Part shown: one piece after another, positions 1 to 64,000 of the stretch
How the letters are laid out: each line of letters begins with the position of its first letter
Numbering within the stretch: the first letter of the stretch is position 1
Assembly: GCA_963693055.1 (NCBI GenBank)
Contig: OY843751.1
Coordinates: 4,736,001 to 4,800,000 of the forward strand
DNA from: a bacterium
GTDB lineage: Bacteria > Zhuqueibacterota > Zhuqueibacteria > Residuimicrobiales > Krinioviventaceae
Length of the DNA stretch: 64,000 nucleotides
Reading direction: 5' to 3'
Position numbers and translations under genes: made by a program
The notes under the pieces: model-generated
Databases searched by the model: none
Told to the model about the DNA's origin: nothing
What the model saw: only the letters and a program-made list of their open reading frames with translations

Positions 1-3000
1 ATGCGGTTGATTTACCAAAATTATCTTTACCATCCCAAATCACCTGATGCATTCCGGATTGCTGCACACCTTGAACCAAATTTCTTACATTTCTGCCATT
101 TACATCAACAACTGATAATTCTACGACACCGGCGCTGGGAAGTGAAAATTGAATCATAGTTTCAGGATTAAACGGATTGGGATAATTCTGAAACAGATTA
201 AATGAATCTACGGTTTTTGTTTCAATTTGCAGAGACTTAATTTTATCCACAGGGTTGTATGACAGCTCAACCGTACCAGTTGCAACGCATTCATCCTGAT
301 CATTATAGAATGTAACAGACACCTGCTCACCTGCTGTCCATCCGCTTTGTAAATGTCCCAGTTGGGCATACCAAACATTGCCATCAATTGCAGAGCCCGG
401 TGAATCCTGGCTAATGACACAATCTTTATATTTTACCACAAAACGACTAATATCATTGACACCTTTTATCTCTCCATAAATCAAATGCGGAGAAGACGCG
501 TCAATTCGTGTAGTTTCAGCATACTTTTGCTTCAATAATGCGCCGGAAGAAGGCCATGCATTGTCACCGGTTACATTTACATAATAGGGATAACCAATAT
601 GTGTATCAAAATTAGTACTTGATAATCCGGGTATAAACTGATAATAACCTTGGATAGATGCATCCCACTTGGCCACACTGGTGCAATAGGGAATATCGTT
701 CAAAAGGTCCTGCGCCGTTGCCAAAGCTCCTTTACTTAAAGGAAGCATCACTTCATTGAAATCTGTAGTTTCAGTAGTTTGCAGCATAAAAACAGGATCA
801 GTCAAAGTACCATCAAGCGTCAAATACGTATCCTGGGTTATATTCACATAATATGGATAACCAGGATAAACTGAAAAATTTGTACTTGACAATCCGGGAA
901 TGTATTGATAATAGCCTTGTATGGACGCATCCCAATAAGCTATTGAATTGCAATAGGGTATAACATTTAATAAAGTTTGTGCATCGGTAACGCCATCTAC
1001 AACCACCGGCAAAGCAATATCATTAAAATCTGTAGTTTCAGTGGTTACCAACTCAAAGTCAAAAACACCATACACATCAGACAAATCACCTTCAGCACTG
1101 TTACGAACGGGAGAAACCTGGTAATAATAATTCACAGAAGCATTGCCTGCAACATTATCGGTATCTGTCCATTGCACACCACTTGTACCGCCATCCTGGT
1201 CGGTAACACTTGCAGCTACACGGTTCGTGCCGCCATCCTGATCAGCAACAAAATCGGGGCTGGTACCACGATATACATGATACCCCGTTGCATTCTCTAT
1301 TGCATCCCAGGTCATCAACAGATTCGTTCCACCGGTTACACTGGCATCAGAAATGACAGGTGTTCCCAGGTTGCCTGCAGAACCTACTTCATAAACCTGG
1401 TCCGCGGCAATACCTTCGTAATCCTGAACATCACCATTGGTCAATGTAACGCGAATATCACAGCTTGTAAATCCACTCAGTCCAAAATGAAGAGCTGTCT
1501 GATTTTGACACAAATAACTGTAATTAGATACCGATTCCTGATAACCCAAAAGATAATTTGAATTGCCAATATACCCTGGCTGATAAACAGCGACTTTGGT
1601 ACCAAAACCACCATAATCGCCACCGGGACCGGTACATAAAACGTCAATATAATGATTACTGTTTTCAGAATCATTTCTCAGCATAAAGTTGTTGCCATAT
1701 GTACAGGCAATAAAATAATCGATATCGCCATCATTATCAATATCCGCATAGCCAGCGCCTCTGGCACCACCGGCTGCAACTTCAAGAGCAGGTACATAAC
1801 GATATGTCAGATTACCTGCACCGTCATTCAGATACAACTCGGGTCTTGCGCCTACTTCTTTTTCATCATTGCGAATTAAATACAGATCAAGGTCAGCATC
1901 ATTATCAATATCACCAAAAACGGTTGAATAGCCACTTACGGTAATACCATAATCCAAAGTAGCATTCACAAAATAACCGTTACCATTATTTTTAAAAATC
2001 CTCAAATTCGGAAGATCTGTGCTTCCGGAGAGGGTATAATTTATTACAACCAGATCAAGATCTGCATCATTATCCAGATCTACAAACGTAGCACCGTGCG
2101 AACGTCCACCAATATTAACGCTGCGGGCTGCCGCTTGTTCAGTAAAATTTCCGTTACCATCATTAATAAACAACCAGTTTGCTACTTCGCGACGACAAAC
2201 ATACAAATCAATATCACCATCATTGTCCACGTCACCAGCGGTTACACCCTGGCGTCCTTCTATATCTCCATCAGGTCCATTAGTCCCACGGTCCACGCGG
2301 GTCATTTGACCGTTACCATTGTTCAAATACAATGCATTGGGATCACCCCAATTCAATACAAACAAATCCAGCCATCCATCATTATTAATATCCGTAGCAA
2401 CCGCACCACGGCTGAAAAAAGTCTCTGTGGAAATTCCGGCCCAATCTGTGATATCTGTAAAATTACCATTTCCATCATTTCTATACATTCGATTTCTTCC
2501 CGGTGGCAGAGTTTCACCCACCGGCTGATTGCTCAGAAATACATCCAGATCACCATCATTGTCGAAATCTGCTGAAACCACACCATGAGTATGGCCCTCA
2601 TCGCCAATATTTCTACTTACAGCTTGATTGGTAAAAGTATTATTCTGTTGATTCATATAAAGTACATCTTGCATGGTAGGACCACCTGCGTTGGTATAAA
2701 AAACATCATACCAGCCATCCTGGTTCACATCATTAAAGCTTACACCATGTCCATAACCTTCCGGGGAAATACCCGCTACCCCCGCAGAACTGGTGATATT
2801 GGTAAACGCAATGGAAGAAGAACCAGGATCACTTTCACCGCGGCCATAAATGCGAATATTTGAATACACCGGCCCTACCTGGCCTTCATACATATTATCT
2901 GTACCTAAAAAGATATATCGAAATTGCTCAATCATGGTACGGTACATTTCCAGTTCACCTTGTTGCACTCCATCAACAAACGTCCACACCGAGCCTTCAT

Positions 3001-3523
3001 CCCAAACAATTTTGAATTCGTATGTATCATTAATATTCCAGGTGGCGCTCTGCATATATCGGTCTTCTTCTCTACCGCCAGCATAAGCTGCCAGCATTTT
3101 ATAGCCAGCCAGCCCCGGTCCATCCGAATAAGAGGTACCTGTACGAATATTCACCCACGCGCCATCAGTGTCAAATATATCTTTACTGCCATTGGCTTGT
3201 GAATAAAGATTGATAATCTGCTGTTTGTCTGTATGATTTTGATTCGCAGGATCAAAATTAGAAACATCAACAACAAAGGTACCTTCTCTTGGCAGATCCG
3301 CCGGCAACGTAATAAATAACTGGCTATTGATTTGTGTTGCCTTCCAACCGGCTGCTCTAAATTCACCATTATTATTCTGGATATAACCAACACCGGAATT
3401 ACCACCATCAAGCAAATCATCAGAATATATCAAGTTAGTATGCGTTGGAGCTGTGGCCGCAATTACCAATCCTATTGGCCAACAGAATAATATTAAAATT
3501 ATGATTTTGGAAAGAAAACGCAT
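1..3523 (-). CDS. Secreted modular protein, >1174 aa, 3' end outside window: signal peptide, LamG/ConA-like N-domain, FG-GAP/VCBS repeats, ASPIC/UnbV, FN3-like, two ~90-aa repeats, FlgD-Ig/T9SS-type CTD
   Basis: Absent from the ORF track because there is no stop in the window. Manual translation from ATG 3523 (RBS AAGGAG): MRFLSKIIILILFCWPIGLVIAATAPTHT...DFDNDGDLD...QNQTALHFGL...TTETTDFNDIALP...LFQNYPNPFNPET...WDGKDNFGKSTA, open to base 1. Confidence 0.92.
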   Translation of the reverse strand, partial: MRFLSKIIILILFCWPIGLVIAATAPTHTNLIYSDDLLDGGNSGVGYIQNNNGEFRAAGWKATQINSQLFITLPADLPREGTFVVDVSNFDPANQNHTDKQQIINLYSQANGSKDIFDTDGAWVNIRTGTSYSDGPGLAGYKMLAAYAGGREEDRYMQSATWNINDTYEFKIVWDEGSVWTFVDGVQQGELEMYRTMIEQFRYIFLGTDNMYEGQVGPVYSNIRIYGRGESDPGSSSIAFTNITSSAGVAGISPEGYGHGVSFNDVNQDGWYDVFYTNAGGPTMQDVLYMNQQNNTFTNQAVSRNIGDEGHTHGVVSADFDNDGDLDVFLSNQPVGETLPPGRNRMYRNDGNGNFTDITDWAGISTETFFSRGAVATDINNDGWLDLFVLNWGDPNALYLNNGNGQMTRVDRGTNGPDGDIEGRQGVTAGDVDNDGDIDLYVCRREVANWLFINDGNGNFTEQAAARSVNIGGRSHGATFVDLDNDADLDLVVINYTLSGSTDLPNLRIFKNNGNGYFVNATLDYGITVSGYSTVFGDIDNDADLDLYLIRNDEKEVGARPELYLNDGAGNLTYRYVPALEVAAGGARGAGYADIDNDGDIDYFIACTYGNNFMLRNDSENSNHYIDVLCTGPGGDYGGFGTKVAVYQPGYIGNSNYLLGYQESVSNYSYLCQNQTALHFGLSGFTSCDIRVTLTNGDVQDYEGIAADQVYEVGSAGNLGTPVISDASVTGGTNLLMTWDAIENATGYHVYRGTSPDFVADQDGGTNRVAASVTDQDGGTSGVQWTDTDNVAGNASVNYYYQVSPVRNSAEGDLSDVYGVFDFELVTTETTDFNDIALPVVVDGVTDAQTLLNVIPYCNSIAYWDASIQGYYQYIPGLSSTNFSVYPGYPYYVNITQDTYLTLDGTLTDPVFMLQTTETTDFNEVMLPLSKGALATAQDLLNDIPYCTSVAKWDASIQGYYQFIPGLSSTNFDTHIGYPYYVNVTGDNAWPSSGALLKQKYAETTRIDASSPHLIYGEIKGVNDISRFVVKYKDCVISQDSPGSAIDGNVWYAQLGHLQSGWTAGEQVSVTFYNDQDECVATGTVELSYNPVDKIKSLQIETKTVDSFNLFQNYPNPFNPETMIQFSLPSAGVVELSVVDVNGRNVRNLVQGVQQSGMHQVIWDGKDNFGKSTA

Positions 3524-3627
3524 AATACTCCTTTTCTACATTTATTTTGTAATACATACAAAAAACTATCAAATTTGCGAAAAAAACAAAGAGATAAATA
3601 TATAATATTATCTTACTTTTGCAATAT

Positions 3628-6600
3628 TTATTTTAGCAACACCGCCTTTTGCACCTTGTGAAACGTTCCGGCTTTCATCATGAACAAATATGTTCCGCTT
3701 GCAGCCTGACGGCCAAAATCGTCACAGCCATTCCACTCTACCGAATATCGTCCCGCGGCTTTACCCTGATTGATTAATGTTCTAACACGCTGTCCACGGG
3801 TGTTATAAATCTCTATCAGCACATGAGACTGTTCCGGCAACTGATATTGGATCACGGTTGTGGGATTAAAAGGATTGGGATAATTCTGGTCTAGACCATA
3901 ATGGTCAGGAATATCCACAATATCAAGTGCTCCGACAAAATCCACAGCATTAGATGAAAGCGTATGCTCGATTGTATTTAAAAGTGTATTGCTTTCATCA
4001 AAAAACTCTATAATCAACACCTGATCAGGAGACCAGCCGTTTTCGAAATTACCCACTTGCACCATCCAGTTTTCAGTGGTCATAAAACAACCTGGCGAAG
4101 TTTCATTCAAAACATGATCAGGTTGATGACTGAGATATGCGCTAAAATGATGCACCTGGGTATCAGACAGCTCGCCCCAAATTGCATGAGGAGCTTTGCT
4201 GACAGAATTCGTTTTGACAACTAGTTCAGTTGCTTTGGCTTTTGAAAACGCACGCTGCGGCCAGCTGGTAGGCGCTGTAACATTGATATAATAAGGATAA
4301 CCCGCTTTTATATCAAAATTTGTATGAATCAATCCAGGAACATATTGCCAATACCCTTGAATTTCAGTATCCCATTTTGCCACACTGTTACAGTTGGGAA
4401 TATCATTCGCTAAATCAGCACTGGTTGCTAACGATGCCTTGTCAAAAGGTAGCGCAATTTCATTAAAATCTGTAGTGGGTGTAGTAATCAAATTAAAGAC
4501 AGGAGTAACCACTTTGCCTAAAATCGTTAAAACCTGATCTTCAAGCATATTGACATAATAGGGATTACCCATCTCGATTGTGAAATTACTGGGCTCAAAG
4601 CCCGGTACATATTGCACATAATCCTGTAATTCAGCTGACCACATTGCTACAGAATTACAGGAAGGGATATAAGAAAGTAAATCATTTGCAGTGGTTATAC
4701 TTTCAACAAAAAGTGGCAATGCAATTTCATTAAAATCTGTGGTTTCAGTGGTTAAAAGTGCATAATCAAACTCACCATAACTCAATGTTGCACTGCTTTC
4801 TTCACCATTCCGTAACGCGGTTATGCGGTAAAAATAATTTACACTTGTGTTTCCAACAACAGGATCGGTATCTATCCACTGTACGTTGGGCATTGATGCA
4901 TCCTGATCAGTAACGCCGCTTGCTACCCGGTTGCTGCCCGATTCATAATCGGGTTCAAAATAGGGATCCGTACCACGGTACACGTTATATCCTGATGCAT
5001 TTGAAACATTAGTCCAGGTAAATTTAATATTATCATCATCATGCACCGCTGCGTGCAAAATAATTGGAGCAGTCAATGCCTGATATGCATCAACTTTAAA
5101 AACCTGATCGGCCTGCACGCCGGTATAATCAAGAATATCTCCATTTGTCAATACTAAACGAATATCACATGCGGTTCTGTTCATTAATCCGAAATGTAAT
5201 GCTGTTTGATTTTGTGACAAATACCCAAAATTCGAAACCGCTTCCTGATATCCAATTAAATAGTTGGCATCACCCAAATGTCCGCTTTCAAATACAGACA
5301 CCTTTGAGCCAAAACCGCCATAGTCTCCTTTGGGCCCTTCGCAAAGCACATCAATATAATGATAATCATTTATCAAATCATTACGGTACATGATATTCCA
5401 TGATTTGGCGCAAGTGATATAAATATCAAGATCACCATCATTGTCATAGTCCGCAAGTGCTCCGGCGCGTGCGTCACTTCCACCATTGTCAAGGCCTATT
5501 TCATTAATTTCGTTAAATTTCCCGGTACCATCATTCAACAACAACTGGGGTGTTACATCAGGTTCACTCTCATCATTACGGACCAGCAATAAATCGGGGA
5601 ATCCATCGTTATCCATATCACCAATTGCTGCTGTATACCCGCTAATAGCAATATTATATTCAGCACTCTTGTCTGTAAAAAATCCATTCCCATTATTGAT
5701 AAAAACCGACAACAAGGGTAAATCAGCACTACCTGATGATGAATAATTCACAACAAACAGATCCATGTCGCCATCAATATCGATATCTGCAAAGGTAGCA
5801 CCATGAGACAAACCGTCAACATTTACTCCGCGATCAGCAGCATCATCATCAAAATTACCGGTACCATCATTGATGTACAATAGATTCTCAGCATCCCGCT
5901 GGCATACATAAATATCAATATCACCGTCATTGTCAACATCGGCGGCAGTTACCCCCTGCTGAGCCGTTACATCCCCAACCGGACCATCTGCGCCTCTGTC
6001 AGAACGGTTCATTTTTCCTGTACCATCATTAATATAGGTCTCATTTTGGCTGCCCCAATTCACCGTATACAGATCCAGGTAGCCATCATTGTTCATGTCT
6101 AACGCAATAGCACCTCGCGAATAGCTATAATTATCAGGTATCCCAAAACCTTCGGTAACATCAGTAAAAAATCCCGAGCCTTCATTACGATAGATACGGT
6201 TTTTCCCTGCTTGAATATTTACCCCAATAGGTTGATTGGCAAAATAAGCATCCTGATAACCATCGTTATTCAAATCCGCAAAAACCACACTATGTGTATA
6301 GCCACTATCCTCAATATTTCGTGTGACAGCTTCATTATTAAACTGTCCATCTCCATCATTGATATATAACTGGTCCAGCGTACTCTCTGAGCCACCTGCA
6401 TTACTAACAGCAAAATCTTGGAACCCATCCCGATTCAGATCGGCAAAAGCTGCTGCACGACCATAGCCTACTGATGAAAAGCCCTTAACATTTACCGCCT
6501 CTGTAACATTCGTAAATTGCACATATTTTTCAGTAACCTGAATATAACCTGACAGGGTTTTGGTATCACTCCCGCCACCGCCTGATACTGCCAACGTAAC

Positions 6601-8391
6601 AGTATAGGAACCTGGCTGCGTATATGTATGCTGCGGATTCTGTGCATATGAATGGCTGGAACCGTCACCAAAATCCCAATCCCAAGAGTTCGCATTGGTA
6701 GAAAGATCAGTAAACTGTACCTGAAGCGGCATAAAGCCGGAACGGGGCTGCGCGGAAAAATCAGCTTCAGTAGCAACGGCTTCGGGTTGCTTTTTGATAT
6801 AGATAACCAGATCCTGATTAAATGTTGGAAAATCAATTAAAATATTACCACCACCATCAAGATCATTGATCTCACTATTGCTATAATAATTGCCATTTGA
6901 AGGATTATAAAATTGCACATCATATTTGCCGGCATCTAGCGCTACACGAATACCGTTACTGTATGTATAATTATCCGGAATATCCCAGGCCTCCAAAGTA
7001 TTATCCGGGCCATTGACCATATAGATCACAATCTCATCATCCGATGCAAGTGCCCATTCATACATGGAAGCAGGATCATTTCGAATAATAGACTCATTTG
7101 GCTGCATCTTCCAGAACTCTGTACGTTCCCAAAAAGGTCTGAGATAGGGAACATATTCATACCCAGGCCCATTATAAGAGACATCTACAATACCTTCACT
7201 ACCTTCGTATGAATGAAAACAGGTGTAAACACCGGCAATGCTCCATGTCCAATACTGCTTTCTACGGTGCTCTGCACAATTATTACTGTGACGGATTTCT
7301 CTGGCAGTTTCATCGCACCATGCGGGTTTATTGTATTGTTTAATAGTTTGCGCAATCTCCCGAATCTGCGCAAGGCTGTGTTGATTGTGTTTTGCCCAGT
7401 GGTTAATTGCCACATCAACCCAAGATTCATCAGCCCAGGCAGCATCAGTTGTGCTCTTGTGCGCTGGGGCTACCAAATGTCCATAGGGATCGTTCGCATG
7501 CACAAAATTTGCAATATCAACCACATAATCCTTATCATCACGGTCTGGTTGAAATTCATTATTGGTTTGAAATAAAATAACATTGGGGTTACTGGCCAAA
7601 CGCGCTAAAGCATAATCGAGATATGGCTCGGCATAGTTCCAGTCAAGATTTGTACGCATAAGTGTAAAAAAACAAACTTCGGAATATATGTTTCGATCAG
7701 CAGCGTATTTTATAATTTCATCAATCTTTTTCCAGAAATTAATATCATATCTGGTATAATCAGGATTACTACGGGTCCCCTGCCAGGGCCAAACATCTAT
7801 AAAAGGCTCTGCCGATGAAAAATCAAACTCTAGTGCAAATCGAATACAGTTTTCTTTGCGGGGAACCATTTTATCTATAAATGCTCTATAATTTGTTTGG
7901 GTAACGCCGCCAATTAACCAGGCAGTTTTGGAAAAAATAAAAGGGTGCTCACCATTTGAAAACATGAAAGCATTGGTATAATCCGGATCCGTAATGATAA
8001 AACCATTTCCTGCATTGGTATTTGTCACACTAAAATTTCCGGTAAACGTCTTTTGGCCGTGAGTATCTTTAAAAACGATACTAAAAGAATAAGATCCGGT
8101 TTCGGATGGTGTAAAACGCAGCTTGTGCAATGTACCATTGTATGAATCGCAAAATCCACGCACATGAACAACATCATTAGAAGGGGATGTAAAAGTACCC
8201 TGAATATCTACATCTGCAAATGGATTGCTGACATCAGGTGATGTTACATTAAAATTAAACTCTATAACTTTATACTGCGCGTAATTGCCTTCCAGACCAG
8301 CCAAACTAACGGTTCTAGATTGCACTGTTTGTGTAATACCAAAAAGCAACTGTATCATCATAGAACAAATCAAAACAAAATTCGATTTCAT
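3628..8391 (-). CDS. Secreted multidomain protein: DUF5060 + DUF4038-like (apiosidase-like TIM-barrel GH) + PKD + FG-GAP/VCBS + ASPIC/UnbV + FN3-like + two ~90-aa repeats + FlgD-Ig/T9SS-type CTD
   Basis: NPFADV...GFCD...RFTP (DUF5060); NNE and KPAWCDE (GH-A-like Glu pair); WDFGDG/HTY (PKD); DxxxDGxxD repeats; QNYPNPFNP. Start MKSNF at 8391 preferred, 8433 possible. Confidence 0.82.
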   Translation of the reverse strand: MKSNFVLICSMMIQLLFGITQTVQSRTVSLAGLEGNYAQYKVIEFNFNVTSPDVSNPFADVDIQGTFTSPSNDVVHVRGFCDSYNGTLHKLRFTPSETGSYSFSIVFKDTHGQKTFTGNFSVTNTNAGNGFIITDPDYTNAFMFSNGEHPFIFSKTAWLIGGVTQTNYRAFIDKMVPRKENCIRFALEFDFSSAEPFIDVWPWQGTRSNPDYTRYDINFWKKIDEIIKYAADRNIYSEVCFFTLMRTNLDWNYAEPYLDYALARLASNPNVILFQTNNEFQPDRDDKDYVVDIANFVHANDPYGHLVAPAHKSTTDAAWADESWVDVAINHWAKHNQHSLAQIREIAQTIKQYNKPAWCDETAREIRHSNNCAEHRRKQYWTWSIAGVYTCFHSYEGSEGIVDVSYNGPGYEYVPYLRPFWERTEFWKMQPNESIIRNDPASMYEWALASDDEIVIYMVNGPDNTLEAWDIPDNYTYSNGIRVALDAGKYDVQFYNPSNGNYYSNSEINDLDGGGNILIDFPTFNQDLVIYIKKQPEAVATEADFSAQPRSGFMPLQVQFTDLSTNANSWDWDFGDGSSHSYAQNPQHTYTQPGSYTVTLAVSGGGGSDTKTLSGYIQVTEKYVQFTNVTEAVNVKGFSSVGYGRAAAFADLNRDGFQDFAVSNAGGSESTLDQLYINDGDGQFNNEAVTRNIEDSGYTHSVVFADLNNDGYQDAYFANQPIGVNIQAGKNRIYRNEGSGFFTDVTEGFGIPDNYSYSRGAIALDMNNDGYLDLYTVNWGSQNETYINDGTGKMNRSDRGADGPVGDVTAQQGVTAADVDNDGDIDIYVCQRDAENLLYINDGTGNFDDDAADRGVNVDGLSHGATFADIDIDGDMDLFVVNYSSSGSADLPLLSVFINNGNGFFTDKSAEYNIAISGYTAAIGDMDNDGFPDLLLVRNDESEPDVTPQLLLNDGTGKFNEINEIGLDNGGSDARAGALADYDNDGDLDIYITCAKSWNIMYRNDLINDYHYIDVLCEGPKGDYGGFGSKVSVFESGHLGDANYLIGYQEAVSNFGYLSQNQTALHFGLMNRTACDIRLVLTNGDILDYTGVQADQVFKVDAYQALTAPIILHAAVHDDDNIKFTWTNVSNASGYNVYRGTDPYFEPDYESGSNRVASGVTDQDASMPNVQWIDTDPVVGNTSVNYFYRITALRNGEESSATLSYGEFDYALLTTETTDFNEIALPLFVESITTANDLLSYIPSCNSVAMWSAELQDYVQYVPGFEPSNFTIEMGNPYYVNMLEDQVLTILGKVVTPVFNLITTPTTDFNEIALPFDKASLATSADLANDIPNCNSVAKWDTEIQGYWQYVPGLIHTNFDIKAGYPYYINVTAPTSWPQRAFSKAKATELVVKTNSVSKAPHAIWGELSDTQVHHFSAYLSHQPDHVLNETSPGCFMTTENWMVQVGNFENGWSPDQVLIIEFFDESNTLLNTIEHTLSSNAVDFVGALDIVDIPDHYGLDQNYPNPFNPTTVIQYQLPEQSHVLIEIYNTRGQRVRTLINQGKAAGRYSVEWNGCDDFGRQAASGTYLFMMKAGTFHKVQKAVLLK

Positions 8392-8536
8392 CGCACCCTT
8401 CTTTATATTGTTTTTAATAAACTTACGCGACATACCAATCCATGCATTTTGTTATACATATTACAGGCAACTATTGTACCTTTTTTAAAATGATTTCACA
8501 TGATTGTAAAACGGGAAATATAAATTAAATGAAATG

Positions 8537-9187
8537 CTATTGTTGCTCGGGATTATAACTCAATTTCATCATTTTTTTTCTTAAAATACCTTGTTCTGAT
8601 TGTAAAACAAATTCATAAACACCAGGACTTACACTTTTATTTTCATCATTGTTTCCGTTCCATTCTACATTATAATAGCCTGGCGCAGCAGTACGATTAA
8701 ACAGCTCCCTGATTTCACTTTGAGATGAATTGCAAACTTTGAGAGTTACATCCCCCTCCAGTTCATCAGGAAGTTGAAATGAGATATTTGTAGACGAAAT
8801 GAAAGGATTTGGAAAATTCTGGTATAATGTAAAAGAAGTATTAAACTTTTTTATAGTTACACCTGCTTCATGACTATAATTGTAGCTTCCGTCAGCGCTT
8901 GTTTGCCTCAACCGATAAGACAATAATCCCTTACAACCGGGAATGTCTTCATGTGAATACTCTTTTCTTTCAAAATACGACCCCGCACCCGCCACAAACG
9001 CGACCTGACTCCATTCATCTTCATCCATCAGACGACGTTCAATAGCAAAACCTATATTTCCAATTTCATTATCCGTTGTCCACTCTAATAATACCCTATC
9101 CTTAGATGCATAAATAATAAAATCTACCAAGTCTACATCAGAAGCTCCATGACTTCCAGCTACAGATTCGTTTGGATTGTTTGGCAT
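8537..9187 (-). CDS. FN3-like + FlgD-Ig/T9SS-type CTD-only protein with no signal peptide
   Basis: LEWTTDNEIGNIGFAIER...YRLRQTSADG and LYQNFPNPF...WNGNND; hydrophilic N-terminus. Confidence 0.75.
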   Translation of the reverse strand: MPNNPNESVAGSHGASDVDLVDFIIYASKDRVLLEWTTDNEIGNIGFAIERRLMDEDEWSQVAFVAGAGSYFERKEYSHEDIPGCKGLLSYRLRQTSADGSYNYSHEAGVTIKKFNTSFTLYQNFPNPFISSTNISFQLPDELEGDVTLKVCNSSQSEIRELFNRTAAPGYYNVEWNGNNDENKSVSPGVYEFVLQSEQGILRKKMMKLSYNPEQQ

Positions 9188-9261
9188 TTTTCATTTCCAA
9201 TACTTGCAAGAAAAACTGATCCGGAATAATATAAATTAAATCGCCAATTAATATAAAAACA

Positions 9262-11565
9262 CTATTGCAATTTAATCATTTTTCGAATCTGTTGCAAGTT
9301 TCCAATTTTCAAAACATAAAAATATTCTCCAGAACCTGCCTCCTGACCGGAATCATTAAAGCCATCCCATATCGTTTCATAATAACCCGCCTGAGCAGGT
9401 GTGTTTACCAACGTACGCAACTGACGCCCAAGAACATCATAAACGTCTAAACGAACATTTCCGGAAAGATTATCTGGTATCTGATATGCAATCCGTGTCA
9501 CCGGATTAAATGGATTGGGATAATTCTGAAATAATGCAAATTCCTGTGGAGCCTTGATAGCTACGTTAACAATTTCACTATACTCTACCGAACCATCTGT
9601 ATCTACCTGCCTTAAGCGATACATAACAGTACCGGTTACGTTAATTTTATCTGTAAAACTATAACGATTGCCGGAAGTAGTTGTACCAGCACCGTTAATA
9701 AAAACGATTTCTTGCCAGGAATTCTGTGTTTGCGATTTTCTCTCAACTGCAAAACCCAGGTTATTGGTTTCGGATTCAGTGATCCAAACCAGTTCAACAT
9801 GATCATTTGACTGTTTTGCGGTAAATAACGACAACTCTACCGGCGAAGTGTTTTGACCCGCAAGATTTGAAAAATCTGACCAGTTGTCATACTCGTCTGA
9901 TGAACGAATGTAAAAGTAATATCTTTTATTCATTGTCAGATTGTTAATGGTAATACTTTGCGTTTGCCCGGGTTCGGCAGGGCTTGGCATATTTTCAACA
10001 AACGCGGCACCATTCCACCAGGTTTCTAAACCAAAAATTGGCAATGCGGTACTGTATTTCATTTGATACTGATATGCGGGACCGCCTGCATTGCCATCGT
10101 CTCCCGGAGCTGTCCATGACAGGGTTACAAAGTCCTGGCCGCTGTTAGAAACCTGCAAATCTGCAATTTTCGCTGGTTTAATCGTATCTACCGGAAAATT
10201 CTGTTCAGATAAGGTAATGTTATCTGCTCCAATAGGGTGCTCATGAAAAGACTTGATCACAGCCGCACTGTCAGGAGATATATTGGCTCCCAGAAAATAA
10301 AGCCAAAGCTGAATATCAATTCGGGACTCTTGTGAAAAAGAACCGGTATATTTTACGCCGGTATCGCCCCATGAACCGTTCACACCTGTATCAAAGGCCT
10401 GATCTCCACTCAGGGGACTGTCATTTGTACCAGTCAGATCATCTTTATAATAAAGATATTGATTAACTGCAACATCCGGAAGCTCTGCAATACCCAACAA
10501 AGTTCCCGGCGCACCGGTTTGCATCCACCAGTTCCAACCCGGAATATTTAAATCACGCGGAATACCAATATCATCACTTTCTGTCGTTCGATTTACAAGC
10601 GAACCATTCGGTTTTGTAGAAATAGCGTTTTCCGCAAACATGTGCATACCATTGGCAGAGGGATCAAGATCATAAGACAACCTTAAAAAATCCACATCTG
10701 CATCTGCGGGTATCTTTAATTGTCGAAAAGATCCCATATCACAACTGGTTGGATAGTATTTTACAATATAATCAAAAACAGGCAAATCAATTGCACCCTG
10801 CAATTCCGGCACTTCAAGCTGTATTTTCCAATTCCTGACAACCCGAATTTGTCCTTCAATACCGCTTGCATTCTGTTTTGTTAAATTTTCCTCAGATAAC
10901 ACCAGGGTAACTGATCCCAGAAAACCCAAATCATAAGAGCCTCTAACCCTGATCTTGAAGCGATCAACAAAATCTTCACCATTACCGCCACCAGCATTGG
11001 TCAGCAGCAAGGTGGTCATAATGCCATTACTTGCATTGTGGGCTATCTCATAGAATTGGCTTTCTACCCGGTCAATACTTGAGTCATATTGAATATAATC
11101 TGTAGCTACAGGATGTGAGGCTTTATTATCAGTTCGGTACACATATACATATCCATCATCACCACTCAACGGATCATGCACCTGTACCTGATAACGAGGA
11201 TAATTTCTGGAACTTTCGTCAGATATCCATGAAGAGGAAGGAGCAACATCTCCACAATCATTGGCTAAAACCAATAGTTCATCATTAGCAGTCAACAGAT
11301 TATCCTGACCGCTAAACATATAATCGTTATCCGAATCCAAATCATCAATTTGAAACGAAATAGCCGTCCAATCTGATGAAATATCCGAATACGAATATAC
11401 AACCAAATTATCATGAGAGATGTTCAGAAATCCCTGAAACTCAGCCCCCTTGATAATAACAGGTTCATAAGCTCTGCTTGTCACAGCATACAAACTTGAA
11501 TAAATCAGCACAACAATAAGCAATGCACTGAAAAGGAAAAAAAATTTTTTTTCAGGAGATTTCAT
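9262..11565 (-). CDS. Secreted protein with unknown N-terminal region, FN3 domain and FlgD-Ig/T9SS-type CTD
   Basis: Signal peptide after MKSPEKK (RBS AAGGAG before 11565); LSWTAPGDDG FN3; PVELSLF...LVWITESETNNLGF; QNYPNPFNP. Confidence 0.8.
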   Translation of the reverse strand: MKSPEKKFFFLFSALLIVVLIYSSLYAVTSRAYEPVIIKGAEFQGFLNISHDNLVVYSYSDISSDWTAISFQIDDLDSDNDYMFSGQDNLLTANDELLVLANDCGDVAPSSSWISDESSRNYPRYQVQVHDPLSGDDGYVYVYRTDNKASHPVATDYIQYDSSIDRVESQFYEIAHNASNGIMTTLLLTNAGGGNGEDFVDRFKIRVRGSYDLGFLGSVTLVLSEENLTKQNASGIEGQIRVVRNWKIQLEVPELQGAIDLPVFDYIVKYYPTSCDMGSFRQLKIPADADVDFLRLSYDLDPSANGMHMFAENAISTKPNGSLVNRTTESDDIGIPRDLNIPGWNWWMQTGAPGTLLGIAELPDVAVNQYLYYKDDLTGTNDSPLSGDQAFDTGVNGSWGDTGVKYTGSFSQESRIDIQLWLYFLGANISPDSAAVIKSFHEHPIGADNITLSEQNFPVDTIKPAKIADLQVSNSGQDFVTLSWTAPGDDGNAGGPAYQYQMKYSTALPIFGLETWWNGAAFVENMPSPAEPGQTQSITINNLTMNKRYYFYIRSSDEYDNWSDFSNLAGQNTSPVELSLFTAKQSNDHVELVWITESETNNLGFAVERKSQTQNSWQEIVFINGAGTTTSGNRYSFTDKINVTGTVMYRLRQVDTDGSVEYSEIVNVAIKAPQEFALFQNYPNPFNPVTRIAYQIPDNLSGNVRLDVYDVLGRQLRTLVNTPAQAGYYETIWDGFNDSGQEAGSGEYFYVLKIGNLQQIRKMIKLQ

Positions 11566-11611
11566 ATATACTCCTTCCATTTTTTAAAAGCGGAAGGATC
11601 TAACAAACATA

Positions 11612-11953
11612 TTATTTATCAAAAGCGTTAGTAGCCTCTTCCACAGTATCAAATGTATCAAAAATAGTGATTAATTTTGTGATCATGAACAAACTTTTCA
11701 CTTTTTCTGTAACGCGAGACAATTTTAAATCACCATCTGCATTTCTCAGAGTGGTCATTGATCCCATCAACGCGCCCAAACCAGTACTATTCATCCATGT
11801 AACTTTTCCTAAATCAATAACAACTTTTTTAACTCCGTCAGCAACCAGTTCTTTAACTTTAGTATGAATTGCTGCTGTTTCCGGGCCGCCCATTAATTTC
11901 CCTTTTAACTCGATAATTGCAATATCACCTTGCATTTGCTCTTTAATAGGCAT
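11612..11953 (-). CDS. STAS-domain anti-sigma factor antagonist (RsbV/SpoIIAA family)
   Basis: VVIDLGKVTWMNSTGLGAL motif with the phosphoacceptor Ser; GGAGG RBS before ATG 11953. Confidence 0.9.
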   Translation of the reverse strand: MPIKEQMQGDIAIIELKGKLMGGPETAAIHTKVKELVADGVKKVVIDLGKVTWMNSTGLGALMGSMTTLRNADGDLKLSRVTEKVKSLFMITKLITIFDTFDTVEEATNAFDK

Positions 11954-11999
11954 TTTGTATTCCTCCAAATTATAATTTCAGATATCAATTTTGCTTAAG

Positions 12000-12030
12000 C
12001 AAAGGTAAAACATTTTTTGCTATAAATCAA
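12000..12030 (-). promoter_or_regulatory. Putative housekeeping promoter for the STAS gene
   Basis: TTGATT-N17-TACCTT(TG) on the minus strand. Confidence 0.45.
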
Positions 12031-12034
12031 CTTT

Positions 12035-12763
12035 TTATTCACCGTTAAAACTGGGTTCAAGGTATTGTTTGGCCTTGTTATTTTCTGGATTCAACTCTAT
12101 AGCACGGTTAAAAATTTTAAAAGCTCTTTCGGGCCAACCACTTTCAAGGCACAAAACACCTACTTCATTAATACGTTCATCCATATTTTCTTTACCCAGT
12201 ATCTCTTCCAAGAGTTGTTTCAAGGATTTGTCAAATGCATTTGTAACATATCTTTCATTTTCAAAAAGATAGAGCAATACTGCAAGGTTTTTATCAGAGT
12301 CTTTTAATACACACTTTGCTTTTTCAATACCAACTTTAAATAATCCCTCCATATTATTAACATAATAATCCAACAATTCTTTGATCTGTTTATAATCATC
12401 ACTGTCGGTTTTATAATATTCCAGCACATATTTCAATTCCCGAGCAACAGTAGCCTTGTGAAACAACAGTCCCACATTATTCATAAAATCAATTTCATCT
12501 TCATTGGGTGTATATTTAAACGACTTTTCAACTGCCTCCTGATATGGATCGCCAATACGTTCAAACAAGAGATGTAAATCTTCTTTTGCTGTAAAAAGTA
12601 ATTCCGAAAACTTTTTCATTTTTTCAAATGAAACTTCACCTCCTGCAGAGTAATCCTGAAACAGTTTTGAAAACAAATTTTTTGCATACAAAAAATCAGC
12701 AATTACTTTACGTAACAACCAGGATTTATTTGCAGCAATAAAAGGACTTACTTTTTCTGACAT
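12035..12763 (-). CDS. Hypothetical helical protein with a C-terminal TPR
   Basis: C-terminal GWPERAFKIFNRAIELNPENNKAKQYL is TPR-like; start MSEKV preferred. Confidence 0.65.
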   Translation of the reverse strand: MSEKVSPFIAANKSWLLRKVIADFLYAKNLFSKLFQDYSAGGEVSFEKMKKFSELLFTAKEDLHLLFERIGDPYQEAVEKSFKYTPNEDEIDFMNNVGLLFHKATVARELKYVLEYYKTDSDDYKQIKELLDYYVNNMEGLFKVGIEKAKCVLKDSDKNLAVLLYLFENERYVTNAFDKSLKQLLEEILGKENMDERINEVGVLCLESGWPERAFKIFNRAIELNPENNKAKQYLEPSFNGE

Positions 12764-12819
12764 TTTAACACCTGCCACTCATAGATTAGATAAACAAAAT
12801 TTAAATTAAAAAATTTCAG

Positions 12820-14193
12820 CTAAATATGAATAATATCATTTTCGCCTTTAATAAAACTTGCTATATGGTCCAGCATCAATCTCTCAAGGTCTTGCTTCCG
12901 GACATTTTCCACATCCAGAATATTGACCATTTTACTAGTATACAACCAACTTGCAACAATGTCAATCCTTTTGTTTGTTTTTTTTACAGTTGGAGAGTAA
13001 AAAAAATCTAAAACCCGGTTTCCGATTTCACCCAAATTCTTACATTGCTTGCTTAAATCCAATTCTAAAATGCCATGATTGGGTCTTATGCAATAAAGTT
13101 TGATCAAACTGGCGTCAAAATGTTCTAAAAATAAAATGCATGGTTTCAAGCGGGTTGCAGGAACGCTTCTTTCATGTACATCAATTTGTTTGTTGATACC
13201 CGGATCATAATTCTGTATAGCGTCATACTCCATCAATAACGCTTCAAGCTCAGATCCGGCAAGATGAATTTCCAAATTTCTTATATTTTCCCGAATATTC
13301 AAAATTTTTGGTTCCAGGTTCTCGGCTTCCCGAAAATAAGAGTTTACCCTTTCATACAAATTTCTGGACTTTCCAACATAAATAACCTTATCATTCACAT
13401 CACGCATCAAATAAATACCCGGCAACTCTGGTAAATCATTCAAAAAATCCCGATCAAATTGATATTCAGAAAAATCAATTGCTTCAGCAGTCGATTCACA
13501 ATAAGCAACAATTTGATCAGCATCATTTAAACCTAGCTTTTGGCACATTTCAAATGCGATTGAAAATTGTTCTTGAAATAATTCAAACTGCTGTTCAGGC
13601 GCAGCATGTTCCAGATGTGTAATCCCCAAAGCACTCGAGATCTGGCTGCTTTCAGCAAATTTTATGTTTGGCTGTAATCGCTGCAAAAGACGTTTCAGAG
13701 AAATAATTTGACCGCTAAATTCTTTTCCCAAAATCTGCCAAAACATTCGCCTGAACAAAGATATCTGATTACCAAAGCCATCAAAAACAACAACCTGAGT
13801 GCTCGTTTTGGCCAAAATCTCTTTACAAATACGATTCAATTCTTTTAAGGAATAATCTTTGGCCTGTCTTTTAGCAAAGAAAACCAATTTTTTACCCACG
13901 GGAAAAGGACTGACATTAAGACAAATCCACTCAAAAAATGACATTGATCGTTCAGGAAAAGCTTTAACCAATACAAAATCATTTTCAGGATAGGAAACTT
14001 TAATTGAATTAACTAAAATCCAGGTATGATCTTTAGATTTGATTATACGTTTAGAATCGGACACTGTAGATTGTACAAGCGTATCACAGATGCCGGAATT
14101 TGCTTCCGGCATCTTGAATACATGCTTGACAATTTCAGTCGAAGTTGCTTTTCCCCCATTTTGCTCAAGAAAATCAATAATGTGTTCTATCAT
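12820..14193 (-). CDS. GIY-YIG nuclease (UvrC/Cho-like) fused to a degenerate DnaQ-like N-terminal region
   Basis: PGIYLM...VIYVGKSRNLYERVNSYF...ELEALLME...PGIN; the N-terminal region lacks recognisable DEDD acidic residues. Confidence 0.75.
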   Translation of the reverse strand: MIEHIIDFLEQNGGKATSTEIVKHVFKMPEANSGICDTLVQSTVSDSKRIIKSKDHTWILVNSIKVSYPENDFVLVKAFPERSMSFFEWICLNVSPFPVGKKLVFFAKRQAKDYSLKELNRICKEILAKTSTQVVVFDGFGNQISLFRRMFWQILGKEFSGQIISLKRLLQRLQPNIKFAESSQISSALGITHLEHAAPEQQFELFQEQFSIAFEMCQKLGLNDADQIVAYCESTAEAIDFSEYQFDRDFLNDLPELPGIYLMRDVNDKVIYVGKSRNLYERVNSYFREAENLEPKILNIRENIRNLEIHLAGSELEALLMEYDAIQNYDPGINKQIDVHERSVPATRLKPCILFLEHFDASLIKLYCIRPNHGILELDLSKQCKNLGEIGNRVLDFFYSPTVKKTNKRIDIVASWLYTSKMVNILDVENVRKQDLERLMLDHIASFIKGENDIIHI

Positions 14194-14209
14194 TAATCGC
14201 CTGGTTCAT

Positions 14210-14674
14210 TTAAACCATTCTGGCTTTACCAAACAGAGCTACTCCCAAAATCCCGCCAACAAGACCGAAAATACTATTAATTATCAGATTAATAAATAAT
14301 CCTATAATAAACGTACCTCCTGTCAAAGTTCGGGCGGGAATTTCGTCAAAAATAGATTGAATATCCGGATCACTGATGTATTGGGAAACAAAGTCCAAAA
14401 AATTAACAGACAATGAACCGGTAATACTGGTCAATACAATGGCAATAACCGCTCCTATAACACCTGCCAGAAATCCCAGCAGCGCACCGTCAGACATGTT
14501 TACAGTATCCTCGGGAGCTTGCTGTCTACGGTAAAGGTAAATTGTAAACATACCGCCACCAATTACTCCCGCACAACAAGCACAGTTGATAAAATTCAGT
14601 ATAGGAACACCACTGACAACACCAATAACAACTCCACCTAAAATTGCCGAGTTCCATTTACTATTATTGTCCAT
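14210..14674 (-). CDS. Small Gly-rich multi-pass membrane protein with a NCACC motif
   Basis: About four hydrophobic segments; GGAGGG RBS before ATG 14674. Confidence 0.7.
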   Translation of the reverse strand: MDNNSKWNSAILGGVVIGVVSGVPILNFINCACCAGVIGGGMFTIYLYRRQQAPEDTVNMSDGALLGFLAGVIGAVIAIVLTSITGSLSVNFLDFVSQYISDPDIQSIFDEIPARTLTGGTFIIGLFINLIINSIFGLVGGILGVALFGKARMV

Positions 14675-14698
14675 AATTCCCCTCCACAATTTCTTGTC

Positions 14699-15811
14699 TT
14701 AGAAAAAAACACCTAAATCTTTTAATTCTGCATCATCCATTGCATCCAAAGTAAACTGGGGCAATGCGGTCTCCATATCAACCGGTTTTATCTCCATACC
14801 TTTAATGCCAACCATTAATCCGGATTTATTTTGGTGCACCAGCTCGACAGCTTTTCTACCAAAACGCTGACCCAGGTTAATATCAAACGCATTTGGTGCA
14901 AGACCACGCAAACTAAAGCCAATATTAGATTGGCGTACACGGCTCAAACCTACACCCAATCCCTGAACAAGAATTCTTTGTATAATAACACCCGTACCGC
15001 CAAGTTTCAGGTTACCATGCGGATCAATTTCAGGATCTTCTGACAACATGGATTTTAATACGCCGTCTTTAGCATCATCAGCAACTGCTTTTTTAAATAA
15101 TGGATCATTTTGATCAAAATTCACACCCTCAGACACAACAATATTGGCATATCCTTTTGCATCATTTATCGATTTAACCTTTTCCACAAGTGCCTGTAAT
15201 TCAAAATTCTTTTCAGGTACAAGAATAATATCAGCACCACTTGCAACACCAGTGAAAAACGCAAGCCAACCAGCTTTACGACCCATAACTTCATTCACAG
15301 AAATTCTTGCATGCGTATCAGCAGAGACTGAAGTGCTTCTAAACGCCTTTGTCGCAAAATCAATAGCAGTGTGCGCACCCAACATCCAATCGGTTTCACT
15401 AATATCATTATCAATACTTTTCGGAATAGCAATTGTAGGAAAATTAATTTTATGCATGCCCCAGGCAGTGTTTACGGTATCGTTACCGCCGGTAGCAATA
15501 ATAGCATCAACACCCAACTTTTTCAGGTTTGCCAACAACTTTTCAGGTGCCCAGGAATTATTTTTTTCAGTAAAAGGGGCAAAACGGGAAGAGCCCAAAA
15601 TGGTACTGGGGGCATCAAAAATGGATAACGCATCGTTGCTGTCCAACGGTACTATATAATCTTCAACATTATCAGCAGCCAAACCTTCAAAAGCTTTTTT
15701 AACACCAATAAAAGTATCACCATATTTAGATGCGCCATGCAATATAGAACGAGCAATTGCCGAATTTATACCTGCGCAATCACCGCCACCGGTCACAAAT
15801 GCAATTTTCAC
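14699..15811 (-). CDS. pfp: Phosphofructokinase (PfkA family) with PPi-dependent signature
   Basis: TGGGDCAG, GGNDT, PKSIDND and EVMGRKAG motifs; GTG start with AAGGAG RBS. Confidence 0.88.
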   Translation of the reverse strand: MKIAFVTGGGDCAGINSAIARSILHGASKYGDTFIGVKKAFEGLAADNVEDYIVPLDSNDALSIFDAPSTILGSSRFAPFTEKNNSWAPEKLLANLKKLGVDAIIATGGNDTVNTAWGMHKINFPTIAIPKSIDNDISETDWMLGAHTAIDFATKAFRSTSVSADTHARISVNEVMGRKAGWLAFFTGVASGADIILVPEKNFELQALVEKVKSINDAKGYANIVVSEGVNFDQNDPLFKKAVADDAKDGVLKSMLSEDPEIDPHGNLKLGGTGVIIQRILVQGLGVGLSRVRQSNIGFSLRGLAPNAFDINLGQRFGRKAVELVHQNKSGLMVGIKGMEIKPVDMETALPQFTLDAMDDAELKDLGVFF

Positions 15812-15872
15812 AACATCTCCTTTATATTAATTTTAATAAAATTTGAATTTAGATAATATATTGAATTTAAAT

Positions 15873-15906
15873 AAAAAAAGACAGACAAAAAATCTTGCCT
15901 GTCTTT
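15873..15906 (-). terminator. Intrinsic terminator
   Basis: Minus strand AAAGACAGGCAA-gatttt-TTGTCTGTCTTT running into a 7-T tract. The G.U pair works only on the minus strand. Confidence 0.75.
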
Positions 15907-16110
15907 CTTTTAGATAGTACATTCGCCCTACCGATGTAATATCTTTTGTGTAGAACTTTTTCCTGTCTTCGTGGTTAGGCAGCCCCCTGCTTTATCTCCA
16001 CGATATGGAAGGAACAAGTTCCCCCATTACAAAGTGTGCTCCTCGAACACACCCCCTCATCTTATATGCGACCCCTCAAACTGTATGTTCACTCTGAATA
16101 ACGGCATATA
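15873..16110 (-). ncRNA. Candidate ~240-nt structured small RNA or leader of unknown family
   Basis: GC-richer than its flanks and bounded by the promoter-like motif at 16109-16149 and the terminator. Hairpins GTGTGTTC/GAGCACAC, and TCGTGG/CCACGA enclosing GCAG/CTGC. Confidence 0.45.
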
Positions 16111-16149
16111 TTAATATAGTGTCTATAATTATGCAAAATCTTACACTTT
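16109..16149 (-). promoter_or_regulatory. Putative ECF sigma promoter, copy 1
   Basis: Minus strand AAAGTGTAAGATTTT-gcataattata-GACACTATATTAATA; both 15-bp blocks are identical to 16866-16906. Confidence 0.65.
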
Positions 16150-16268
16150 ATTTTAAAAATATCACTTTTTTTTATATTTATTTCTTGTATATTAACTTTA
16201 TATATGCTTTTTCTGTCTTTTTGAGGAGATTCTTCAAATTGGATCACAAACGACAAGGTACAAATGAT

Positions 16269-16874
16269 ATGACTCTGGGTGACCTCCTCGACAACTGCAC
16301 CAATCCCAACTCCCCTGTTTGGGAAAAAAGCTGGCAGGAATTCCTCAACCGTTACCAAAATTTTATCTACAAACTTGTTCTGAACCGCTGCAAAAGCTGG
16401 AATTTGCAGCGTATTAAATACCAGTTGCAAGATGAAGTAGACGATATTGTATTTATTGTTATAAAACACCTCATTAAAGACGACTATCGTTTTTTAAAAC
16501 AATTCCAAAACCGTGACAACCCACAGCTTTTTCTGTTATATCTGTCTACCCTTATTAACAGAATTACAAGAAGACATCTGGCAATTCATTTTAACAAAAT
16601 CCTGGATACCCTTGAAGAAGATCAGGCAAAAGACACCTTGAAGGAATTATCACCCGAGGCGGGTTGGGAAATTTATGAAGAACTGGTACAAAGCCTTCGC
16701 AATAGCATGATTAACAAACATCCCAATAACGAACGCAACATACACCTCTTTCTAATGTATACTTGGACAGATATGTCGATTGATATGCTTACCCACAATG
16801 ATTTTTACAAACCAATGGGGCAAAATGCCATATATACATTAATAAATCGCATGAGAAACAAAATAAAAGTGTAA
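16269..16874 (+). CDS. ECF-type sigma-70 family factor (201 aa)
   Basis: Region-2-like WQEFLNRYQNFIYKLV...EVDDIV...DDYRFLKQF...FLLYLSTLINR; region-4-like ERNIHLFLMY...NAIYTLINRMRNKIK. ATG 16269 preferred over GTG 16119. Confidence 0.72.
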   Translation: MTLGDLLDNCTNPNSPVWEKSWQEFLNRYQNFIYKLVLNRCKSWNLQRIKYQLQDEVDDIVFIVIKHLIKDDYRFLKQFQNRDNPQLFLLYLSTLINRITRRHLAIHFNKILDTLEEDQAKDTLKELSPEAGWEIYEELVQSLRNSMINKHPNNERNIHLFLMYTWTDMSIDMLTHNDFYKPMGQNAIYTLINRMRNKIKV

Positions 16875-16906
16875 GATTTTAGTTTTAAAACGACACTATA
16901 TTAATA
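16866..16906 (+). promoter_or_regulatory. Putative ECF sigma promoter, copy 2 (overlaps the sigma stop codon)
   Basis: AAAGTGTAAGATTTT-agttttaaaac-GACACTATATTAATA, ending 28 nt before ATG 16935. Confidence 0.65.
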
Positions 16907-16934
16907 ACTGATAACCGTAAAAGCAAGGTAGTTC

Positions 16935-17345
16935 ATGAGCAGTAGTATAATAGTTCATAAACTTTCGATAGGCAAAGTTTTATCTATAATTCAAGATGCC
17001 CAGATTAAAGAAAAAAGTTTTTTAGAGAATTATCCGGAATCTATAAATTATTACAATAGTTTAAAGGCCCGTTTCAACAAATTTGAAAATGACCCCAATC
17101 TCACAAATTCGATATTCAACAGTATCCCGAAGCAGTGTTGTCAGGCCAACAAATCCTTTTTGAAAGATAATGATGATTTTTTTATCGCATATACTGTTCT
17201 ATCAAAAAAGGAAGACATTCACATTAACAATGCTAAACAGTTTATTCATCATTTAAATAACTGCTATTGGTGTTTCATAGAATATAACCAGTTTATAAAT
17301 GATGAATATTTTACCAACAAAGGACTTGAGACGGGGGTAATTTAA
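16935..17345 (+). CDS. Soluble protein with a zinc anti-sigma-like HxxxCxxC motif
   Basis: HLNNCYWC plus upstream QCC; no TM segment; directly follows the sigma gene. Confidence 0.65.
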   Translation: MSSSIIVHKLSIGKVLSIIQDAQIKEKSFLENYPESINYYNSLKARFNKFENDPNLTNSIFNSIPKQCCQANKSFLKDNDDFFIAYTVLSKKEDIHINNAKQFIHHLNNCYWCFIEYNQFINDEYFTNKGLETGVI

Positions 17346-17346
17346 T

Positions 17347-18456
17347 ATGCGTAAATTTAAAATAACATTTGAACAAATTCTGGAATATATAAAAAATCCA
17401 GATACTCAAACAATAACCATTAGTGAGCTCAAAGAAAGCAACCCTGCTTGTTTTTCTCTTTTCACTATGATAGATAACAGTCTGAAACATGCGAACCTGC
17501 AAAATATTGACACAGAAAACACCAATACGGGATATCAGGAACTCGAAATGATAATTCTTGAACAATTGAGTGGCAATATTACCAAGCACAACTCTGAAAG
17601 ATTTTTATCTCTCATTACCAGTCATCCTGATTATTTTAGAAGAATTCTGGATACCTTTGACACGGAATCCATTCAGGCAGCTTCATTGGAAAATATTGAA
17701 ATTGCAGATAATAACACTTTGTTTGAAATAATTAAAGGCCATGAAAGCAAAAAAGAAGCTGGTAAATCATTCAGCCTTTTACATTTTAAATCAAGTTTAA
17801 AAAGCTTTTTCCAAAACCTTTTTATGCAAAAAAAGCCTCATTATGCTTTAATCTCCATAGTTGTTTTGATCTTTTCCATTATTACATCCAAAACTTTTTT
17901 TCAGGAAACTGCTCACAATCCTGTTTATACAAAATATTTCCAATCAGCCAATTTACCTTGTGAATATTACGAAACCTCTACCAGGGGCAATAGTGTATCG
18001 TTAGATACAGACACTCAATATAACAAGACACTCAATCAGTATAAATTTGCAATGGCAGATTATATCCAAAAAAATTATCAAGATGCAAAAAAATCACTCA
18101 ACTCAATCATAACTGATATTGAATCCGGTTCTACGCAATCTTTGCACACTACTACAAATGGTAAACAACTGTTAAGAGATATTTATTTTTATACAGGTAT
18201 TTGCGATCTGGCACTTGCCGGAAAATCGCTTGACACCTCTTTAATTGAATCTGCTTCTGACAGATTCAATTCTGCAAAAAAACTGGTTCTTGAATCCAAC
18301 ATGAAAGGAGGTGACAGAGAATTCTTTTTCATGGGTTTAACTTTTAACCTGCTGGGGAACGATTCGCGCTCGCTTGAATATTTGGGGAACATTCAGGAAA
18401 ACAGTATCTATTACAGAGACAGTCAAGTTATTGTATCACAGCTAACGAACCCATAG
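17347..18456 (+). CDS. Single-pass membrane anti-sigma-like protein with extracytoplasmic TPR-like helices
   Basis: ~165-aa N-domain, TM YALISIVVLIFSIITS after KK, then AMADYIQKNYQDAKKSL and FFMGLTFNLLG TPR-like segments; starts 1 nt after the previous stop. Confidence 0.65.
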   Translation: MRKFKITFEQILEYIKNPDTQTITISELKESNPACFSLFTMIDNSLKHANLQNIDTENTNTGYQELEMIILEQLSGNITKHNSERFLSLITSHPDYFRRILDTFDTESIQAASLENIEIADNNTLFEIIKGHESKKEAGKSFSLLHFKSSLKSFFQNLFMQKKPHYALISIVVLIFSIITSKTFFQETAHNPVYTKYFQSANLPCEYYETSTRGNSVSLDTDTQYNKTLNQYKFAMADYIQKNYQDAKKSLNSIITDIESGSTQSLHTTTNGKQLLRDIYFYTGICDLALAGKSLDTSLIESASDRFNSAKKLVLESNMKGGDREFFFMGLTFNLLGNDSRSLEYLGNIQENSIYYRDSQVIVSQLTNP

Positions 18457-18466
18457 GAGACAACGA

Positions 18467-18631
18467 ATGGAGTTATTTTACCTGTTAATGTCTGGTGTTG
18501 TTGCAGCTGTTGCCAAAAGGCTAATTGATATAAAAAGCACCCAAATGGAAACCGGCATCATTCAGCCCCAAGGAGGAGATGATCCTGATCCGCCGCCACC
18601 ACCACCAGACCCTCCAGATCCTAATTGCTAA
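18467..18631 (+). CDS. Unannotated 54-aa peptide MELFYLLMSGVVAAVAKRLIDIKSTQMETGIIQPQGGDDPDPPPPPPDPPDPNC
   Basis: AGGAGA RBS at 18455-18460, 6 nt before the ATG; fills the space between the upstream stop and a terminator. Confidence 0.75.
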   Translation: MELFYLLMSGVVAAVAKRLIDIKSTQMETGIIQPQGGDDPDPPPPPPDPPDPNC

Positions 18632-18638
18632 TTTATAT

Positions 18639-18668
18639 GGTCCTGCCTTTGTTATGCAGGGCCTTTTT
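18639..18668 (+). terminator. Intrinsic terminator after the peptide gene
   Basis: GGTCCTGC-ctttgttat-GCAGGGCC-TTTTT. Confidence 0.7.
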
Positions 18669-18684
18669 CGTTAAAACCTGCCTG

Positions 18685-18714
18685 TTGCATTTGAATATTT
18701 TTTGATATATCTTG
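18685..18714 (+). promoter_or_regulatory. Putative housekeeping promoter for the CHAT gene
   Basis: TTGCAT-N17-TATCTT(G). Confidence 0.45.
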
Positions 18715-18742
18715 TATATTAAAAAATATTGTATCTGTAAAA

Positions 18743-21700
18743 ATGAAAAAACTACTTTCAACATTACTCCTCTTTTTATCAAGCTGTCTTGTTTTTGCAA
18801 ATCAAGATAATCTGGAATATTATACTTTTCTCAAAACCCTGCAAAGTCTTCCAGACAGCACACAACTTGAACACACTTTGAATTATTTATATGACCATCC
18901 TGACGTTTGGAAAGTATATGAAAAAGCATATAGATTGTTTGTATACACGGATCAAAAAGACAAGGCATACACCTTTTACAAAAACCTGGCAGACGACAAA
19001 CGATATTCTCTCTATGCAAATTTATACCTTGCAAAACTAAACAGAGAAGACAATAAAATTGATATTGCAAATCAGCACCTGGTATCCGCATTTGAAATAG
19101 GGCCAGACTATTATATAATCTCAGAATATGCAAAAAATCATACCGAATCAATTGTTATTGATTCAATAATAACAAGCCACGCAGATAACAGCTCATTATT
19201 AATAGTAAATGCCTTGAGAAAATACTACAAGGGAAATTACGCAAAAGCAATTCCCCTATTCAAACAAATCCCACAATTAAACAGCAATCTGAACTTACAG
19301 TTTATGCTTGGTTATTGTTACACGCTTTCGAACCAGTATGAGCAAGCAGATTCGGTTTATGACGAAGGATATAAAGAAGCAATAAAACAAAAAAATATTG
19401 ACGGCCAAATAATTGCTTTACAGGCACTTGGTAAATTGGCCATTGCCCAGCACGACTTGAATAATGCAGAAATATTATTGAATAAAGCCTTGAAAGTATC
19501 TGACGATATTATAGACTATAGGCGCAAAATAACCACTTTAAATGAACTGGGCAATTTAAAACTGAAACAGGGCAAATTAGATTCAAGTATGGTGTATTAC
19601 AATCTTGCTCAATCCTATTCCGATAGATTCAAAGGGAAAATTCAACTTGCCCAGATCCTGAGAAATGGATACAATTACCATCTTAACCATCAATTCTCTC
19701 AAGCCATTCAGTGCTACAGAAAATCAATTGAATTGATAGACCCAAACGACCGGAACCATCAATTGCGAATTAAAAGTCTGCTTGTAACACTTTATGAACG
19801 CTTCGGTATGAGCAGTCTCATGGACCAAATGCTTGCTGAATGTAAAGTGTTAGCAAATGATAACAATTACACCAGTACAAAAAAATGGGTAGAACTTCAG
19901 GAAATAAAAAACCAGCTGTCATTAGACAAAATAGACACTCAAAGGGAAAAACTGTTTGAACTATATAAATATTATAAATCATCAGAAAATGCAAATTTAT
20001 ACAGTTGTCTGAATACACTTGCATATTCTTTTATTATTGAGCTTGATTATAAAAAAGCACAAACATTTTATCAGCTAGCGCTTTATGAGGCAACCAGAAC
20101 AAACAACCAGAGCAAAAAAGCATATTACCTAACCCGCCTCGCATTTATGAATATCAAAATTGGTGAAATAAACAACGCCATGGCAAGGCTAGACTCGGCA
20201 AAACAAATAATTGCCAGAATTGATGATTCTTATATGTCCAGATATGTTTTTAGAGTAACAGGGCTTGCTTTTGAAAAAACGGCCAACACTGATAGCGCAC
20301 TGTACTATTATTACAAGGCAATACCACATACAGAACAGCTTCGTAATAAACTATCGGCAGAAGATCTAAGAATTGGAGCATTCTCAAGTGATGCCGCTAT
20401 TTACAGAGGAATTGCCCGCTGCTATTCACTAAAGTATGACACAACCCATGCCCACTCTTTATTAGATAGCCTGTATAAATACGAAGAAAGCTTTAGAAGC
20501 CGTGCCTTAAAAGACAGAATGGATGATCGCAACATTCTTTCCGGCTCTGTCAAACCAACTAAAAAATACAAGCAAGCAATGGCAATGATTGCAGGCTTGC
20601 AACAAAAGCTGCGAAAACAGGCAGGAACAAAACATTCCGAATCTGAATGGGACCAGTTGATGGGCGATCTTGAAACTGCAAAATACACATTAATTCAGCA
20701 GCGTTTATTCATGATAGACAGCTTAAAAATCAGTCAAAGCATGAATCCCGGAACATCTGCAAATTTATCTGAAATACGCAAACAACTAGAAAAAAATAAT
20801 GCGGGCATGCTGCAATACCACATTGATACTGAGACATCTTTTGTTCTGGTTGTAACCCCAGATACAACCCATATAGTGCAGCTTTCAATCACTCAAGATT
20901 CACTTTCAATGAAAATAAAAAAGTTAATGTCTCCATTGCACAATTTGCAAGATCAAAATCACAATATCCCATTTTTTGCCAAAACAGCACATCAACTTTA
21001 TGCGGAAATATTAAATCCGATTGAAAAAGAGATCAGATTACCAGAAAACCTGCTGATCGTTCCAGATGGCCCCCTAATGAACCTTCCCTTTGAGATGCTT
21101 CTTACCCAAAAACCAAACAAGGCCGCTTTTACCCCCTTTGATGAACCCGACTATAGCAGTTCTTTTTTACTGAACCATTATTCATTATTCTACAGTCCTA
21201 CGGGTATTGTATTAAAAAGTTCTGGCTTGAAATTACTCAACAGGCCCAATATGATGGTTTTTGCAAATCCTTTTTCAAATGAAGATGAAATTTCAGACAA
21301 TGTATTACAATACCGTTCACGTACCGGTTGGAATTTTCAGGCCCTTCCCTTTGCAGAGCTTGAAGCAAATGAAATATCAAAATTAACAAGCCGAGTCAAA
21401 CTCTATAAACGACAAAATGCAATAGAAACATATTTTACCCAAGATGCATCAAAATTTGACATTCTCCATCTTGCTACTCATGCTTTTGTTGACACTTCTT
21501 TTGAAGCTTTTTCAGGTCTCATTCTTGCCTCAGAACAGGACTCTACGAATGATGGAATTTTAATGGGCTATGAAATAGGGAATCTTGATCTGAATTGCGA
21601 ACTGGTTACACTGAGCGCTTGCGAAACCGGTAGAGGCAAAAACATTGCTGCTGAAGGCATATTGGGATTACCCCGTTTGTTCATGGGGGCAGGAGCCAAA

Positions 21701-22033
21701 TCTGTACTCATGTCACATTGGAAAGTTGACGACCGGTTCACATCAAAACTGATGCCTCTATTTTATCAATATTATTTAACTAAACATATGGATAAAGCAG
21801 ATGCGCTTGCAAATGCCAAGAGAGATTTGATCAAATCATCGCAAGAAATAAATGGAGAGCATTACCAGCACCCCTTATACTGGGCAGCATTTACCTTGTA
21901 TGGAAATCCTGATAAAATCACAAACACATCACCCATTTTACCAGCAGCAATATTGGGTTCAATTTTTATTTTTGCGATACTTGGCGGGGCTGTAATTAAA
22001 AAGAAAAAAAGCATAAAAAAAGCGGACATTTAA
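18743..22033 (+). CDS. TPR-CHAT domain protease (caspase-like, clan CD), exported, with C-terminal membrane anchor
   Basis: Signal peptide MKKLLSTLLLFLSSCLVFA; TPR array; LLIVPDGPLMNLPFE, LHLATHA (His), VTLSACETG (Cys), SHWKVDD, HPLYWAAF; C-terminal TM followed by KKKK. Confidence 0.92.
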   Translation: MKKLLSTLLLFLSSCLVFANQDNLEYYTFLKTLQSLPDSTQLEHTLNYLYDHPDVWKVYEKAYRLFVYTDQKDKAYTFYKNLADDKRYSLYANLYLAKLNREDNKIDIANQHLVSAFEIGPDYYIISEYAKNHTESIVIDSIITSHADNSSLLIVNALRKYYKGNYAKAIPLFKQIPQLNSNLNLQFMLGYCYTLSNQYEQADSVYDEGYKEAIKQKNIDGQIIALQALGKLAIAQHDLNNAEILLNKALKVSDDIIDYRRKITTLNELGNLKLKQGKLDSSMVYYNLAQSYSDRFKGKIQLAQILRNGYNYHLNHQFSQAIQCYRKSIELIDPNDRNHQLRIKSLLVTLYERFGMSSLMDQMLAECKVLANDNNYTSTKKWVELQEIKNQLSLDKIDTQREKLFELYKYYKSSENANLYSCLNTLAYSFIIELDYKKAQTFYQLALYEATRTNNQSKKAYYLTRLAFMNIKIGEINNAMARLDSAKQIIARIDDSYMSRYVFRVTGLAFEKTANTDSALYYYYKAIPHTEQLRNKLSAEDLRIGAFSSDAAIYRGIARCYSLKYDTTHAHSLLDSLYKYEESFRSRALKDRMDDRNILSGSVKPTKKYKQAMAMIAGLQQKLRKQAGTKHSESEWDQLMGDLETAKYTLIQQRLFMIDSLKISQSMNPGTSANLSEIRKQLEKNNAGMLQYHIDTETSFVLVVTPDTTHIVQLSITQDSLSMKIKKLMSPLHNLQDQNHNIPFFAKTAHQLYAEILNPIEKEIRLPENLLIVPDGPLMNLPFEMLLTQKPNKAAFTPFDEPDYSSSFLLNHYSLFYSPTGIVLKSSGLKLLNRPNMMVFANPFSNEDEISDNVLQYRSRTGWNFQALPFAELEANEISKLTSRVKLYKRQNAIETYFTQDASKFDILHLATHAFVDTSFEAFSGLILASEQDSTNDGILMGYEIGNLDLNCELVTLSACETGRGKNIAAEGILGLPRLFMGAGAKSVLMSHWKVDDRFTSKLMPLFYQYYLTKHMDKADALANAKRDLIKSSQEINGEHYQHPLYWAAFTLYGNPDKITNTSPILPAAILGSIFIFAILGGAVIKKKKSIKKADI

Positions 22034-22049
22034 ATCTAAACATCCGCTT
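22015..22049 (-). terminator. Intrinsic terminator for nadA, overlapping the CHAT 3' end
   Basis: Minus strand GCGGATGTTTA/TAAATGTCCGC stem followed by a T-tract. Confidence 0.55.
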
Positions 22050-22071
22050 CCATCTTAAAAATTCTGAATTA

Positions 22072-23127
22072 TTATCCAATAGCAATCATACGATCAACGG
22101 CTGTTTTGGCTCTTAGCCGAATATCTTCTGGCACATCTATTTGGTACTGCATCAATTTCAATGCATCCCGGGTTTCTTCAAGGGTTATCTCATTCATATG
22201 TGGACAACGAACACTGCAAAGCCTGAGCATCTCCTTGTCAGGATTCTCGCCGGCAATATTATCACCCATGCTACATTCGGTCAACAACAGATATCGTTCC
22301 GCCTTTGTCTCTTGCACATATTTGATCATACCGGTTGTACTGCCCGCATAATCCGAAGCCTCAATAACATCAGGACTGCATTCCAGATGCGCCAACACCA
22401 CCACATCAGGAAATTGTTTACGTACATTAGCAACATCCTCGGGTGTAAATTGTTCATGTACTTCACATTTTCCTGACCATCCTACAATCTGATAATCCAA
22501 CCCATTGTCCCGCTTTGATACATCTGATGGATCTTTTGATGGAAAGATTATGCGCTTTCCGGTTTCCTGTGCAATATTTTTTGCCATAAATTCATCCGGT
22601 AAAAAGATAATGGCCTCATCGCCAAAGGATTCGACAACCTGAACAGCATTGCCCGAGGTACAGCAAACATCACTTTCTGCTTTTACATCAGCATACGTAT
22701 TCACATATGTCACTACCGGCACACCGGGATACTCTTTTTTTAATTTTCGTACATCTTCAGCAGTTATGCTTTCTGCCAAAGAACAGCCACCCTTTGGAGA
22801 TGGCAACAAAACCGTTTTATCAGGACTCAAAATTTTGGCTGTTTCAGCCATAAATCTTACACCACAAAAAACGATAACATCTTTATCCGTAGTAGCGGCA
22901 AGGCGTGACAGCCCCAAAGAATCTCCGGTATAGTCTGGCACTGAATGAAACAAAGCGGGTTCCATATAGTTATGGCCCAGAATAACGGCATTCCGTTCTT
23001 CTTTGAGTTGATTTATCTCCATGGCAAGTTCCGCTTTGATGCGCAGTTCAACATCCGGGACAATACCTTTGAGTTTTATTTTCAATTTATCAAACATTTC
23101 ATCAACAGTTTTAGCTGCAATAGCCAT
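22072..23127 (-). CDS. nadA: Quinolinate synthase
   Basis: GHNYM, GDSL, FCGVRFMAETAK, GCSLA, YVNT, CEVH, AHLEC and CPHM motifs. Confidence 0.96.
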   Translation of the reverse strand: MAIAAKTVDEMFDKLKIKLKGIVPDVELRIKAELAMEINQLKEERNAVILGHNYMEPALFHSVPDYTGDSLGLSRLAATTDKDVIVFCGVRFMAETAKILSPDKTVLLPSPKGGCSLAESITAEDVRKLKKEYPGVPVVTYVNTYADVKAESDVCCTSGNAVQVVESFGDEAIIFLPDEFMAKNIAQETGKRIIFPSKDPSDVSKRDNGLDYQIVGWSGKCEVHEQFTPEDVANVRKQFPDVVVLAHLECSPDVIEASDYAGSTTGMIKYVQETKAERYLLLTECSMGDNIAGENPDKEMLRLCSVRCPHMNEITLEETRDALKLMQYQIDVPEDIRLRAKTAVDRMIAIG

Positions 23128-23185
23128 GAATTACCTCAATTTTTTTACAGTTGGTTTCTGCTTCCTATTAAAATAAGAAATAAAT

Positions 23186-24613
23186 CTACAAGATCAAATT
23201 GAATTGATGTGGTAATGATATTTTCAATTTACCCAGCATAAATGATACAGCGCCAATCATTTCGTCATTATATTTCAAGGCATAGTAACCATTTTTTATA
23301 CCATCAAAATCGATCCTGCTATTATAAAACAGTTCCTTTAGACTTTTTTCTTCCAATTCAATAAAAGATTGGGTAATATTATTTCCCAAAAACTGGGCAC
23401 CGTTGCTGGTCAATTTCCATTGATTACCCTTGCGCACGGCAACAGGCAGACCAGATTTGATAAACATTTCCGCCGGAAAGGATTCCCAGTCTTTACCGCA
23501 CAACCAAAGCCTTTTACTGGTCAGGTTGAATTTATAATCATCAAAAAATGATTTCTCAATACCCCAACGCTCACTTATATAATCAATAACCGGTACAAGC
23601 TGGGGATCATCACTGTTTTGTAAATAAATACGCTCTATTTTAGGCGGAGTACCTTTAAAGCGTATGGTATCTGTTTTCTTTAGCTTGGCTACAAAAAACG
23701 CTTCAAATGGCTGGGGATGCGGAAATACCCGTTTGGTTTTATGTATAGACTCGTCATACTTTTGGTCATTGTATTCCAGAATTCCATGCAATACCGATTC
23801 TCCCTCTAACCAGTCCATAGATTGCAACTCGACAGGATAATCTGCCAGTACACTGTTAACAATAGCTTCATTCTCTTCTGCGGTCAGAGTGCATGTTGAA
23901 TAAACTATAGTGCCACCGGGTTTAGCAGCCTTGATTGCAGATACCAGCATATGCCTCTGCGTGTTTAACAAGGTTTCAAGACCGGTAACACTCCACAGAC
24001 TTCCGGTTCGTAAAACCTGTCCCGGTAGTTTAGACAGCCCGGAACAAGGTGCATCAACCAATACCCGGTCAAAAGATTCATAAAACAAACGCCCCATACG
24101 TTGCCCCGGCATTTGCAAAAACACATCGTTAACAATGCCAGCCCGGGACGTATTGGTTAACAAAGGCTGCTGCCGCTTTAATGAAGGATCACATAACAAC
24201 AGTCGTCCCTTGTTTTGCATCATGGCGGCAATTTGCGTTGATTTTGAGCCAGGTGATGCGGCCATATCCAGCACTGAATCTCCGGGTTGCGGATCAAGTG
24301 CCAGTACCGGGATCTGTGAAGAAATACCCTGTCCATGAAACTCGCCACAGTAATATGAAAGCGTATGGGTTAAACGGGTAATATCATCATGCAAGATCAA
24401 TCCGGTTGGATTGTATGGATGTGGAGAAAAACCACAATCCCATTTTTTCATTTTTTCCAGAAAATCATTTACTGTTAATTTCAAAGTATTAACACGTATT
24501 GCCGCAGGCTCTTCCGGAGAATTGACAAACCGTGATAAATCATCCTTTAATACGGATTCAAGTGCTGTTTTAATTTCCTGGGGTAGTGCGTTATAAAGAT
24601 CGTGATTCAACAT
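23186..24613 (-). CDS. RsmF/NOL1/NOP2-family RNA m5C methyltransferase
   Basis: LDMAASPGSKS, DAPCSG and YSTCT (both cysteines present); start at 24613 or 24619 rather than 24724. Confidence 0.88.
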   Translation of the reverse strand: MLNHDLYNALPQEIKTALESVLKDDLSRFVNSPEEPAAIRVNTLKLTVNDFLEKMKKWDCGFSPHPYNPTGLILHDDITRLTHTLSYYCGEFHGQGISSQIPVLALDPQPGDSVLDMAASPGSKSTQIAAMMQNKGRLLLCDPSLKRQQPLLTNTSRAGIVNDVFLQMPGQRMGRLFYESFDRVLVDAPCSGLSKLPGQVLRTGSLWSVTGLETLLNTQRHMLVSAIKAAKPGGTIVYSTCTLTAEENEAIVNSVLADYPVELQSMDWLEGESVLHGILEYNDQKYDESIHKTKRVFPHPQPFEAFFVAKLKKTDTIRFKGTPPKIERIYLQNSDDPQLVPVIDYISERWGIEKSFFDDYKFNLTSKRLWLCGKDWESFPAEMFIKSGLPVAVRKGNQWKLTSNGAQFLGNNITQSFIELEEKSLKELFYNSRIDFDGIKNGYYALKYNDEMIGAVSFMLGKLKISLPHQFNLIL

Positions 24614-24748
24614 GTACATACCTGATAAAAAGAGACAGAAAAAAATATAATAATTTTCAAATCTAAATGAAACCGGAATATTTAACAAAATGATTTGTTT
24701 TATATTTTTAATCGTAAAATCCATGTATCAGATAATTTGGAGAAAGAT

Positions 24749-25105
24749 ATGTCACAAGTAGAGACCGGTCTTGAACAGGCCCTTATCAATATATCACCGG
24801 AAGCACAAAAACAGTTTTTATCCATTATGCAAGAGAATGAGAATCAATACAAGTTTTTGCGCCTTGGCGTTAATGCATCCGGCTGTTCAGGATATTCTTA
24901 CCTAATGCTTTTTGAGAATTATAAAAAAGGAACAGACCAACAAATTGATTTTGGTGAATTATCTGTATTAATATCCGCCGATTCCATTGAAATGGTTAAA
25001 GGGGCCAATATCGATTACCAGACAGATGAAAATAGGAGCGGTTTTGTGATTGACAATCCAAGCAAAGGCGGTTCCTGCGGCTGCGGCGGCTCTTGCGGTT
25101 GTTAA
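24749..25105 (+). CDS. A-type Fe-S cluster carrier (IscA/SufA/ErpA/HesB family)
   Basis: LRLGVNASGCSGYSY and GFVIDNP...SCGCGGS; GGAG RBS before ATG 24749. Confidence 0.92.
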   Translation: MSQVETGLEQALINISPEAQKQFLSIMQENENQYKFLRLGVNASGCSGYSYLMLFENYKKGTDQQIDFGELSVLISADSIEMVKGANIDYQTDENRSGFVIDNPSKGGSCGCGGSCGC

Positions 25106-25110
25106 ATTTT

Positions 25111-25142
25111 AAGCCCTGATTTTAAATCAGGGCTTTTTTTTT
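25111..25142 (+). terminator. Intrinsic terminator
   Basis: AAGCCCTGATT-ttaa...AATCAGGGCTT hairpin followed by a T-tract. Confidence 0.85.
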
Positions 25143-25249
25143 GCAAACTATCCGTCCCTCTCAAAAAACACCCTCATTTCTTTTAAATATTATTTTTATT
25201 TTATTTTACGATTTCGTAAGTTACAGTATTGTACAAAAACGGAAGATGT

Positions 25250-27364
25250 ATGAGAGACCAGTATAAATCCAGAGACCAGCTTTACAGTGAAGTGCTGACT
25301 CTGCGCAAGCAATTACGCGAATATAAAGACAAATACGACAACACACAGGCCAATATAAATAATGTACAAACCAGTCCTCAAGAGCATAATATTCTTCTGG
25401 ACTATTTGACAGATTATATCTATACCGTTAGATTCAAAAAAACTAAACCTGCCGAAACCATGCACGGACCGGGTTGTGTATCTGTTACCGGGTATACATC
25501 AAAAGAATACACCAAAGATCCGGAGCTGTGGTTTAGAATGGTATACAAAAGAGACCGTGAAGCCGTCTCCAAACAGGCGCAAATGGCCCGTGACGGAAAG
25601 GCAGTTCCCCCGCTCGAACATCGAATCATCCACAAAGACGGTAGTATACGCTGGGTACGAAACACAGTTGTTCAGCTGCGTGACGAAAATGGCAAATTTT
25701 ACGGTTATAATGGACTGATCAATGACATTACCGCCCGAAAAAAAGCCGAAAAAACCCTGCTTACCAGTGAGCTTAAATATCGCTCACTTACAAATGATGT
25801 TTTGGAAAGCACCAAAGTTGGCATTGTAATTCTGGATTACAAGTACAACATCGTCTGGGTAAATCGAGCCTACGAGTACTATACAGGCTTGAAGCGTATC
25901 GATATAATTGGCAAAAATGCTCAGGATTATCTAAAATCCACAGTTAAACATCTGTTTCAAAATCCTGAAAATTTCGAAAAAATGGTCAATTCATCATATG
26001 GATCAATAGAAACTGTAAATTTTGAATGCTGTCGTATAAACAATCATGGCGAAATGGTGCGCTGCCTGGAATACTGGAGCATGCCAATAAAAACCGGATT
26101 ATATGCTGGCGGTCGAATTGAACAATACTATGACGTGACCGAACATAAAACCATTCTTGACGATGTAGTAGAAAGTGAAAGACGCCATAAACAACTATTG
26201 CACCACCTTACCGATTATGTCTATTCTGTCAAAGTAGAATTTGGTGAACCTGTTGACACGTTTCATGGCATTGGCTGTGTGGCTGTAACCGGCTATACTC
26301 AGGAAGATTTTGCCATGAATCCTGACTTGTGGATTGAAATGGTTTACAAAGAAGATCGTGATGATGTTAGAGAACATGCACGCAAAGCCCTGCTGGGAAA
26401 ATCTTCAAAACCGTTGGCCCACCGCATCACCCACAGGGATGGCTCGCTGCGATGGGTAAAGAGCACGATTGTTTTACAAAAAAATGAAAAAGGAAATGTA
26501 ATTTCCTATGACGGTCTGATAAATGATATCACTGAATTAAAAAAAGCAGAAGAGCTTGATAAAATGCGTCAGCAACAACTTGTTCAGGCCGATAAAATGG
26601 TTACCCTGGGTATTCTTGTCTCGGGTGTGGCTCACGAGATCAACAATCCCAATAATTTTATGATGCTCAACAACAAAATGATCAACAAGGTTTGGGAAAG
26701 TACAAAACCCATCCTAGACGAATATTATAATGAGCATGGAGATTTTGTTCTGGCAGGTATGCCCTACTCTAAGGCCCATGACAAGATTGCGGAACTGATA
26801 ACCGGAATCAATGAAGGTGGTCAGCGAATTAAAAAAATTGTAGAAAGCCTAAAAAACTTTGCCCGTCACGACACCGGCGTTCTAGACCAGTCTATTAACC
26901 TGAATAAAGTTGTAGAAGCCGCTATATTAATCGTAAACAATTTGATCAAAAAATCTACGACCGATTTCAAGGTAAAATTTGCACCCAAACTGCCCGAGTT
27001 TCAAGGCAATTTCCAACAACTAGAGCAGTTGTTGATCAATTTGATCACAAATTCCTGTGAAGCCCTAAGCAAAAAAGAAAGACAATTGCATATTACTACA
27101 TTCTGGAACCGTGAGTCGAACCAGGTTGGCTTCTCGGTTATGGACAATGGTGACGGAATCACCAAAGAAGATATGAAACATATTATAGATCCCTTTTTTA
27201 CGACCAAACGCGAAATCGGTGGAACCGGATTAGGACTTTCCATCGCGTACAATATTATTAAAGATCATGGCGGAGAATTGCATCTTGACTCTCGTTTAGG
27301 ATTCGGTACAACCGCCACAATTACAATTCCTCTGAATGATAAAGATTTTGGAGCAATATCATGA
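25250..27364 (+). CDS. Cytoplasmic triple-PAS sensor histidine kinase (NtrB-like)
   Basis: Three PAS/PAC units; H-box VAHEINNP; N-box NLITNS; DNGDG; DPFFTTK; GTGLGL; no TM. Confidence 0.92.
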   Translation: MRDQYKSRDQLYSEVLTLRKQLREYKDKYDNTQANINNVQTSPQEHNILLDYLTDYIYTVRFKKTKPAETMHGPGCVSVTGYTSKEYTKDPELWFRMVYKRDREAVSKQAQMARDGKAVPPLEHRIIHKDGSIRWVRNTVVQLRDENGKFYGYNGLINDITARKKAEKTLLTSELKYRSLTNDVLESTKVGIVILDYKYNIVWVNRAYEYYTGLKRIDIIGKNAQDYLKSTVKHLFQNPENFEKMVNSSYGSIETVNFECCRINNHGEMVRCLEYWSMPIKTGLYAGGRIEQYYDVTEHKTILDDVVESERRHKQLLHHLTDYVYSVKVEFGEPVDTFHGIGCVAVTGYTQEDFAMNPDLWIEMVYKEDRDDVREHARKALLGKSSKPLAHRITHRDGSLRWVKSTIVLQKNEKGNVISYDGLINDITELKKAEELDKMRQQQLVQADKMVTLGILVSGVAHEINNPNNFMMLNNKMINKVWESTKPILDEYYNEHGDFVLAGMPYSKAHDKIAELITGINEGGQRIKKIVESLKNFARHDTGVLDQSINLNKVVEAAILIVNNLIKKSTTDFKVKFAPKLPEFQGNFQQLEQLLINLITNSCEALSKKERQLHITTFWNRESNQVGFSVMDNGDGITKEDMKHIIDPFFTTKREIGGTGLGLSIAYNIIKDHGGELHLDSRLGFGTTATITIPLNDKDFGAIS

Positions 27365-28779
27365 ACGCATTAGATTACCCTGAATTCCCGGTAATTATTG
27401 TTGATGATGAAGAGAATTTTCTCCTCAGTGCGGGTTTTACACTCAGTTCAAACGGCATCAACAATGTTATACAATGTCAAAACAGTACCAAAGTTATGGG
27501 TATACTGAAAGAAAAAACCGTATCTGTCATAGCTCTCGACATGACCATGCCCGAGATGTCCGGCTGGGATTTACTGCCTTTGATTGTCAAAGACTTTCCG
27601 GATGTTCCGGTAATTGTAATAACGGCGGTAAATGAGGTAGAAACCGCAGTAGAGTGTATGAAAGCAGGTGCGTTTGACTATATTGTCAAACCCGTTGATG
27701 ACTCACGTCTGGTGACGGCAATTCAACGCGCGCTTGAATTACGCGAAGTTATGGCAGAAAACGTCAAACTGAAACAATACCTGCTCTCAGGCAAGCTGGA
27801 ACACCCTGAAATTTTTGAACATATCATCACCAAAAGCAACCTGATGCGCTCAATTTTCCAATACATTGAAGCTGTTGCGGGCACCTCATTGCCGGTTTTG
27901 GTAACCGGTGAGACAGGTACGGGTAAAGAATTGTTTGCACGCTCAATACATGATATGAGCGGCAGAAAAGGTGAGTTTATTGCTGTTAACGTAGCCGGCC
28001 TTGATGACAATTTATTTTCAGACAGCCTGTTTGGGCATAAAAAAGGTGCGTTTACCGGAGCAGACAAGGAACGTAAAGGTCTTATTGAACAGGCCGCAGG
28101 TGGCACCCTGTTTTTAGACGAAATTGGTGATCTCAGCATGGAATCTCAGGTTAAACTCTTGAGATTGCTCCAGGAAAAGCAATATTATCCCATAGGCTCA
28201 GATATCCCCAAAATGTCTGATGCACGGGTTGTGGTAGCAACCCACCGGGATATTGATCAAATGTCTGAAGATGAAACCTTTAGAAAAGATTTGTATTACC
28301 GATTAAAAGCACACCATGTAAATATTCCCCCGCTTAGTGAGCGTAAAGAGGATATCCCCTTACTTATCAACTTTTTCCTGAACAGGGCATCAAAAGAATT
28401 GAACAAAAAACGCCCGACACCACCCAGAGAACTGTTCACATTGTTGAACAATTATGATTTTCCGGGCAACATACGTGAACTGGAAGGTATGATATTCGAT
28501 GCCGTAAGTCGTCACAAATCCGGTGTATTGTCTACAGAGACGTTCCGTGAAGTAGTAACCCCTAAAACCATTCAAAATACAAACATGGACGCGGGAACAG
28601 AAATTCACGGATTAAACAACATTATCTTTCCCGACCCCTTGCCTTCACTTAAAGAAATTGAAAACAGTATCATTGCCGAAGCTTTAAAACGAGCGGATGG
28701 GAATCAAACCATCGCAGCACAAATGCTTGGCATGACCCGCAGAGCACTAAACAACAGACTTCAACGCGCCCGCAAATAA
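27361..28779 (+). CDS. Sigma54-dependent response regulator (NtrC/AtoC family)
   Basis: Receiver domain, GETGTGKE, GAFTGA, LFLDEIG, FPGNIREL and Fis-type HTH; ATGA overlap with the kinase. Confidence 0.95.
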   Translation: MNALDYPEFPVIIVDDEENFLLSAGFTLSSNGINNVIQCQNSTKVMGILKEKTVSVIALDMTMPEMSGWDLLPLIVKDFPDVPVIVITAVNEVETAVECMKAGAFDYIVKPVDDSRLVTAIQRALELREVMAENVKLKQYLLSGKLEHPEIFEHIITKSNLMRSIFQYIEAVAGTSLPVLVTGETGTGKELFARSIHDMSGRKGEFIAVNVAGLDDNLFSDSLFGHKKGAFTGADKERKGLIEQAAGGTLFLDEIGDLSMESQVKLLRLLQEKQYYPIGSDIPKMSDARVVVATHRDIDQMSEDETFRKDLYYRLKAHHVNIPPLSERKEDIPLLINFFLNRASKELNKKRPTPPRELFTLLNNYDFPGNIRELEGMIFDAVSRHKSGVLSTETFREVVTPKTIQNTNMDAGTEIHGLNNIIFPDPLPSLKEIENSIIAEALKRADGNQTIAAQMLGMTRRALNNRLQRARK

Positions 28780-28780
28780 A

Positions 28781-28889
28781 GGGTGCCACAGATTTACCAC
28801 ATGCCACAAAATTTCATCCCAACATAAAAACATATTTTACAATAACTTGAACCGGTTCAGTGAGCTGGGATGGAATTTTTGTGGCACCC
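28781..28889. promoter_or_regulatory. Putative enhancer (UAS) repeats
   Basis: GTGCCACAGATTTACCA (28783), ATGCCACAAAATTTCATCCCA (28801) and an inverted copy TGGGATGGAATTTTTGTGGCAC (28866). Confidence 0.55.
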
Positions 28890-28966
28890 CTTTTTAATAT
28901 CCTCCAAAAAAAATCATTTAACCTAAAAACATTAAAAACATAGACTTGCGATATACCAACGGCTTG

Positions 28967-28982
28967 TGGCACACCCTTTGCT
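28967..28982 (+). promoter_or_regulatory. Sigma54 -24/-12 promoter
   Basis: TGGCAC-accct-TTGCT is a consensus match. Confidence 0.85.
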
Positions 28983-29078
28983 AGAGAGAGTGTGAACATC
29001 AATTGAAATGGTTTACAAAGCTTTGTAGCAGATATAGAAAAACATCAGATTTAGCACCACCATAAAGGAGTAATCATC

Positions 29079-29474
29079 ATGAAAAGATATATCGTATTAT
29101 TTGTACTCGTAGCCCTGTTCGCAGGCAACAGCTTGGCAGCTGAAAATGTATCAAAAGATCGTTTAGAATTGGCAGAAAAAGCATATAAACTTGCTTTAAA
29201 ATCAGATAACGCGGGTGTTCGCAACAGTGCACTTCATCGCATTGCAGTTTTAAAATCTCGCACTCCAGAGTTCGAAACCAACGAATATAAAAGCATCTTG
29301 AAATCTATGGCTAACAAAGATGACAAAGCTTATATTCGCGTTAATGCCAAGATTACTCTGGACTTGTTGAACAATAAAAACCTGATTGAAAATGTAGATA
29401 CTGAAACTGTTGACCCTAACGAATTCTTTAACAGTATTCACATGAAGATGGTTGATCTTTACGCAATTAATTAA
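29079..29474 (+). CDS. Small secreted helical (HEAT-like) protein
   Basis: AAGGAG RBS; signal peptide ending SLA; ALKSDNAGVRNSAL and DDKAYIRVNA are HEAT-like. Confidence 0.75.
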   Translation: MKRYIVLFVLVALFAGNSLAAENVSKDRLELAEKAYKLALKSDNAGVRNSALHRIAVLKSRTPEFETNEYKSILKSMANKDDKAYIRVNAKITLDLLNNKNLIENVDTETVDPNEFFNSIHMKMVDLYAIN

Positions 29475-29553
29475 TAGCAACAAATAGATTTTAGTTCTTT
29501 GAACAAGTAATACCCTTTCATAACCATTTACTTTTCTTTTCCCAACCTCCGAA

Positions 29554-29586
29554 AAACCAGCGCCTGATACACTCAGGCGCTGGTTT
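29554..29586. repeat. Perfect 14-bp hairpin
   Basis: AAACCAGCGCCTGA-tacac-TCAGGCGCTGGTTT. Confidence 0.8.
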
Positions 29587-29721
29587 AACAAAAAAGAAAG
29601 GGTTTACAACAAGAATTTTTCAAGCCAAATGTACCAAATGTCTTTAGAGGAGTTTTTACTCCCTTATGTGATAGATATATGCTGAATAACTATATTTACC
29701 CTTGATTTTCCCGACCTCTGT

Positions 29722-29751
29722 ATAAAGCCCTCTTCTACCCGAGGGCTTTAT
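29722..29751. terminator. Probable bidirectional terminator
   Basis: ATAAAGCCCTC-ttctaccc-GAGGGCTTTAT between convergent genes. Confidence 0.65.
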
Positions 29752-29756
29752 CATTT

Positions 29757-30314
29757 CTAGTAATCAGAAAATACAACTTTGACTTGTTTACACCCCAGTT
29801 CCATTTCTTTACACATGTCCATAAAAAAAGCAGTAGCTTTTTCATTACATTTATCCCGAACATAACTTTCTGTTAACAACGTTTCGCCTTCCTGAACAAA
29901 ACGATCTGTTAATGTTTCCAATATCTGAATAGCTTCTCGGTCTTCATTTACCAGCAAGCCGCGTTCAGGATAACTGACTGTAGATCCGTTTATCACCGGC
30001 TTTTTCACACGAATGGGTGGCGCATAAACAGTTAATACTTTTTCCTTTTGATCATACTTGATATCGTACGAATCTTTATCAAAATCCAGATAAAAGTCAA
30101 ATGTCACACTTGAATTCACTTGTACCTGAGCATCACTCTTTAAAAATACAAGAGCGGTTTTCTTGACAGTTTCAACAAAATCAACATTTTTGGTTTCAGA
30201 AGCCAAAACGAGTTGGGTTAAACCTTCAAACTTTTCTGTATAGGTTCGTGTTGTAATTTTAGGCGCACAAGATGCCAGAATGACAACAATGCCTGCGATA
30301 ACTAATTTTCTCAT
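29757..30314 (-). CDS. Lipoprotein, DUF4230-like
   Basis: Lipobox ILASC; the KVLTVYAPP region resembles DUF4230. Confidence 0.6.
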   Translation of the reverse strand: MRKLVIAGIVVILASCAPKITTRTYTEKFEGLTQLVLASETKNVDFVETVKKTALVFLKSDAQVQVNSSVTFDFYLDFDKDSYDIKYDQKEKVLTVYAPPIRVKKPVINGSTVSYPERGLLVNEDREAIQILETLTDRFVQEGETLLTESYVRDKCNEKATAFFMDMCKEMELGCKQVKVVFSDY

Positions 30315-30332
30315 ATCATCCTCAAATTAATA

Positions 30333-32588
30333 TCAATAACCAGCCAAAGGAGGTAAATACTTTTTATCGGTTGCCCATCTTTTATTAGGTTTTTTTCCCA
30401 TCTTAAAAACCAGTTCCCCCCCCTGCATTATATTTTTATGCTGAATCCAGGATTTGTTCCATTTTTGACCATTCAATGTTACGGATTGGATATACTTGTT
30501 TTGATCGGACAAATTTTCAGCCCTGACAACGAACCGATTTCCGTCTAAAAGATTCAGCACAGCTTTATCAACTACCGGCGAACCAAACACATAGATACTG
30601 TTTACAGGATTTACAGGATAAAAACCCATTGCACTGAAAACATACCAGGCAGACATTTGCCCACAATCTTCATTACCACACAGGCCTTCCGGTGATTCGT
30701 CGTACAAGGTAGTTAGAATCTGATGAACCCGTTCCTGAGTTTTCCAGGGTTGTGCCGCATAATTATAAAGATAAGCGATATGGTGACTGGGTTCATTACC
30801 ATGGGCATATTGTCCTATCAAGCCAGTTATATCTACCGGCGTAACCTCTCCTTTAACAAACTCGTACGAGAAAAACTGATCCAGCTTTTTAACAAATCTC
30901 TTTTTCCCACCCAGTAGATCAATCAATGCGTATGGTTCCTGGGGTACAAACCAGTTATATTGCCACGCATTACCTTCTGTGTAATCTCCCCGATATTCAG
31001 AATAGTTGGGATCAAAAGGCTCGCGCCACTGCCCGTCAGATAATTTTGCCCTAAAAAATCCGGTTTCCGCATCAAAAACATTTTCATAATTTTTAGATCG
31101 TGCAATATAGGCATTATAGTCAGTTTCATTTCCCAGAGCTTTTGCCATTTGCGCAATACCCCAGTCATCAAGCGCATATTCCAGAGTTTTTGACGCTGCT
31201 TCATTATCTTTATCGATAGGTACGTAACCCATATCCATATAATATTGCAGCCCGTCATAATCTCTCCATTCTGCGCTGGCCTTTATAGCCTGCCATGCTT
31301 TATCAACATCATAATTACGAATACCTTTAAAATACGCATCCACAATTACTGGTACCGAATGATAGCCGGTCATGGTCCAGGCTTCGTTATGATAAATAGA
31401 CCAAACCGGGAGCACCTTGTAAACGTTTTGATCATAATGGGCAAGCATGCTGTTAATAAAATCATTCACCAGAACCGGATTTAATATCGTCACAAGTGGA
31501 TGATACGCCCGATAAGTGTCCCACAATGAAAAGATGGTATAATTTTCAAAACCTTTTGCCTGGTGAATATTTTGATCTAGCCCTCTGTACTGACCGTCTA
31601 CATCCTGATGGATTTCCGGGAACAGCATACTATGATAAAGCGATGTATAAAACGTGGTGCGTGTTTTCAGATCTGCATCTATATCAATCACACCAAGCTC
31701 CTGGTTCCAAGCAGATTCCGCAGCTCTCACTACATTATTAAAATCCCAACCAGGGATTTCAGCGCGCAAATTTTGAATAGCACCGGCAGTACTGACACTT
31801 GACAAACCAATTTTCACATAAACTACCGGACTTTTAGTTTGTTCAAACGTAAAACTTGCCTTTAGATTTGTTCCGCCTTCCAACAAGGCATCACCAACGG
31901 ATTTTCCATTTTTGTAAACAGTAAATTCTTTAACGGGTCTTGAGAATTCAATAGCAAAGTACAATTGACGCATTTTTGACCAACCCATTACATGCTTGCA
32001 GCCGGTAATCAATTGATCATTTTCAACTCTTATGGAAGAATAGAGCACTTGGCGGTTATACACACCATGTACAAGATCCAATAAAATCTTAGGAGAAACC
32101 GGCTCCGGAAAGACGTATTTATGCATGCCCGAACGCTTGGCTGCAGTTAATGAAACCTCTATGTCATAATCCTGTAAATAGACCTGATAAAATCCGGGTT
32201 TTGCAATTTCGCGATCATGCGAAAACCGCGAACGGTAGCTTTCATCGGGATTCGATTTCTGTCCCGCCTCCAATTTAGTTTCACCAATATAAGGCATTAA
32301 AAGGATATCACCCAACCCTCCTTTACCGGTTCCGCTCAAATGGGTATGGCTGAATCCCATTATGGAACTATCAGAATAATGATATCCTGAACACCAGTCC
32401 CATTCCTGGGTGCCGGTATCTGGACTCAGCTTCATCATACCAAAAGGTACAACCGCTCCGGGGAATGTATGTCCATGCGCACTTGTCCCAATCATGGGAT
32501 CGACATAATCACAATAATTATTACTTTTAGGTGCTGCCCATAGCAAATGAGTTACGTACAATATGCAGCACAAAAGTTTATATTTCAC
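30333..32588 (-). CDS. GH92 alpha-mannosidase, secreted
   Basis: GHTFPGA, FSHTHLSGTG, FSLWDTYR, TEGNAWQY, HGNEPSHH and GNEDCGQMSAW motifs. Confidence 0.95.
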   Translation of the reverse strand: MKYKLLCCILYVTHLLWAAPKSNNYCDYVDPMIGTSAHGHTFPGAVVPFGMMKLSPDTGTQEWDWCSGYHYSDSSIMGFSHTHLSGTGKGGLGDILLMPYIGETKLEAGQKSNPDESYRSRFSHDREIAKPGFYQVYLQDYDIEVSLTAAKRSGMHKYVFPEPVSPKILLDLVHGVYNRQVLYSSIRVENDQLITGCKHVMGWSKMRQLYFAIEFSRPVKEFTVYKNGKSVGDALLEGGTNLKASFTFEQTKSPVVYVKIGLSSVSTAGAIQNLRAEIPGWDFNNVVRAAESAWNQELGVIDIDADLKTRTTFYTSLYHSMLFPEIHQDVDGQYRGLDQNIHQAKGFENYTIFSLWDTYRAYHPLVTILNPVLVNDFINSMLAHYDQNVYKVLPVWSIYHNEAWTMTGYHSVPVIVDAYFKGIRNYDVDKAWQAIKASAEWRDYDGLQYYMDMGYVPIDKDNEAASKTLEYALDDWGIAQMAKALGNETDYNAYIARSKNYENVFDAETGFFRAKLSDGQWREPFDPNYSEYRGDYTEGNAWQYNWFVPQEPYALIDLLGGKKRFVKKLDQFFSYEFVKGEVTPVDITGLIGQYAHGNEPSHHIAYLYNYAAQPWKTQERVHQILTTLYDESPEGLCGNEDCGQMSAWYVFSAMGFYPVNPVNSIYVFGSPVVDKAVLNLLDGNRFVVRAENLSDQNKYIQSVTLNGQKWNKSWIQHKNIMQGGELVFKMGKKPNKRWATDKKYLPPLAGY

Positions 32589-34338
32589 GAGTGGGTCCTT
32601 CCTTTTTCAGTTCTTTTTTGATTGCTTTACCCAGGGTTTCAATTAAATACGGCTTACGAATATAGGCCCCCGCTCCCAATTGCTGGGCTTTGATCACTCG
32701 TTCAGTTTCTGCGTAACCGCTGGTGATGATTGCTTTTTGATCGGGATTAACTTGCAGCAACTGCTCATAGGTTTCCAATCCGTCAATGCCAGGCTCCATT
32801 ATCATATCCAGCACAAACAAATCAATTGCATGTTCTTTTAAATACGCTACTGCCTCTTCTCCACTTGGCACGCTCACTACCCTGTAATTCAACTTTTGAA
32901 GAATTGTAGATGCTATCTCGCGTTGTTTTTCAAGATCGTCAACAACCATAATCAATTCACCATTCCCCATAATCTTGGCCAGCTTGTTTTCAGGTGTATC
33001 CGGTTGATTTTCAAAATGGGTAGCCGGAAAAAACATGTCAAAAGCCGTTTCTTTATTCCCCAGATTAGAAGCATCAATATAACCGGCATGATCTTTAACA
33101 ACGCCCCATACAACAGCCATCCCAAGCCCTGAACCTCCCAGACCCATAACTTTTTTTGTATAAAAAGGTTCAAATATTCTCTTTAAATTCTCATCACTGA
33201 GCTCCAGGTTATCACTTTTCACCCGTATTACAACATAATCGCCCTCGGGGATACGTTCATACCCAATAAATGCATGATCAACATGTTTATTTACGGTTGT
33301 AATTGTGACCGTGCCCCCATTGCCCATACACTCGTACATAAAAGTGAGCAAATTTCCTATTACTTTATTCACATGTGAGGGAGAACATTTTACAGATAAT
33401 ATTTTATTTACCAGCCTATTGTTCAAATTTATATTTGAATAATACATTTCAAGCTTTTCATGTTCCAGAGAATTTAAATACTCTTCAATAATGGTATTCA
33501 AATTAAACACAGCTGGCATAACCAATCCACGCCGAGCAAGCATCAACAAGTCCTGTACAATTGAAGCTGCTTTTAAACCAGCCTCTTGAATACTCATAAT
33601 AGGTCTTTTGAGATTACTATCTTCTGGTAGTTCCATCAAAACCAGATCCGGATAGCTTACAATGCCCGTTAAAATATTGTTCAGATCGTGCGCTACACCT
33701 CCAGCCAGGGTGCCAATAGCTTCCATCTTTTCGGAACGTGCAAGTTTTTCTTTTAACGCATCTCGCTCCTGCTCTGCCCTGTAAATGTCAGAAGTATCCA
33801 AAGCGAACCCAATAATCCCAACTACATTACCATCCATATCTTTATAGGGCACTTTACTTACAAGCAAGTGTCTTTCACCTCGTGATGTTTTCACAAAAAC
33901 AGTCTGGTTCAACACGGGAATTTTCTTTTCAAAAACAATTTTATCACTCGCAAAAAAAGAATCTGCATCAGAGGGGAACATATCTGCATGGGTCTTGCCG
34001 ATATAATCCTGCACTACTCCACCAAAAGTTTCTGCAAAGCCCTTGTTTAATCTAATGTATTTTTCGTTTACGTCTTTGTAGAATATCATCCCCGGAGAAG
34101 CGTCAACCATGATTTCCAGTTGTTCATTCTTCATTTTGAGAACATTTTGCAGCTGTGCAAGTTGTTCAGTCCGCTCTTCAACATTTTTTTCCATATTGGA
34201 ATAAAGATCAAAATATTTAGATAATGAGGCTTCATTTTCTTTTCGCGTTAATTCCAGGTCATTGGTCAAATGCTTAACTCGGGTTTCAAGCATTTTGATT
34301 TTGGTTTCCAATTCCTCAATATGTTTTGAATCAGACAT
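32578..34338 (-). CDS. Hybrid PAS histidine kinase/receiver with degenerate ATP-binding motifs
   Basis: Coiled coil, PAS, VAHDLNN, FEPFYTKK, GSGLG and receiver (VVDD...LDM...KP). N-box reads NLLTFM and G1 reads SDNLEL. Confidence 0.88.
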   Translation of the reverse strand: MSDSKHIEELETKIKMLETRVKHLTNDLELTRKENEASLSKYFDLYSNMEKNVEERTEQLAQLQNVLKMKNEQLEIMVDASPGMIFYKDVNEKYIRLNKGFAETFGGVVQDYIGKTHADMFPSDADSFFASDKIVFEKKIPVLNQTVFVKTSRGERHLLVSKVPYKDMDGNVVGIIGFALDTSDIYRAEQERDALKEKLARSEKMEAIGTLAGGVAHDLNNILTGIVSYPDLVLMELPEDSNLKRPIMSIQEAGLKAASIVQDLLMLARRGLVMPAVFNLNTIIEEYLNSLEHEKLEMYYSNINLNNRLVNKILSVKCSPSHVNKVIGNLLTFMYECMGNGGTVTITTVNKHVDHAFIGYERIPEGDYVVIRVKSDNLELSDENLKRIFEPFYTKKVMGLGGSGLGMAVVWGVVKDHAGYIDASNLGNKETAFDMFFPATHFENQPDTPENKLAKIMGNGELIMVVDDLEKQREIASTILQKLNYRVVSVPSGEEAVAYLKEHAIDLFVLDMIMEPGIDGLETYEQLLQVNPDQKAIITSGYAETERVIKAQQLGAGAYIRKPYLIETLGKAIKKELKKEGPTREI

Positions 34339-35219
34339 TAAAATACTCCCTGTATTTCCATTGCACGCAGTTCTTTTTTCATATCGCTGATGATATAATC
34401 AAATGCATAAGGCCCAATATTCATAGCCTTGCTGCATTGACGAAACAAATCATCATCAACTTTGGGGGCGTCACAATATCCTACCCGATTGTCCTGCCCT
34501 AAATAATCCGCTAAATATAATGTGTAAACCATTCGCTGCATATATGCCTGTTGCAAAAGCAATGGCTGATGATGGAATCCTATCGCGGCGACAAGCTCTT
34601 CCGGTAGCTGCCAGTTCCGGGTTATGGCCATACCCACTTCAGCATGGTTAATTCCCAAAATCTCATTTTCAACTTTGATAAGATTTATCTTTTCCTGTTC
34701 TGACTTGATCAAGCATTTTTGAAAATCGTTTTGCAAAAACTGATCAATGGCAATAATTCCAATATTTCTCAGTAATCCTGCCGCGTAAACATCGTCACCT
34801 TTTTCTCCAAACTCTCTTCTGTAAATCATTTTACCGAGGATTGCTACACCAACGCTGTTTTTCCACAATTTGTAACGGGAATATCCTTTTATGGACTCAT
34901 CCTTGTCAAATATCTCGCATACTTTTTGGTTCAATGCAAGTTCTTTCACGGCATCGTAACCCACCCATATTACAGCATGTTCTACATCACTAATTTTAGT
35001 GCGTCTGGCATAATGTGCCGAGTTTGCAAGTTTGAGTACTTTGGCAGTCAGGGGCGGATCGATCTGTATAATTTCTTTAAGTTCTTTGGCTGTAGATGCT
35101 GAATCACTGATCGTTTTAATAATGTTTGAAACAACACTCTTGATTGATGAAATATCTGATTCATTGACCAGATTTACAATCTCGTTCAGTTTTTCCTGCT
35201 TGACTTCTGATACTTCCAT
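34338..35219 (-). CDS. HDOD-domain signalling protein
   Basis: DPPLTAKVLKLANSAHY, AGLLRNIG, HAEVG and WQLPEELVAAIGFHHQP. Confidence 0.9.
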   Translation of the reverse strand: MEVSEVKQEKLNEIVNLVNESDISSIKSVVSNIIKTISDSASTAKELKEIIQIDPPLTAKVLKLANSAHYARRTKISDVEHAVIWVGYDAVKELALNQKVCEIFDKDESIKGYSRYKLWKNSVGVAILGKMIYRREFGEKGDDVYAAGLLRNIGIIAIDQFLQNDFQKCLIKSEQEKINLIKVENEILGINHAEVGMAITRNWQLPEELVAAIGFHHQPLLLQQAYMQRMVYTLYLADYLGQDNRVGYCDAPKVDDDLFRQCSKAMNIGPYAFDYIISDMKKELRAMEIQGVF

Positions 35220-35247
35220 ATAATATAACCTGCCTGCTTGTAATATT

Positions 35248-36618
35248 TTAACGTTTCATCAATTTGTTAATCAATTCCTTGTTCTCATTTTTAACTTTGA
35301 TTTCAACTAAAAATCGGTCTGCCTCTTTAATGAGCGCTTGAACAAGCTCGGGTTTTTCATTATAGAGATCATATTTTTCGGATGGATCGATCAACAAATC
35401 ATACAACTCGTAAGGGTCACATTCCTGCCATGAATAATCGCCCGGACTTTTTCGAAAATGAAGCTTGTATCGTCCTATTCTAATAGCATTCAATTGATCA
35501 TTATAATAGTAATAAATTTTCTCTGTTTTGGATTTCTCATTACCCGCTAATACTCCCATCATGTCATGTCCATCAACAATCCTGTCGGTTGGTACTTGAA
35601 TATCTGCCAGTTTACAACAGGTTGCAAACAGGTCCATGGTTGTACCCATTTCAGTCGTTACTTTGCCTTTAGGTATAAGTGGTGGATATTTGGCAATAAA
35701 GGGAACCCGCATACCTCCCTCCCAGGTGGTTGCTTTATATCCCCGCAGTAGCCCTGAACTACCACCATTTTGCTTCTGAATCATCCAGGGGCCGTTATCG
35801 CTGGTAAAAACAACAAATGTATTGTCTTCTAGTCCGTTACGTTTCAACGCATCCATTACCTGCCCAACACTCCAGTCAATCTCCTCAATTACATCACCAT
35901 ATAATCCGCGTTTTGAAGTATCTTTAAAATAATCTGATACATGCAGTGGTATGTGCGGCATTGAATGCGCCAGATATAAAAAGAAAGGCTTTTCTTTCGC
36001 TCTCTCCATAAATTCTATAGATTCTCTGGTGTAACTCTTTGTCAACAGGTCCTGATTGGCTGGTTGTTCTATAATTTCTTCATTGCGCATAATGGGTATG
36101 GGGGGATCTCCACGCCGCTCAGAATTCATATCATTACTGTATGGAATACCATAATAATAATCAAATCCCCGGCTGGTGGGCAGATATTCTTTATGGTGAC
36201 CCAAATGCCACTTGCCAACACATGCAGTAGCATACCCTTTTTGTTTCAACAGATCTGCCAGGGTAATTTCTGATTGAGGCAAGCCAATATCATGATACGG
36301 AAAGAACACTTTGACCACACCCGTCCGAATGGGCCACCTTCCAGTTAACAGGGCCGCGCGTGAAGGAGAGCAAACAGGATTAGCAGTATAAAACTGGGTC
36401 ATTATTACCCCTTCATCTGCCATCTGGTCAAGATTTGGGGTTCTGATTGTGGGGTGCCCTGTACGTGTTGTATCGCCATACCCCATATCATCTACAAAAA
36501 TGACAACAATATTGGGTAATTTGTTTTTATTTTCCATACATCCTGTGGTAAACTGGCCCAAACATAAAGCACCCATGCCCACAGAAATATTTTTTAAAAA
36601 CTGACGGCGATTTTCCAT
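35248..36618 (-). CDS. Formylglycine-dependent sulfatase (arylsulfatase A family), Tat-type signal
   Basis: RRQFLK; DDMGYGD, CSPSRAALLTGR, GKWHLG and SDNG motifs. Confidence 0.93.
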   Translation of the reverse strand: MENRRQFLKNISVGMGALCLGQFTTGCMENKNKLPNIVVIFVDDMGYGDTTRTGHPTIRTPNLDQMADEGVIMTQFYTANPVCSPSRAALLTGRWPIRTGVVKVFFPYHDIGLPQSEITLADLLKQKGYATACVGKWHLGHHKEYLPTSRGFDYYYGIPYSNDMNSERRGDPPIPIMRNEEIIEQPANQDLLTKSYTRESIEFMERAKEKPFFLYLAHSMPHIPLHVSDYFKDTSKRGLYGDVIEEIDWSVGQVMDALKRNGLEDNTFVVFTSDNGPWMIQKQNGGSSGLLRGYKATTWEGGMRVPFIAKYPPLIPKGKVTTEMGTTMDLFATCCKLADIQVPTDRIVDGHDMMGVLAGNEKSKTEKIYYYYNDQLNAIRIGRYKLHFRKSPGDYSWQECDPYELYDLLIDPSEKYDLYNEKPELVQALIKEADRFLVEIKVKNENKELINKLMKR

Positions 36619-36670
36619 AAAATCCTCAATAATTTCATTTAATCAGCATGCAATAACAATTCCAGAAACT

Positions 36671-37897
36671 CTATTGCAACAAAACCTGATCCATATGAAC
36701 TGCTTTAATATGATATAATCGACGTAACAGTTCAATACAGGCCCTGCCATTATTAAAAGGACCTTTCCAGGGTGAGACTTTGGGAGATGTTTGTATAGGT
36801 TCAAGACCACGGGTAACTTTCCAATGCCACTCTTTGTTTACCGTATCTATTAAATTTTTTTCAATAAATATCCAGCTGTTTACAGAAGCTTCATAATAAC
36901 GTTTATCCTGTGAGATCATGAATGCATTTAAAAAACCAACGGCAGCCTCTGCCTGGGGCCACCAGTGTTTATCAAAATCCGTAATCTCTTTTTGAGTTGC
37001 CTGATAAAACAATCCATAATCTAAATCTGTACCTTCTTCCAATGTAGTATCAGCAATATTTAAAGCAAGCTGTTCAACCTGCGCAATCACATCTTTATTT
37101 CCCAGAACCTGAGCAGCTTCGCACAAAATCCAGGAACTTTCCATATCCAAACCAAATGATATTTGATTCGATGTTTCATTCCAACTTTTATTAAAATATA
37201 ACCTAAAATGCATGGATTCAGAATTGATGATTTTTTCTAAAAAAAGCTCTATTAACTCTTTTAATCTGTAAAACAAATTACCGTCTTTCCATATTCTACA
37301 CAAACTGGTAAATGCTCCAAGAATATATAAATGTGTCAACAATGAACGGTTCGCCAGTTTGCTATTTTCTCCAGATCTGGAAGCATTTAAAGGCGTCCAG
37401 TCTCTCTTAAATGCTTCACAATACCCTAAATTTTCATCATCATGGCTTTTTTCTTCAATTAAATCAAAAAGATTGGTAGCATATTGTAAAACATTCATAT
37501 CCTGAGTTACTTTATAGTGTTCAACCAGAGCAGAAATTAAAAAAGCCTGACCATATATTTCTTTTTGTGTATCTATGACTTTACCCTCGGCATTCAGCTG
37601 CCAATAAGCGCCACCATATTTTACATCAAGAAAATGTTCAACAATATAATCAAAAGATTTTTGTGCAAACGGCAGGTAAATATCACGTTTTTCATATAGA
37701 CAAATACTGGAAAAAACCCATAGTAATTGAGCGTTTAATACTAAAGACTTGGGTGCCTGAGGAATAGGGAATCCATCATATGTGACTTTGCCTACAAATC
37801 CACCATTTTGAGTATCTAGTGCTGTTGTCCTCCAAAATGGTAAAATATTCTCAAACAAGTTATTGTAAACCCGATGTGAGAATTCTTTAATTTCCAT
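36671..37897 (-). CDS. Cellobiose 2-epimerase/AGE-family homologue with catalytic His residues substituted
   Basis: ILPFW, YGQAF and KHWWPQAEA are retained, but LTHLY, SFGLDME and WKGPFNNGRAC lack the family histidines. Confidence 0.8.
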   Translation of the reverse strand: MEIKEFSHRVYNNLFENILPFWRTTALDTQNGGFVGKVTYDGFPIPQAPKSLVLNAQLLWVFSSICLYEKRDIYLPFAQKSFDYIVEHFLDVKYGGAYWQLNAEGKVIDTQKEIYGQAFLISALVEHYKVTQDMNVLQYATNLFDLIEEKSHDDENLGYCEAFKRDWTPLNASRSGENSKLANRSLLTHLYILGAFTSLCRIWKDGNLFYRLKELIELFLEKIINSESMHFRLYFNKSWNETSNQISFGLDMESSWILCEAAQVLGNKDVIAQVEQLALNIADTTLEEGTDLDYGLFYQATQKEITDFDKHWWPQAEAAVGFLNAFMISQDKRYYEASVNSWIFIEKNLIDTVNKEWHWKVTRGLEPIQTSPKVSPWKGPFNNGRACIELLRRLYHIKAVHMDQVLLQ

Positions 37898-39689
37898 ATT
37901 CTACTTCCACTCGTGAAAAATCAGTTGTTCCTCTGCATTGAATTTTAAGAAACCTTGAATATACCGGAAACCTGTCAGCCTCATACAATACGGCTGCCGG
38001 TTGTACATTTCGAAAACCCGGAAAATTAAAATCTGACCTTTTTAATTGCAAAGGTATATATTGTTTTCCGTTTTGAGAAACCCAAAAATGTGGATCAAAA
38101 ACCGTATCCGGAAAACAGGTCAACAAGCTTATTGCTTTCATCTGACCGGGTAAATGGTATTCAAGGACCGTTCCTGAATCTGCCCTCAAACAATTTTCAT
38201 CAGGCAGTCCTGTATCACATTGCCTCGATAGCAGATCAAAGGATCCATCTTTAATTATTACATTATCATTTGTATTAAAATGATCAATAAATGTATAAAA
38301 ATCAACCTTTTTCGACAAAACAGGCGCAGATGGGGCAGAGCCTCCGGCTTGATTTACGGCAATTACCCGATAATAATAATGGTTACCGGTCCTAACGGTT
38401 GTATCGTGATAAAGTGGATCAAAATAATTTCCTGTATCCACAACCCTGGCAACTGGGTGCCATCTACCCGTCAATCCATGTGCGCGTTCCAGAACATAAT
38501 ATTCTGCACCCACTGATCCCCGCCAGTTAATAGCAGATACATTTGTTACCGGTAACATTTGGGGAATTCCGGGAGCCCTGAGGTTTTGCTCTTCTTTATC
38601 ATTTATTTGACAGTTGTAATTTATTATCATTCCAGGGATTGTACTTTTTAGATTCTCTTGCACTCTGGTCCCGGTCCAGCAAAATGATCCATTATAAGCA
38701 GACTCTGAACAACAAAAGTGATAGTATCCACCATCTCTGCTGTGAAAATTTAAATTTGAAACAAAAGCACCGCTCGCGTTCATCTCAATAGCCTGCTCAA
38801 GCAATGGCAAACAAGCAGCATTATGACTCTGACATATCAAATACCATGGTTTAATAAAATCTGTGCTATCCATTATAGATTTTATGTCAACTAGATTATT
38901 AACAATCGAATCACAATCCATATTTAGGGTCAAGATATCAATATTTGGCTCAGAAAAAATTGCAGAATGTTTGTCAAAATCAAATAAACCCAAAGCCAGT
39001 AGATGATTGGAATCCATCTTTTTAATAAATCCTGACATTAACCGGGTCCACTCATCAGGAGCGTCAATGTCAGAACAAAGCTCCCATGCTAAAATGGCTT
39101 TATCTTTATTATATTGTTTACCGGTATAAATATTTTTCCTGCTCAGTAAATAGCGAATGGTTTCCTGAAAATCATGAACAACCAGGGGATCACTCCAAAA
39201 AGCATCCACCGGCTTTTCCCGGAATGCTGTATAATCAGCAATCTCGCCCCAACGACGATCATTTCCTGTCAAAGGTATTACAAGATGAATTCCCATCATA
39301 TTAGCATAAAACAATATTTTGTCCAAAGCCTGAAAAGCAGTTTCGTTAAATACACCGGGAGATTCAACATGCACAGGTCGATCTGGCGGATCATCAAGTG
39401 TTCTTACGGTCAGCGGATTCATTCTGACAACATCAATACCCATTTGTTTTACAGTATTCAATGCGTCAAGGATCTCAAAATCAACCGGGAACCGCCATGG
39501 CAACTCTGCACCATAACGATAATTGTTATCAATATAATGCAAATTCGGTATTGTAAATGATACAAAACGGATTTCTTTATCACCCGAGAATAATCTGCCA
39601 CTATCTGCACTTGTGAATGAGTGAAACAAGGTATCCGCAAACAAGATCGAAGGTATGATTAAGAATAAAAAACCGCATTTTATCTTCAT
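37887..39689 (-). CDS. GH5 mannanase-like protein with FN3, catalytic Glu residues apparently absent
   Basis: RFVSFTIPNLH, LDKIL...GIHLVIPL, AILAWELCSD, INWRGSVGA FN3; signal peptide. Confidence 0.7.
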   Translation of the reverse strand: MKIKCGFLFLIIPSILFADTLFHSFTSADSGRLFSGDKEIRFVSFTIPNLHYIDNNYRYGAELPWRFPVDFEILDALNTVKQMGIDVVRMNPLTVRTLDDPPDRPVHVESPGVFNETAFQALDKILFYANMMGIHLVIPLTGNDRRWGEIADYTAFREKPVDAFWSDPLVVHDFQETIRYLLSRKNIYTGKQYNKDKAILAWELCSDIDAPDEWTRLMSGFIKKMDSNHLLALGLFDFDKHSAIFSEPNIDILTLNMDCDSIVNNLVDIKSIMDSTDFIKPWYLICQSHNAACLPLLEQAIEMNASGAFVSNLNFHSRDGGYYHFCCSESAYNGSFCWTGTRVQENLKSTIPGMIINYNCQINDKEEQNLRAPGIPQMLPVTNVSAINWRGSVGAEYYVLERAHGLTGRWHPVARVVDTGNYFDPLYHDTTVRTGNHYYYRVIAVNQAGGSAPSAPVLSKKVDFYTFIDHFNTNDNVIIKDGSFDLLSRQCDTGLPDENCLRADSGTVLEYHLPGQMKAISLLTCFPDTVFDPHFWVSQNGKQYIPLQLKRSDFNFPGFRNVQPAAVLYEADRFPVYSRFLKIQCRGTTDFSRVEVEYGN

Positions 39690-39905
39690 GGGACTCTCTA
39701 AGAATAGGAAACTATTGTATACCTATTTTCTATTGTACAAATTTTAACTATTGTATAAAGACAGAGTATGCTCTCAAAAATCCATGCGGGAAATGAAAAA
39801 ACAATCAAACAAATCTTGTAAAAGGTAAAATACATTACAATTTTACTCAAGGTACGAAACATGCAAATATAATTCAAGAATTTATACAAATATTATCTAA
39901 AAGTT

Positions 39906-39927
39906 GAGTTGTATCACTTTACAACTC
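39906..39927. promoter_or_regulatory. Perfect palindrome, possible transcription-factor operator
   Basis: GAGTTGTA-tcactt-TACAACTC in a divergent intergenic region. Confidence 0.5.
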
Positions 39928-39957
39928 GAAAAAAAACTGTATTTTCAAAAAAAACAA

Positions 39958-39987
39958 TTGACTAACATAATAATTTTTAATAAGTTG
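39958..39987 (+). promoter_or_regulatory. Putative housekeeping promoter
   Basis: TTGACT-N17-TAAGTT(G). Confidence 0.55.
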
Positions 39988-40050
39988 AAAATTATGGGGT
40001 CAAAACTCTAAAAAACATTAACATACAACAAAATCAAGATGGAGGGTATA

Positions 40051-41943
40051 ATGAAACGTGTACTGTTATTGTTACTATTCTTAATTCCATTACAAATCTT
40101 TGCGGTCTCAAACCTAAAGCTGAATGGTTCAGCTTCCACCACAATCACCTCTTTTCCCGCAGATATTGTAATGACTTGCGATCTTGCTTCTAATGGAAAT
40201 TCCGCTCAGGTTGAAGTATACATGGATTTAGAAGGTAACGGGGTATTGAGTGCTACTGATCAAATTATTGATTACTCGGTAATTACTGATGGAATTGGTT
40301 GGATTACATACCCCCCAGATCGTGACGAAGACATCATTGGTGACGAAACCGGTGTAAATGGCAAAATTCAATCTACACTGTCACTGTCTAATGATCTCGA
40401 CATTCTCACAGCAGGACAGTTTATCATCAAAGTTACTGACGCAAATGGTTCTACAGCACAGGCAATTTTAACGGTTAATATCCAACCTAAGCCACCATAC
40501 ATTTCAGGTACCGTTACTGATAAAAACAACGGAACACCTGTTGCATTAGCAATTGTATGGGCAGAAAGTCAATCAGAAGAGTACCCCGATGGCGCAGGCA
40601 TTACCGATGTAAATGGCAACTATTTTATCAACCTTGAACCGGGAACATACAAAGTTGGCGCAACCAGCTTGCTTTCAAGCACCCATCAACCATCAGACTC
40701 TGTCGATGTAACGCTTGGTGCAACAGAAACAAAAACCGTAAACCTTCAGATGCCGCCATATGCGTCTTTTGTTGAAGGATATGTTAAAACAGAAGCCGAC
40801 GTGGGTGTGCCTGACATTATGTTGCTGGTTTACGGAACAGGATTAAACGCTCTTTTTGGTAACTTTACTTATACTGATGCCAATGGTTACTATAAAATTG
40901 GCGTAATGCCAGGTGAAGTTGCAATAGGAGCACCTACATTTTTACAGGAAAACATTTCATCCGATTATTACATTGAACCCTCTGCGGATACACTGAACGT
41001 TAATGAGGGCCAAACAGCAACAAGAAACTTTACAGCCAAAATGTATACCACCTTTATTACCGGTAAATGTACAGTTAACGGCGAACCTTTGGCCGGAGTT
41101 TCCATAGACGCAACTTCAATAAACATGCAAACCTTTGAATTCAATGTTTTCTCAGCAACTACGGGTGCAGATGGTACTTATAAAATGGGTGTAAAGCCGG
41201 GCAACATCCAGGCGCTCATGGCAAGCAAAGACGGATTCACCATGACTGATCCTGCTGAAGGATATTTTAGTCTAAATGTCAGCGAAGGTCAAACCCTGGA
41301 GAATAAAGATTTTGGTTTTACAGCAGAATCTGATGTAAATGCTATTTCCGGCCAGGTAACATTTGAAAACGGTTCCCCGGCTGAAAATGTGTATGTAGTT
41401 GCAATTGATGATTTTGATGAATCCGCAACCAGTTACAGAATTATTTACACAGATGCAAACGGTAACTATAATTTTACAGGTCTTGAAGACGGCTACTGGA
41501 AAGTTGGCGTTTATAAAGACGGTTATTACACAGACCCCTATATGCGTTTTTATGACATATGGTATTCCGGTGAATTGACCGGTGCTGACTTTGTATTGAA
41601 AGAGGGCCGCCCTACAGGTATTGGTGATCTGGCAGATTCCGCTTCTCCGGAAGCTTTTCAACTGTCACAAAACTATCCCAATCCATTCAACATGAGAAGC
41701 GGAGCAACGGCAACACAAATCCATTTTTCTCTCAATACCCACAAAGATGTAGATATTTCAATTTTCAACATCAATGGACAGCTAGTCCATAAAGCACATT
41801 TGGGCCAAATGACATCAGGTATACACAGTTTTCAATGGGACGGACGAGACATGTCTGGCTCTGTTGTACCTTCTGGCACCTATTTCTACCGCTTTAAAGC
41901 AGGAGATCAGGTGCTCACCAAACAAATGATGATCATCAAATAA
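40051..41943 (+). CDS. Secreted protein with four carboxypeptidase-regulatory-like (Cna-B-like) repeats and FlgD-Ig/T9SS-type CTD
   Basis: Repeated ISGxVT...TDANGxY units; QNYPNPFN; GGAGGG RBS before 40051. Confidence 0.85.
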   Translation: MKRVLLLLLFLIPLQIFAVSNLKLNGSASTTITSFPADIVMTCDLASNGNSAQVEVYMDLEGNGVLSATDQIIDYSVITDGIGWITYPPDRDEDIIGDETGVNGKIQSTLSLSNDLDILTAGQFIIKVTDANGSTAQAILTVNIQPKPPYISGTVTDKNNGTPVALAIVWAESQSEEYPDGAGITDVNGNYFINLEPGTYKVGATSLLSSTHQPSDSVDVTLGATETKTVNLQMPPYASFVEGYVKTEADVGVPDIMLLVYGTGLNALFGNFTYTDANGYYKIGVMPGEVAIGAPTFLQENISSDYYIEPSADTLNVNEGQTATRNFTAKMYTTFITGKCTVNGEPLAGVSIDATSINMQTFEFNVFSATTGADGTYKMGVKPGNIQALMASKDGFTMTDPAEGYFSLNVSEGQTLENKDFGFTAESDVNAISGQVTFENGSPAENVYVVAIDDFDESATSYRIIYTDANGNYNFTGLEDGYWKVGVYKDGYYTDPYMRFYDIWYSGELTGADFVLKEGRPTGIGDLADSASPEAFQLSQNYPNPFNMRSGATATQIHFSLNTHKDVDISIFNINGQLVHKAHLGQMTSGIHSFQWDGRDMSGSVVPSGTYFYRFKAGDQVLTKQMMIIK

Positions 41944-41950
41944 ACTCACA

Positions 41951-41975
41951 AGGCCGCGCAAATTCTGCGCGGCCT
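41951..41975 (+). terminator. Terminator-like hairpin
   Basis: AGGCCGCGCA-aattc-TGCGCGGCCT just after the stop; weak T-tract. Confidence 0.6.
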
Positions 41976-42310
41976 ATTATATCGCTTTGATACACCTTGT
42001 TAAATCTTGGAACATTTCACAAATTAAAATACGTTTTCCCGGTTACATCACTTGAAACACAGTAAAAATTAAAATGAACATGAACAAGCCAAACACTGGG
42101 AATCAACCGGCCTAATCCATTAATAAACAATCTATTAAAACTAAAAACATATTGTGGCATTTTAAACTGTTTCGTTGTATATTATTATTATCTGTGTAAA
42201 TTTATTTTGGCAAACAAAAACAGTAAAGGGGTCTGGTTTTTGCATTTCGGGAGGTACTGTTTTGTATATTGGCAACTTTTTACAACATATTGAAAACTTG
42301 AGGAAATTGA

Positions 42311-45300
42311 ATGCGGTCATTTATTACAGGTATCCCGATTGTTCTAATAATACTGGTATTGATACCCAATGTTTACGCTGGTAATCCCCCTACCCATACA
42401 ACGCTGTTATATTCCAGCAGTCTTGATAGCGACAATGATCCTGCTGTTGGTCAGATAACTAACAATAGCGGTCAATTTATTACAGGGTCCGGCTGGAAAG
42501 CAACAAACGAAAGCAGTCAGCTCATGATCACCTTGCCTTCAGGGCTTCCCCTGGAAGGTACTTTTTCAGTTCAGGTAACCAATTTCAATCCGGCTGTACA
42601 AAATATTAGCGACAAACAGCAGATCATTAACCTGTATTCTCAAGCAAACGGAAGTAAAGATATTCTGGGCACCCATGGTTCCTGGATCAATATTCGTACC
42701 GGTACCGGTTATTCTGATGGAGCAGGTATGGCCGGTTACAAAATGCTTGCCGCCTATGACGGACAACGACACGAAGATCGCTATATGCATGACGCAACCT
42801 GGAATGTAAACCGGACTTATGAATTTAAACTGGTTTGGAATGAAACCAGTGTCTGGACCATTGTGGATGATGTTGTACAGGGCGAAATGGAAATGACCGG
42901 TTCACCAACTGAGCTTTTCCGTTACATCTTTTTAGGTACCGACAATGTATATGTAGCCCAACCCGGACCTATTTACAAAAATATGCGCATATATTCTTCA
43001 CAAGACCCTTCTAGCGATGTATTGCTCTTTACCGATATAACGAGTCAGGCCGGTGTTGGCGGCGTTGATCCTGAAGGCTATGGCCATGGTGTTAATTTCA
43101 GCGACTTTAATCTGGATGGCTATCTCGATATCATGTCATCCAATGCGGGTGGCCCAACCATGCCTGAAGAATTTTATCTCAATCAGCAAAACAACACCTT
43201 TAGCGAGATTGCTTCATCCAGAAATATCTCTGATGAAGGCCATACGCATGGTATTATCAGTGCCGACTGGGACAATGATGGTGATCTCGATGTATTTATG
43301 ACCAATCAACCCGTAAACGCAACCAATCCACCTCCAGGCAGGAACCGCATGTATCGCAATGACGGGAATGGCAATTTTACAGACGTTTCGGATCTGGTTG
43401 GTATAGAAGAAGAATATTTTTTCAGCCGTGGTGCGGTAGCCTCCGATATTAACAATGACGGCTGGCTTGATCTGTATGTATTGAACTGGGGTGATCCCAA
43501 TGTTTTATACTTAAATGATGGTGACGGTACATTTACGCGAGTAAACCGTGGCACAGACGGCCCCGCAGGTGATGAAAATGGCCGCCAGGGCGTTACTGCC
43601 GCAGATGTTGATAATGATGGCGATATAGACTTTTATGTCTGTCGTCGTGAAGCAGAAAACTGGTTATTCATCAATGACGGTAACGGAAATTTCACCAATG
43701 AAGCTTCCGCCCGTGGTGTAAATGTGGGTGATCGCTCACATGGTGCCGCTTTTGTTGATATTGATAATGATGGTGATCTTGATCTGTTCATCATGAACTA
43801 TGCGCTGGGTGGAACAGCTTCTATCCCCAGAATGAGCGCGTTTTACAATAATGGTAATGGTTACTTTACCGACCAAACCGACAAATACAATATTTATGTC
43901 AGTGGTTATTCATTAATCTTTGGCGATGTAGACAATGATGCCGACCAGGACATGTATCTTATCAGAAATGATGAAAAAGAAGAAGGTACAACTCCCAAGC
44001 TTTATTTAAACGATGGTAACGGCAACCTGACACTTCGAAATATTGCAGGTGCATCTCCAGGAATCTCGGGTGCTCGTGGAGCAGGATTTGGTGATATTGA
44101 TAACGACGGCGATCTTGATGCTTATATTGCAGCCGTTTATACCGATAATGTCTTATTACGTAACGACCTTAGCAGCGACAATCATTATATTGATGTATTG
44201 TGTATTGGCCCTGGTGGTGATTACGGTGGTTATGGCTCCAAAGTCAGTGTGTATGAATCGGGTCATATGGGTGACGTCAACTATTTGCTAGGCTATCAGG
44301 AAGCAGTTACAACCGTTGCTTACATGTGTCAAAATCAAACTGCATTGCATTTTGGTCTTGCACAAAACACAGCCTGTGATATCAAAGTAGAATTTACAAA
44401 CGGACAAATTGCAGAATATTATTCTGTTTCAGCAGACCAGTTCTTTGAGGTAACTGCTAACCCACCGGTACCTACATCCATAGCACGGGTTTCCAATGCT
44501 GTCCTTTCCGGTCCCGCCGGACAAGTACTGGCCGATTCAGCAAAAATTCAGGTAGTAGATGAAAGCGGACGCGGTGTTCCTAACCATACTGTCTCTTTTC
44601 AGATAACAAACGGTGGTGGTACACTGAATGGCTCTACCCGCACCCAGGTTGACACAACAACAGACAACCACGGATATGCAGCAATCGGTTGGAAAATTGG
44701 AACAGATGTAAATATTATTAATACATTATCTGTCAGCGCCCAAAACGAAGGCATTGATCTGATTGGATCACCCATGAATTTCACAGCCAATGTGAATCCT
44801 GGTGCGGATACACTCATTACAAAACATGCCGGTGATTTACAAAACTCGGTCCCGGAAATTCCTCTGCCAGATTCAATCCAGGTACGGATTCATGATACAT
44901 GGGGTAATCCTCATGCCAATGCTAATGTCAACTTTACTGTCATCAGCGGTAACGGAAACATTGATGGATCAGTTTCCAAAGTTGTACAAACCAATGCGGC
45001 AGGTATTGCTTCAGTACAATGGACGCTTGGAGAAGCAGAAGGTGAAAACGCTCACTCTTTAAAAGCCTCTCTGGCTTCAGAACCTCTGACAAGTGTAACC
45101 TTTTTGGCCTCAACTTCTTTGGCTCCTATAAAAACTTTGAAATATATTTCCGGCAATAATCAAACCGGCACAGTAACACAAGACCTTGCAAACCCCTTTG
45201 TTGTGCAGTTATTAGACAGTCTGGGGAATCCCCGTGGTGGATTTGATATACTCTTCAAGGTGACCGGTGGAAGCGGTAATCTTGGCGGTCTAGCAGAACA

Positions 45301-48300
45301 AACCGTTAAAACAGACGTAACCGGTAAAGCCTCAGTCACACTAACCCTGGGACAAGCAGCCGGTACAAACCTCAACACTGTTGAAGCAAGCTATGCGGAA
45401 TTGGATGATAAAATAATTTTCACCGCTTCTGCAACATCAGGCACTGCCAGCAAGATTAACAAAACAAGTGGTGACAACCAGAGCGCAGGTGTAGGGCAAA
45501 CATTGACAAATCCTCTCAAAGTCAGGGTATTGGATGTCTATAATAATCCAGTTTCAGGGCATAATGTAATCTTTACTGTCAATAACAACAAAGGTTTGGT
45601 TAATAACAACTTGTCGGCAACGGTACAAACCGATGCCAGTGGCTATGCAACAGCAGACTTTTCAATGGATAATGAGCCGGGAACGCATTCAGTAACGGTA
45701 ACTTCAACATATAACAGCGTTCCGTTAACAGGATCGCCCATCACATTTACTGCTACTGCTACATCAGAACCAACCACACTCGTCAAAGTATCCGGAGACA
45801 GCACAACCGGTATCGTTGGTCAACCCATAACTTTGCCGCTTCAGGTCAAAGTTACCGATGATAATGGTTTTCCGGTCAGCAACTATCCTGTTACTTTTGT
45901 ATCTGAAAGCGGTGGAGCAACATTTGAAGGCAATCTTCAAATTCAACAAACCACCAACGAACAGGGTATTGCTTCAGTATATCCAACACTGGGTGAACGT
46001 GTTGGGCCGTATGTATATATTTTTACCGCTAAAGCGTTTTTTGAAGGTGGATCTCACCTGAATAGTTCTCCGTTGACATTTCGTTTATCAGCAAAAAGCA
46101 CCCGTGCCGAAAAAATTGAGCTAATTGCCGGCGCAAACCAAAACGGTCAGGCGGGTGAATATCTTGCATCTGCAATTCAAGTGCTGATTACAGACAATGA
46201 GAATAATGTAATAGCCAATCATAATGTAAACTTTACCGTTAAACAGGGCAGTGGTAAATTAGGTACCAGTAAAGCCAATAGCCTTACTATAAAATCCGGG
46301 GCAAACGGTGTTGCCAAAGTTAATTTCATGCTTGGCAGCGAAATTGGCGACAGTGTTCATGTAGTAGAGATCACCTCGGATGATGGCATAGAGGTTCTCG
46401 AAAACTCGCCCCTATATGCTTATGGCAGTGCCGAATACGGGCAACCGAACGCGGATAGTTCAAAGCTTTATATTTCAGATTCCGTTGTACCCGCAGACGG
46501 CACCTCAGAATTGCTGGTATCTGCACAATTAAAAGATTCTCAGGGACTACCGGTTCCCGGTGAAACGGCTGAATTTATGATTACAGGTGATGGAAATACC
46601 ATTACACAATCAGAAGGCCCTTCTGATGAAAATGGTATGGTCAGCGCACGAATCACTTCTACCGTTGCACAAAGTAAAACAGTAACCGCAAAAATAACAG
46701 ACAAAGCAATAACCATTAATGACACCAAAGTTGTTGAATTTACAGCCGGTCCAGCGGATGCTATTGAAATCGCATCTGGTGATGATCAATCCGGTACTAT
46801 CAATTCAGTTTTGCAGCAGCCGCTCATCGTTCAGGTTGTTGATGCAATGGGTAATGCCATATCAAATCATCCGGTACAATTTGCAATCGCCACAGGCAAT
46901 GGATCACTTGATCCCACACAGGTTGAAAACACGAATGACTCGGGTAAAACCCAAACCAACTGGATTTTGGGTCCACAAATTGGCTCTCAAACGGTAACCG
47001 CAACAGCACAAGGTATTGCCCAATCCGTTACCTTTACCGCAACCGCGCAAATGCCTGGTACGGCATACATTACCAAAGTTAAAGGGGATGAACAATTTGC
47101 TTCACCCGGTACAATTTTTAGCGATTCTTTAACAGTCAAGATTGTTGATGAAAACAATAAACCCATCAGCGGCACCCCGGTTAAATTCAGTATAGAACAA
47201 GGTGATGCCTCTTTTACCAGCATTTCATCCATAAACAGCGATAGTTATGGTTTAGCCAGAATTCAACTTTTGGCCGGACAACTGTTGGGTACTGTAACTA
47301 TTAACGCGTCAATCAATGAAACATCAAGCGTAGATTTTCTCTGCTCGGTTTCCTCCTCCCTACCCGATACGCTGATCCACATTCTGGGAGACAATACAGA
47401 AGGTACAGTCGATGCTACCATTTATCCGCTTACTGCCAAAGTGCTTGATAATAACGGAGTAGCTATCTCGGGTGTACCCATAACCTTTGCAAGCTTGACA
47501 GCTGGCGGACAAGTAATAGATGAACAACCCATTCGAACCACCAGTAACGGTCAGGCATCCGCACGGGTAAAACTGGGAACCATAGCAGGTGAATATATTT
47601 TTACCGCATCTAATGCGTCAATCAAAGGCTCGCCTGTCACCTTTACGCTTAAAGCGCTGCCAGACAATGCATCTGACATTGTCGTTAAAAGTGGCAATGA
47701 GCAGACCGGTGAAGCACTTGCAACCCTGGCAGATTCACTTACAGTGCAGGTTGTAGATGAGTATCAAAACGGTGTTGCCGGTGTACAGGTCGTATTTACA
47801 GTAGGTTCCGGTCAGGGCAGCATTCAAGCCGAGTCTCCCTTAATTACCAATAATAATGGCCTGGCTTCCGCAGAATGGACATTGGGCGCATCTGGCACAC
47901 AGCAAGTAAATGTAACCTCTGGTGTGCTTCCTGGTAAATCAGCCCAGTTTACAGCCAATTTAAAAGCGAATAATCTACCGGTCATTCAGGTTGTTACAGA
48001 TACAACTATAACCGAAAACCAGACTTTGATTTTTACTGTACAGGCGAACGATCCTGAAGGTACTGCTGTAACATTGTCTGCATCCAATCTTCCGGCAGGA
48101 GCGGAATTTGATTCACTTGAGACCTGGCAATTCAGTTGGACACCCGGATATAATTCACAGGGAGATTATACCATTCGCTTCACTGCAACGGATGAAAATG
48201 GCGGTACCGCAATTCAAGATGTCGCTCTGCATGTTGCAAACATGAACCGAAAACCGGTTGTACAATCCACAATTCCGGAACAGACAACCCTTTCTCTGAA

Positions 48301-49096
48301 TTTATATGCAGTATCGGCATTTGAAGTCCATGTAACAGATGCTGATAATGATCCGTTAACATTCCTGTGGTTTGTAGACAACAATCCGGTCAGCACACAG
48401 CAAGATTCAAACAGATTGATCATTCAGCCAAACGATTCCTGGCCGCAGCAATTCAAAGTTGATGTAAACATAACCGATGGAATTGATACTACTCATCATG
48501 CATGGTCAATCGATATCAGTAGCAGCATTGAACTTGCCGCATTTGAAGCGTATACTGACAAGGATCTGGTTACCATTACCTGGGAGACAGCAAGTGAGCA
48601 TAATACGGCAGGCTTTAACTTGTATCGTGCTCCGGGTAAACTGGGACCCTATACCAAAATCAATTCAGAGTTAATTCTGCCTGTGCCTGGTGGTGAATAC
48701 GAAATCCAGGACAAGCCCGGTGCAGAGACATTAAACTGGTATTACAAACTTGAAGAGATGGAATATTCTGGTCGCACACAATCATTTGACCCAATACAGA
48801 TACAAATTGCTGTTCCTACAGACAATATATTGCACCAGAATTATCCAAATCCGTTCAACCCAACAACAACACTGCAATACGAGTTGAACAAAACGCAGCA
48901 AATTGATATTTATATCTTTAACATACACGGTCAACTGGTCCGCACAATCTATTCAGGCAAACAAAAAGCCGGATATCATCAAATCATGTGGGACAGTAAA
49001 AACGACAACGGTATTTCTGTCACCTCTGGTATCTATTATTGCTGTATGGTAGGTACGGATTACCGAAATACCATTAAATTAGTTCTATTAAAATAA
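42311..49096 (+). CDS. 2261-aa adhesin-like protein: LamG-like N-domain, FG-GAP/VCBS, ASPIC/UnbV, multiple Big_1 (invasin/intimin-like) repeats, cadherin/He_PIG-like, CTD
   Basis: Signal peptide; DxDNDGDxD repeats; repeated SGxxQxG...PxxVxVxDxxGNP...WTLG units; HQNYPNPFNP. Confidence 0.88.
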   Translation: MRSFITGIPIVLIILVLIPNVYAGNPPTHTTLLYSSSLDSDNDPAVGQITNNSGQFITGSGWKATNESSQLMITLPSGLPLEGTFSVQVTNFNPAVQNISDKQQIINLYSQANGSKDILGTHGSWINIRTGTGYSDGAGMAGYKMLAAYDGQRHEDRYMHDATWNVNRTYEFKLVWNETSVWTIVDDVVQGEMEMTGSPTELFRYIFLGTDNVYVAQPGPIYKNMRIYSSQDPSSDVLLFTDITSQAGVGGVDPEGYGHGVNFSDFNLDGYLDIMSSNAGGPTMPEEFYLNQQNNTFSEIASSRNISDEGHTHGIISADWDNDGDLDVFMTNQPVNATNPPPGRNRMYRNDGNGNFTDVSDLVGIEEEYFFSRGAVASDINNDGWLDLYVLNWGDPNVLYLNDGDGTFTRVNRGTDGPAGDENGRQGVTAADVDNDGDIDFYVCRREAENWLFINDGNGNFTNEASARGVNVGDRSHGAAFVDIDNDGDLDLFIMNYALGGTASIPRMSAFYNNGNGYFTDQTDKYNIYVSGYSLIFGDVDNDADQDMYLIRNDEKEEGTTPKLYLNDGNGNLTLRNIAGASPGISGARGAGFGDIDNDGDLDAYIAAVYTDNVLLRNDLSSDNHYIDVLCIGPGGDYGGYGSKVSVYESGHMGDVNYLLGYQEAVTTVAYMCQNQTALHFGLAQNTACDIKVEFTNGQIAEYYSVSADQFFEVTANPPVPTSIARVSNAVLSGPAGQVLADSAKIQVVDESGRGVPNHTVSFQITNGGGTLNGSTRTQVDTTTDNHGYAAIGWKIGTDVNIINTLSVSAQNEGIDLIGSPMNFTANVNPGADTLITKHAGDLQNSVPEIPLPDSIQVRIHDTWGNPHANANVNFTVISGNGNIDGSVSKVVQTNAAGIASVQWTLGEAEGENAHSLKASLASEPLTSVTFLASTSLAPIKTLKYISGNNQTGTVTQDLANPFVVQLLDSLGNPRGGFDILFKVTGGSGNLGGLAEQTVKTDVTGKASVTLTLGQAAGTNLNTVEASYAELDDKIIFTASATSGTASKINKTSGDNQSAGVGQTLTNPLKVRVLDVYNNPVSGHNVIFTVNNNKGLVNNNLSATVQTDASGYATADFSMDNEPGTHSVTVTSTYNSVPLTGSPITFTATATSEPTTLVKVSGDSTTGIVGQPITLPLQVKVTDDNGFPVSNYPVTFVSESGGATFEGNLQIQQTTNEQGIASVYPTLGERVGPYVYIFTAKAFFEGGSHLNSSPLTFRLSAKSTRAEKIELIAGANQNGQAGEYLASAIQVLITDNENNVIANHNVNFTVKQGSGKLGTSKANSLTIKSGANGVAKVNFMLGSEIGDSVHVVEITSDDGIEVLENSPLYAYGSAEYGQPNADSSKLYISDSVVPADGTSELLVSAQLKDSQGLPVPGETAEFMITGDGNTITQSEGPSDENGMVSARITSTVAQSKTVTAKITDKAITINDTKVVEFTAGPADAIEIASGDDQSGTINSVLQQPLIVQVVDAMGNAISNHPVQFAIATGNGSLDPTQVENTNDSGKTQTNWILGPQIGSQTVTATAQGIAQSVTFTATAQMPGTAYITKVKGDEQFASPGTIFSDSLTVKIVDENNKPISGTPVKFSIEQGDASFTSISSINSDSYGLARIQLLAGQLLGTVTINASINETSSVDFLCSVSSSLPDTLIHILGDNTEGTVDATIYPLTAKVLDNNGVAISGVPITFASLTAGGQVIDEQPIRTTSNGQASARVKLGTIAGEYIFTASNASIKGSPVTFTLKALPDNASDIVVKSGNEQTGEALATLADSLTVQVVDEYQNGVAGVQVVFTVGSGQGSIQAESPLITNNNGLASAEWTLGASGTQQVNVTSGVLPGKSAQFTANLKANNLPVIQVVTDTTITENQTLIFTVQANDPEGTAVTLSASNLPAGAEFDSLETWQFSWTPGYNSQGDYTIRFTATDENGGTAIQDVALHVANMNRKPVVQSTIPEQTTLSLNLYAVSAFEVHVTDADNDPLTFLWFVDNNPVSTQQDSNRLIIQPNDSWPQQFKVDVNITDGIDTTHHAWSIDISSSIELAAFEAYTDKDLVTITWETASEHNTAGFNLYRAPGKLGPYTKINSELILPVPGGEYEIQDKPGAETLNWYYKLEEMEYSGRTQSFDPIQIQIAVPTDNILHQNYPNPFNPTTTLQYELNKTQQIDIYIFNIHGQLVRTIYSGKQKAGYHQIMWDSKNDNGISVTSGIYYCCMVGTDYRNTIKLVLLK

Positions 49097-49176
49097 GTCA
49101 CTGTTTTGAAAAAAAAACTAAATTCCTTATATTGCCATGTAAGCGTGGTATAAACAAAATGTTAGCGGGTATGCTC

Positions 49177-52100
49177 ATGTATAAAAAAACATTTAGGTTA
49201 TTCTCAGTTGCTTTGGTCTTTCTTTGTGCATCTATAGCTACAGCACAAGTCCCACCCACCCATACATCTGTTCTCTATCAGGATGATCTGGTCAGCGCGG
49301 GTCAAAAAGATATTGGCTATATTACAAACAGCAACGGTTCATTTCAAGCCGATGGGTGGAAAACTACCGGCCCCAGCAGCAAACTGGTTATAGAATTGAA
49401 TGAATTTTTACCGCATGAAGGTACAATGCAGGTAAAGATCAAGAATCTGAACCCGGCCACTCAGGTGAATAACGATTGGAGTTTAATATCCTTATGGTCC
49501 AGAGCGAATGGAAGCTGGCGCGATATGAACAGTACTCCCGGTTCTTATGTACTATTGAAAACTGAACCGGATGCACAATACATATCTGGCGGTAATGTAG
49601 CTTGGAAGCTGGTAGAAACTCCGTTTTATGGTGGAGATACCGGCAACCCCAATGCCATGAACATCTCTAATACAACCATGCAAACATGGGATGCTACCAT
49701 GGAGCATACATTCAAGATCATCTGGAACCCTCAATACCTTTGGATCATTATTGATGGTGAAATGGTAAAAAGAAAAGCATACAAAGACCAGATTGAAAAC
49801 TTTGAATACATTTTCCTGGGTTCAGACAATGAATACGGTTCTATGGCTGGTCCAACATTTACCGACTTGCAGATCCTGGTACCTTCAAGCAGTTTCAGTT
49901 TTGAAAATGTCACCAAATCTGCTGATCTGGCTTCAGATATGATTTTTGGCGAACAAGGGGTTTCTCTTGTTGATCTGAACAATGACGGGCTGGATGATAT
50001 TTATCTTAATTACTGTAACACTGCAGATGGTATTCCCAATGCTCTTTACTTAAACAGCAATTCACAACTCTTTACCGAAGATGCCAGTTCAGCGGGTTTA
50101 GACAATACTAACTGTTCAAATTCTTCGACTTTTGCAGATTTTGATGGTGATGGCGACCTTGACCTATTTATCGCCAAAGTAAATTCACCAAATAAATTAT
50201 ATATCAATAATGGCAGCGGAATATTCAGTGATCAATCCACATCCAGAGGTATCAGCTCACTGAACTATAGCACCGTAAATGCCATGGCTATTGATATTGA
50301 AAATGATGGCGACCTTGATATTTTTGCAGTAAGCAGCACCCAGAATCATGAATTATATGTAAACCAGGGCAACGGCACATTTGCACTCGAAACCCGCGGC
50401 ACCAACAATCCCACAGGCGCGGTTATGGGCGCGGTTGCCGGTGATGTTAACAACGATGGATTTGTAGACATTTTTATTGCACAGCGTAGTGCAGCGTGTG
50501 GATTACTCATTAATGATGGCACAGGTAATTTCTCTAACGAAGCAGCAAGCAGAAATGCCAACCAATCAATCAAAGCCAATAATCCCACAATGATGGATTA
50601 TGACAATGATGGTGACCTTGACATCTTTCTGGCACCTTCCAGTACATCAACAACCCCTGATCCCAGGGTACTGGTACTTAAAAACAATGGTAACGGTGTA
50701 TTTACCGATATTTCCAACACAGCAAACATCAATATTGAAGCTTATGGCCTGGTATCAGGAGATATTGACAATGATGGTTATGAGGATTTGTATGCTGTAC
50801 GCAGTAACCGTCGCGATGTTGTTGATGACCATTCTTCACGTATCTATATCAACAATGGTGATGATACATTTACCGCACTGACAGGTACAGGCGCAGAAGC
50901 AATCTTTTCAGACGGCCGCGCCGGAATCATGATCGATTACGACAATGATGGTTTATTGGATCTTTATGGTGTTTCCAAAGGAAACCTTTATAATGGTTCA
51001 AGTTACGATACAATTGACTTTGGTCGTAACCAATTATTAAAAAATACAACAGAAACACCCAACAACTGGCTCAAAGTTGTTGTAAATGATATAGCTGGTA
51101 ATCCCGATGGGATGGGTGCCAAAATTTGGGTTTACGAAGCAGGACGCAATTTCAGCAATGACTATCTGATCGGATATCGTGATGTTTATGCGATGCAGGG
51201 ATATACCTCACAGGGTTCAATGACTCAACATTTTGGTGTGGGATCAAACACTCAGGTTGATGTAAAAATACAAATGCCGGGCGAAGAAGCCAAAACTATA
51301 AATAATGTAGTTGTAAACCGCACAGTCGAGTTTAATCCTTCACTAGTGGTACCGCACCATATTAATGTATCCGGTCACGATCAGACAGGTACCGCAGGAA
51401 ACACTCTTGCAAATCCATTACAGGTATATGTCTATGCAGAAGATTCTACTCCCGCACCGGGCATTACCGTACAATTTGATGTAACCGCCGGTGGTGGTAC
51501 ATTAGACGGAAATACAGAAACCCAGATTATCACCACTACAGATGAAAACGGACTTGCACAAGTAACCTGGAAAATGGGAACAACTGCCGGTCAGGAAAAC
51601 ACTGTACGTGTAACTTCAGAATATAACGGTTCAGCGCTTGAAGGTTCTCCTTTTGACGCCAGCATTACACCGGTGGCAGGCGATCCTGCTAAACTGGTAA
51701 AATCATCTGGAGACGTACAAACCGGATATATTTTACAGTTTCTGGACAATCCAATCATTGCTCAGGTAACGGATGCATTTAATAATCCGGTATCAGGACA
51801 TGATGTAATTTTTACAGTATCAACAGGTGGTGGCTCGGTTGATCAATCCGGCACAACCACATTCCAGGCACAGACCGATCAGGATGGTCTAGCACAGGTT
51901 AACTGGCTTTTGGGTGAAACCATTGGCACACAAACTTTGAATGCAACATCCACTTTTGACAGCAATCCATTAACAAACAGTCCACTGTCTTTTAGTGCTA
52001 CCGGTTTAGCCCCGCAGCAAAAGCTGCAATATCAATCGGGTAATTACCAGACCAAATTGATCAACAGTGCTCTTGATCCTTTTACAGTCAAAGTTGTAGA

Positions 52101-55100
52101 TTTTACAGATGCTCCTATTGCAAATGAAGAGATAGAGTTCAAAGTTATTTCAGGTAATGGTACATTTGGCGAAGAATCTTCTGTTAATGTACTTACCAAC
52201 GCACAGGGAATTGCAAGCGCAACAGCAACCCTGGGATCAACAGCAGGTGATACCATCTATGTATTCCATGCCATTTCTCCGGGTGCGTCTGGTTCACCGG
52301 TAATTTTCAAAGCTTCTGCAACTCCTGGCAGTGCGGCTAAACTCGCCGAAGTTACAAATACCAATTACCAATCAGGACCGGTTAACAGAACGCTCGAAAA
52401 TGATATTGCTGTATTGGTTACCGACGCAAGCGACAACCCGGTCCCCGGCTATACTGTAACTTTTACCGTTTCCAAAGGTGGCGGCAAGGTTGATGGAGCA
52501 ACATATGCAAATGTAACATCTGACGAAAACGGAAAAGCATCGGCAGCATTTAAACTGGGAACAGCGGTTGGTGAAAACATTGCCATAGCCAGTGCGGATG
52601 CGTTAGAAGGTTCTCCCATCACATTTTTTGCAGATGGTGAAACTTCTACACCGGCACGTATAGATATTGTCTCCGGTAACAATCAATCAGGGAATCTGGG
52701 TCAGCAACTGGCTCAACCCTTTGTTGTAGTTGTACGGGATTCATTCTTTAATGCAATCAACAATCACACCGTACAATATTCTGTAACTGAAGGTGATGGA
52801 AACATAGAGGGACAGACTGTTGCAAATAAACAAACAAATGAAATTGGCAGAACATCCGCGTATCTGACTCTGGGCACAACTGCCTATACCAATATTGTTC
52901 AGGTATCAGCATTTCAAAATGATAACCCGCTTATCAACAGTCCGGTTACATTTGTAGCATCAACAGGTCCCGGAGATCCCAAATACCTGGTTTACGAAAG
53001 CGGTAACAACCAGATTGGCCGGATTAGCGCACAATTACCAGCACCATTCAAGGTCAAAGTTACGGATGAAAACGGTATACCCGTCAAAGGCCACGAAGTA
53101 CAGTTTATCAGCTATACCACGGGTGCACATTTTTCTGGCAGCAATATGATGACAGCCCAAACAGATGCAGATGGATTTGCCACTGCAACGCCTACATTGG
53201 GAAGCAATTATTCCACATATGAATTTGAAGCGGTTGCAAAGTTTAACAACGTCTCACTTGGCGGCTCTCCATTGGTGTTTGAGGCCTATGGACGCAAAAG
53301 TACCGCGACTCAAATTGAAAATCTGTCTACTGGCTCATTAACTGGTACAGCAGGATTAGTATTGGGTGATTCATTAAAAATTCGCGTCAAAGATGGCAAT
53401 GGTAACCCTGTTGCCAATCATCCGGTAGAATTTCAGGTCACATCAGGCAGCGGCAGCTTTTTGAACGATCATCACAGCAGCGTTTCTATAAATTCAAATT
53501 CAAGTGGTATTGCAAGTGTTGGTGTTACCTTGCGTCAAACTCCGGGAACCGTTACCATAACCGCAATATCAGACAATGGACTTGCTAACGGCGACCTTGA
53601 TGGTTCCCCAATCAATTATACAATTACTGCCGTAACCGGTGCTCCTGATCCGGACAATTGTACTATTCAATCCACAGACAATGTACTTGCAGATGGTCAA
53701 ACGCCATCACAGATAACGGTTACACTCAAAGATGCTTTTGAGAATCCGGTTTCCGGAAAAACAGTTATGCTTGAAAGTGCGGGTATCGAAGTAACTAAAA
53801 ACCAACCTCAAACGGCAACAAATGCAGGCGGACAAACATCAGGATCAATCGTTTCTGAAAATGTAGGTCAGGTTTACGTTTGGGCAGTGGTTGATGATCA
53901 AATCGTAAAAAGAGATACAATTACATTTGTTACAGGCAGTCCCGCAATTATTAGCACTATTGGCTCGGGTCAGTTTGCTGTAGCCGGCAAAACCTTAAAC
54001 AATACAGTAGGTGTATGGGTACAGGATGAATACAATCATCCTATTCCCGGTGTCAGCACAACATTTACTGTTGTTGACGGAGGCGGTTCCGTTACAGAAA
54101 GCCAACCCGTAACCACAAACAGCGAAGGTAAAGCTCTGGTTCATTGGCAATTGGGATCAGCAATCGGATTACAACATCTGAATGCAGCAGTTGATGGCGT
54201 TGTAGAAACATATGAAATCACTGCAATAGCAACTGCACCTACTTTGGCCAATATTACCAAAGTTGCAGGAGATTCGGCAATTGGGCTTGTTAATCAGGAA
54301 TACCACTTTACCGCAGCGGTTATTGATACAAATGACAATCCTATTGTGAATTACAATGTCAGTTTCGAACTGTTGCTGGGAACCGGAGAAGGACAGGGCA
54401 ATTTTACAACCGCAACTACTGTTGCCACAAACAATGAAGGTAAAGCAACCGTTACCTTTGAATCCGGAACGCTAACGGGCCTGCATAAAATCAAGGCCAC
54501 AGCAACCGATTATGGACATGTTGTTTTTGATTTTATAGTTGAAGAACAACGTTCTATTACCATGGAAAAGCTGGAAGGTGACGGCAACACGGTAAGACCA
54601 AACACAGATATTGATCTTTCAGTTAAAATCACAAATGCTTTCAACCAACCCGTTTCGGATGAAAGCATTAAATTCCAGGTTGTTGAAGGTTTAGGAGTAC
54701 TCAAAGACATTCAACCCGTTGCTACAAGTGACAAAGGTATTGCATATTCTACCTGGAGCGTGTCTACATTGGCCGGTACACATAAAGTCAAAGTAACACC
54801 GGTAGATGCAGTGGGTGATTCTGTTAATTTCACTGCAATAGTTGTCAACGCAGCTCCGGTACTGATGGATATGCCGGAAACGGTGAATATCAACTGGGGT
54901 GAGATCTATGAACTCACAATTACAGCTGAAGATCCTGACGAAGACAATGTCCGTTTTGGTATAAGAGGCTTGCCGCTTAACGCTGAATTTGATTCTACCG
55001 GCACCCAAAAATTCACCTGGGAGCCCAGTGCAGCGCAGGAAGGCGAACACGAGGTTATCTTTATTGCCGCTGATCCTTACGGTTTATCAGACAGCACCAA

Positions 55101-55977
55101 AGTCACTTTTAATATTATGGTTGAGAACCGTTGTCCGATTATCAGTAGTTTTGAACCCGCTGATACAACCAGCTTTGATGTGAAACAAGACAGTAACCGG
55201 ATCATCTTTAAAGTTTCAGCAATGGACCCGGATTTTGACGTACTGACTTTTGAATGGAGAGTAAACGATGTTTACAACGGGGCAGATACAACATTGACCG
55301 TTCCATTCAGCAAAGATTTCTTCCCCAGTCCGAACAATACGGTCCAGGTTTTAATATCTGACGGATCTTGTCAAAAATCGATTACCTGGAAAGTGGTACT
55401 AACCGCTATCGAATTAAATACATTTGAGGCAATCTCTCAAAAAGGCGGCATAGAACTGTTCTGGGAAACTTCATCAGAAACACAGAATGCCGGTTTTTAT
55501 GTTATTCGCAGCACCATGGAACACGGTACCTATCAACGTATCAATAACGAGATCATTAGTCCATCATTTAATGGTGAATATAGTTTTGTGGATACAGATG
55601 CTAAAGCAGGTATCACCTATTATTACAAATTACAGGATATTGACATCTATGGTTCTTTGAACGAACACGGACCGGTTACGGCCAAAGCAGCACTTCCGGA
55701 TAAATTTGCACTGTCGCAAAACTATCCAAATCCGTTCAACCCAAGCACCACTATCAGCTTTGAGCTGCCTGAACCGGCTGACGTCAAAATTGTGATATTC
55801 AACACCAATGGTCAATTGGTAAAGACCCTGGTAGATTCTCGTCTTGAACCGGGCTATCATAACATTCTCTGGAATGCTAAAAATGATCAGGGAATCTCGT
55901 TACCATCCGGTATCTATTTTTACAAGATGCAGGCTAAAGATTTCACACTGGCCAAAAAACTTTTATTATTGAAATAA
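49177..55977 (+). CDS. ~2266-aa tandem paralogue with the same architecture
   Basis: Same domain order (PPTHT N-domain, VCBS, ASPIC, Big_1, CTD); start MYKKT or MLMYKK preferred over TTG 49132. Confidence 0.88.
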   Translation: MYKKTFRLFSVALVFLCASIATAQVPPTHTSVLYQDDLVSAGQKDIGYITNSNGSFQADGWKTTGPSSKLVIELNEFLPHEGTMQVKIKNLNPATQVNNDWSLISLWSRANGSWRDMNSTPGSYVLLKTEPDAQYISGGNVAWKLVETPFYGGDTGNPNAMNISNTTMQTWDATMEHTFKIIWNPQYLWIIIDGEMVKRKAYKDQIENFEYIFLGSDNEYGSMAGPTFTDLQILVPSSSFSFENVTKSADLASDMIFGEQGVSLVDLNNDGLDDIYLNYCNTADGIPNALYLNSNSQLFTEDASSAGLDNTNCSNSSTFADFDGDGDLDLFIAKVNSPNKLYINNGSGIFSDQSTSRGISSLNYSTVNAMAIDIENDGDLDIFAVSSTQNHELYVNQGNGTFALETRGTNNPTGAVMGAVAGDVNNDGFVDIFIAQRSAACGLLINDGTGNFSNEAASRNANQSIKANNPTMMDYDNDGDLDIFLAPSSTSTTPDPRVLVLKNNGNGVFTDISNTANINIEAYGLVSGDIDNDGYEDLYAVRSNRRDVVDDHSSRIYINNGDDTFTALTGTGAEAIFSDGRAGIMIDYDNDGLLDLYGVSKGNLYNGSSYDTIDFGRNQLLKNTTETPNNWLKVVVNDIAGNPDGMGAKIWVYEAGRNFSNDYLIGYRDVYAMQGYTSQGSMTQHFGVGSNTQVDVKIQMPGEEAKTINNVVVNRTVEFNPSLVVPHHINVSGHDQTGTAGNTLANPLQVYVYAEDSTPAPGITVQFDVTAGGGTLDGNTETQIITTTDENGLAQVTWKMGTTAGQENTVRVTSEYNGSALEGSPFDASITPVAGDPAKLVKSSGDVQTGYILQFLDNPIIAQVTDAFNNPVSGHDVIFTVSTGGGSVDQSGTTTFQAQTDQDGLAQVNWLLGETIGTQTLNATSTFDSNPLTNSPLSFSATGLAPQQKLQYQSGNYQTKLINSALDPFTVKVVDFTDAPIANEEIEFKVISGNGTFGEESSVNVLTNAQGIASATATLGSTAGDTIYVFHAISPGASGSPVIFKASATPGSAAKLAEVTNTNYQSGPVNRTLENDIAVLVTDASDNPVPGYTVTFTVSKGGGKVDGATYANVTSDENGKASAAFKLGTAVGENIAIASADALEGSPITFFADGETSTPARIDIVSGNNQSGNLGQQLAQPFVVVVRDSFFNAINNHTVQYSVTEGDGNIEGQTVANKQTNEIGRTSAYLTLGTTAYTNIVQVSAFQNDNPLINSPVTFVASTGPGDPKYLVYESGNNQIGRISAQLPAPFKVKVTDENGIPVKGHEVQFISYTTGAHFSGSNMMTAQTDADGFATATPTLGSNYSTYEFEAVAKFNNVSLGGSPLVFEAYGRKSTATQIENLSTGSLTGTAGLVLGDSLKIRVKDGNGNPVANHPVEFQVTSGSGSFLNDHHSSVSINSNSSGIASVGVTLRQTPGTVTITAISDNGLANGDLDGSPINYTITAVTGAPDPDNCTIQSTDNVLADGQTPSQITVTLKDAFENPVSGKTVMLESAGIEVTKNQPQTATNAGGQTSGSIVSENVGQVYVWAVVDDQIVKRDTITFVTGSPAIISTIGSGQFAVAGKTLNNTVGVWVQDEYNHPIPGVSTTFTVVDGGGSVTESQPVTTNSEGKALVHWQLGSAIGLQHLNAAVDGVVETYEITAIATAPTLANITKVAGDSAIGLVNQEYHFTAAVIDTNDNPIVNYNVSFELLLGTGEGQGNFTTATTVATNNEGKATVTFESGTLTGLHKIKATATDYGHVVFDFIVEEQRSITMEKLEGDGNTVRPNTDIDLSVKITNAFNQPVSDESIKFQVVEGLGVLKDIQPVATSDKGIAYSTWSVSTLAGTHKVKVTPVDAVGDSVNFTAIVVNAAPVLMDMPETVNINWGEIYELTITAEDPDEDNVRFGIRGLPLNAEFDSTGTQKFTWEPSAAQEGEHEVIFIAADPYGLSDSTKVTFNIMVENRCPIISSFEPADTTSFDVKQDSNRIIFKVSAMDPDFDVLTFEWRVNDVYNGADTTLTVPFSKDFFPSPNNTVQVLISDGSCQKSITWKVVLTAIELNTFEAISQKGGIELFWETSSETQNAGFYVIRSTMEHGTYQRINNEIISPSFNGEYSFVDTDAKAGITYYYKLQDIDIYGSLNEHGPVTAKAALPDKFALSQNYPNPFNPSTTISFELPEPADVKIVIFNTNGQLVKTLVDSRLEPGYHNILWNAKNDQGISLPSGIYFYKMQAKDFTLAKKLLLLK

Positions 55978-55987
55978 ATATCGTACC

Positions 55988-56022
55988 TTTAACCCGGCAA
56001 TTTTTACGATTGCCGGGTTAAA
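55988..56022. terminator. Terminator-like hairpin
   Basis: TTTAACCCGGCAAT-ttttacg-ATTGCCGGGTTAAA. Confidence 0.7.
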
Positions 56023-56050
56023 TAATCCTCCAAACAAATAAAGACAGCGT

Positions 56051-56917
56051 ATGAAATATATCATTCTGGCAATGCGCCCAAAACAATGGATAAAGAATAT
56101 TCTTGTCTTTGCAGGCGTCATCTTTGCTGAAGATCTTTTCAACCTTCAATTAATTCAGGATTCCATTTTTGCATTTATCATATTTTGTATGATCTCCAGC
56201 AGTACATACTTGATAAATGACATTGTAGACAGGAAAAAAGATGCAATGCACCCCAAGAAAAAGAACCGTCCCATTGCATCGGGTAAAGTTTCTGTTCAGC
56301 TTGCGCTTATCCTGGCAATTGTTCTCATCATAACCAGCCAATTTTTTGCATATCGTTTGCAATTGTCTTTTGGCATTATTATCTCGCTCTATTTCGTTAC
56401 CACACTGCTCTACTCGATGGTTCTCAAGCGCATCATTATACTGGATGTAATGATTATTGCTTCTGGTTTTATTTTCAGAGCGGTTGGCGGTACCTTTGCA
56501 ATCAATGAGCATGTATCATCCTGGTTAATTATTTGTACCATGTTTTTGGCTCTATTCTTTGCACTCAATAAAAGACGGGCAGAGCTGATCTCTCTGGGTG
56601 ATAATGCGGGTTCTGTTCGCAAAACATTGTCCGGTTATAGCTTGACATTTCTCGACCAGATGATAAACGTGGTCACCGCTACCTGTCTGGTCACCTATGC
56701 ATTGTACACATTGGATGCAGAAACGGTTGAAAAATTTGGTTCACGCAATCTTGTATTCACATTACCGTTTGTTATATATGGTCTATTTCGATATCTGTAC
56801 CTGGCCTATCATTTAAACCTGGGTGAAACCCCGGAAACCACCCTGGTACGAGATAAACCCATATTGATTTGTATGGCAATGTATGCCATTTCAATTATAG
56901 TTATTATTTATTTATAA
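56051..56917 (+). CDS. UbiA-family polyprenyl-phosphate phosphoribosyltransferase (DPPR synthase-like)
   Basis: MRPKQWIKN, YLINDIVDRKKDAMHPKKKNRPIASG, KRRAEL and YGLFRY motifs. Confidence 0.88.
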   Translation: MKYIILAMRPKQWIKNILVFAGVIFAEDLFNLQLIQDSIFAFIIFCMISSSTYLINDIVDRKKDAMHPKKKNRPIASGKVSVQLALILAIVLIITSQFFAYRLQLSFGIIISLYFVTTLLYSMVLKRIIILDVMIIASGFIFRAVGGTFAINEHVSSWLIICTMFLALFFALNKRRAELISLGDNAGSVRKTLSGYSLTFLDQMINVVTATCLVTYALYTLDAETVEKFGSRNLVFTLPFVIYGLFRYLYLAYHLNLGETPETTLVRDKPILICMAMYAISIIVIIYL

Positions 56918-56941
56918 GCATTATAATATTAAGGGAGTAAT

Positions 56942-57979
56942 ATGAAAGTATTAGTAACAGGTGGAAGCGGATTTTTAGGCATCAATATGATTCGTTATCT
57001 GATGTCTAAAGGGATCACCGATATTGTATCTCTGGATATTGTAGATTTTGATTATCCTGAAAAAGATAAAATCACAGAGATTAAAGGTGATATTCGAGAT
57101 GAAGAAGCTGTAAAAAAAGCAATGCAGGGAGTTAGCTGGGTTATTCATACTGCAGCAGCTTTACCACTCTATACTGAACAAGAGATCATGACCATTGATG
57201 TGGATGGCACTCGTATGCTGCTTAAACATGCTCAGGAAAATAATGTTGAACGTTTTGTTCACACTTCTTCAACTGCGGTTTACGGTATACCTGACCATCA
57301 TCCCCTTTACGAAGACGATAAACTGGATGGTGTAGGCCCTTATGGTATTGCAAAGATTGAAGCTGAAAAAGTTTGCCTGGAGTACCGTAAAAAAGGCATG
57401 TGCGTTCCCATTATTCGTCCCAAATCATTTATAGGACCAGAAAGATTGGGCGTTTTTGCAATCTTTTATGAATGGGCAAGAGATGGCAAAAATTTCCCAA
57501 TGATTGGAAATGGCAAAAACCGTTATCAGCTATTGGATGTTGAAGATCTTTGCACGTCTATCTATTTATGCCTCACACTTGATAAAGAAACCGTTAACGA
57601 TACATTCAATATAGGCGCCAAAGAATTCACCACCATGAAAGAAGACTATCAGGCAGTTTTAGACAAGGCCGGATTTGGTAAAAAAATCATTCCGTTTCCG
57701 GATGGCCCTGTCATCTTTATGCTGAGATTGCTTGAAGCATTAAAACTGTCACCTCTTTACAAATGGATCTATGAAACCGCATCCAAAGATTCGTTTGTTT
57801 CTGTAGAAAAAGCAGAAAAAACGCTGGGTTTTGTATCACAATTTTCCAACAAAGACGCCCTGCTCCGCAACTACCAATGGTATCTGGAAAAATACGATCC
57901 GAACCTGAAAATTACCGGTGTTTCTCACAGAGTACCATGGAAACAGGGAATTCTAAAGGTGGCAAAAGCATTTTTCTAA
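56942..57979 (+). CDS. NAD-dependent epimerase/dehydratase (extended SDR)
   Basis: TGGSGFLG, SSTAVYG and YGIAK motifs. Confidence 0.9.
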   Translation: MKVLVTGGSGFLGINMIRYLMSKGITDIVSLDIVDFDYPEKDKITEIKGDIRDEEAVKKAMQGVSWVIHTAAALPLYTEQEIMTIDVDGTRMLLKHAQENNVERFVHTSSTAVYGIPDHHPLYEDDKLDGVGPYGIAKIEAEKVCLEYRKKGMCVPIIRPKSFIGPERLGVFAIFYEWARDGKNFPMIGNGKNRYQLLDVEDLCTSIYLCLTLDKETVNDTFNIGAKEFTTMKEDYQAVLDKAGFGKKIIPFPDGPVIFMLRLLEALKLSPLYKWIYETASKDSFVSVEKAEKTLGFVSQFSNKDALLRNYQWYLEKYDPNLKITGVSHRVPWKQGILKVAKAFF

Positions 57980-58001
57980 AACTAGTTTTATTTCAATTTA
58001 C

Positions 58002-58040
58002 TGCCCCAATACATATATGGAACTGTATTGGGGTATTTTT
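58002..58040 (+). terminator. Intrinsic terminator
   Basis: TGCCCCAATACA...TGTATTGGGGTA-TTTTT. Confidence 0.65.
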
Positions 58041-58093
58041 GTTAAATACAGAGTTAAAAGCTGAATTTAAACAAAATTAACAGGATTATTATC

Positions 58094-58123
58094 TTGCCTG
58101 ATCGATGTTTATTTTGTAAGTTG
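58094..58123 (+). promoter_or_regulatory. Putative housekeeping promoter
   Basis: TTGCCT-N17-TAAGTT(G). Confidence 0.5.
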
Positions 58124-58157
58124 CTGTATTATTTTTGTCAACGGAGTTATTAACATT

Positions 58158-60386
58158 ATGCGCAAATACTATATAATCCTCGGACTAGTGATATTGCTAT
58201 CTGCTTGTACAAGTTATCGCAAGACTAACGAGGAAAAAGTACGTAAAAAGCTGGAATATTCCGTTGCGCAATATAATAAAATGGCTTTGGCTAAAGCAGA
58301 CAGCCAAAGATATGATCTAGCCATAGATATTCTACGTGAAGCACTTTATCTGACTCCCTGGGATCCCGAGCTTTTTCTCAACCTCGGTTCCATGTTTTAT
58401 TATAACGACCAGCTAGACTCGGCAGAATTCATGTTCAAACGAGCTACATTGATGCGCCCTTCATTTGCAATGGCGTACACAAACCTGTCCAAAGTTTATA
58501 TAAAACAGAAAAAATACAAACAAGCACTGGATGCGGTTGATAATGCAATAGAACAAGACCCTGAATTTTCAGAAGCCTGGTTAACCAAATCAGAGATCTA
58601 TCTGGAGAATAACCTCATTGATGATGCCGTAACATTACTTAAGGAACAAACTGAAAAAGAACCAGACATTTCAGAATACCATTCACAATTAGGTTATATT
58701 TATCAAAAAACCGGATTAATCGATGATGCTATAAACGAATATCTTTATGCATTGAATATAGATCCGGGTGCTTCTTCCATTTATTTCAACCTGGGAAATG
58801 CTTTTTTTCAACAATGCCGGTTAGGTGACGCGCAATCAGCTTTTCTACAAGCGATAGAGTTAGACACCACCATAGAAACGACATATAACAATTACAGCCT
58901 GGTGTTGATCAATATGGAACAATATCGGGATGCCATAAGAACTTTGAACAAAGCTTTAGAGAAAAATCCCAAATCCTCTGTTGTCTTGTTTAATCTTTCC
59001 ATTGCTATGGACCGTGTAAAAAACTATGACAAGGCATTGGAATATATCAACAAGGCTATAGAGAGAGACAGTTCGCGAATTGTCTTTTATGTTCATAAAG
59101 GTAACATGTTGAAAAAAACCAACAAACTTGAAGAAGCCTTGAAAGAATATGAAAATGCTTTAAATATTGACAGCAATTCTACAACCGCCTATAATAACCT
59201 GGGCAACACCCTGATGTTATTAGGAAGAATTGACGAAGCAAATCTGGCATACCAGAAATCCATAGAACTATATACGGAACCATCCAGTCAGCCAAACACC
59301 TCTTCACTTGATCATGTTGACAAGGGAATTACCATGGTAGTCGGCTGGTGCAGTGATCCCTATCGCATTTATAAAGAATATGCCATGCTTTACAATAATC
59401 TGGGTAAAGCAAGAATTCTTTCAGGACAAATATCTCAGGCCAAACAAGCTTTTAAAATTGCAATTAATTATAATCCAGATTTTGTTGAGGGCTATCAAAA
59501 CCTTGCCGCTGTCTATTTTCAATTGGACCAGAAAGCACTTGGTAAAGATGCATTATCAATGTCGCGCATAAAAGCAGGAGATCTCTGGTATGATCAGCAG
59601 CTATACCAGGCTGCTCGGGAACAGTATCTTGATGCGCAAAAGATAGATCCAACACTCCCCCTGGCTCTTGCAAAAATGGCTTTACTAAACAAACGATTGG
59701 GACAAGATATCTCTGCAATTCAATACAAAAATGCCAAAAAAGCGATTTACGAAGATACAGATATGTATGTCACTCTTGCAGAATACTGCCAGCTTGATGA
59801 AAATCCAGAGGATGCATTAAAATACTATAAAAAAGCCATAGAACTGTCACCCGCATCTTTAACCGCATTAAGTAAAGCAGCAGATTTTTGTGAAACGAGT
59901 TATCCTGAATTGGCAAAACAATACAAAGCGGATGTACACTTTCTCAAAGGCAAGGCACTAAACTTTGCTAATCTGGATGATGCCGCCGTAGAACAGTATA
60001 AACAGGCAGTAGCGTTAGATTCCACACACATAAATTCATCACTTGCGTTGGCAGTACTTTATATGAAAAAGAACCATATGGAACGTGCCAAGGACCAATA
60101 CAACCGGGTATTAAGAATTGATCCTGAAAATTCGAAAGCAATGCTGGGACTGGGAACATTATATGGCAACCAACAGCAATTTGACAAAGCGATTGCTTAT
60201 CTTCAGCAAACGCTTATACAAGACTCTACAAATGCCCAGGCCCATTATACACTGGGTGTGAATTACTATTTCTTGAATGATCTTGATAATGCACTCGAAC
60301 ATACGCAAAAAGCTCAGAAACTGGGTATAGAAATAAATAATGAATTTTTGCAGAAACTCTTGGATGATAAAGAAACAAAAAGGTAA
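58158..60386 (+). CDS. TPR-repeat lipoprotein
   Basis: Lipobox LSAC; TPR repeats (YNNLG, AIELDP) along nearly the whole length. Confidence 0.9.
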   Translation: MRKYYIILGLVILLSACTSYRKTNEEKVRKKLEYSVAQYNKMALAKADSQRYDLAIDILREALYLTPWDPELFLNLGSMFYYNDQLDSAEFMFKRATLMRPSFAMAYTNLSKVYIKQKKYKQALDAVDNAIEQDPEFSEAWLTKSEIYLENNLIDDAVTLLKEQTEKEPDISEYHSQLGYIYQKTGLIDDAINEYLYALNIDPGASSIYFNLGNAFFQQCRLGDAQSAFLQAIELDTTIETTYNNYSLVLINMEQYRDAIRTLNKALEKNPKSSVVLFNLSIAMDRVKNYDKALEYINKAIERDSSRIVFYVHKGNMLKKTNKLEEALKEYENALNIDSNSTTAYNNLGNTLMLLGRIDEANLAYQKSIELYTEPSSQPNTSSLDHVDKGITMVVGWCSDPYRIYKEYAMLYNNLGKARILSGQISQAKQAFKIAINYNPDFVEGYQNLAAVYFQLDQKALGKDALSMSRIKAGDLWYDQQLYQAAREQYLDAQKIDPTLPLALAKMALLNKRLGQDISAIQYKNAKKAIYEDTDMYVTLAEYCQLDENPEDALKYYKKAIELSPASLTALSKAADFCETSYPELAKQYKADVHFLKGKALNFANLDDAAVEQYKQAVALDSTHINSSLALAVLYMKKNHMERAKDQYNRVLRIDPENSKAMLGLGTLYGNQQQFDKAIAYLQQTLIQDSTNAQAHYTLGVNYYFLNDLDNALEHTQKAQKLGIEINNEFLQKLLDDKETKR

Positions 60387-62623
60387 TGTACTCAATGAAA
60401 CGATATTTTATATATCTACTAGCTATTCTACTCCTGATCATAAATTGCGGTCCGGGAGAGCAGCCCATCACACTCATCAGCCCAAGCCAGATTTGTACAA
60501 TTGTACTGGATCTGGGGAATTATGACGATGCCGTAAAAGCAAGCCAGGTTATAGATCATAACAATATCACCCTTGACAGTCTTGATCAGGCAATAGCCAT
60601 TCACGCTTATGCTGCCCGTGAACTACAACAATATCTGGCTAAAATGCTGGAATTGAGTACGCAAGAGATCCCCATTGTAGACGACAATGATATACCGGAT
60701 GGTCCCATTATTTTTATTGGTACTCCTCGCTCCGGAGGAAAACGCGAGGCGGTATACAAAAAATTGAGAAAACGCTGGAAAAAAACCAAATCCAAATCTC
60801 CGCAATGTTTTCGTCAGGATACTTTTTGGTTCAAAGAATCACAAGACTTTTTGGTGTTGAGCGGCCGCACCCCAACTGCAGTCCTCTATTCAGTATATGA
60901 TTTTCTGGACAGGTTGGGTGTTCGCTGGATTTCCCCACAAGCCAGTGGAGAAATTGTGCCTAAACAGGGTGGTCTGATCCTTCAACCCATTGCCAGGTAT
61001 TTTACACCGCAAATGAAGCTTCGTGGTTTTCTTTATGATTATTTGGGAGAGGTGCCTGCGTCTCAACAACTCACACCCGAATTTTTGACCTGGATGGGTA
61101 GAAACAGATTAAACCTGGCCAAATACAGCGACTCTACCAGATATCTGTACAACAAACTGGGAATCAAAACTACCAACGGCGATGTCGAGCTATTGAAAAT
61201 GGCACTAAATCCTGATGCGCCCTATCCGTATAAGCATAAAAGTTTTGAAAATCCGGGAGCAACAGAGCCAGATCCATATCCGTTATCATCACAATTTACA
61301 GGAGACCGGAATAAAGACAATATCCTGTCTTATTTTGAAGCTCACCCGGAATGGTACCTTGTATCGTCTCAGGAACCGGCATTGTGTGTTTCTCAGAATA
61401 CATTCATGTCAGAAATATTAAAACAAATCAAAGACCGTCTTTCAAATCAATGGAAAAATATTGATTATTTAGAATTGTACAATATTAGTCAACTACCTTG
61501 GTGCTCTTGTAACGAATGCAGCAATCTGGGTAATGATACCAATAAATGGTTATACATGCTGCAAATTGTAAACACAGAAATTCAAAAATCATCCACCCCC
61601 AAAAAAATCATTGGCCTGAATGACAAATATACAGTTGTTCCCCCTGAGCAAGAGTTGCAGGGATTTGATTATGATAACATCCAGGTTTTCATCAGTCCCC
61701 ACCACCGGTGTTACAATCACACCCTTTACGACGAAAAATGCAAAGTAAATTATAATATTGTCGAATCGTTACATAGCTGGCAAAACCAAAACAGCAATTA
61801 TGAAAACAGTATAAATGTTTGCGAATTATATAATAACAGAGATTTTCAAAATCTGCCTTTATTATTTACAACAGTCATGAACCTTGATATGCCCTTGTAT
61901 CATAAACTCGGGGTTAAAGGCATGGCCACTGAAAATCCTTGGGTGACCAATGGTGGTGCTAATAATTTCATGAACTATCAATTAGCACGACAAGCATGGC
62001 GTCAGCATGTGGATCTCGACTCTTTAAAAATAGAGTACATCGTAAACCAGTATCCGGGTGCATATCAGTTGATGCAGGAATATTATAATAAAATTGAAGA
62101 AGCCATGGCAAATATTGCCGTATGGAAATGGGACCTTGCAGATCAGGTTAACCATGTAATTCTGGATTCTACCGCTAAAACCCTGTTACCCCTGGAAAAT
62201 TTTGCCGATCATTTCACGCTCGATGAAACAACTTCCAATCCTCAAACAGGAACTAATTGGGAGCGGACATATCAATTGATTTATGAGGTTCAATATATCC
62301 TGTATGAAGCACTAACAGGAGATATTCCTCCGCAAACCCAAAAAAGATTGCTTGAATTGAATCAACAAAAAAAATATTCAGAATTAATGGTGAACCTGTA
62401 CGATAATGTGATACGGTCCATGACCCTGGGACAGGATGAACCGGAAATGAAAATTGAATCCCTAATCCGGTTGGAAGAAATAGAGAATGAGTTAAAAGAT
62501 TTTACCATTACAGAACCAGCCTTTGGCATAAAAAATGGACTAGAAGCATCTGGTATTCAAAAAGCTGTTAATCAACTGGTAATGGATAATCAATCTGTAA
62601 TCAATAAGTACAAAACACCATAG
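60386..62623 (+). CDS. DUF4838-like (GH20/GH67-like fold) probable lipoprotein
   Basis: AARELQQYLAKM, VLYSVYDFLDRLGVRW, WMGRNRLN, HPEWY and WCSCNEC; start at 60386 or 60395. Confidence 0.72.
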   Translation: MYSMKRYFIYLLAILLLIINCGPGEQPITLISPSQICTIVLDLGNYDDAVKASQVIDHNNITLDSLDQAIAIHAYAARELQQYLAKMLELSTQEIPIVDDNDIPDGPIIFIGTPRSGGKREAVYKKLRKRWKKTKSKSPQCFRQDTFWFKESQDFLVLSGRTPTAVLYSVYDFLDRLGVRWISPQASGEIVPKQGGLILQPIARYFTPQMKLRGFLYDYLGEVPASQQLTPEFLTWMGRNRLNLAKYSDSTRYLYNKLGIKTTNGDVELLKMALNPDAPYPYKHKSFENPGATEPDPYPLSSQFTGDRNKDNILSYFEAHPEWYLVSSQEPALCVSQNTFMSEILKQIKDRLSNQWKNIDYLELYNISQLPWCSCNECSNLGNDTNKWLYMLQIVNTEIQKSSTPKKIIGLNDKYTVVPPEQELQGFDYDNIQVFISPHHRCYNHTLYDEKCKVNYNIVESLHSWQNQNSNYENSINVCELYNNRDFQNLPLLFTTVMNLDMPLYHKLGVKGMATENPWVTNGGANNFMNYQLARQAWRQHVDLDSLKIEYIVNQYPGAYQLMQEYYNKIEEAMANIAVWKWDLADQVNHVILDSTAKTLLPLENFADHFTLDETTSNPQTGTNWERTYQLIYEVQYILYEALTGDIPPQTQKRLLELNQQKKYSELMVNLYDNVIRSMTLGQDEPEMKIESLIRLEEIENELKDFTITEPAFGIKNGLEASGIQKAVNQLVMDNQSVINKYKTP

Positions 62624-62684
62624 TTTCTTGTAAACATATTCAAGGATCCATTCGTCTAAATATTGATAACCAAATTCAAGGACT

Positions 62685-63605
62685 ATGAAACAGCTTTATA
62701 CATATATATTCATTCTATCGCTGGTACTGACATCATGTACTTTTGCCCCAATATTTGTTTATGAATGGGGTCCGGATGAGACTTATAACTTGCCCGGCTC
62801 TTATAACCAGCTCAATACGGTTTTAACCGATTCTTCTGGCAGGCAATGGACACTCTATGCCTCTAACGCATATGGCTTTTGGGAATTCTGGATGTCCTGG
62901 GCGGATAAAGATGGAGACTGGTCAAGACCGGTTTATACGGGTATTCCTTCAAATCCCAATTATTATTATGAATGGGACATTGTAGAGCCCAACAAGTTTA
63001 ATATAAAGCGTACCTGGAATGGCGGTCGGGAAACATTTTACCAAAGAATGATGTATGATACCAAAGTAAAAGACTATATCATAAATAAATACGATATATT
63101 TTATGACACCGATGCCGATGGCTTGACCGATTATTCAGAATACGTCTTGTTAACCGACCCCCTTGATAACGATACAGATGGCGATGGTAAAGCAGATGGC
63201 TTTGATTCCAATCCACTTGCAGGCCCCCCTGCCGATTCTTTGTCTGAACATGTCAGACTGCATAAATATATTATTGAAAGACAATTATATCTATTCGATA
63301 CCAAACGCCTGGTTATTGTTGAACAGTTTGAAAATACTCCAATGGAATACAATCGTCGGGATGGTCTTGTACTGAGTCTCTCGTCAGATGAATGCGACAA
63401 TTACCTGGATGAATTTGGATATGGAACCCCCATCATGACCGCATCAATTAAGGATACACTGAGCTATTATCTTGTTAATTATCAGCTTTATATCGATCCG
63501 GATACCGCCTTTGGGTTTGACGCTCTTTATAGATGGAGTGATAAATATAATCAATTTGTTCGCAGAAAAACCCTCTATAACTGGGAATCCGTACCGAGTC
63601 GTTAA
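62685..63605 (+). CDS. Lipoprotein with Ca-binding DxDxDG (TSP3-like) repeats
   Basis: Lipobox LTSC; DTDADGLTDYSE and DTDGDGKADGFDSNP. Confidence 0.7.
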   Translation: MKQLYTYIFILSLVLTSCTFAPIFVYEWGPDETYNLPGSYNQLNTVLTDSSGRQWTLYASNAYGFWEFWMSWADKDGDWSRPVYTGIPSNPNYYYEWDIVEPNKFNIKRTWNGGRETFYQRMMYDTKVKDYIINKYDIFYDTDADGLTDYSEYVLLTDPLDNDTDGDGKADGFDSNPLAGPPADSLSEHVRLHKYIIERQLYLFDTKRLVIVEQFENTPMEYNRRDGLVLSLSSDECDNYLDEFGYGTPIMTASIKDTLSYYLVNYQLYIDPDTAFGFDALYRWSDKYNQFVRRKTLYNWESVPSR

Positions 63606-64000
63606 TCTATTTTCCCAAGCCCGATCATTTTTTCAAATCTTGTGTCATAGTGCTCAATGATATTTTGCCAATCATATGGTTCGGCAATCTCTCTATAGGT
63701 ATTTTTTCTTAAAGTTTCAACATTCTCCATTGCATTTTTGACTCTTTTGAACAGATTCTGGTTATCCGCATATATTATTTCATTACGGAATAATTCCGGG
63801 ACCAATTCCGGATATGAAAGCCGGTCAGGCAATAGCGGAAAACAACCACAATAGACCGCCTCCATTACACTGGCGCCAAAAAAGTCATGAAAAGAAGTAA
63901 CCGGAAGAATATCGGCACGCCATAACCAGTACGCGTAATTCTCGAAAGACTCTGCAAACCCCATATGCACAATTTTATCTCGTAACCGGTCTTTGACCTT
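63602..64000 (-). CDS. GT-B glycosyltransferase, DUF3524/GTDC1-like, 5' end outside window
   Basis: HDFFGASVMEAVYCGCFPLLPDRLSYPEL; frame open to the window edge (KVKDRLRDKIVHMG...). Confidence 0.8.
   Translation of the reverse strand, partial: KVKDRLRDKIVHMGFAESFENYAYWLWRADILPVTSFHDFFGASVMEAVYCGCFPLLPDRLSYPELVPELFRNEIIYADNQNLFKRVKNAMENVETLRKNTYREIAEPYDWQNIIEHYDTRFEKMIGLGKID

Follow-up and report, generated by a model that had tools for sequence, protein, structure and literature searches.

Can a caspase-like protease that faces away from the cytoplasm govern the release of a sigma factor inside the cell, and do the genes between pfp and nadA form such a switch? A preliminary description of the window (the whole 64,000-nt stretch of DNA analyzed here) had read this site as a signaling module of five co-oriented genes, and ORF and Pfam analysis confirmed five co-oriented ORFs on the + strand between pfp (Pfam PFK, 14699–15811) and nadA (22072–23127). 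The description of these genes as AT-rich stood in part: GC content was below the 39.4% of the genome, but only modestly (31–36% at 16001–20000 and 38–39% at the CHAT end).

A conserved five-gene module

16239–16874, +: ECF-type sigma factor, 211 aa, with 136 relatives, of a subfamily without its own Pfam model
16935–17345, +: ORF2, a soluble protein of tandem anti-sigma domains, with a predicted CHCC-type zinc site (C69, H106, C110, C113)
17347–18456, +: ORF3, predicted to comprise a tandem anti-sigma-like domain lacking zinc ligands, then a TM helix (aa 167–185), a disordered linker and a TPR domain
18467–18631, +: 54-aa microprotein with a hydrophobic N-terminus, a basic stretch and an acidic Pro-rich tail
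18743–22033, +: TPR-CHAT protease, 1096 aa, with an N-terminal signal-like segment and a C-terminal TM segment

A survey of 167 genomes, covering each of the 45 sigma loci at E≤1e-38, revealed that the genes co-occur elsewhere, as had been anticipated: ORF2 was present in 41/44 loci, ORF3 in 36/42, where it adjoins ORF2, and the TPR-CHAT gene in 24 of the 31 long loci. The five-gene module is real and kept together across many relatives. The adjacent CHAT gene was absent in 7/31 long loci; two genomes (G127 and G128) have CHAT at a separate site, neither part being flanked by a Pro-rich peptide, and among wider CHAT loci 1/80 held this sigma family. The locus was also free of CRISPR genes, in keeping with the CRISPR-independent reading given earlier: no cas or CBASS model matched any of the 26 proteins of the window, and neither Cas7-11 nor a CRISPR array was found there (two 2200-aa Ig-repeat proteins were scanned in Pfam only).

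The sigma factor probably starts at TTG 16239, giving 211 aa as in P0001 and in the same-genus ortholog, and not at GTG 16119. A word-index protein search matched the sigma alone, and a full HMMER search matched the 136 relatives. The query itself had no sigma match in Pfam or NCBIfam; Sigma70_r2 was matched by 22/91 members of its family, and its structural model (pLDDT 93.7) gave E. coli sigmaE as the top Foldseek row (E 0.005). Differences from the ortholog in the same-genus genome G001 fall mostly at third codon positions, in the sigma gene as well as in ORF2.

Two anti-sigma-like proteins

Analysis of the two genes after sigma pointed to a division of an anti-sigma factor between two proteins. 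HxxxCxxC was present in 41/41 ORF2 homologs, with C69, H106, C110 and C113 invariant in 34 sequences, and in 0/28 ORF3 homologs. ORF2 itself had no Pfam zf-HC2 match and the ESM Atlas held no usable match for it; zf-HC2 was above the Pfam cut-off in a sister subfamily. In hhalign, the N-terminal part of ORF3 aligned with the zf-HC2-bearing tandem domains of that subfamily (94.7%, E 6e-8), and sister ORF2 aligned with the N-terminal part of sister ORF3 (95.8%, E 8e-9); ORF2 and ORF3-N of the subfamily studied here gave no direct alignment (probability <2%). The outer part of ORF3 matched a TPR fold (Z 15.9, rmsd 2.1, 130 aligned). ORF2 and the cytoplasmic part of ORF3 are predicted to be tandem anti-sigma domains with zinc ligands only in ORF2, and the two-protein anti-sigma appears to have lost three of four zinc sites.

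The preliminary description had named sigma and the 16935 gene product as a pair for complex modeling, and binding of ORF2 was predicted: in a three-chain model of sigma, ORF2 and ORF3, ORF2 scored 0.79 against 0.30 for the best of three controls, a score that may pass through likeness to solved ZAS-ECF pairs. The mark used for complex scores was passed by 116/157 solved pairs and 2/215 mismatched pairs; the runs agreed in at least 78% of contacts, with partner pLDDT of 81–83. The predicted contact is between the zinc unit of ORF2 and sigma-4. ORF2 also contacts the cytoplasmic domain of ORF3 in this model, and its score fell to 0.00 once sigma was replaced, leaving ORF2–ORF3 binding alone without model support.

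Since the model shows sigma binding for ORF2 alone, ORF2 might be the sole true anti-sigma, sensing oxidation or zinc, with ORF3 and the protease forming a separate envelope sensor or scaffold and no release by cutting. The absence of HxxxCxxC from ORF3 and four loci that hold sigma and ORF2, with ORF3 not found, fit this reading. However, the ORF3 model keeps two three-helix units in the cytoplasmic part, the Arg loop described below is retained, and 36/42 loci keep ORF3 beside ORF2, and we regard an ORF2-only switch as very improbable.

The protease and its candidate cleavage site

17983–17985, +: Arg213 of ORF3, candidate site-1 cleavage residue, conserved as R/K
21362, 21479 and 21620: CHAT key residues E874, H913 and C960

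The CHAT domain was matched in Pfam at E 4.8e-60, and its His/Cys dyad proved intact, as first described: H913 and C960 are invariant in 20/20 aligned homologs and align with H862/C907 of DdvA. The view that this is an exported site-1 protease is supported as likely, its signal peptide, TM helices and topology (as those of the other proteins) being assigned by hydropathy and charge only. A candidate cut site can now be added. The Arg213 column of ORF3 is R/K in 26/28 homologs and lies 18–38 aa past the TM helix, and pLDDT is below 50 at residues 212–219, consistent with a disordered loop beside the membrane; the conserved Arg213 of this outer loop is the likely site at which ORF3 is cut.

On the protease side, E874 directly follows a conserved LP motif and is acidic in 27/27 CHATs of the subfamily. 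The same position is Q/L in 5/5 sister-subfamily CHATs, whose anti-sigmas have no Arg in the matching stretch, a contrast that amounts to a single split between two clades; the sister anti-sigmas retain Arg-Pro about 10 residues upstream. In MALT1 and gingipain, acidic residues on alpha1 bind the P1 Arg (PMC4357240), and E874 is a candidate S1 pocket residue for P1 Arg, placed by its position in the sequence. Asp937, considered at first for the Arg pocket, was set aside in favor of E874 in the light of published work on clan CD pockets.

On balance, we favor a split DdvS/DdvA-like switch of regulated proteolysis, in which a separate TPR-CHAT protease would cut ORF3 after Arg213 and thereby release the ECF sigma. 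The protease is predicted to be membrane-anchored and outward-facing, and sigma would be held by ORF2 and probably by ORF3, which would tether the sigma–ORF2 pair to the membrane, probably via sigma-2. On a signal, CHAT would cut the Arg213 loop, the TPR cap would be lost, and an RseP-like M50 protease would then cut the TM helix; the genome holds three PF02163 matches above the cut-off.

Promoter-like motifs and a predicted G-run RNA

16869–16901, +: internal promoter motif, conserved, which overlaps the stop codon of sigma and precedes ORF2–ORF3–peptide
16114–16146, −: divergent promoter copy, −35 TGTAAG, 16 nt, −10 GACACTATA
15873–16109, −: ~237-nt RNA, predicted to be non-coding and driven by sigma, containing four runs of 4–5 G
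15873–15910, −: terminator hairpin ending the G-run RNA

Both promoter-like copies of the preliminary description were recovered, with the motif TGAGAG (here TGTAAG), a 16-nt spacer and CACT. At the 3′ end of sigma the motif was above the 95th percentile of shuffles in 36/43 loci (35/43 on leave-one-out), and the spacer was 16 nt in 38/43. Covariation between sigma-4 and the −35 box was weak: two lineages combine TGTAAG/TGAAAG with a lost VxD Asp, and locus L049 runs counter to this. The genome has a third copy at another site, before a type II secretion-like operon; the top-ranked promoter sites genome-wide are those of the locus, of the RNA and of this operon. In G004 the orthologous operon showed no such copy ahead of it, and a search of G001 gave no close ortholog of the operon. 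We considered whether the two inverted motif copies might bound an invertible element and discarded the idea: the copies differ in their 11-nt middle, relatives have single copies, and the third copy lies elsewhere.

The motif, in 36/43 loci and before G-run RNAs, supports the earlier suggestion that sigma drives the anti-sigma genes, the peptide and an RNA. Free sigma would read TG(A/T)(G/A)AG-N16-nnCACT and transcribe ORF2–ORF3–peptide as far as a terminator, in a loop that would reset the switch; its other targets would be the G-run RNA and lineage-specific ones, here the secretion-like operon. The sigma and protease genes themselves seem to use other promoters.

The divergent RNA region folds with z = −6.3. 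The RNA is regarded as non-coding because it differs from G001 by four single-base indels, while the sigma, ORF2 and peptide genes vary mostly at third codon positions; a short ORF within it was dropped on the same indels. Rfam gave nothing credible in this stretch of the window or in the loci of five relatives. The promoter motif with a G-run RNA occurred in eight family genomes, two of the copies lying far from sigma. Searches with promoter plus G runs matched 4/125 genomes with 0 control matches, and those with promoter plus an AGGGG-TTCG pattern matched 14/167, outside the family no more than a reversed control. Across seven RNAs, the 26 G runs had a mean unpaired value of 0.48, compared with about 0.3 for other G, and 11/26 were above 0.5; none of six local mRNA stretches paired with the RNA better than shuffles. 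A multi-site sponge acting through its G runs is the most likely role of the RNA, although we propose it tentatively. G-quadruplex folding was not favored over stems, and a CsrB-type role was not adopted: CsrA is present, yet the RNAs carry only 1–5 GGA each.

The Pro-rich microprotein and the signal

18639–18668, +: terminator-like hairpin between the peptide and protease genes

In the microprotein gene, 16/25 differences from G001 fall at third codon positions. Its slot is occupied in 26/29 loci, the proteins there being variable, and it is absent from some complete-looking systems. Pro-rich small proteins also adjoin related CHATs with no such sigma nearby (L047, L062, L068 and L069). The hairpin followed the slot in 8/26 loci, compared with 15/208 control windows; poly-Pro ribosome stalling as an attenuator of the protease gene was not adopted, the stop-to-hairpin distance being variable and 18/26 loci having no strong hairpin.

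In 20/26 slot proteins the Pro motif is predicted to stay in the cytoplasm, apart from the protease. The most likely role of the tail, one we hold at a little under even confidence, is that of a ligand of the protease TPR that meets the protease only once the membrane is breached or kin cells lyse. Extended to the whole locus, this would make the system a membrane-breach alarm, in which the cytoplasmic-side Pro marker meets the outward protease on inner-membrane failure or kin lysis, the protease cuts the two-protein anti-sigma, sigma yields, as its core output, G-run small RNAs of a new class, and extra marker is produced as feedback. We consider this extended reading rather unlikely.

The preliminary description had instead proposed double-glycine export, and a peptide leaving by a Gly-Gly or Sec route could activate the protease in a quorum-type manner. 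A GG does precede the tail here, AVA at residues 14–16 could be a signal-peptidase site, and some relatives show a signal peptide or lipoprotein signal ahead of the Pro tail. However, the GG position is not conserved in homologs, and the complete genome gave no PF03412 match for a C39 exporter (the control was positive in 7/14), so that the conserved GG leader and C39 ABC transporter of a double-glycine peptide with a PCAT exporter are both missing; the tail is predicted to be cytoplasmic, and 11 short slot peptides have 0 Lys/Arg before the hydrophobic stretch and 2–6 after it. Double-glycine export was not borne out, and exported signaling as a whole is unlikely.

The microprotein could also be a securin-like inhibitor, its acidic-then-Pro tail lying uncut in the CHAT active site, with its loss as the signal and sigma making more of it to switch the system off. 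It shares a predicted transcript, closed by the terminator, with both anti-sigma proteins, securin uses an acidic pseudosubstrate ending in Pro, EIEKFFP, to block the related separase (PMC6858450), and five slot proteins appear to be, or may be, exported. Such an inhibitor must, however, share the compartment of the protease, whereas 20/26 slot proteins are predicted to hold the motif inside, and it is missing from some complete-looking systems; we judge inhibition unlikely.

Comparison with known systems

Whereas Csx29/Csx30 had been named as the parallel, the closest known system is DdvS/DdvA of Myxococcus xanthus, a described trans-envelope TPR-CHAT anti-sigma (PMC11506125; PDB 8ROT). As described there, it shares with the present locus an ECF sigma (assigned here through Sigma70_r2 relatives and the sigmaE-like fold), a CHCC zinc anti-sigma domain, a single TM helix, an outward TPR-CHAT with a His-Cys dyad, and a proposed cut in the near-membrane linker followed by RseP, for which the three PF02163 matches provide candidate counterparts in this host. 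That paper reports that DdvA without TPR-CHAT is cut by RseP and proposes CHAT as site-1 protease for the membrane anti-sigma, but could not show CHAT activity, and the signal is given as unknown (PMC11506125). DdvA is one polypeptide, whereas the zinc domain, membrane TPR protein and protease are three genes here: the CHCC site is on soluble ORF2 (41/41) and not on the TM protein ORF3 (0/28), and the TPR-CHAT is unfused, a gene and a terminator separating it from ORF3. The locus further adds two elements, the Pro-rich microprotein and the G-run RNA, in a window without CBASS or CRISPR genes.

The type III-E CASP system (Csx29, Csx30, CASP-sigma) likewise has a separate TPR-CHAT that cuts a flexible anti-sigma loop, as predicted here, and sigma motifs within the locus; as described, it is cytoplasmic and gated by Cas7-11/target RNA, whereas the present system is predicted to be trans-envelope, in a window without cas genes (PMC10028731). 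ECF54 shares CHAT-domain proteins in the sigma gene context but is described as having no anti-sigma (PMC8999054), in contrast to the two anti-sigma-like proteins here. RosA of Bacillus subtilis and RsaI of Staphylococcus aureus are likewise stand-alone RNAs of ~230 nt with several G-rich regions (PMC8216469); the G-run RNA differs in having no sequence family match and in having an ECF-type motif ahead of it.

Literature searches turned up no published split sigma/anti-sigma/CHAT module with an Arg linker. What sets this locus apart is its two-protein anti-sigma together with the RNA; as far as our searches of the literature reached, a two-protein anti-sigma and a sigma-linked G-run RNA of no known family are undescribed parts. 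With enzyme and substrate in separate genes, the unproven Myxococcus idea becomes testable here, through named handles: cut site Arg213, catalytic Cys960, candidate pocket Glu874, a defined promoter and an adjacent candidate ligand.

Composition and conservation of the locus

The preliminary description had placed five co-oriented genes between pfp and nadA, and the gene set, direction and flanks were all borne out.

16239..16874 (+), ECF-type sigma factor
16935..17345 (+), ORF2, soluble putative zinc anti-sigma
17347..18456 (+), ORF3, TM and TPR protein
18467..18631 (+), peptide, a 54-aa microprotein
18743..22033 (+), TPR-CHAT protease

The sigma start codon is most likely the TTG at 16239. 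The sigma itself matched no Pfam or NCBIfam family; 22 of 91 relatives matched Sigma70_r2, and ECF sigmas were the top structural rows for its predicted model (sigmaE, E 0.005). The protease contains a complete CHAT domain with the intact His/Cys dyad noted earlier: H913 and C960, invariant among 20 protease homologs, align with H862 and C907 of DdvA, the Myxococcus xanthus membrane anti-sigma with fused TPR-CHAT. A C-terminal hydrophobic segment was present in all 27 CHATs of the subfamily examined and an N-terminal one in most; the best named full-length match of the protease was a KSB1-labelled record. The source genome encodes a second CHAT protein of ~2814 aa (G000:C1:5784425-5792908), and many genomes of the class have CHAT-bearing frames of ~2800 aa. 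Elsewhere in the window (42311-55977) lie two tandem secreted proteins of ~2270 aa that combine FG-GAP and Big_1 Ig repeats with FlgD-like tails.

A sigma profile search over 167 genomes of the phylum matched 76 at E<=1e-8, a tally that counts G158 and G162, both marked unpublished, neither of which enters any other result. The neighborhood survey took every sigma locus with E<=1e-38 (n=45), each gene's denominator being the loci with sufficient downstream DNA only. Co-occurrence of the locus genes was confirmed: ORF2 followed sigma in 41/44, ORF3 in 36/42 and CHAT in 24/31, counts that include kin genomes not independent of each other and pool the locus's own subfamily with 7 sister loci. The protease gene start was discernible on several shorter contigs, and in two genomes (G127, G128) the protease is encoded away from the sigma locus. 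In the sister arrangement, two other genes separate anti-sigma from protease. These sister loci (L105, L107, L126, L127, L129, L130, L134) share the same sigma, the same promoter and tandem zinc proteins; the intervening genes encode an uncharacterized membrane protein of 450–530 aa and a protein of ~290 aa, and the CHAT that follows is N-anchored and lacks the conserved acidic residues.

Promoter motif and predicted divergent RNA

A two-block promoter model, seeded by eye on six loci and refined on 43, consists of a -35 block TGAGAG (TGTAAG in the source genome), a 16-nt spacer (38/43) and a -10 block nnC(A/T)CT(A/T)(T/A)A. The motif scored above the 95th percentile of shuffles in 36/43 loci (leave-one-out, 35/43), and we infer that sigma recognizes it. 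The internal copy is located at the sigma stop codon, and therefore would drive ORF2, ORF3 and the peptide gene, not sigma. A terminator-like hairpin followed the slot gene, the gene 3' of ORF3, in 8/26 loci versus 15/208 control windows. A 17-nt near-identical stretch upstream of the sigma (16179-16195) and protease (18706-18722) genes is possibly a common housekeeping promoter element.

A divergent motif of at least 12 bits was located upstream of sigma in 15 of up to 56 sigma loci (short loci skipped), preceding short RNAs or genes whose products are secreted, capsule-export-like or unknown. A possible capsule output is seen in two related genomes (L101, L103), where polysaccharide-export-like and sugar-transferase-like genes lie behind the divergent promoter. 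A third motif copy in the source genome (G000 1519212-1519244), immediately downstream of a perfect inverted repeat, precedes a type II secretion-like operon adjoining insertion elements. Within this region (G000:C1:1519212-1530694), the operon encodes by appearance an ATPase, secretin, pseudopilins and prepilin peptidase, and genes for large secreted-looking proteins come after it. Since the orthologous operon in G004 has no motif within 1.6 kb and the same-genus genome G001 has no close ortholog, it may be a strain-specific target.

The region downstream of the divergent motif folds well, is non-coding and has four G runs; its counterparts adjoining sigma in G001, G004, G008, G009 and G017 have three or four. 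The G014 copy, recovered far from sigma by a promoter-only search, is alignable to that of G017, and one hairpin differs between them by a pair change (A-U to G-C); the G006 copy, likewise far from sigma and left behind upstream of pfp, was recovered by a promoter plus G-run pattern. This pattern matched 4/125 genomes, each within the family (control matches, 0); overall, the RNA was recovered in 8/19 genomes of the family and in none beyond it. Runs of at least 4 G number 26 across seven RNAs (1,360 nt), versus 0.35 per 250 nt genome-wide; only 11/26 are mostly unpaired. The nearest analogy is RosA, a 229-nt sponge RNA with three G-rich regions (PMC8216469); none of six local mRNA stretches paired with the RNA of the locus better than shuffles did.

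Predicted two-protein anti-sigma

HxxxCxxC was present in 41/41 ORF2 homologs and in the cytoplasmic part of 0/28 ORF3 homologs, whereas two motifs of this type occur in each of the two proteins of five sister loci. In profile alignments, the ORF3 N-terminal region (ORF3-N) matched the corresponding domain of the sister loci (94.7%, E 6e-8), ORF2 matched the sister ORF2 (99.9%), and the sister pair matched one another (95.8%, E 8e-9); one sister protein exceeded the Pfam zf-HC2 cut-off, and direct alignment of ORF2 with ORF3-N failed. The sister motifs and alignments thus indicate four anti-sigma units spread over two proteins, with one zinc site retained in the locus's own lineage (C69, H106, C110 and C113 of ORF2).

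In the predicted ORF3 model, two three-helix units are followed by a TM helix, then by a disordered loop and the TPR domain. Modeling of sigma with ORF2, proposed in the preliminary description, gave a favorable prediction: in a three-chain complex with ORF3 and zinc, ORF2 scored 0.79 against 0.30 for the best control, a pass that may reflect likeness because like complexes are already solved. The score mark was attained by 116/157 solved pairs and 2/215 mismatched pairs. The runs shared at least 78% of contacts (partner pLDDT 81–83), and replacing sigma reduced the score to 0.00. The modeled interface joins sigma residues 130–184 (counted from 16266) to the zinc unit of ORF2, with some ORF3-N contacts.

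Candidate cut site and protease pocket

One ORF3 column, Arg213, is Arg/Lys in 26/28 homologs, 18–38 residues beyond the TM, within a loop of pLDDT <50 in the predicted model. Position 874 of the protease is acidic in 27/27 subfamily members and Q or L in 5/5 sister proteases, and the matching stretch of the sister anti-sigmas lacks Arg, with an Arg-Pro kept upstream; this contrast is one single comparison between two clades, and D937 and E944 behave nearly as E874 does. In clan CD enzymes the P1 Arg is reportedly bound by an alpha1 acid (PMC4357240), and its position suggests that E874 could be this acid. The source genome contains three M50-family matches.

Proline-tailed peptide

Coding constraint was detected in the peptide gene. 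The slot 3' of ORF3 is occupied in 26/29 loci by unrelated proteins of 39–225 aa, 20 of which have at least 4 Pro within 15 residues, a count inflated by a candidate choice that favored the most Pro-rich. One locus (L033, G014) has one peptide followed by two tandem TPR-CHAT genes. Four loci (L037, L044, L117, L061) share a ~190-aa slot family with GEPPxGPGxGExPFP-like tails; L061 has a lipoprotein-type signal and the other three have none.

The double-glycine export proposed for the peptide was not supported, as the complete source genome yielded no C39 exporter. Eleven short slot proteins have a hydrophobic N-terminus with 0 Lys/Arg before it and 2–6 after. Under the positive-inside rule, positive residues after a hydrophobic segment leave the tail on the cytoplasmic side, and the tail of these eleven is therefore predicted to be cytoplasmic; among the other slot proteins, nine have no hydrophobic segment, three are apparently exported and three are ambiguous.

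Pro-tailed small proteins also adjoin related CHATs without this sigma nearby, and thus appear tied to the protease; G127 and G128 have none. We tentatively read the tail as an activating ligand freed by breach or lysis, at slightly under even chances. A securin-like inhibitor of the protease, modeled on securin (PMC6858450), is rated lower than this ligand, and it is a lesser but real possibility that the tail is unrelated to the protease's site.

Comparison with known systems

Full-text literature searches revealed no split trans-envelope system, although the 2021 ECF reclassification and the supplements of the papers may list such gene contexts. The nearest systems that these searches recovered are DdvS/DdvA, CRISPR-linked CHAT systems (PMC10028731) and ECF54 (PMC8999054); further related literature comprises PMC12609080, bioRxiv 2023.06.23.546230 and PMC6061681. 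The DdvA paper describes DdvA as the sole characterized anti-sigma bearing TPR-CHAT and the site-1 role of CHAT as a hypothesis (PMC11506125). The core mechanism here is probably a DdvS/DdvA-like switch: the locus would work alike, yet it is not a member of that system.

Follow-up and report, generated by a model that had tools for sequence, protein, structure and literature searches.

The 64,000-nucleotide stretch of bacterial DNA analysed here (the window) holds, between the gene of a membrane-spanning TPR protein and that of a TPR protein with a caspase-like CHAT domain, an open reading frame of 54 residues, which raises the question of whether so short a frame is a gene and what its product could do for the two large proteins beside it. 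A sequence-only reading had taken the frame for a hidden peptide precursor, cleaved behind a Gly-Gly pair to release a 17-residue peptide that would be ligand, inhibitor or substrate of one of these two neighbours.

A conserved micro-protein gene

18467..18631, + strand: gene of the 54-residue micro-protein (the slot gene), with an ATG start, recognized from the sequence, the orthologue L004 and a public gene call
18455..18459, + strand: Shine-Dalgarno site AGGAG, overlapping the stop codon of the TM-TPR gene, 7 nt 5′ of the ATG and identical in L004
18572..18628, + strand: acidic polyproline tail G36-C54, the selected element, with 19/19 identity and 10 synonymous changes relative to L004
18639..18668, + strand: intrinsic-terminator-like hairpin (8 bp) with a U-tract, found by folding and kept in L004
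18664..18738, no strand assigned: gap before the CHAT gene, with about 40 nt identical in L004 and then an AT-rich inverted repeat at 18685-18738

The C-terminus of the translated protein reads QPQGG-DDPDPPPPPPDPPDPNC. The orthologue L004, from a sister species in the same genus (genome G001), retains the start, the stop and the length of the frame. Twenty-one codons differ between the two, 13 synonymously and 8 non-synonymously; every one of the eight non-synonymous changes falls within codons 16-35, and all ten changes in codons 36-54 are synonymous, leaving the tail residues unaltered. One antisense frame is likewise synonymous at 10 of 10 changes because the wobble positions are shared, yet in the window a stop codon interrupts it there. 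On the codon comparison and this stop, the frame was judged to be neither non-coding nor of antisense origin. Genome-wide, 9 of 42,151 short ATG-initiated ORFs have at least seven prolines among their last 20 residues, and the 54-residue frame is, by eye, the sole one of the nine with an AGGAG-type site; the public protein collection already contains it as a called gene (P0007). The hidden frame proposed earlier is a real protein-coding gene, conserved in L004, with selection acting on its tail.

The surroundings were also described correctly by the sequence-only reading: the strong ribosome-binding site is the AGGAG lying 7 nt before the ATG, the terminator is the predicted hairpin with its U-tract, and the adjacent CHAT gene begins 111 nt past the stop. 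The hairpin has a z-score of -3.8, equalled by 1 of 200 shuffles, begins 7 nt past the micro-protein stop and ends about 75 nt short of the CHAT start. The inverted repeat just 5′ of that start has a z-score of -5.1 and is kept only in part by L004; the gap at 18664-18738 is a possible promoter or operator of the CHAT gene's own.

A predicted sigma-factor switch

16239..16874, + strand: divergent sigma-70/ECF-like gene, with a likely TTG start after GAGGAG and an in-frame ATG at 16269
16935..17345, + strand: 136-residue soluble protein with H-x-N-x-C-x-x-C, invariant in an alignment of 14
17347..18456, + strand: single-pass TM-TPR protein, a putative anti-sigma factor, with the R213 codon at 17983-17985
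18743..22033, + strand: 1096-residue TPR-CHAT protease with a signal-like N-terminus, a TPR solenoid, a CHAT domain (H913, C960) and a C-terminal TM anchor

The same gene order recurs in KSB1, with a divergent sigma-like gene, a zinc-motif protein, a TM-TPR anti-sigma, a variable slot and an exported TPR-CHAT, and together these genes are predicted to form a sigma-factor switch. The first gene gave no direct HMM match, but a profile of its 54 homologues aligned with eight sigma factors occupying the same slot, two of them checked as canonical ECF (hhalign 88%, E 3e-6), and weak matches to sigmaE region 2, together with a weak Sigma70_r2 match in 3 of the 54 members, also point to a sigma-70/ECF-like protein. 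The 136-residue protein had no match in Pfam or NCBIfam searches; its invariant motif, which we take to be of the ZAS-like (zinc anti-sigma) pattern, suggests a zinc anti-sigma-like role, and homology between it and the TM-TPR anti-sigma was not detectable. This stand-alone protein accompanies the divergent sigma and is absent from loci with a canonical ECF sigma in that position (L049, L062, L132, L137, L143); it may represent a co-regulator or an anti-sigma domain that became separate.

The TM-TPR protein, whose profile matches 50 of the 167 genomes of the phylum, is TPR-like in its C-terminal part (best E 0.02), and an N-terminal H-x3-C-x2-C is present in 2 of 13 aligned homologues. Position 213 is arginine in 62 of 69 homologues and is followed by glycine or serine in 61 of 69, giving the pattern [L/F/T]-R213-[G/S]. 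In the AF2 model the TM helix spans residues 165-185, residues 199-222 are non-helical and pLDDT drops below 50 at 212-216, which places the arginine, by prediction, in an exposed loop on the periplasmic side, close to the membrane. This loop is likely the site at which CHAT would cut, and an RseP-like M50 protease is encoded in the same genome. In family f1 the locus usually adjoins nadA.

The identity of the CHAT domain is clear from Pfam (E 5e-60), from a His-Cys dyad intact in 43 of 43 members of its subfamily, and from an AF2 model (pLDDT 91.6) whose fold matches are separase, DdvA (8rot, E 1e-13) and Csx29. Terminal hydrophobic segments predict a periplasmic location, and in every mapped KSB1 locus CHAT is a gene separate from the anti-sigma. 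A second CHAT of the same genome (2,814 residues with two CHAT domains, G000:C1 at about 5.784-5.793 Mb) is of a different, widespread type, with no such peptide upstream. At L046 (5895-12861, G014) two full-length TPR-CHAT genes stand in tandem behind one peptide gene, and at L145 (G010) and L242 (G143) stops interrupt the CHAT gene and the peptide gene is intact.

A portable tail linked to CHAT

Related loci were compared by a fixed tail score with a threshold of 0.64, applied to all ORFs ending at most 900 nt upstream of a CHAT gene; 11 loci were dropped for short upstream DNA, and CHAT ORFs below 800 residues were left out. The threshold was reached upstream of 20 of 41 CHATs of the same subfamily, compared with 2 of 83 CHATs outside it and 3 of 800 background genes from the window's genome, counts that are descriptive rather than equivalent to a p-value because the score was devised post hoc and the genomes are kin. 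These 20 tail genes are positional equivalents at related loci, of the kind that the sequence-only reading had proposed to look for. The 21 of 41 below the threshold include the slots of family f11, the loci of G127/G128, one masked ORF (L049), a Gly-rich tail that has a single proline (L150) and the tandem second CHAT of L046. Of 13 sigma/anti-sigma modules that lack an adjacent CHAT within the stretch fetched, none scores as high as 0.57, 4 of the 13 being near a contig edge or carrying other cargo, and by eye no convincing small acidic or proline-rich gene was seen at 81 loci of more distant CHATs (other subfamilies, mostly outside KSB1).

Typically 3-30 nt separate the anti-sigma stop from the start of the peptide gene. 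Of 29 slot genes, 14 have a hairpin behind them, compared with 2 of 145 shuffles, and these hairpins begin 10-37 nt from the stop codon. In genus g27 the module is split: the peptide gene precedes orphan CHATs (L063, L242, L243), and behind the CHAT-less sigma/anti-sigma pairs (L141, L148, L156) lies either an unrelated gene or no tail gene. Because the peptide gene normally abuts the anti-sigma gene and is often hairpin-separated from CHAT, its staying with CHAT is informative, and it amounts to essentially one event in one lineage. In another split module (G127/G128) no peptide was found next to either half. By genomic position, the tail genes are linked to this CHAT subfamily rather than to the TM-TPR gene; of the two partners suggested earlier, the TPR-CHAT protein is thus favoured by the g27 split and the upstream counts, and linkage to the TM-TPR protein did not hold. 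In a quick tree of CHAT the slot type tracks clades, but this was not counted as co-evolution because linkage alone would give such a pattern.

An approximate hand count puts small single-TM proteins at 20 among the tail carriers; roughly 12 more have a signal peptide or lipoprotein signal, and roughly 9 lack a hydrophobic N-terminus. At L243 a TM form and a signal-peptide form bear the same tail, D-D-P-x-Y-P-P-P-I-P-P-P; L126 has a TM form and a lipoprotein form, and L063 a remnant second peptide copy. All 8 matches to a globular domain within the phylum bear the tail, each directly before CHAT and seven of them rows of the query itself; among wider relatives of the domain 30 of 137 are tailed and 107 of 137 fall under the threshold. 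Judged by these carriers, the tail is a portable module on unrelated proteins.

The slot has several further occupants. The globular domain is an unnamed unit of 150-200 residues with 137 representatives (L050:4755-5321, L054:938-1534, L138:6085-6663 and L239 at about 1220-1783), found with or without a signal peptide, and its appended acidic Gly/Pro tail often ends in Phe-Pro; the Atlas gave no usable match to it, and Pfam one weak match and no family. Another class, mainly in family f11 (L055, L123, L124, L127, L128, L139, L284, L289, L290, L293, L295, L296), consists of signal-less proteins of 90-220 residues in which an N-terminal or repeated R-P-x-[S/T/V] replaces the acidic tail. Tandem-repeat slot genes include an 11-residue acidic Ser/Gly unit in G045 (L125, L051, at contig ends) and a 2-fold acidic Pro unit within one ORF at L144:4551-4808 (G107), an arrangement that suggests multivalent display. 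In a sub-lineage comprising L069, L070, L088, L089, L153, L155 and L297, membrane proteins of 450-500 residues follow the anti-sigma with no peptide, and a more distant type of CHAT lies further on in at least one.

Predicted membrane anchor and topology

18473..18514, + strand: hydrophobic segment (residues 3-16) with Lys/Arg behind it, an anchor predicted as N-out/C-in and weaker than that of the homologues

The hydrophobic stretch that had been taken for a leader is present, but it is short and has Lys/Arg behind it, so a membrane anchor fits better than an export leader. Lys/Arg follow the TM segment in 20 of 20 small TM homologues and precede it in 3 of 20. According to the positive-inside rule, membrane proteins keep such basic residues in the cytoplasm, and their position mostly after the helix predicts an N-out/C-in orientation. 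The segment of the window protein has a Kyte-Doolittle sum of 31.6, compared with 45-82 in 16 TM homologues from other genera, and with so short and weak a helix the topology is less sure in the window species. The tails resemble one another more in composition than in any fixed motif, PPP being missing from L047, L131, L145 and most globular-domain tails, and by eye 29 of 41 carriers appear to face the cytoplasm. The product is predicted to be a membrane-anchored micro-protein with a single anchor.

A candidate activating ligand of CHAT

The acidic, proline-rich tail likely controls the neighbouring caspase-like protease. How it would do so is less certain, and the tentative first choice is that the unprocessed tail is the activating ligand of the predicted periplasmic TPR-CHAT, with cleavage of the anti-sigma at Arg213-Gly and release of the sigma-like factor as the proposed outcome. 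In this scheme the tail would bind the TPR solenoid of CHAT without Gly-Gly processing and activate the protease; the activated CHAT would cleave the TM-TPR anti-sigma at Arg213-Gly; the RseP-like M50 protease would make a second cut, as proposed likewise for DdvA in the available text of PMC11506125; and the sigma-like factor would be released. A ligand of CHAT is supported by several observations: the tail is under purifying selection while the linker drifts, tail genes lie upstream of same-subfamily CHATs far more often than of other CHATs or background genes, the tail gene stays with orphan CHAT in g27, the tail is portable between carriers, and the anti-sigma offers a separate candidate cleavage site with an M50 protease present. 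A peptide-activated site-1 protease has a precedent in AlgW, whose activators are the C-terminus of MucE and mislocalised proteins (available text of PMC8545111), and the signal of DdvA has been proposed to be a protein (available text of PMC11506125). The AlgW/MucE/MucA and DegS/OMP/RseA systems differ from the window in using a PDZ-bearing serine protease of the HtrA kind and a C-terminal motif that is short and aromatic (PMC8545111), where the window has a caspase-like TPR-CHAT and an acidic proline tail whose activating role is putative.

The topology conflict, with the tail in the cytoplasm and CHAT in the periplasm, is the main weakness of the ligand reading: because basic residues follow the helix in all 20 small TM homologues and 29 of 41 carriers appear to face the cytoplasm, direct contact needs an extra step. 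The 21 of 41 same-subfamily CHATs below the tail threshold also weigh against it, as do the likeness of the tails in composition more than in motif and the origin of the split evidence in essentially one lineage. In the window species the N-out/C-in anchor would normally keep the tail hidden in the cytoplasm, and the tail would meet CHAT only upon inner-membrane breach or cell lysis, unless the topology prediction is wrong. In other species, exported copies would then be an amplifying or cell-to-cell form. An activator is favoured because either location suits it: hidden in the cytoplasm it would report damage, and in exported form it would amplify the signal. An inhibitor would be sensible only in the periplasm; the preference for activator over inhibitor derives solely from this topology argument. 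Carried further, and at this point rather unlikely, the arrangement would be a compartment-breach tripwire, with the ligand on the cytoplasmic face, a protease that fires upon membrane rupture (phage lysis or pore-forming attack) or on kin debris, exported copies that spread the alarm, and the tail as a portable address tag.

Alternative explanations

The strongest rival is a cis-acting stalling leader of the CutF/MifM type, in which the tail would pause the ribosome and, with the hairpin, tune read-through into CHAT or its translation, so that the destination of the protein would be irrelevant. This is possible, though unlikely. It accounts as well as the ligand does for a tail that is always C-terminal, in the gene just before CHAT, whatever the localisation of the carrier. 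The window protein has the expected C-terminal proline-rich motif behind a TM segment, the distance from TM segment to PPP is about 20-35 residues in several homologues, and hairpins follow nearly half of the slot genes counted above. CutF itself combines an export signal, a C-terminal PPP and a stem-loop that controls the next gene (bioRxiv 10.1101/2025.02.05.636593, in the text available), and the micro-protein gene shares with CutF/MifM-type genes an N-terminal export or TM segment, the C-terminal motif, a hairpin and a downstream gene. However, the micro-protein has no metal motif, the terminator-like hairpin behind its gene ends well before the CHAT start instead of covering it, and the geometry across loci is not fixed, with the hairpin 10-37 nt from the stop and the CHAT start anywhere from about 20 to 794 nt downstream. 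PPP is absent from the tails listed above, L144 repeats its unit twice inside one ORF, the RNA of the tail is saturated with synonymous changes, and EF-P is present.

A second, rather less likely alternative is a subunit like YhdK, in which the helix would pack on the TM segment of the anti-sigma or on the CHAT anchor, and the cytoplasmic tail would contact the sigma, the zinc-motif protein or the N-domain of the anti-sigma, so as to assemble the switch or keep it off. YhdK of Bacillus subtilis (sigM-yhdL-yhdK) is likewise a small membrane protein, last in a sigma/anti-sigma operon, and full YhdL activity needs it as a second membrane protein (PMC6827917, in the text available). The predicted C-in topology and the tight coupling to the anti-sigma gene suit such a role, and at L311 a tail-less TM protein sits immediately behind the anti-sigma. 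The YhdK system has no CHAT, however, and the window gene type goes with CHAT rather than the anti-sigma when the module splits in g27. The tail moves between carriers, including signal-peptide, lipoprotein and soluble proteins, and it is fixed while residues 16-35 drift.

It is improbable, to a degree beyond the preceding alternative, that the tail is a securin-like inhibitor, filling the active site or an exosite of CHAT with an Arg-free acidic and proline-rich segment whose origin in the sigma operon would give negative feedback. Genes of a protease and its inhibitor often remain adjacent, and the terminator would presumably leave the peptide in excess over CHAT. The CHAT fold resembles separase, and the pairing of a TPR-plus-caspase-fold protease with a disordered, Arg-free partner and an Arg-directed substrate site recalls separase and securin, a disordered pseudosubstrate inhibitor turned into a substrate by changing FP to RE (PMC6858450, in the text available). 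That pair is eukaryotic and cytosolic, no sequence similarity to it was found, and inhibition here is hypothetical. A cytoplasm-facing tail, as most carriers appear to have, cannot guard a periplasmic active site, and tail-less modules retain an intact dyad.

The micro-protein is very unlikely as a CHAT substrate, one of the roles offered by the sequence-only reading, in which the protease would cut it after Asp or at a basic residue and free the tail as an effector. The genes are adjacent, and caspase-family enzymes can cleave after Asp. The conserved Arg-Gly/Ser site, however, is in the anti-sigma loop, there is no arginine in the window tail, the slot peptides have no conserved P1 residue, and the tail is predicted to lie on the opposite side of the membrane. 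CHAT specificity does differ among species (PMC11506125, in the text available).

Least credible of all is the double-glycine precursor, from which a peptidase-containing ABC exporter would release the 17-mer as an RRNPP-like signal. Although GG stands immediately before the tail in both genomes of the window's genus, it does so in 2 of 20 small TM homologues, with GA in 1 of 20, and the terminal cysteine is retained in the same two; the residues preceding GG differ between the two genomes and presumably do not fit the leader consensus. A search for Peptidase_C39 found none in the organism's complete genome or in any of 18 further genomes of its family (19 in all); it is present in 7 of 14 controls and in 58 of the 167 genomes of the phylum. 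The window protein had no match among leader and precursor models in Pfam or NCBIfam, and 18 members gave none better than E 0.003 in NCBIfam. RRNPP-type signalling fares no better, since both neighbouring TPR domains lie behind signal-like or TM segments and are predicted to be extracytoplasmic, unlike cytoplasmic RRNPP-type receptors, and neither TPR protein gave an RRNPP family match. A cleaved, secreted peptide is probably not what the micro-protein is.

Relation to known systems and significance

By its gene content the predicted switch is a split form of DdvS/DdvA of Myxococcus xanthus, with which it shares a predicted periplasmic TPR-CHAT with a His-Cys dyad, an RseP-type protease in the genome and a zinc motif, and would share an ECF-type sigma, assigned here by profile, next to a putative membrane anti-sigma (PMC11506125, in the text available). 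In Myxococcus the zinc motif is part of the membrane anti-sigma and CHAT is fused to it, whereas the window has the motif on a separate protein and the KSB1 CHAT is separate, exported and C-anchored. The module here also has an extra soluble zinc-motif protein, a highly divergent sigma and an attached tail-bearing gene; the available text of PMC11506125 contains no partner peptide for DdvA, and the window locus lies stably beside nadA, with no defence island seen. In the actinobacterial ECF54 group, ECF sigma genes also neighbour TPR-CHAT genes and proteolytic control has been proposed, but that group has no anti-sigma, its neighbours are subtilase and carboxypeptidase-like genes, and the available text of PMC7826278 and PMC8999054 mentions no peptide. 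In the literature covered, which largely excludes subscription journals, no description was found of a peptide partner for a bacterial TPR-CHAT/anti-sigma module. The present analysis contributes a KSB1 form that is independent of GG export, a tail that is portable between carriers and linked to CHAT, and an arginine site as candidate point of cleavage.

The activating signal of DdvA has been called elusive (PMC11506125, in the text available). The window locus supplies a 19-residue candidate for the ligand, Arg213-Gly as candidate substrate site and a soluble protease domain, which turns the matter into a three-component question. That the tail rides, independently of GG export, mostly on carriers that appear to face the cytoplasm points to damage sensing or to a cis-acting ribosome mechanism, either of which would be new for CHAT systems, and the breach tripwire, if true, would fill in the class of signal still missing for DdvA-like TPR-CHAT sensors.
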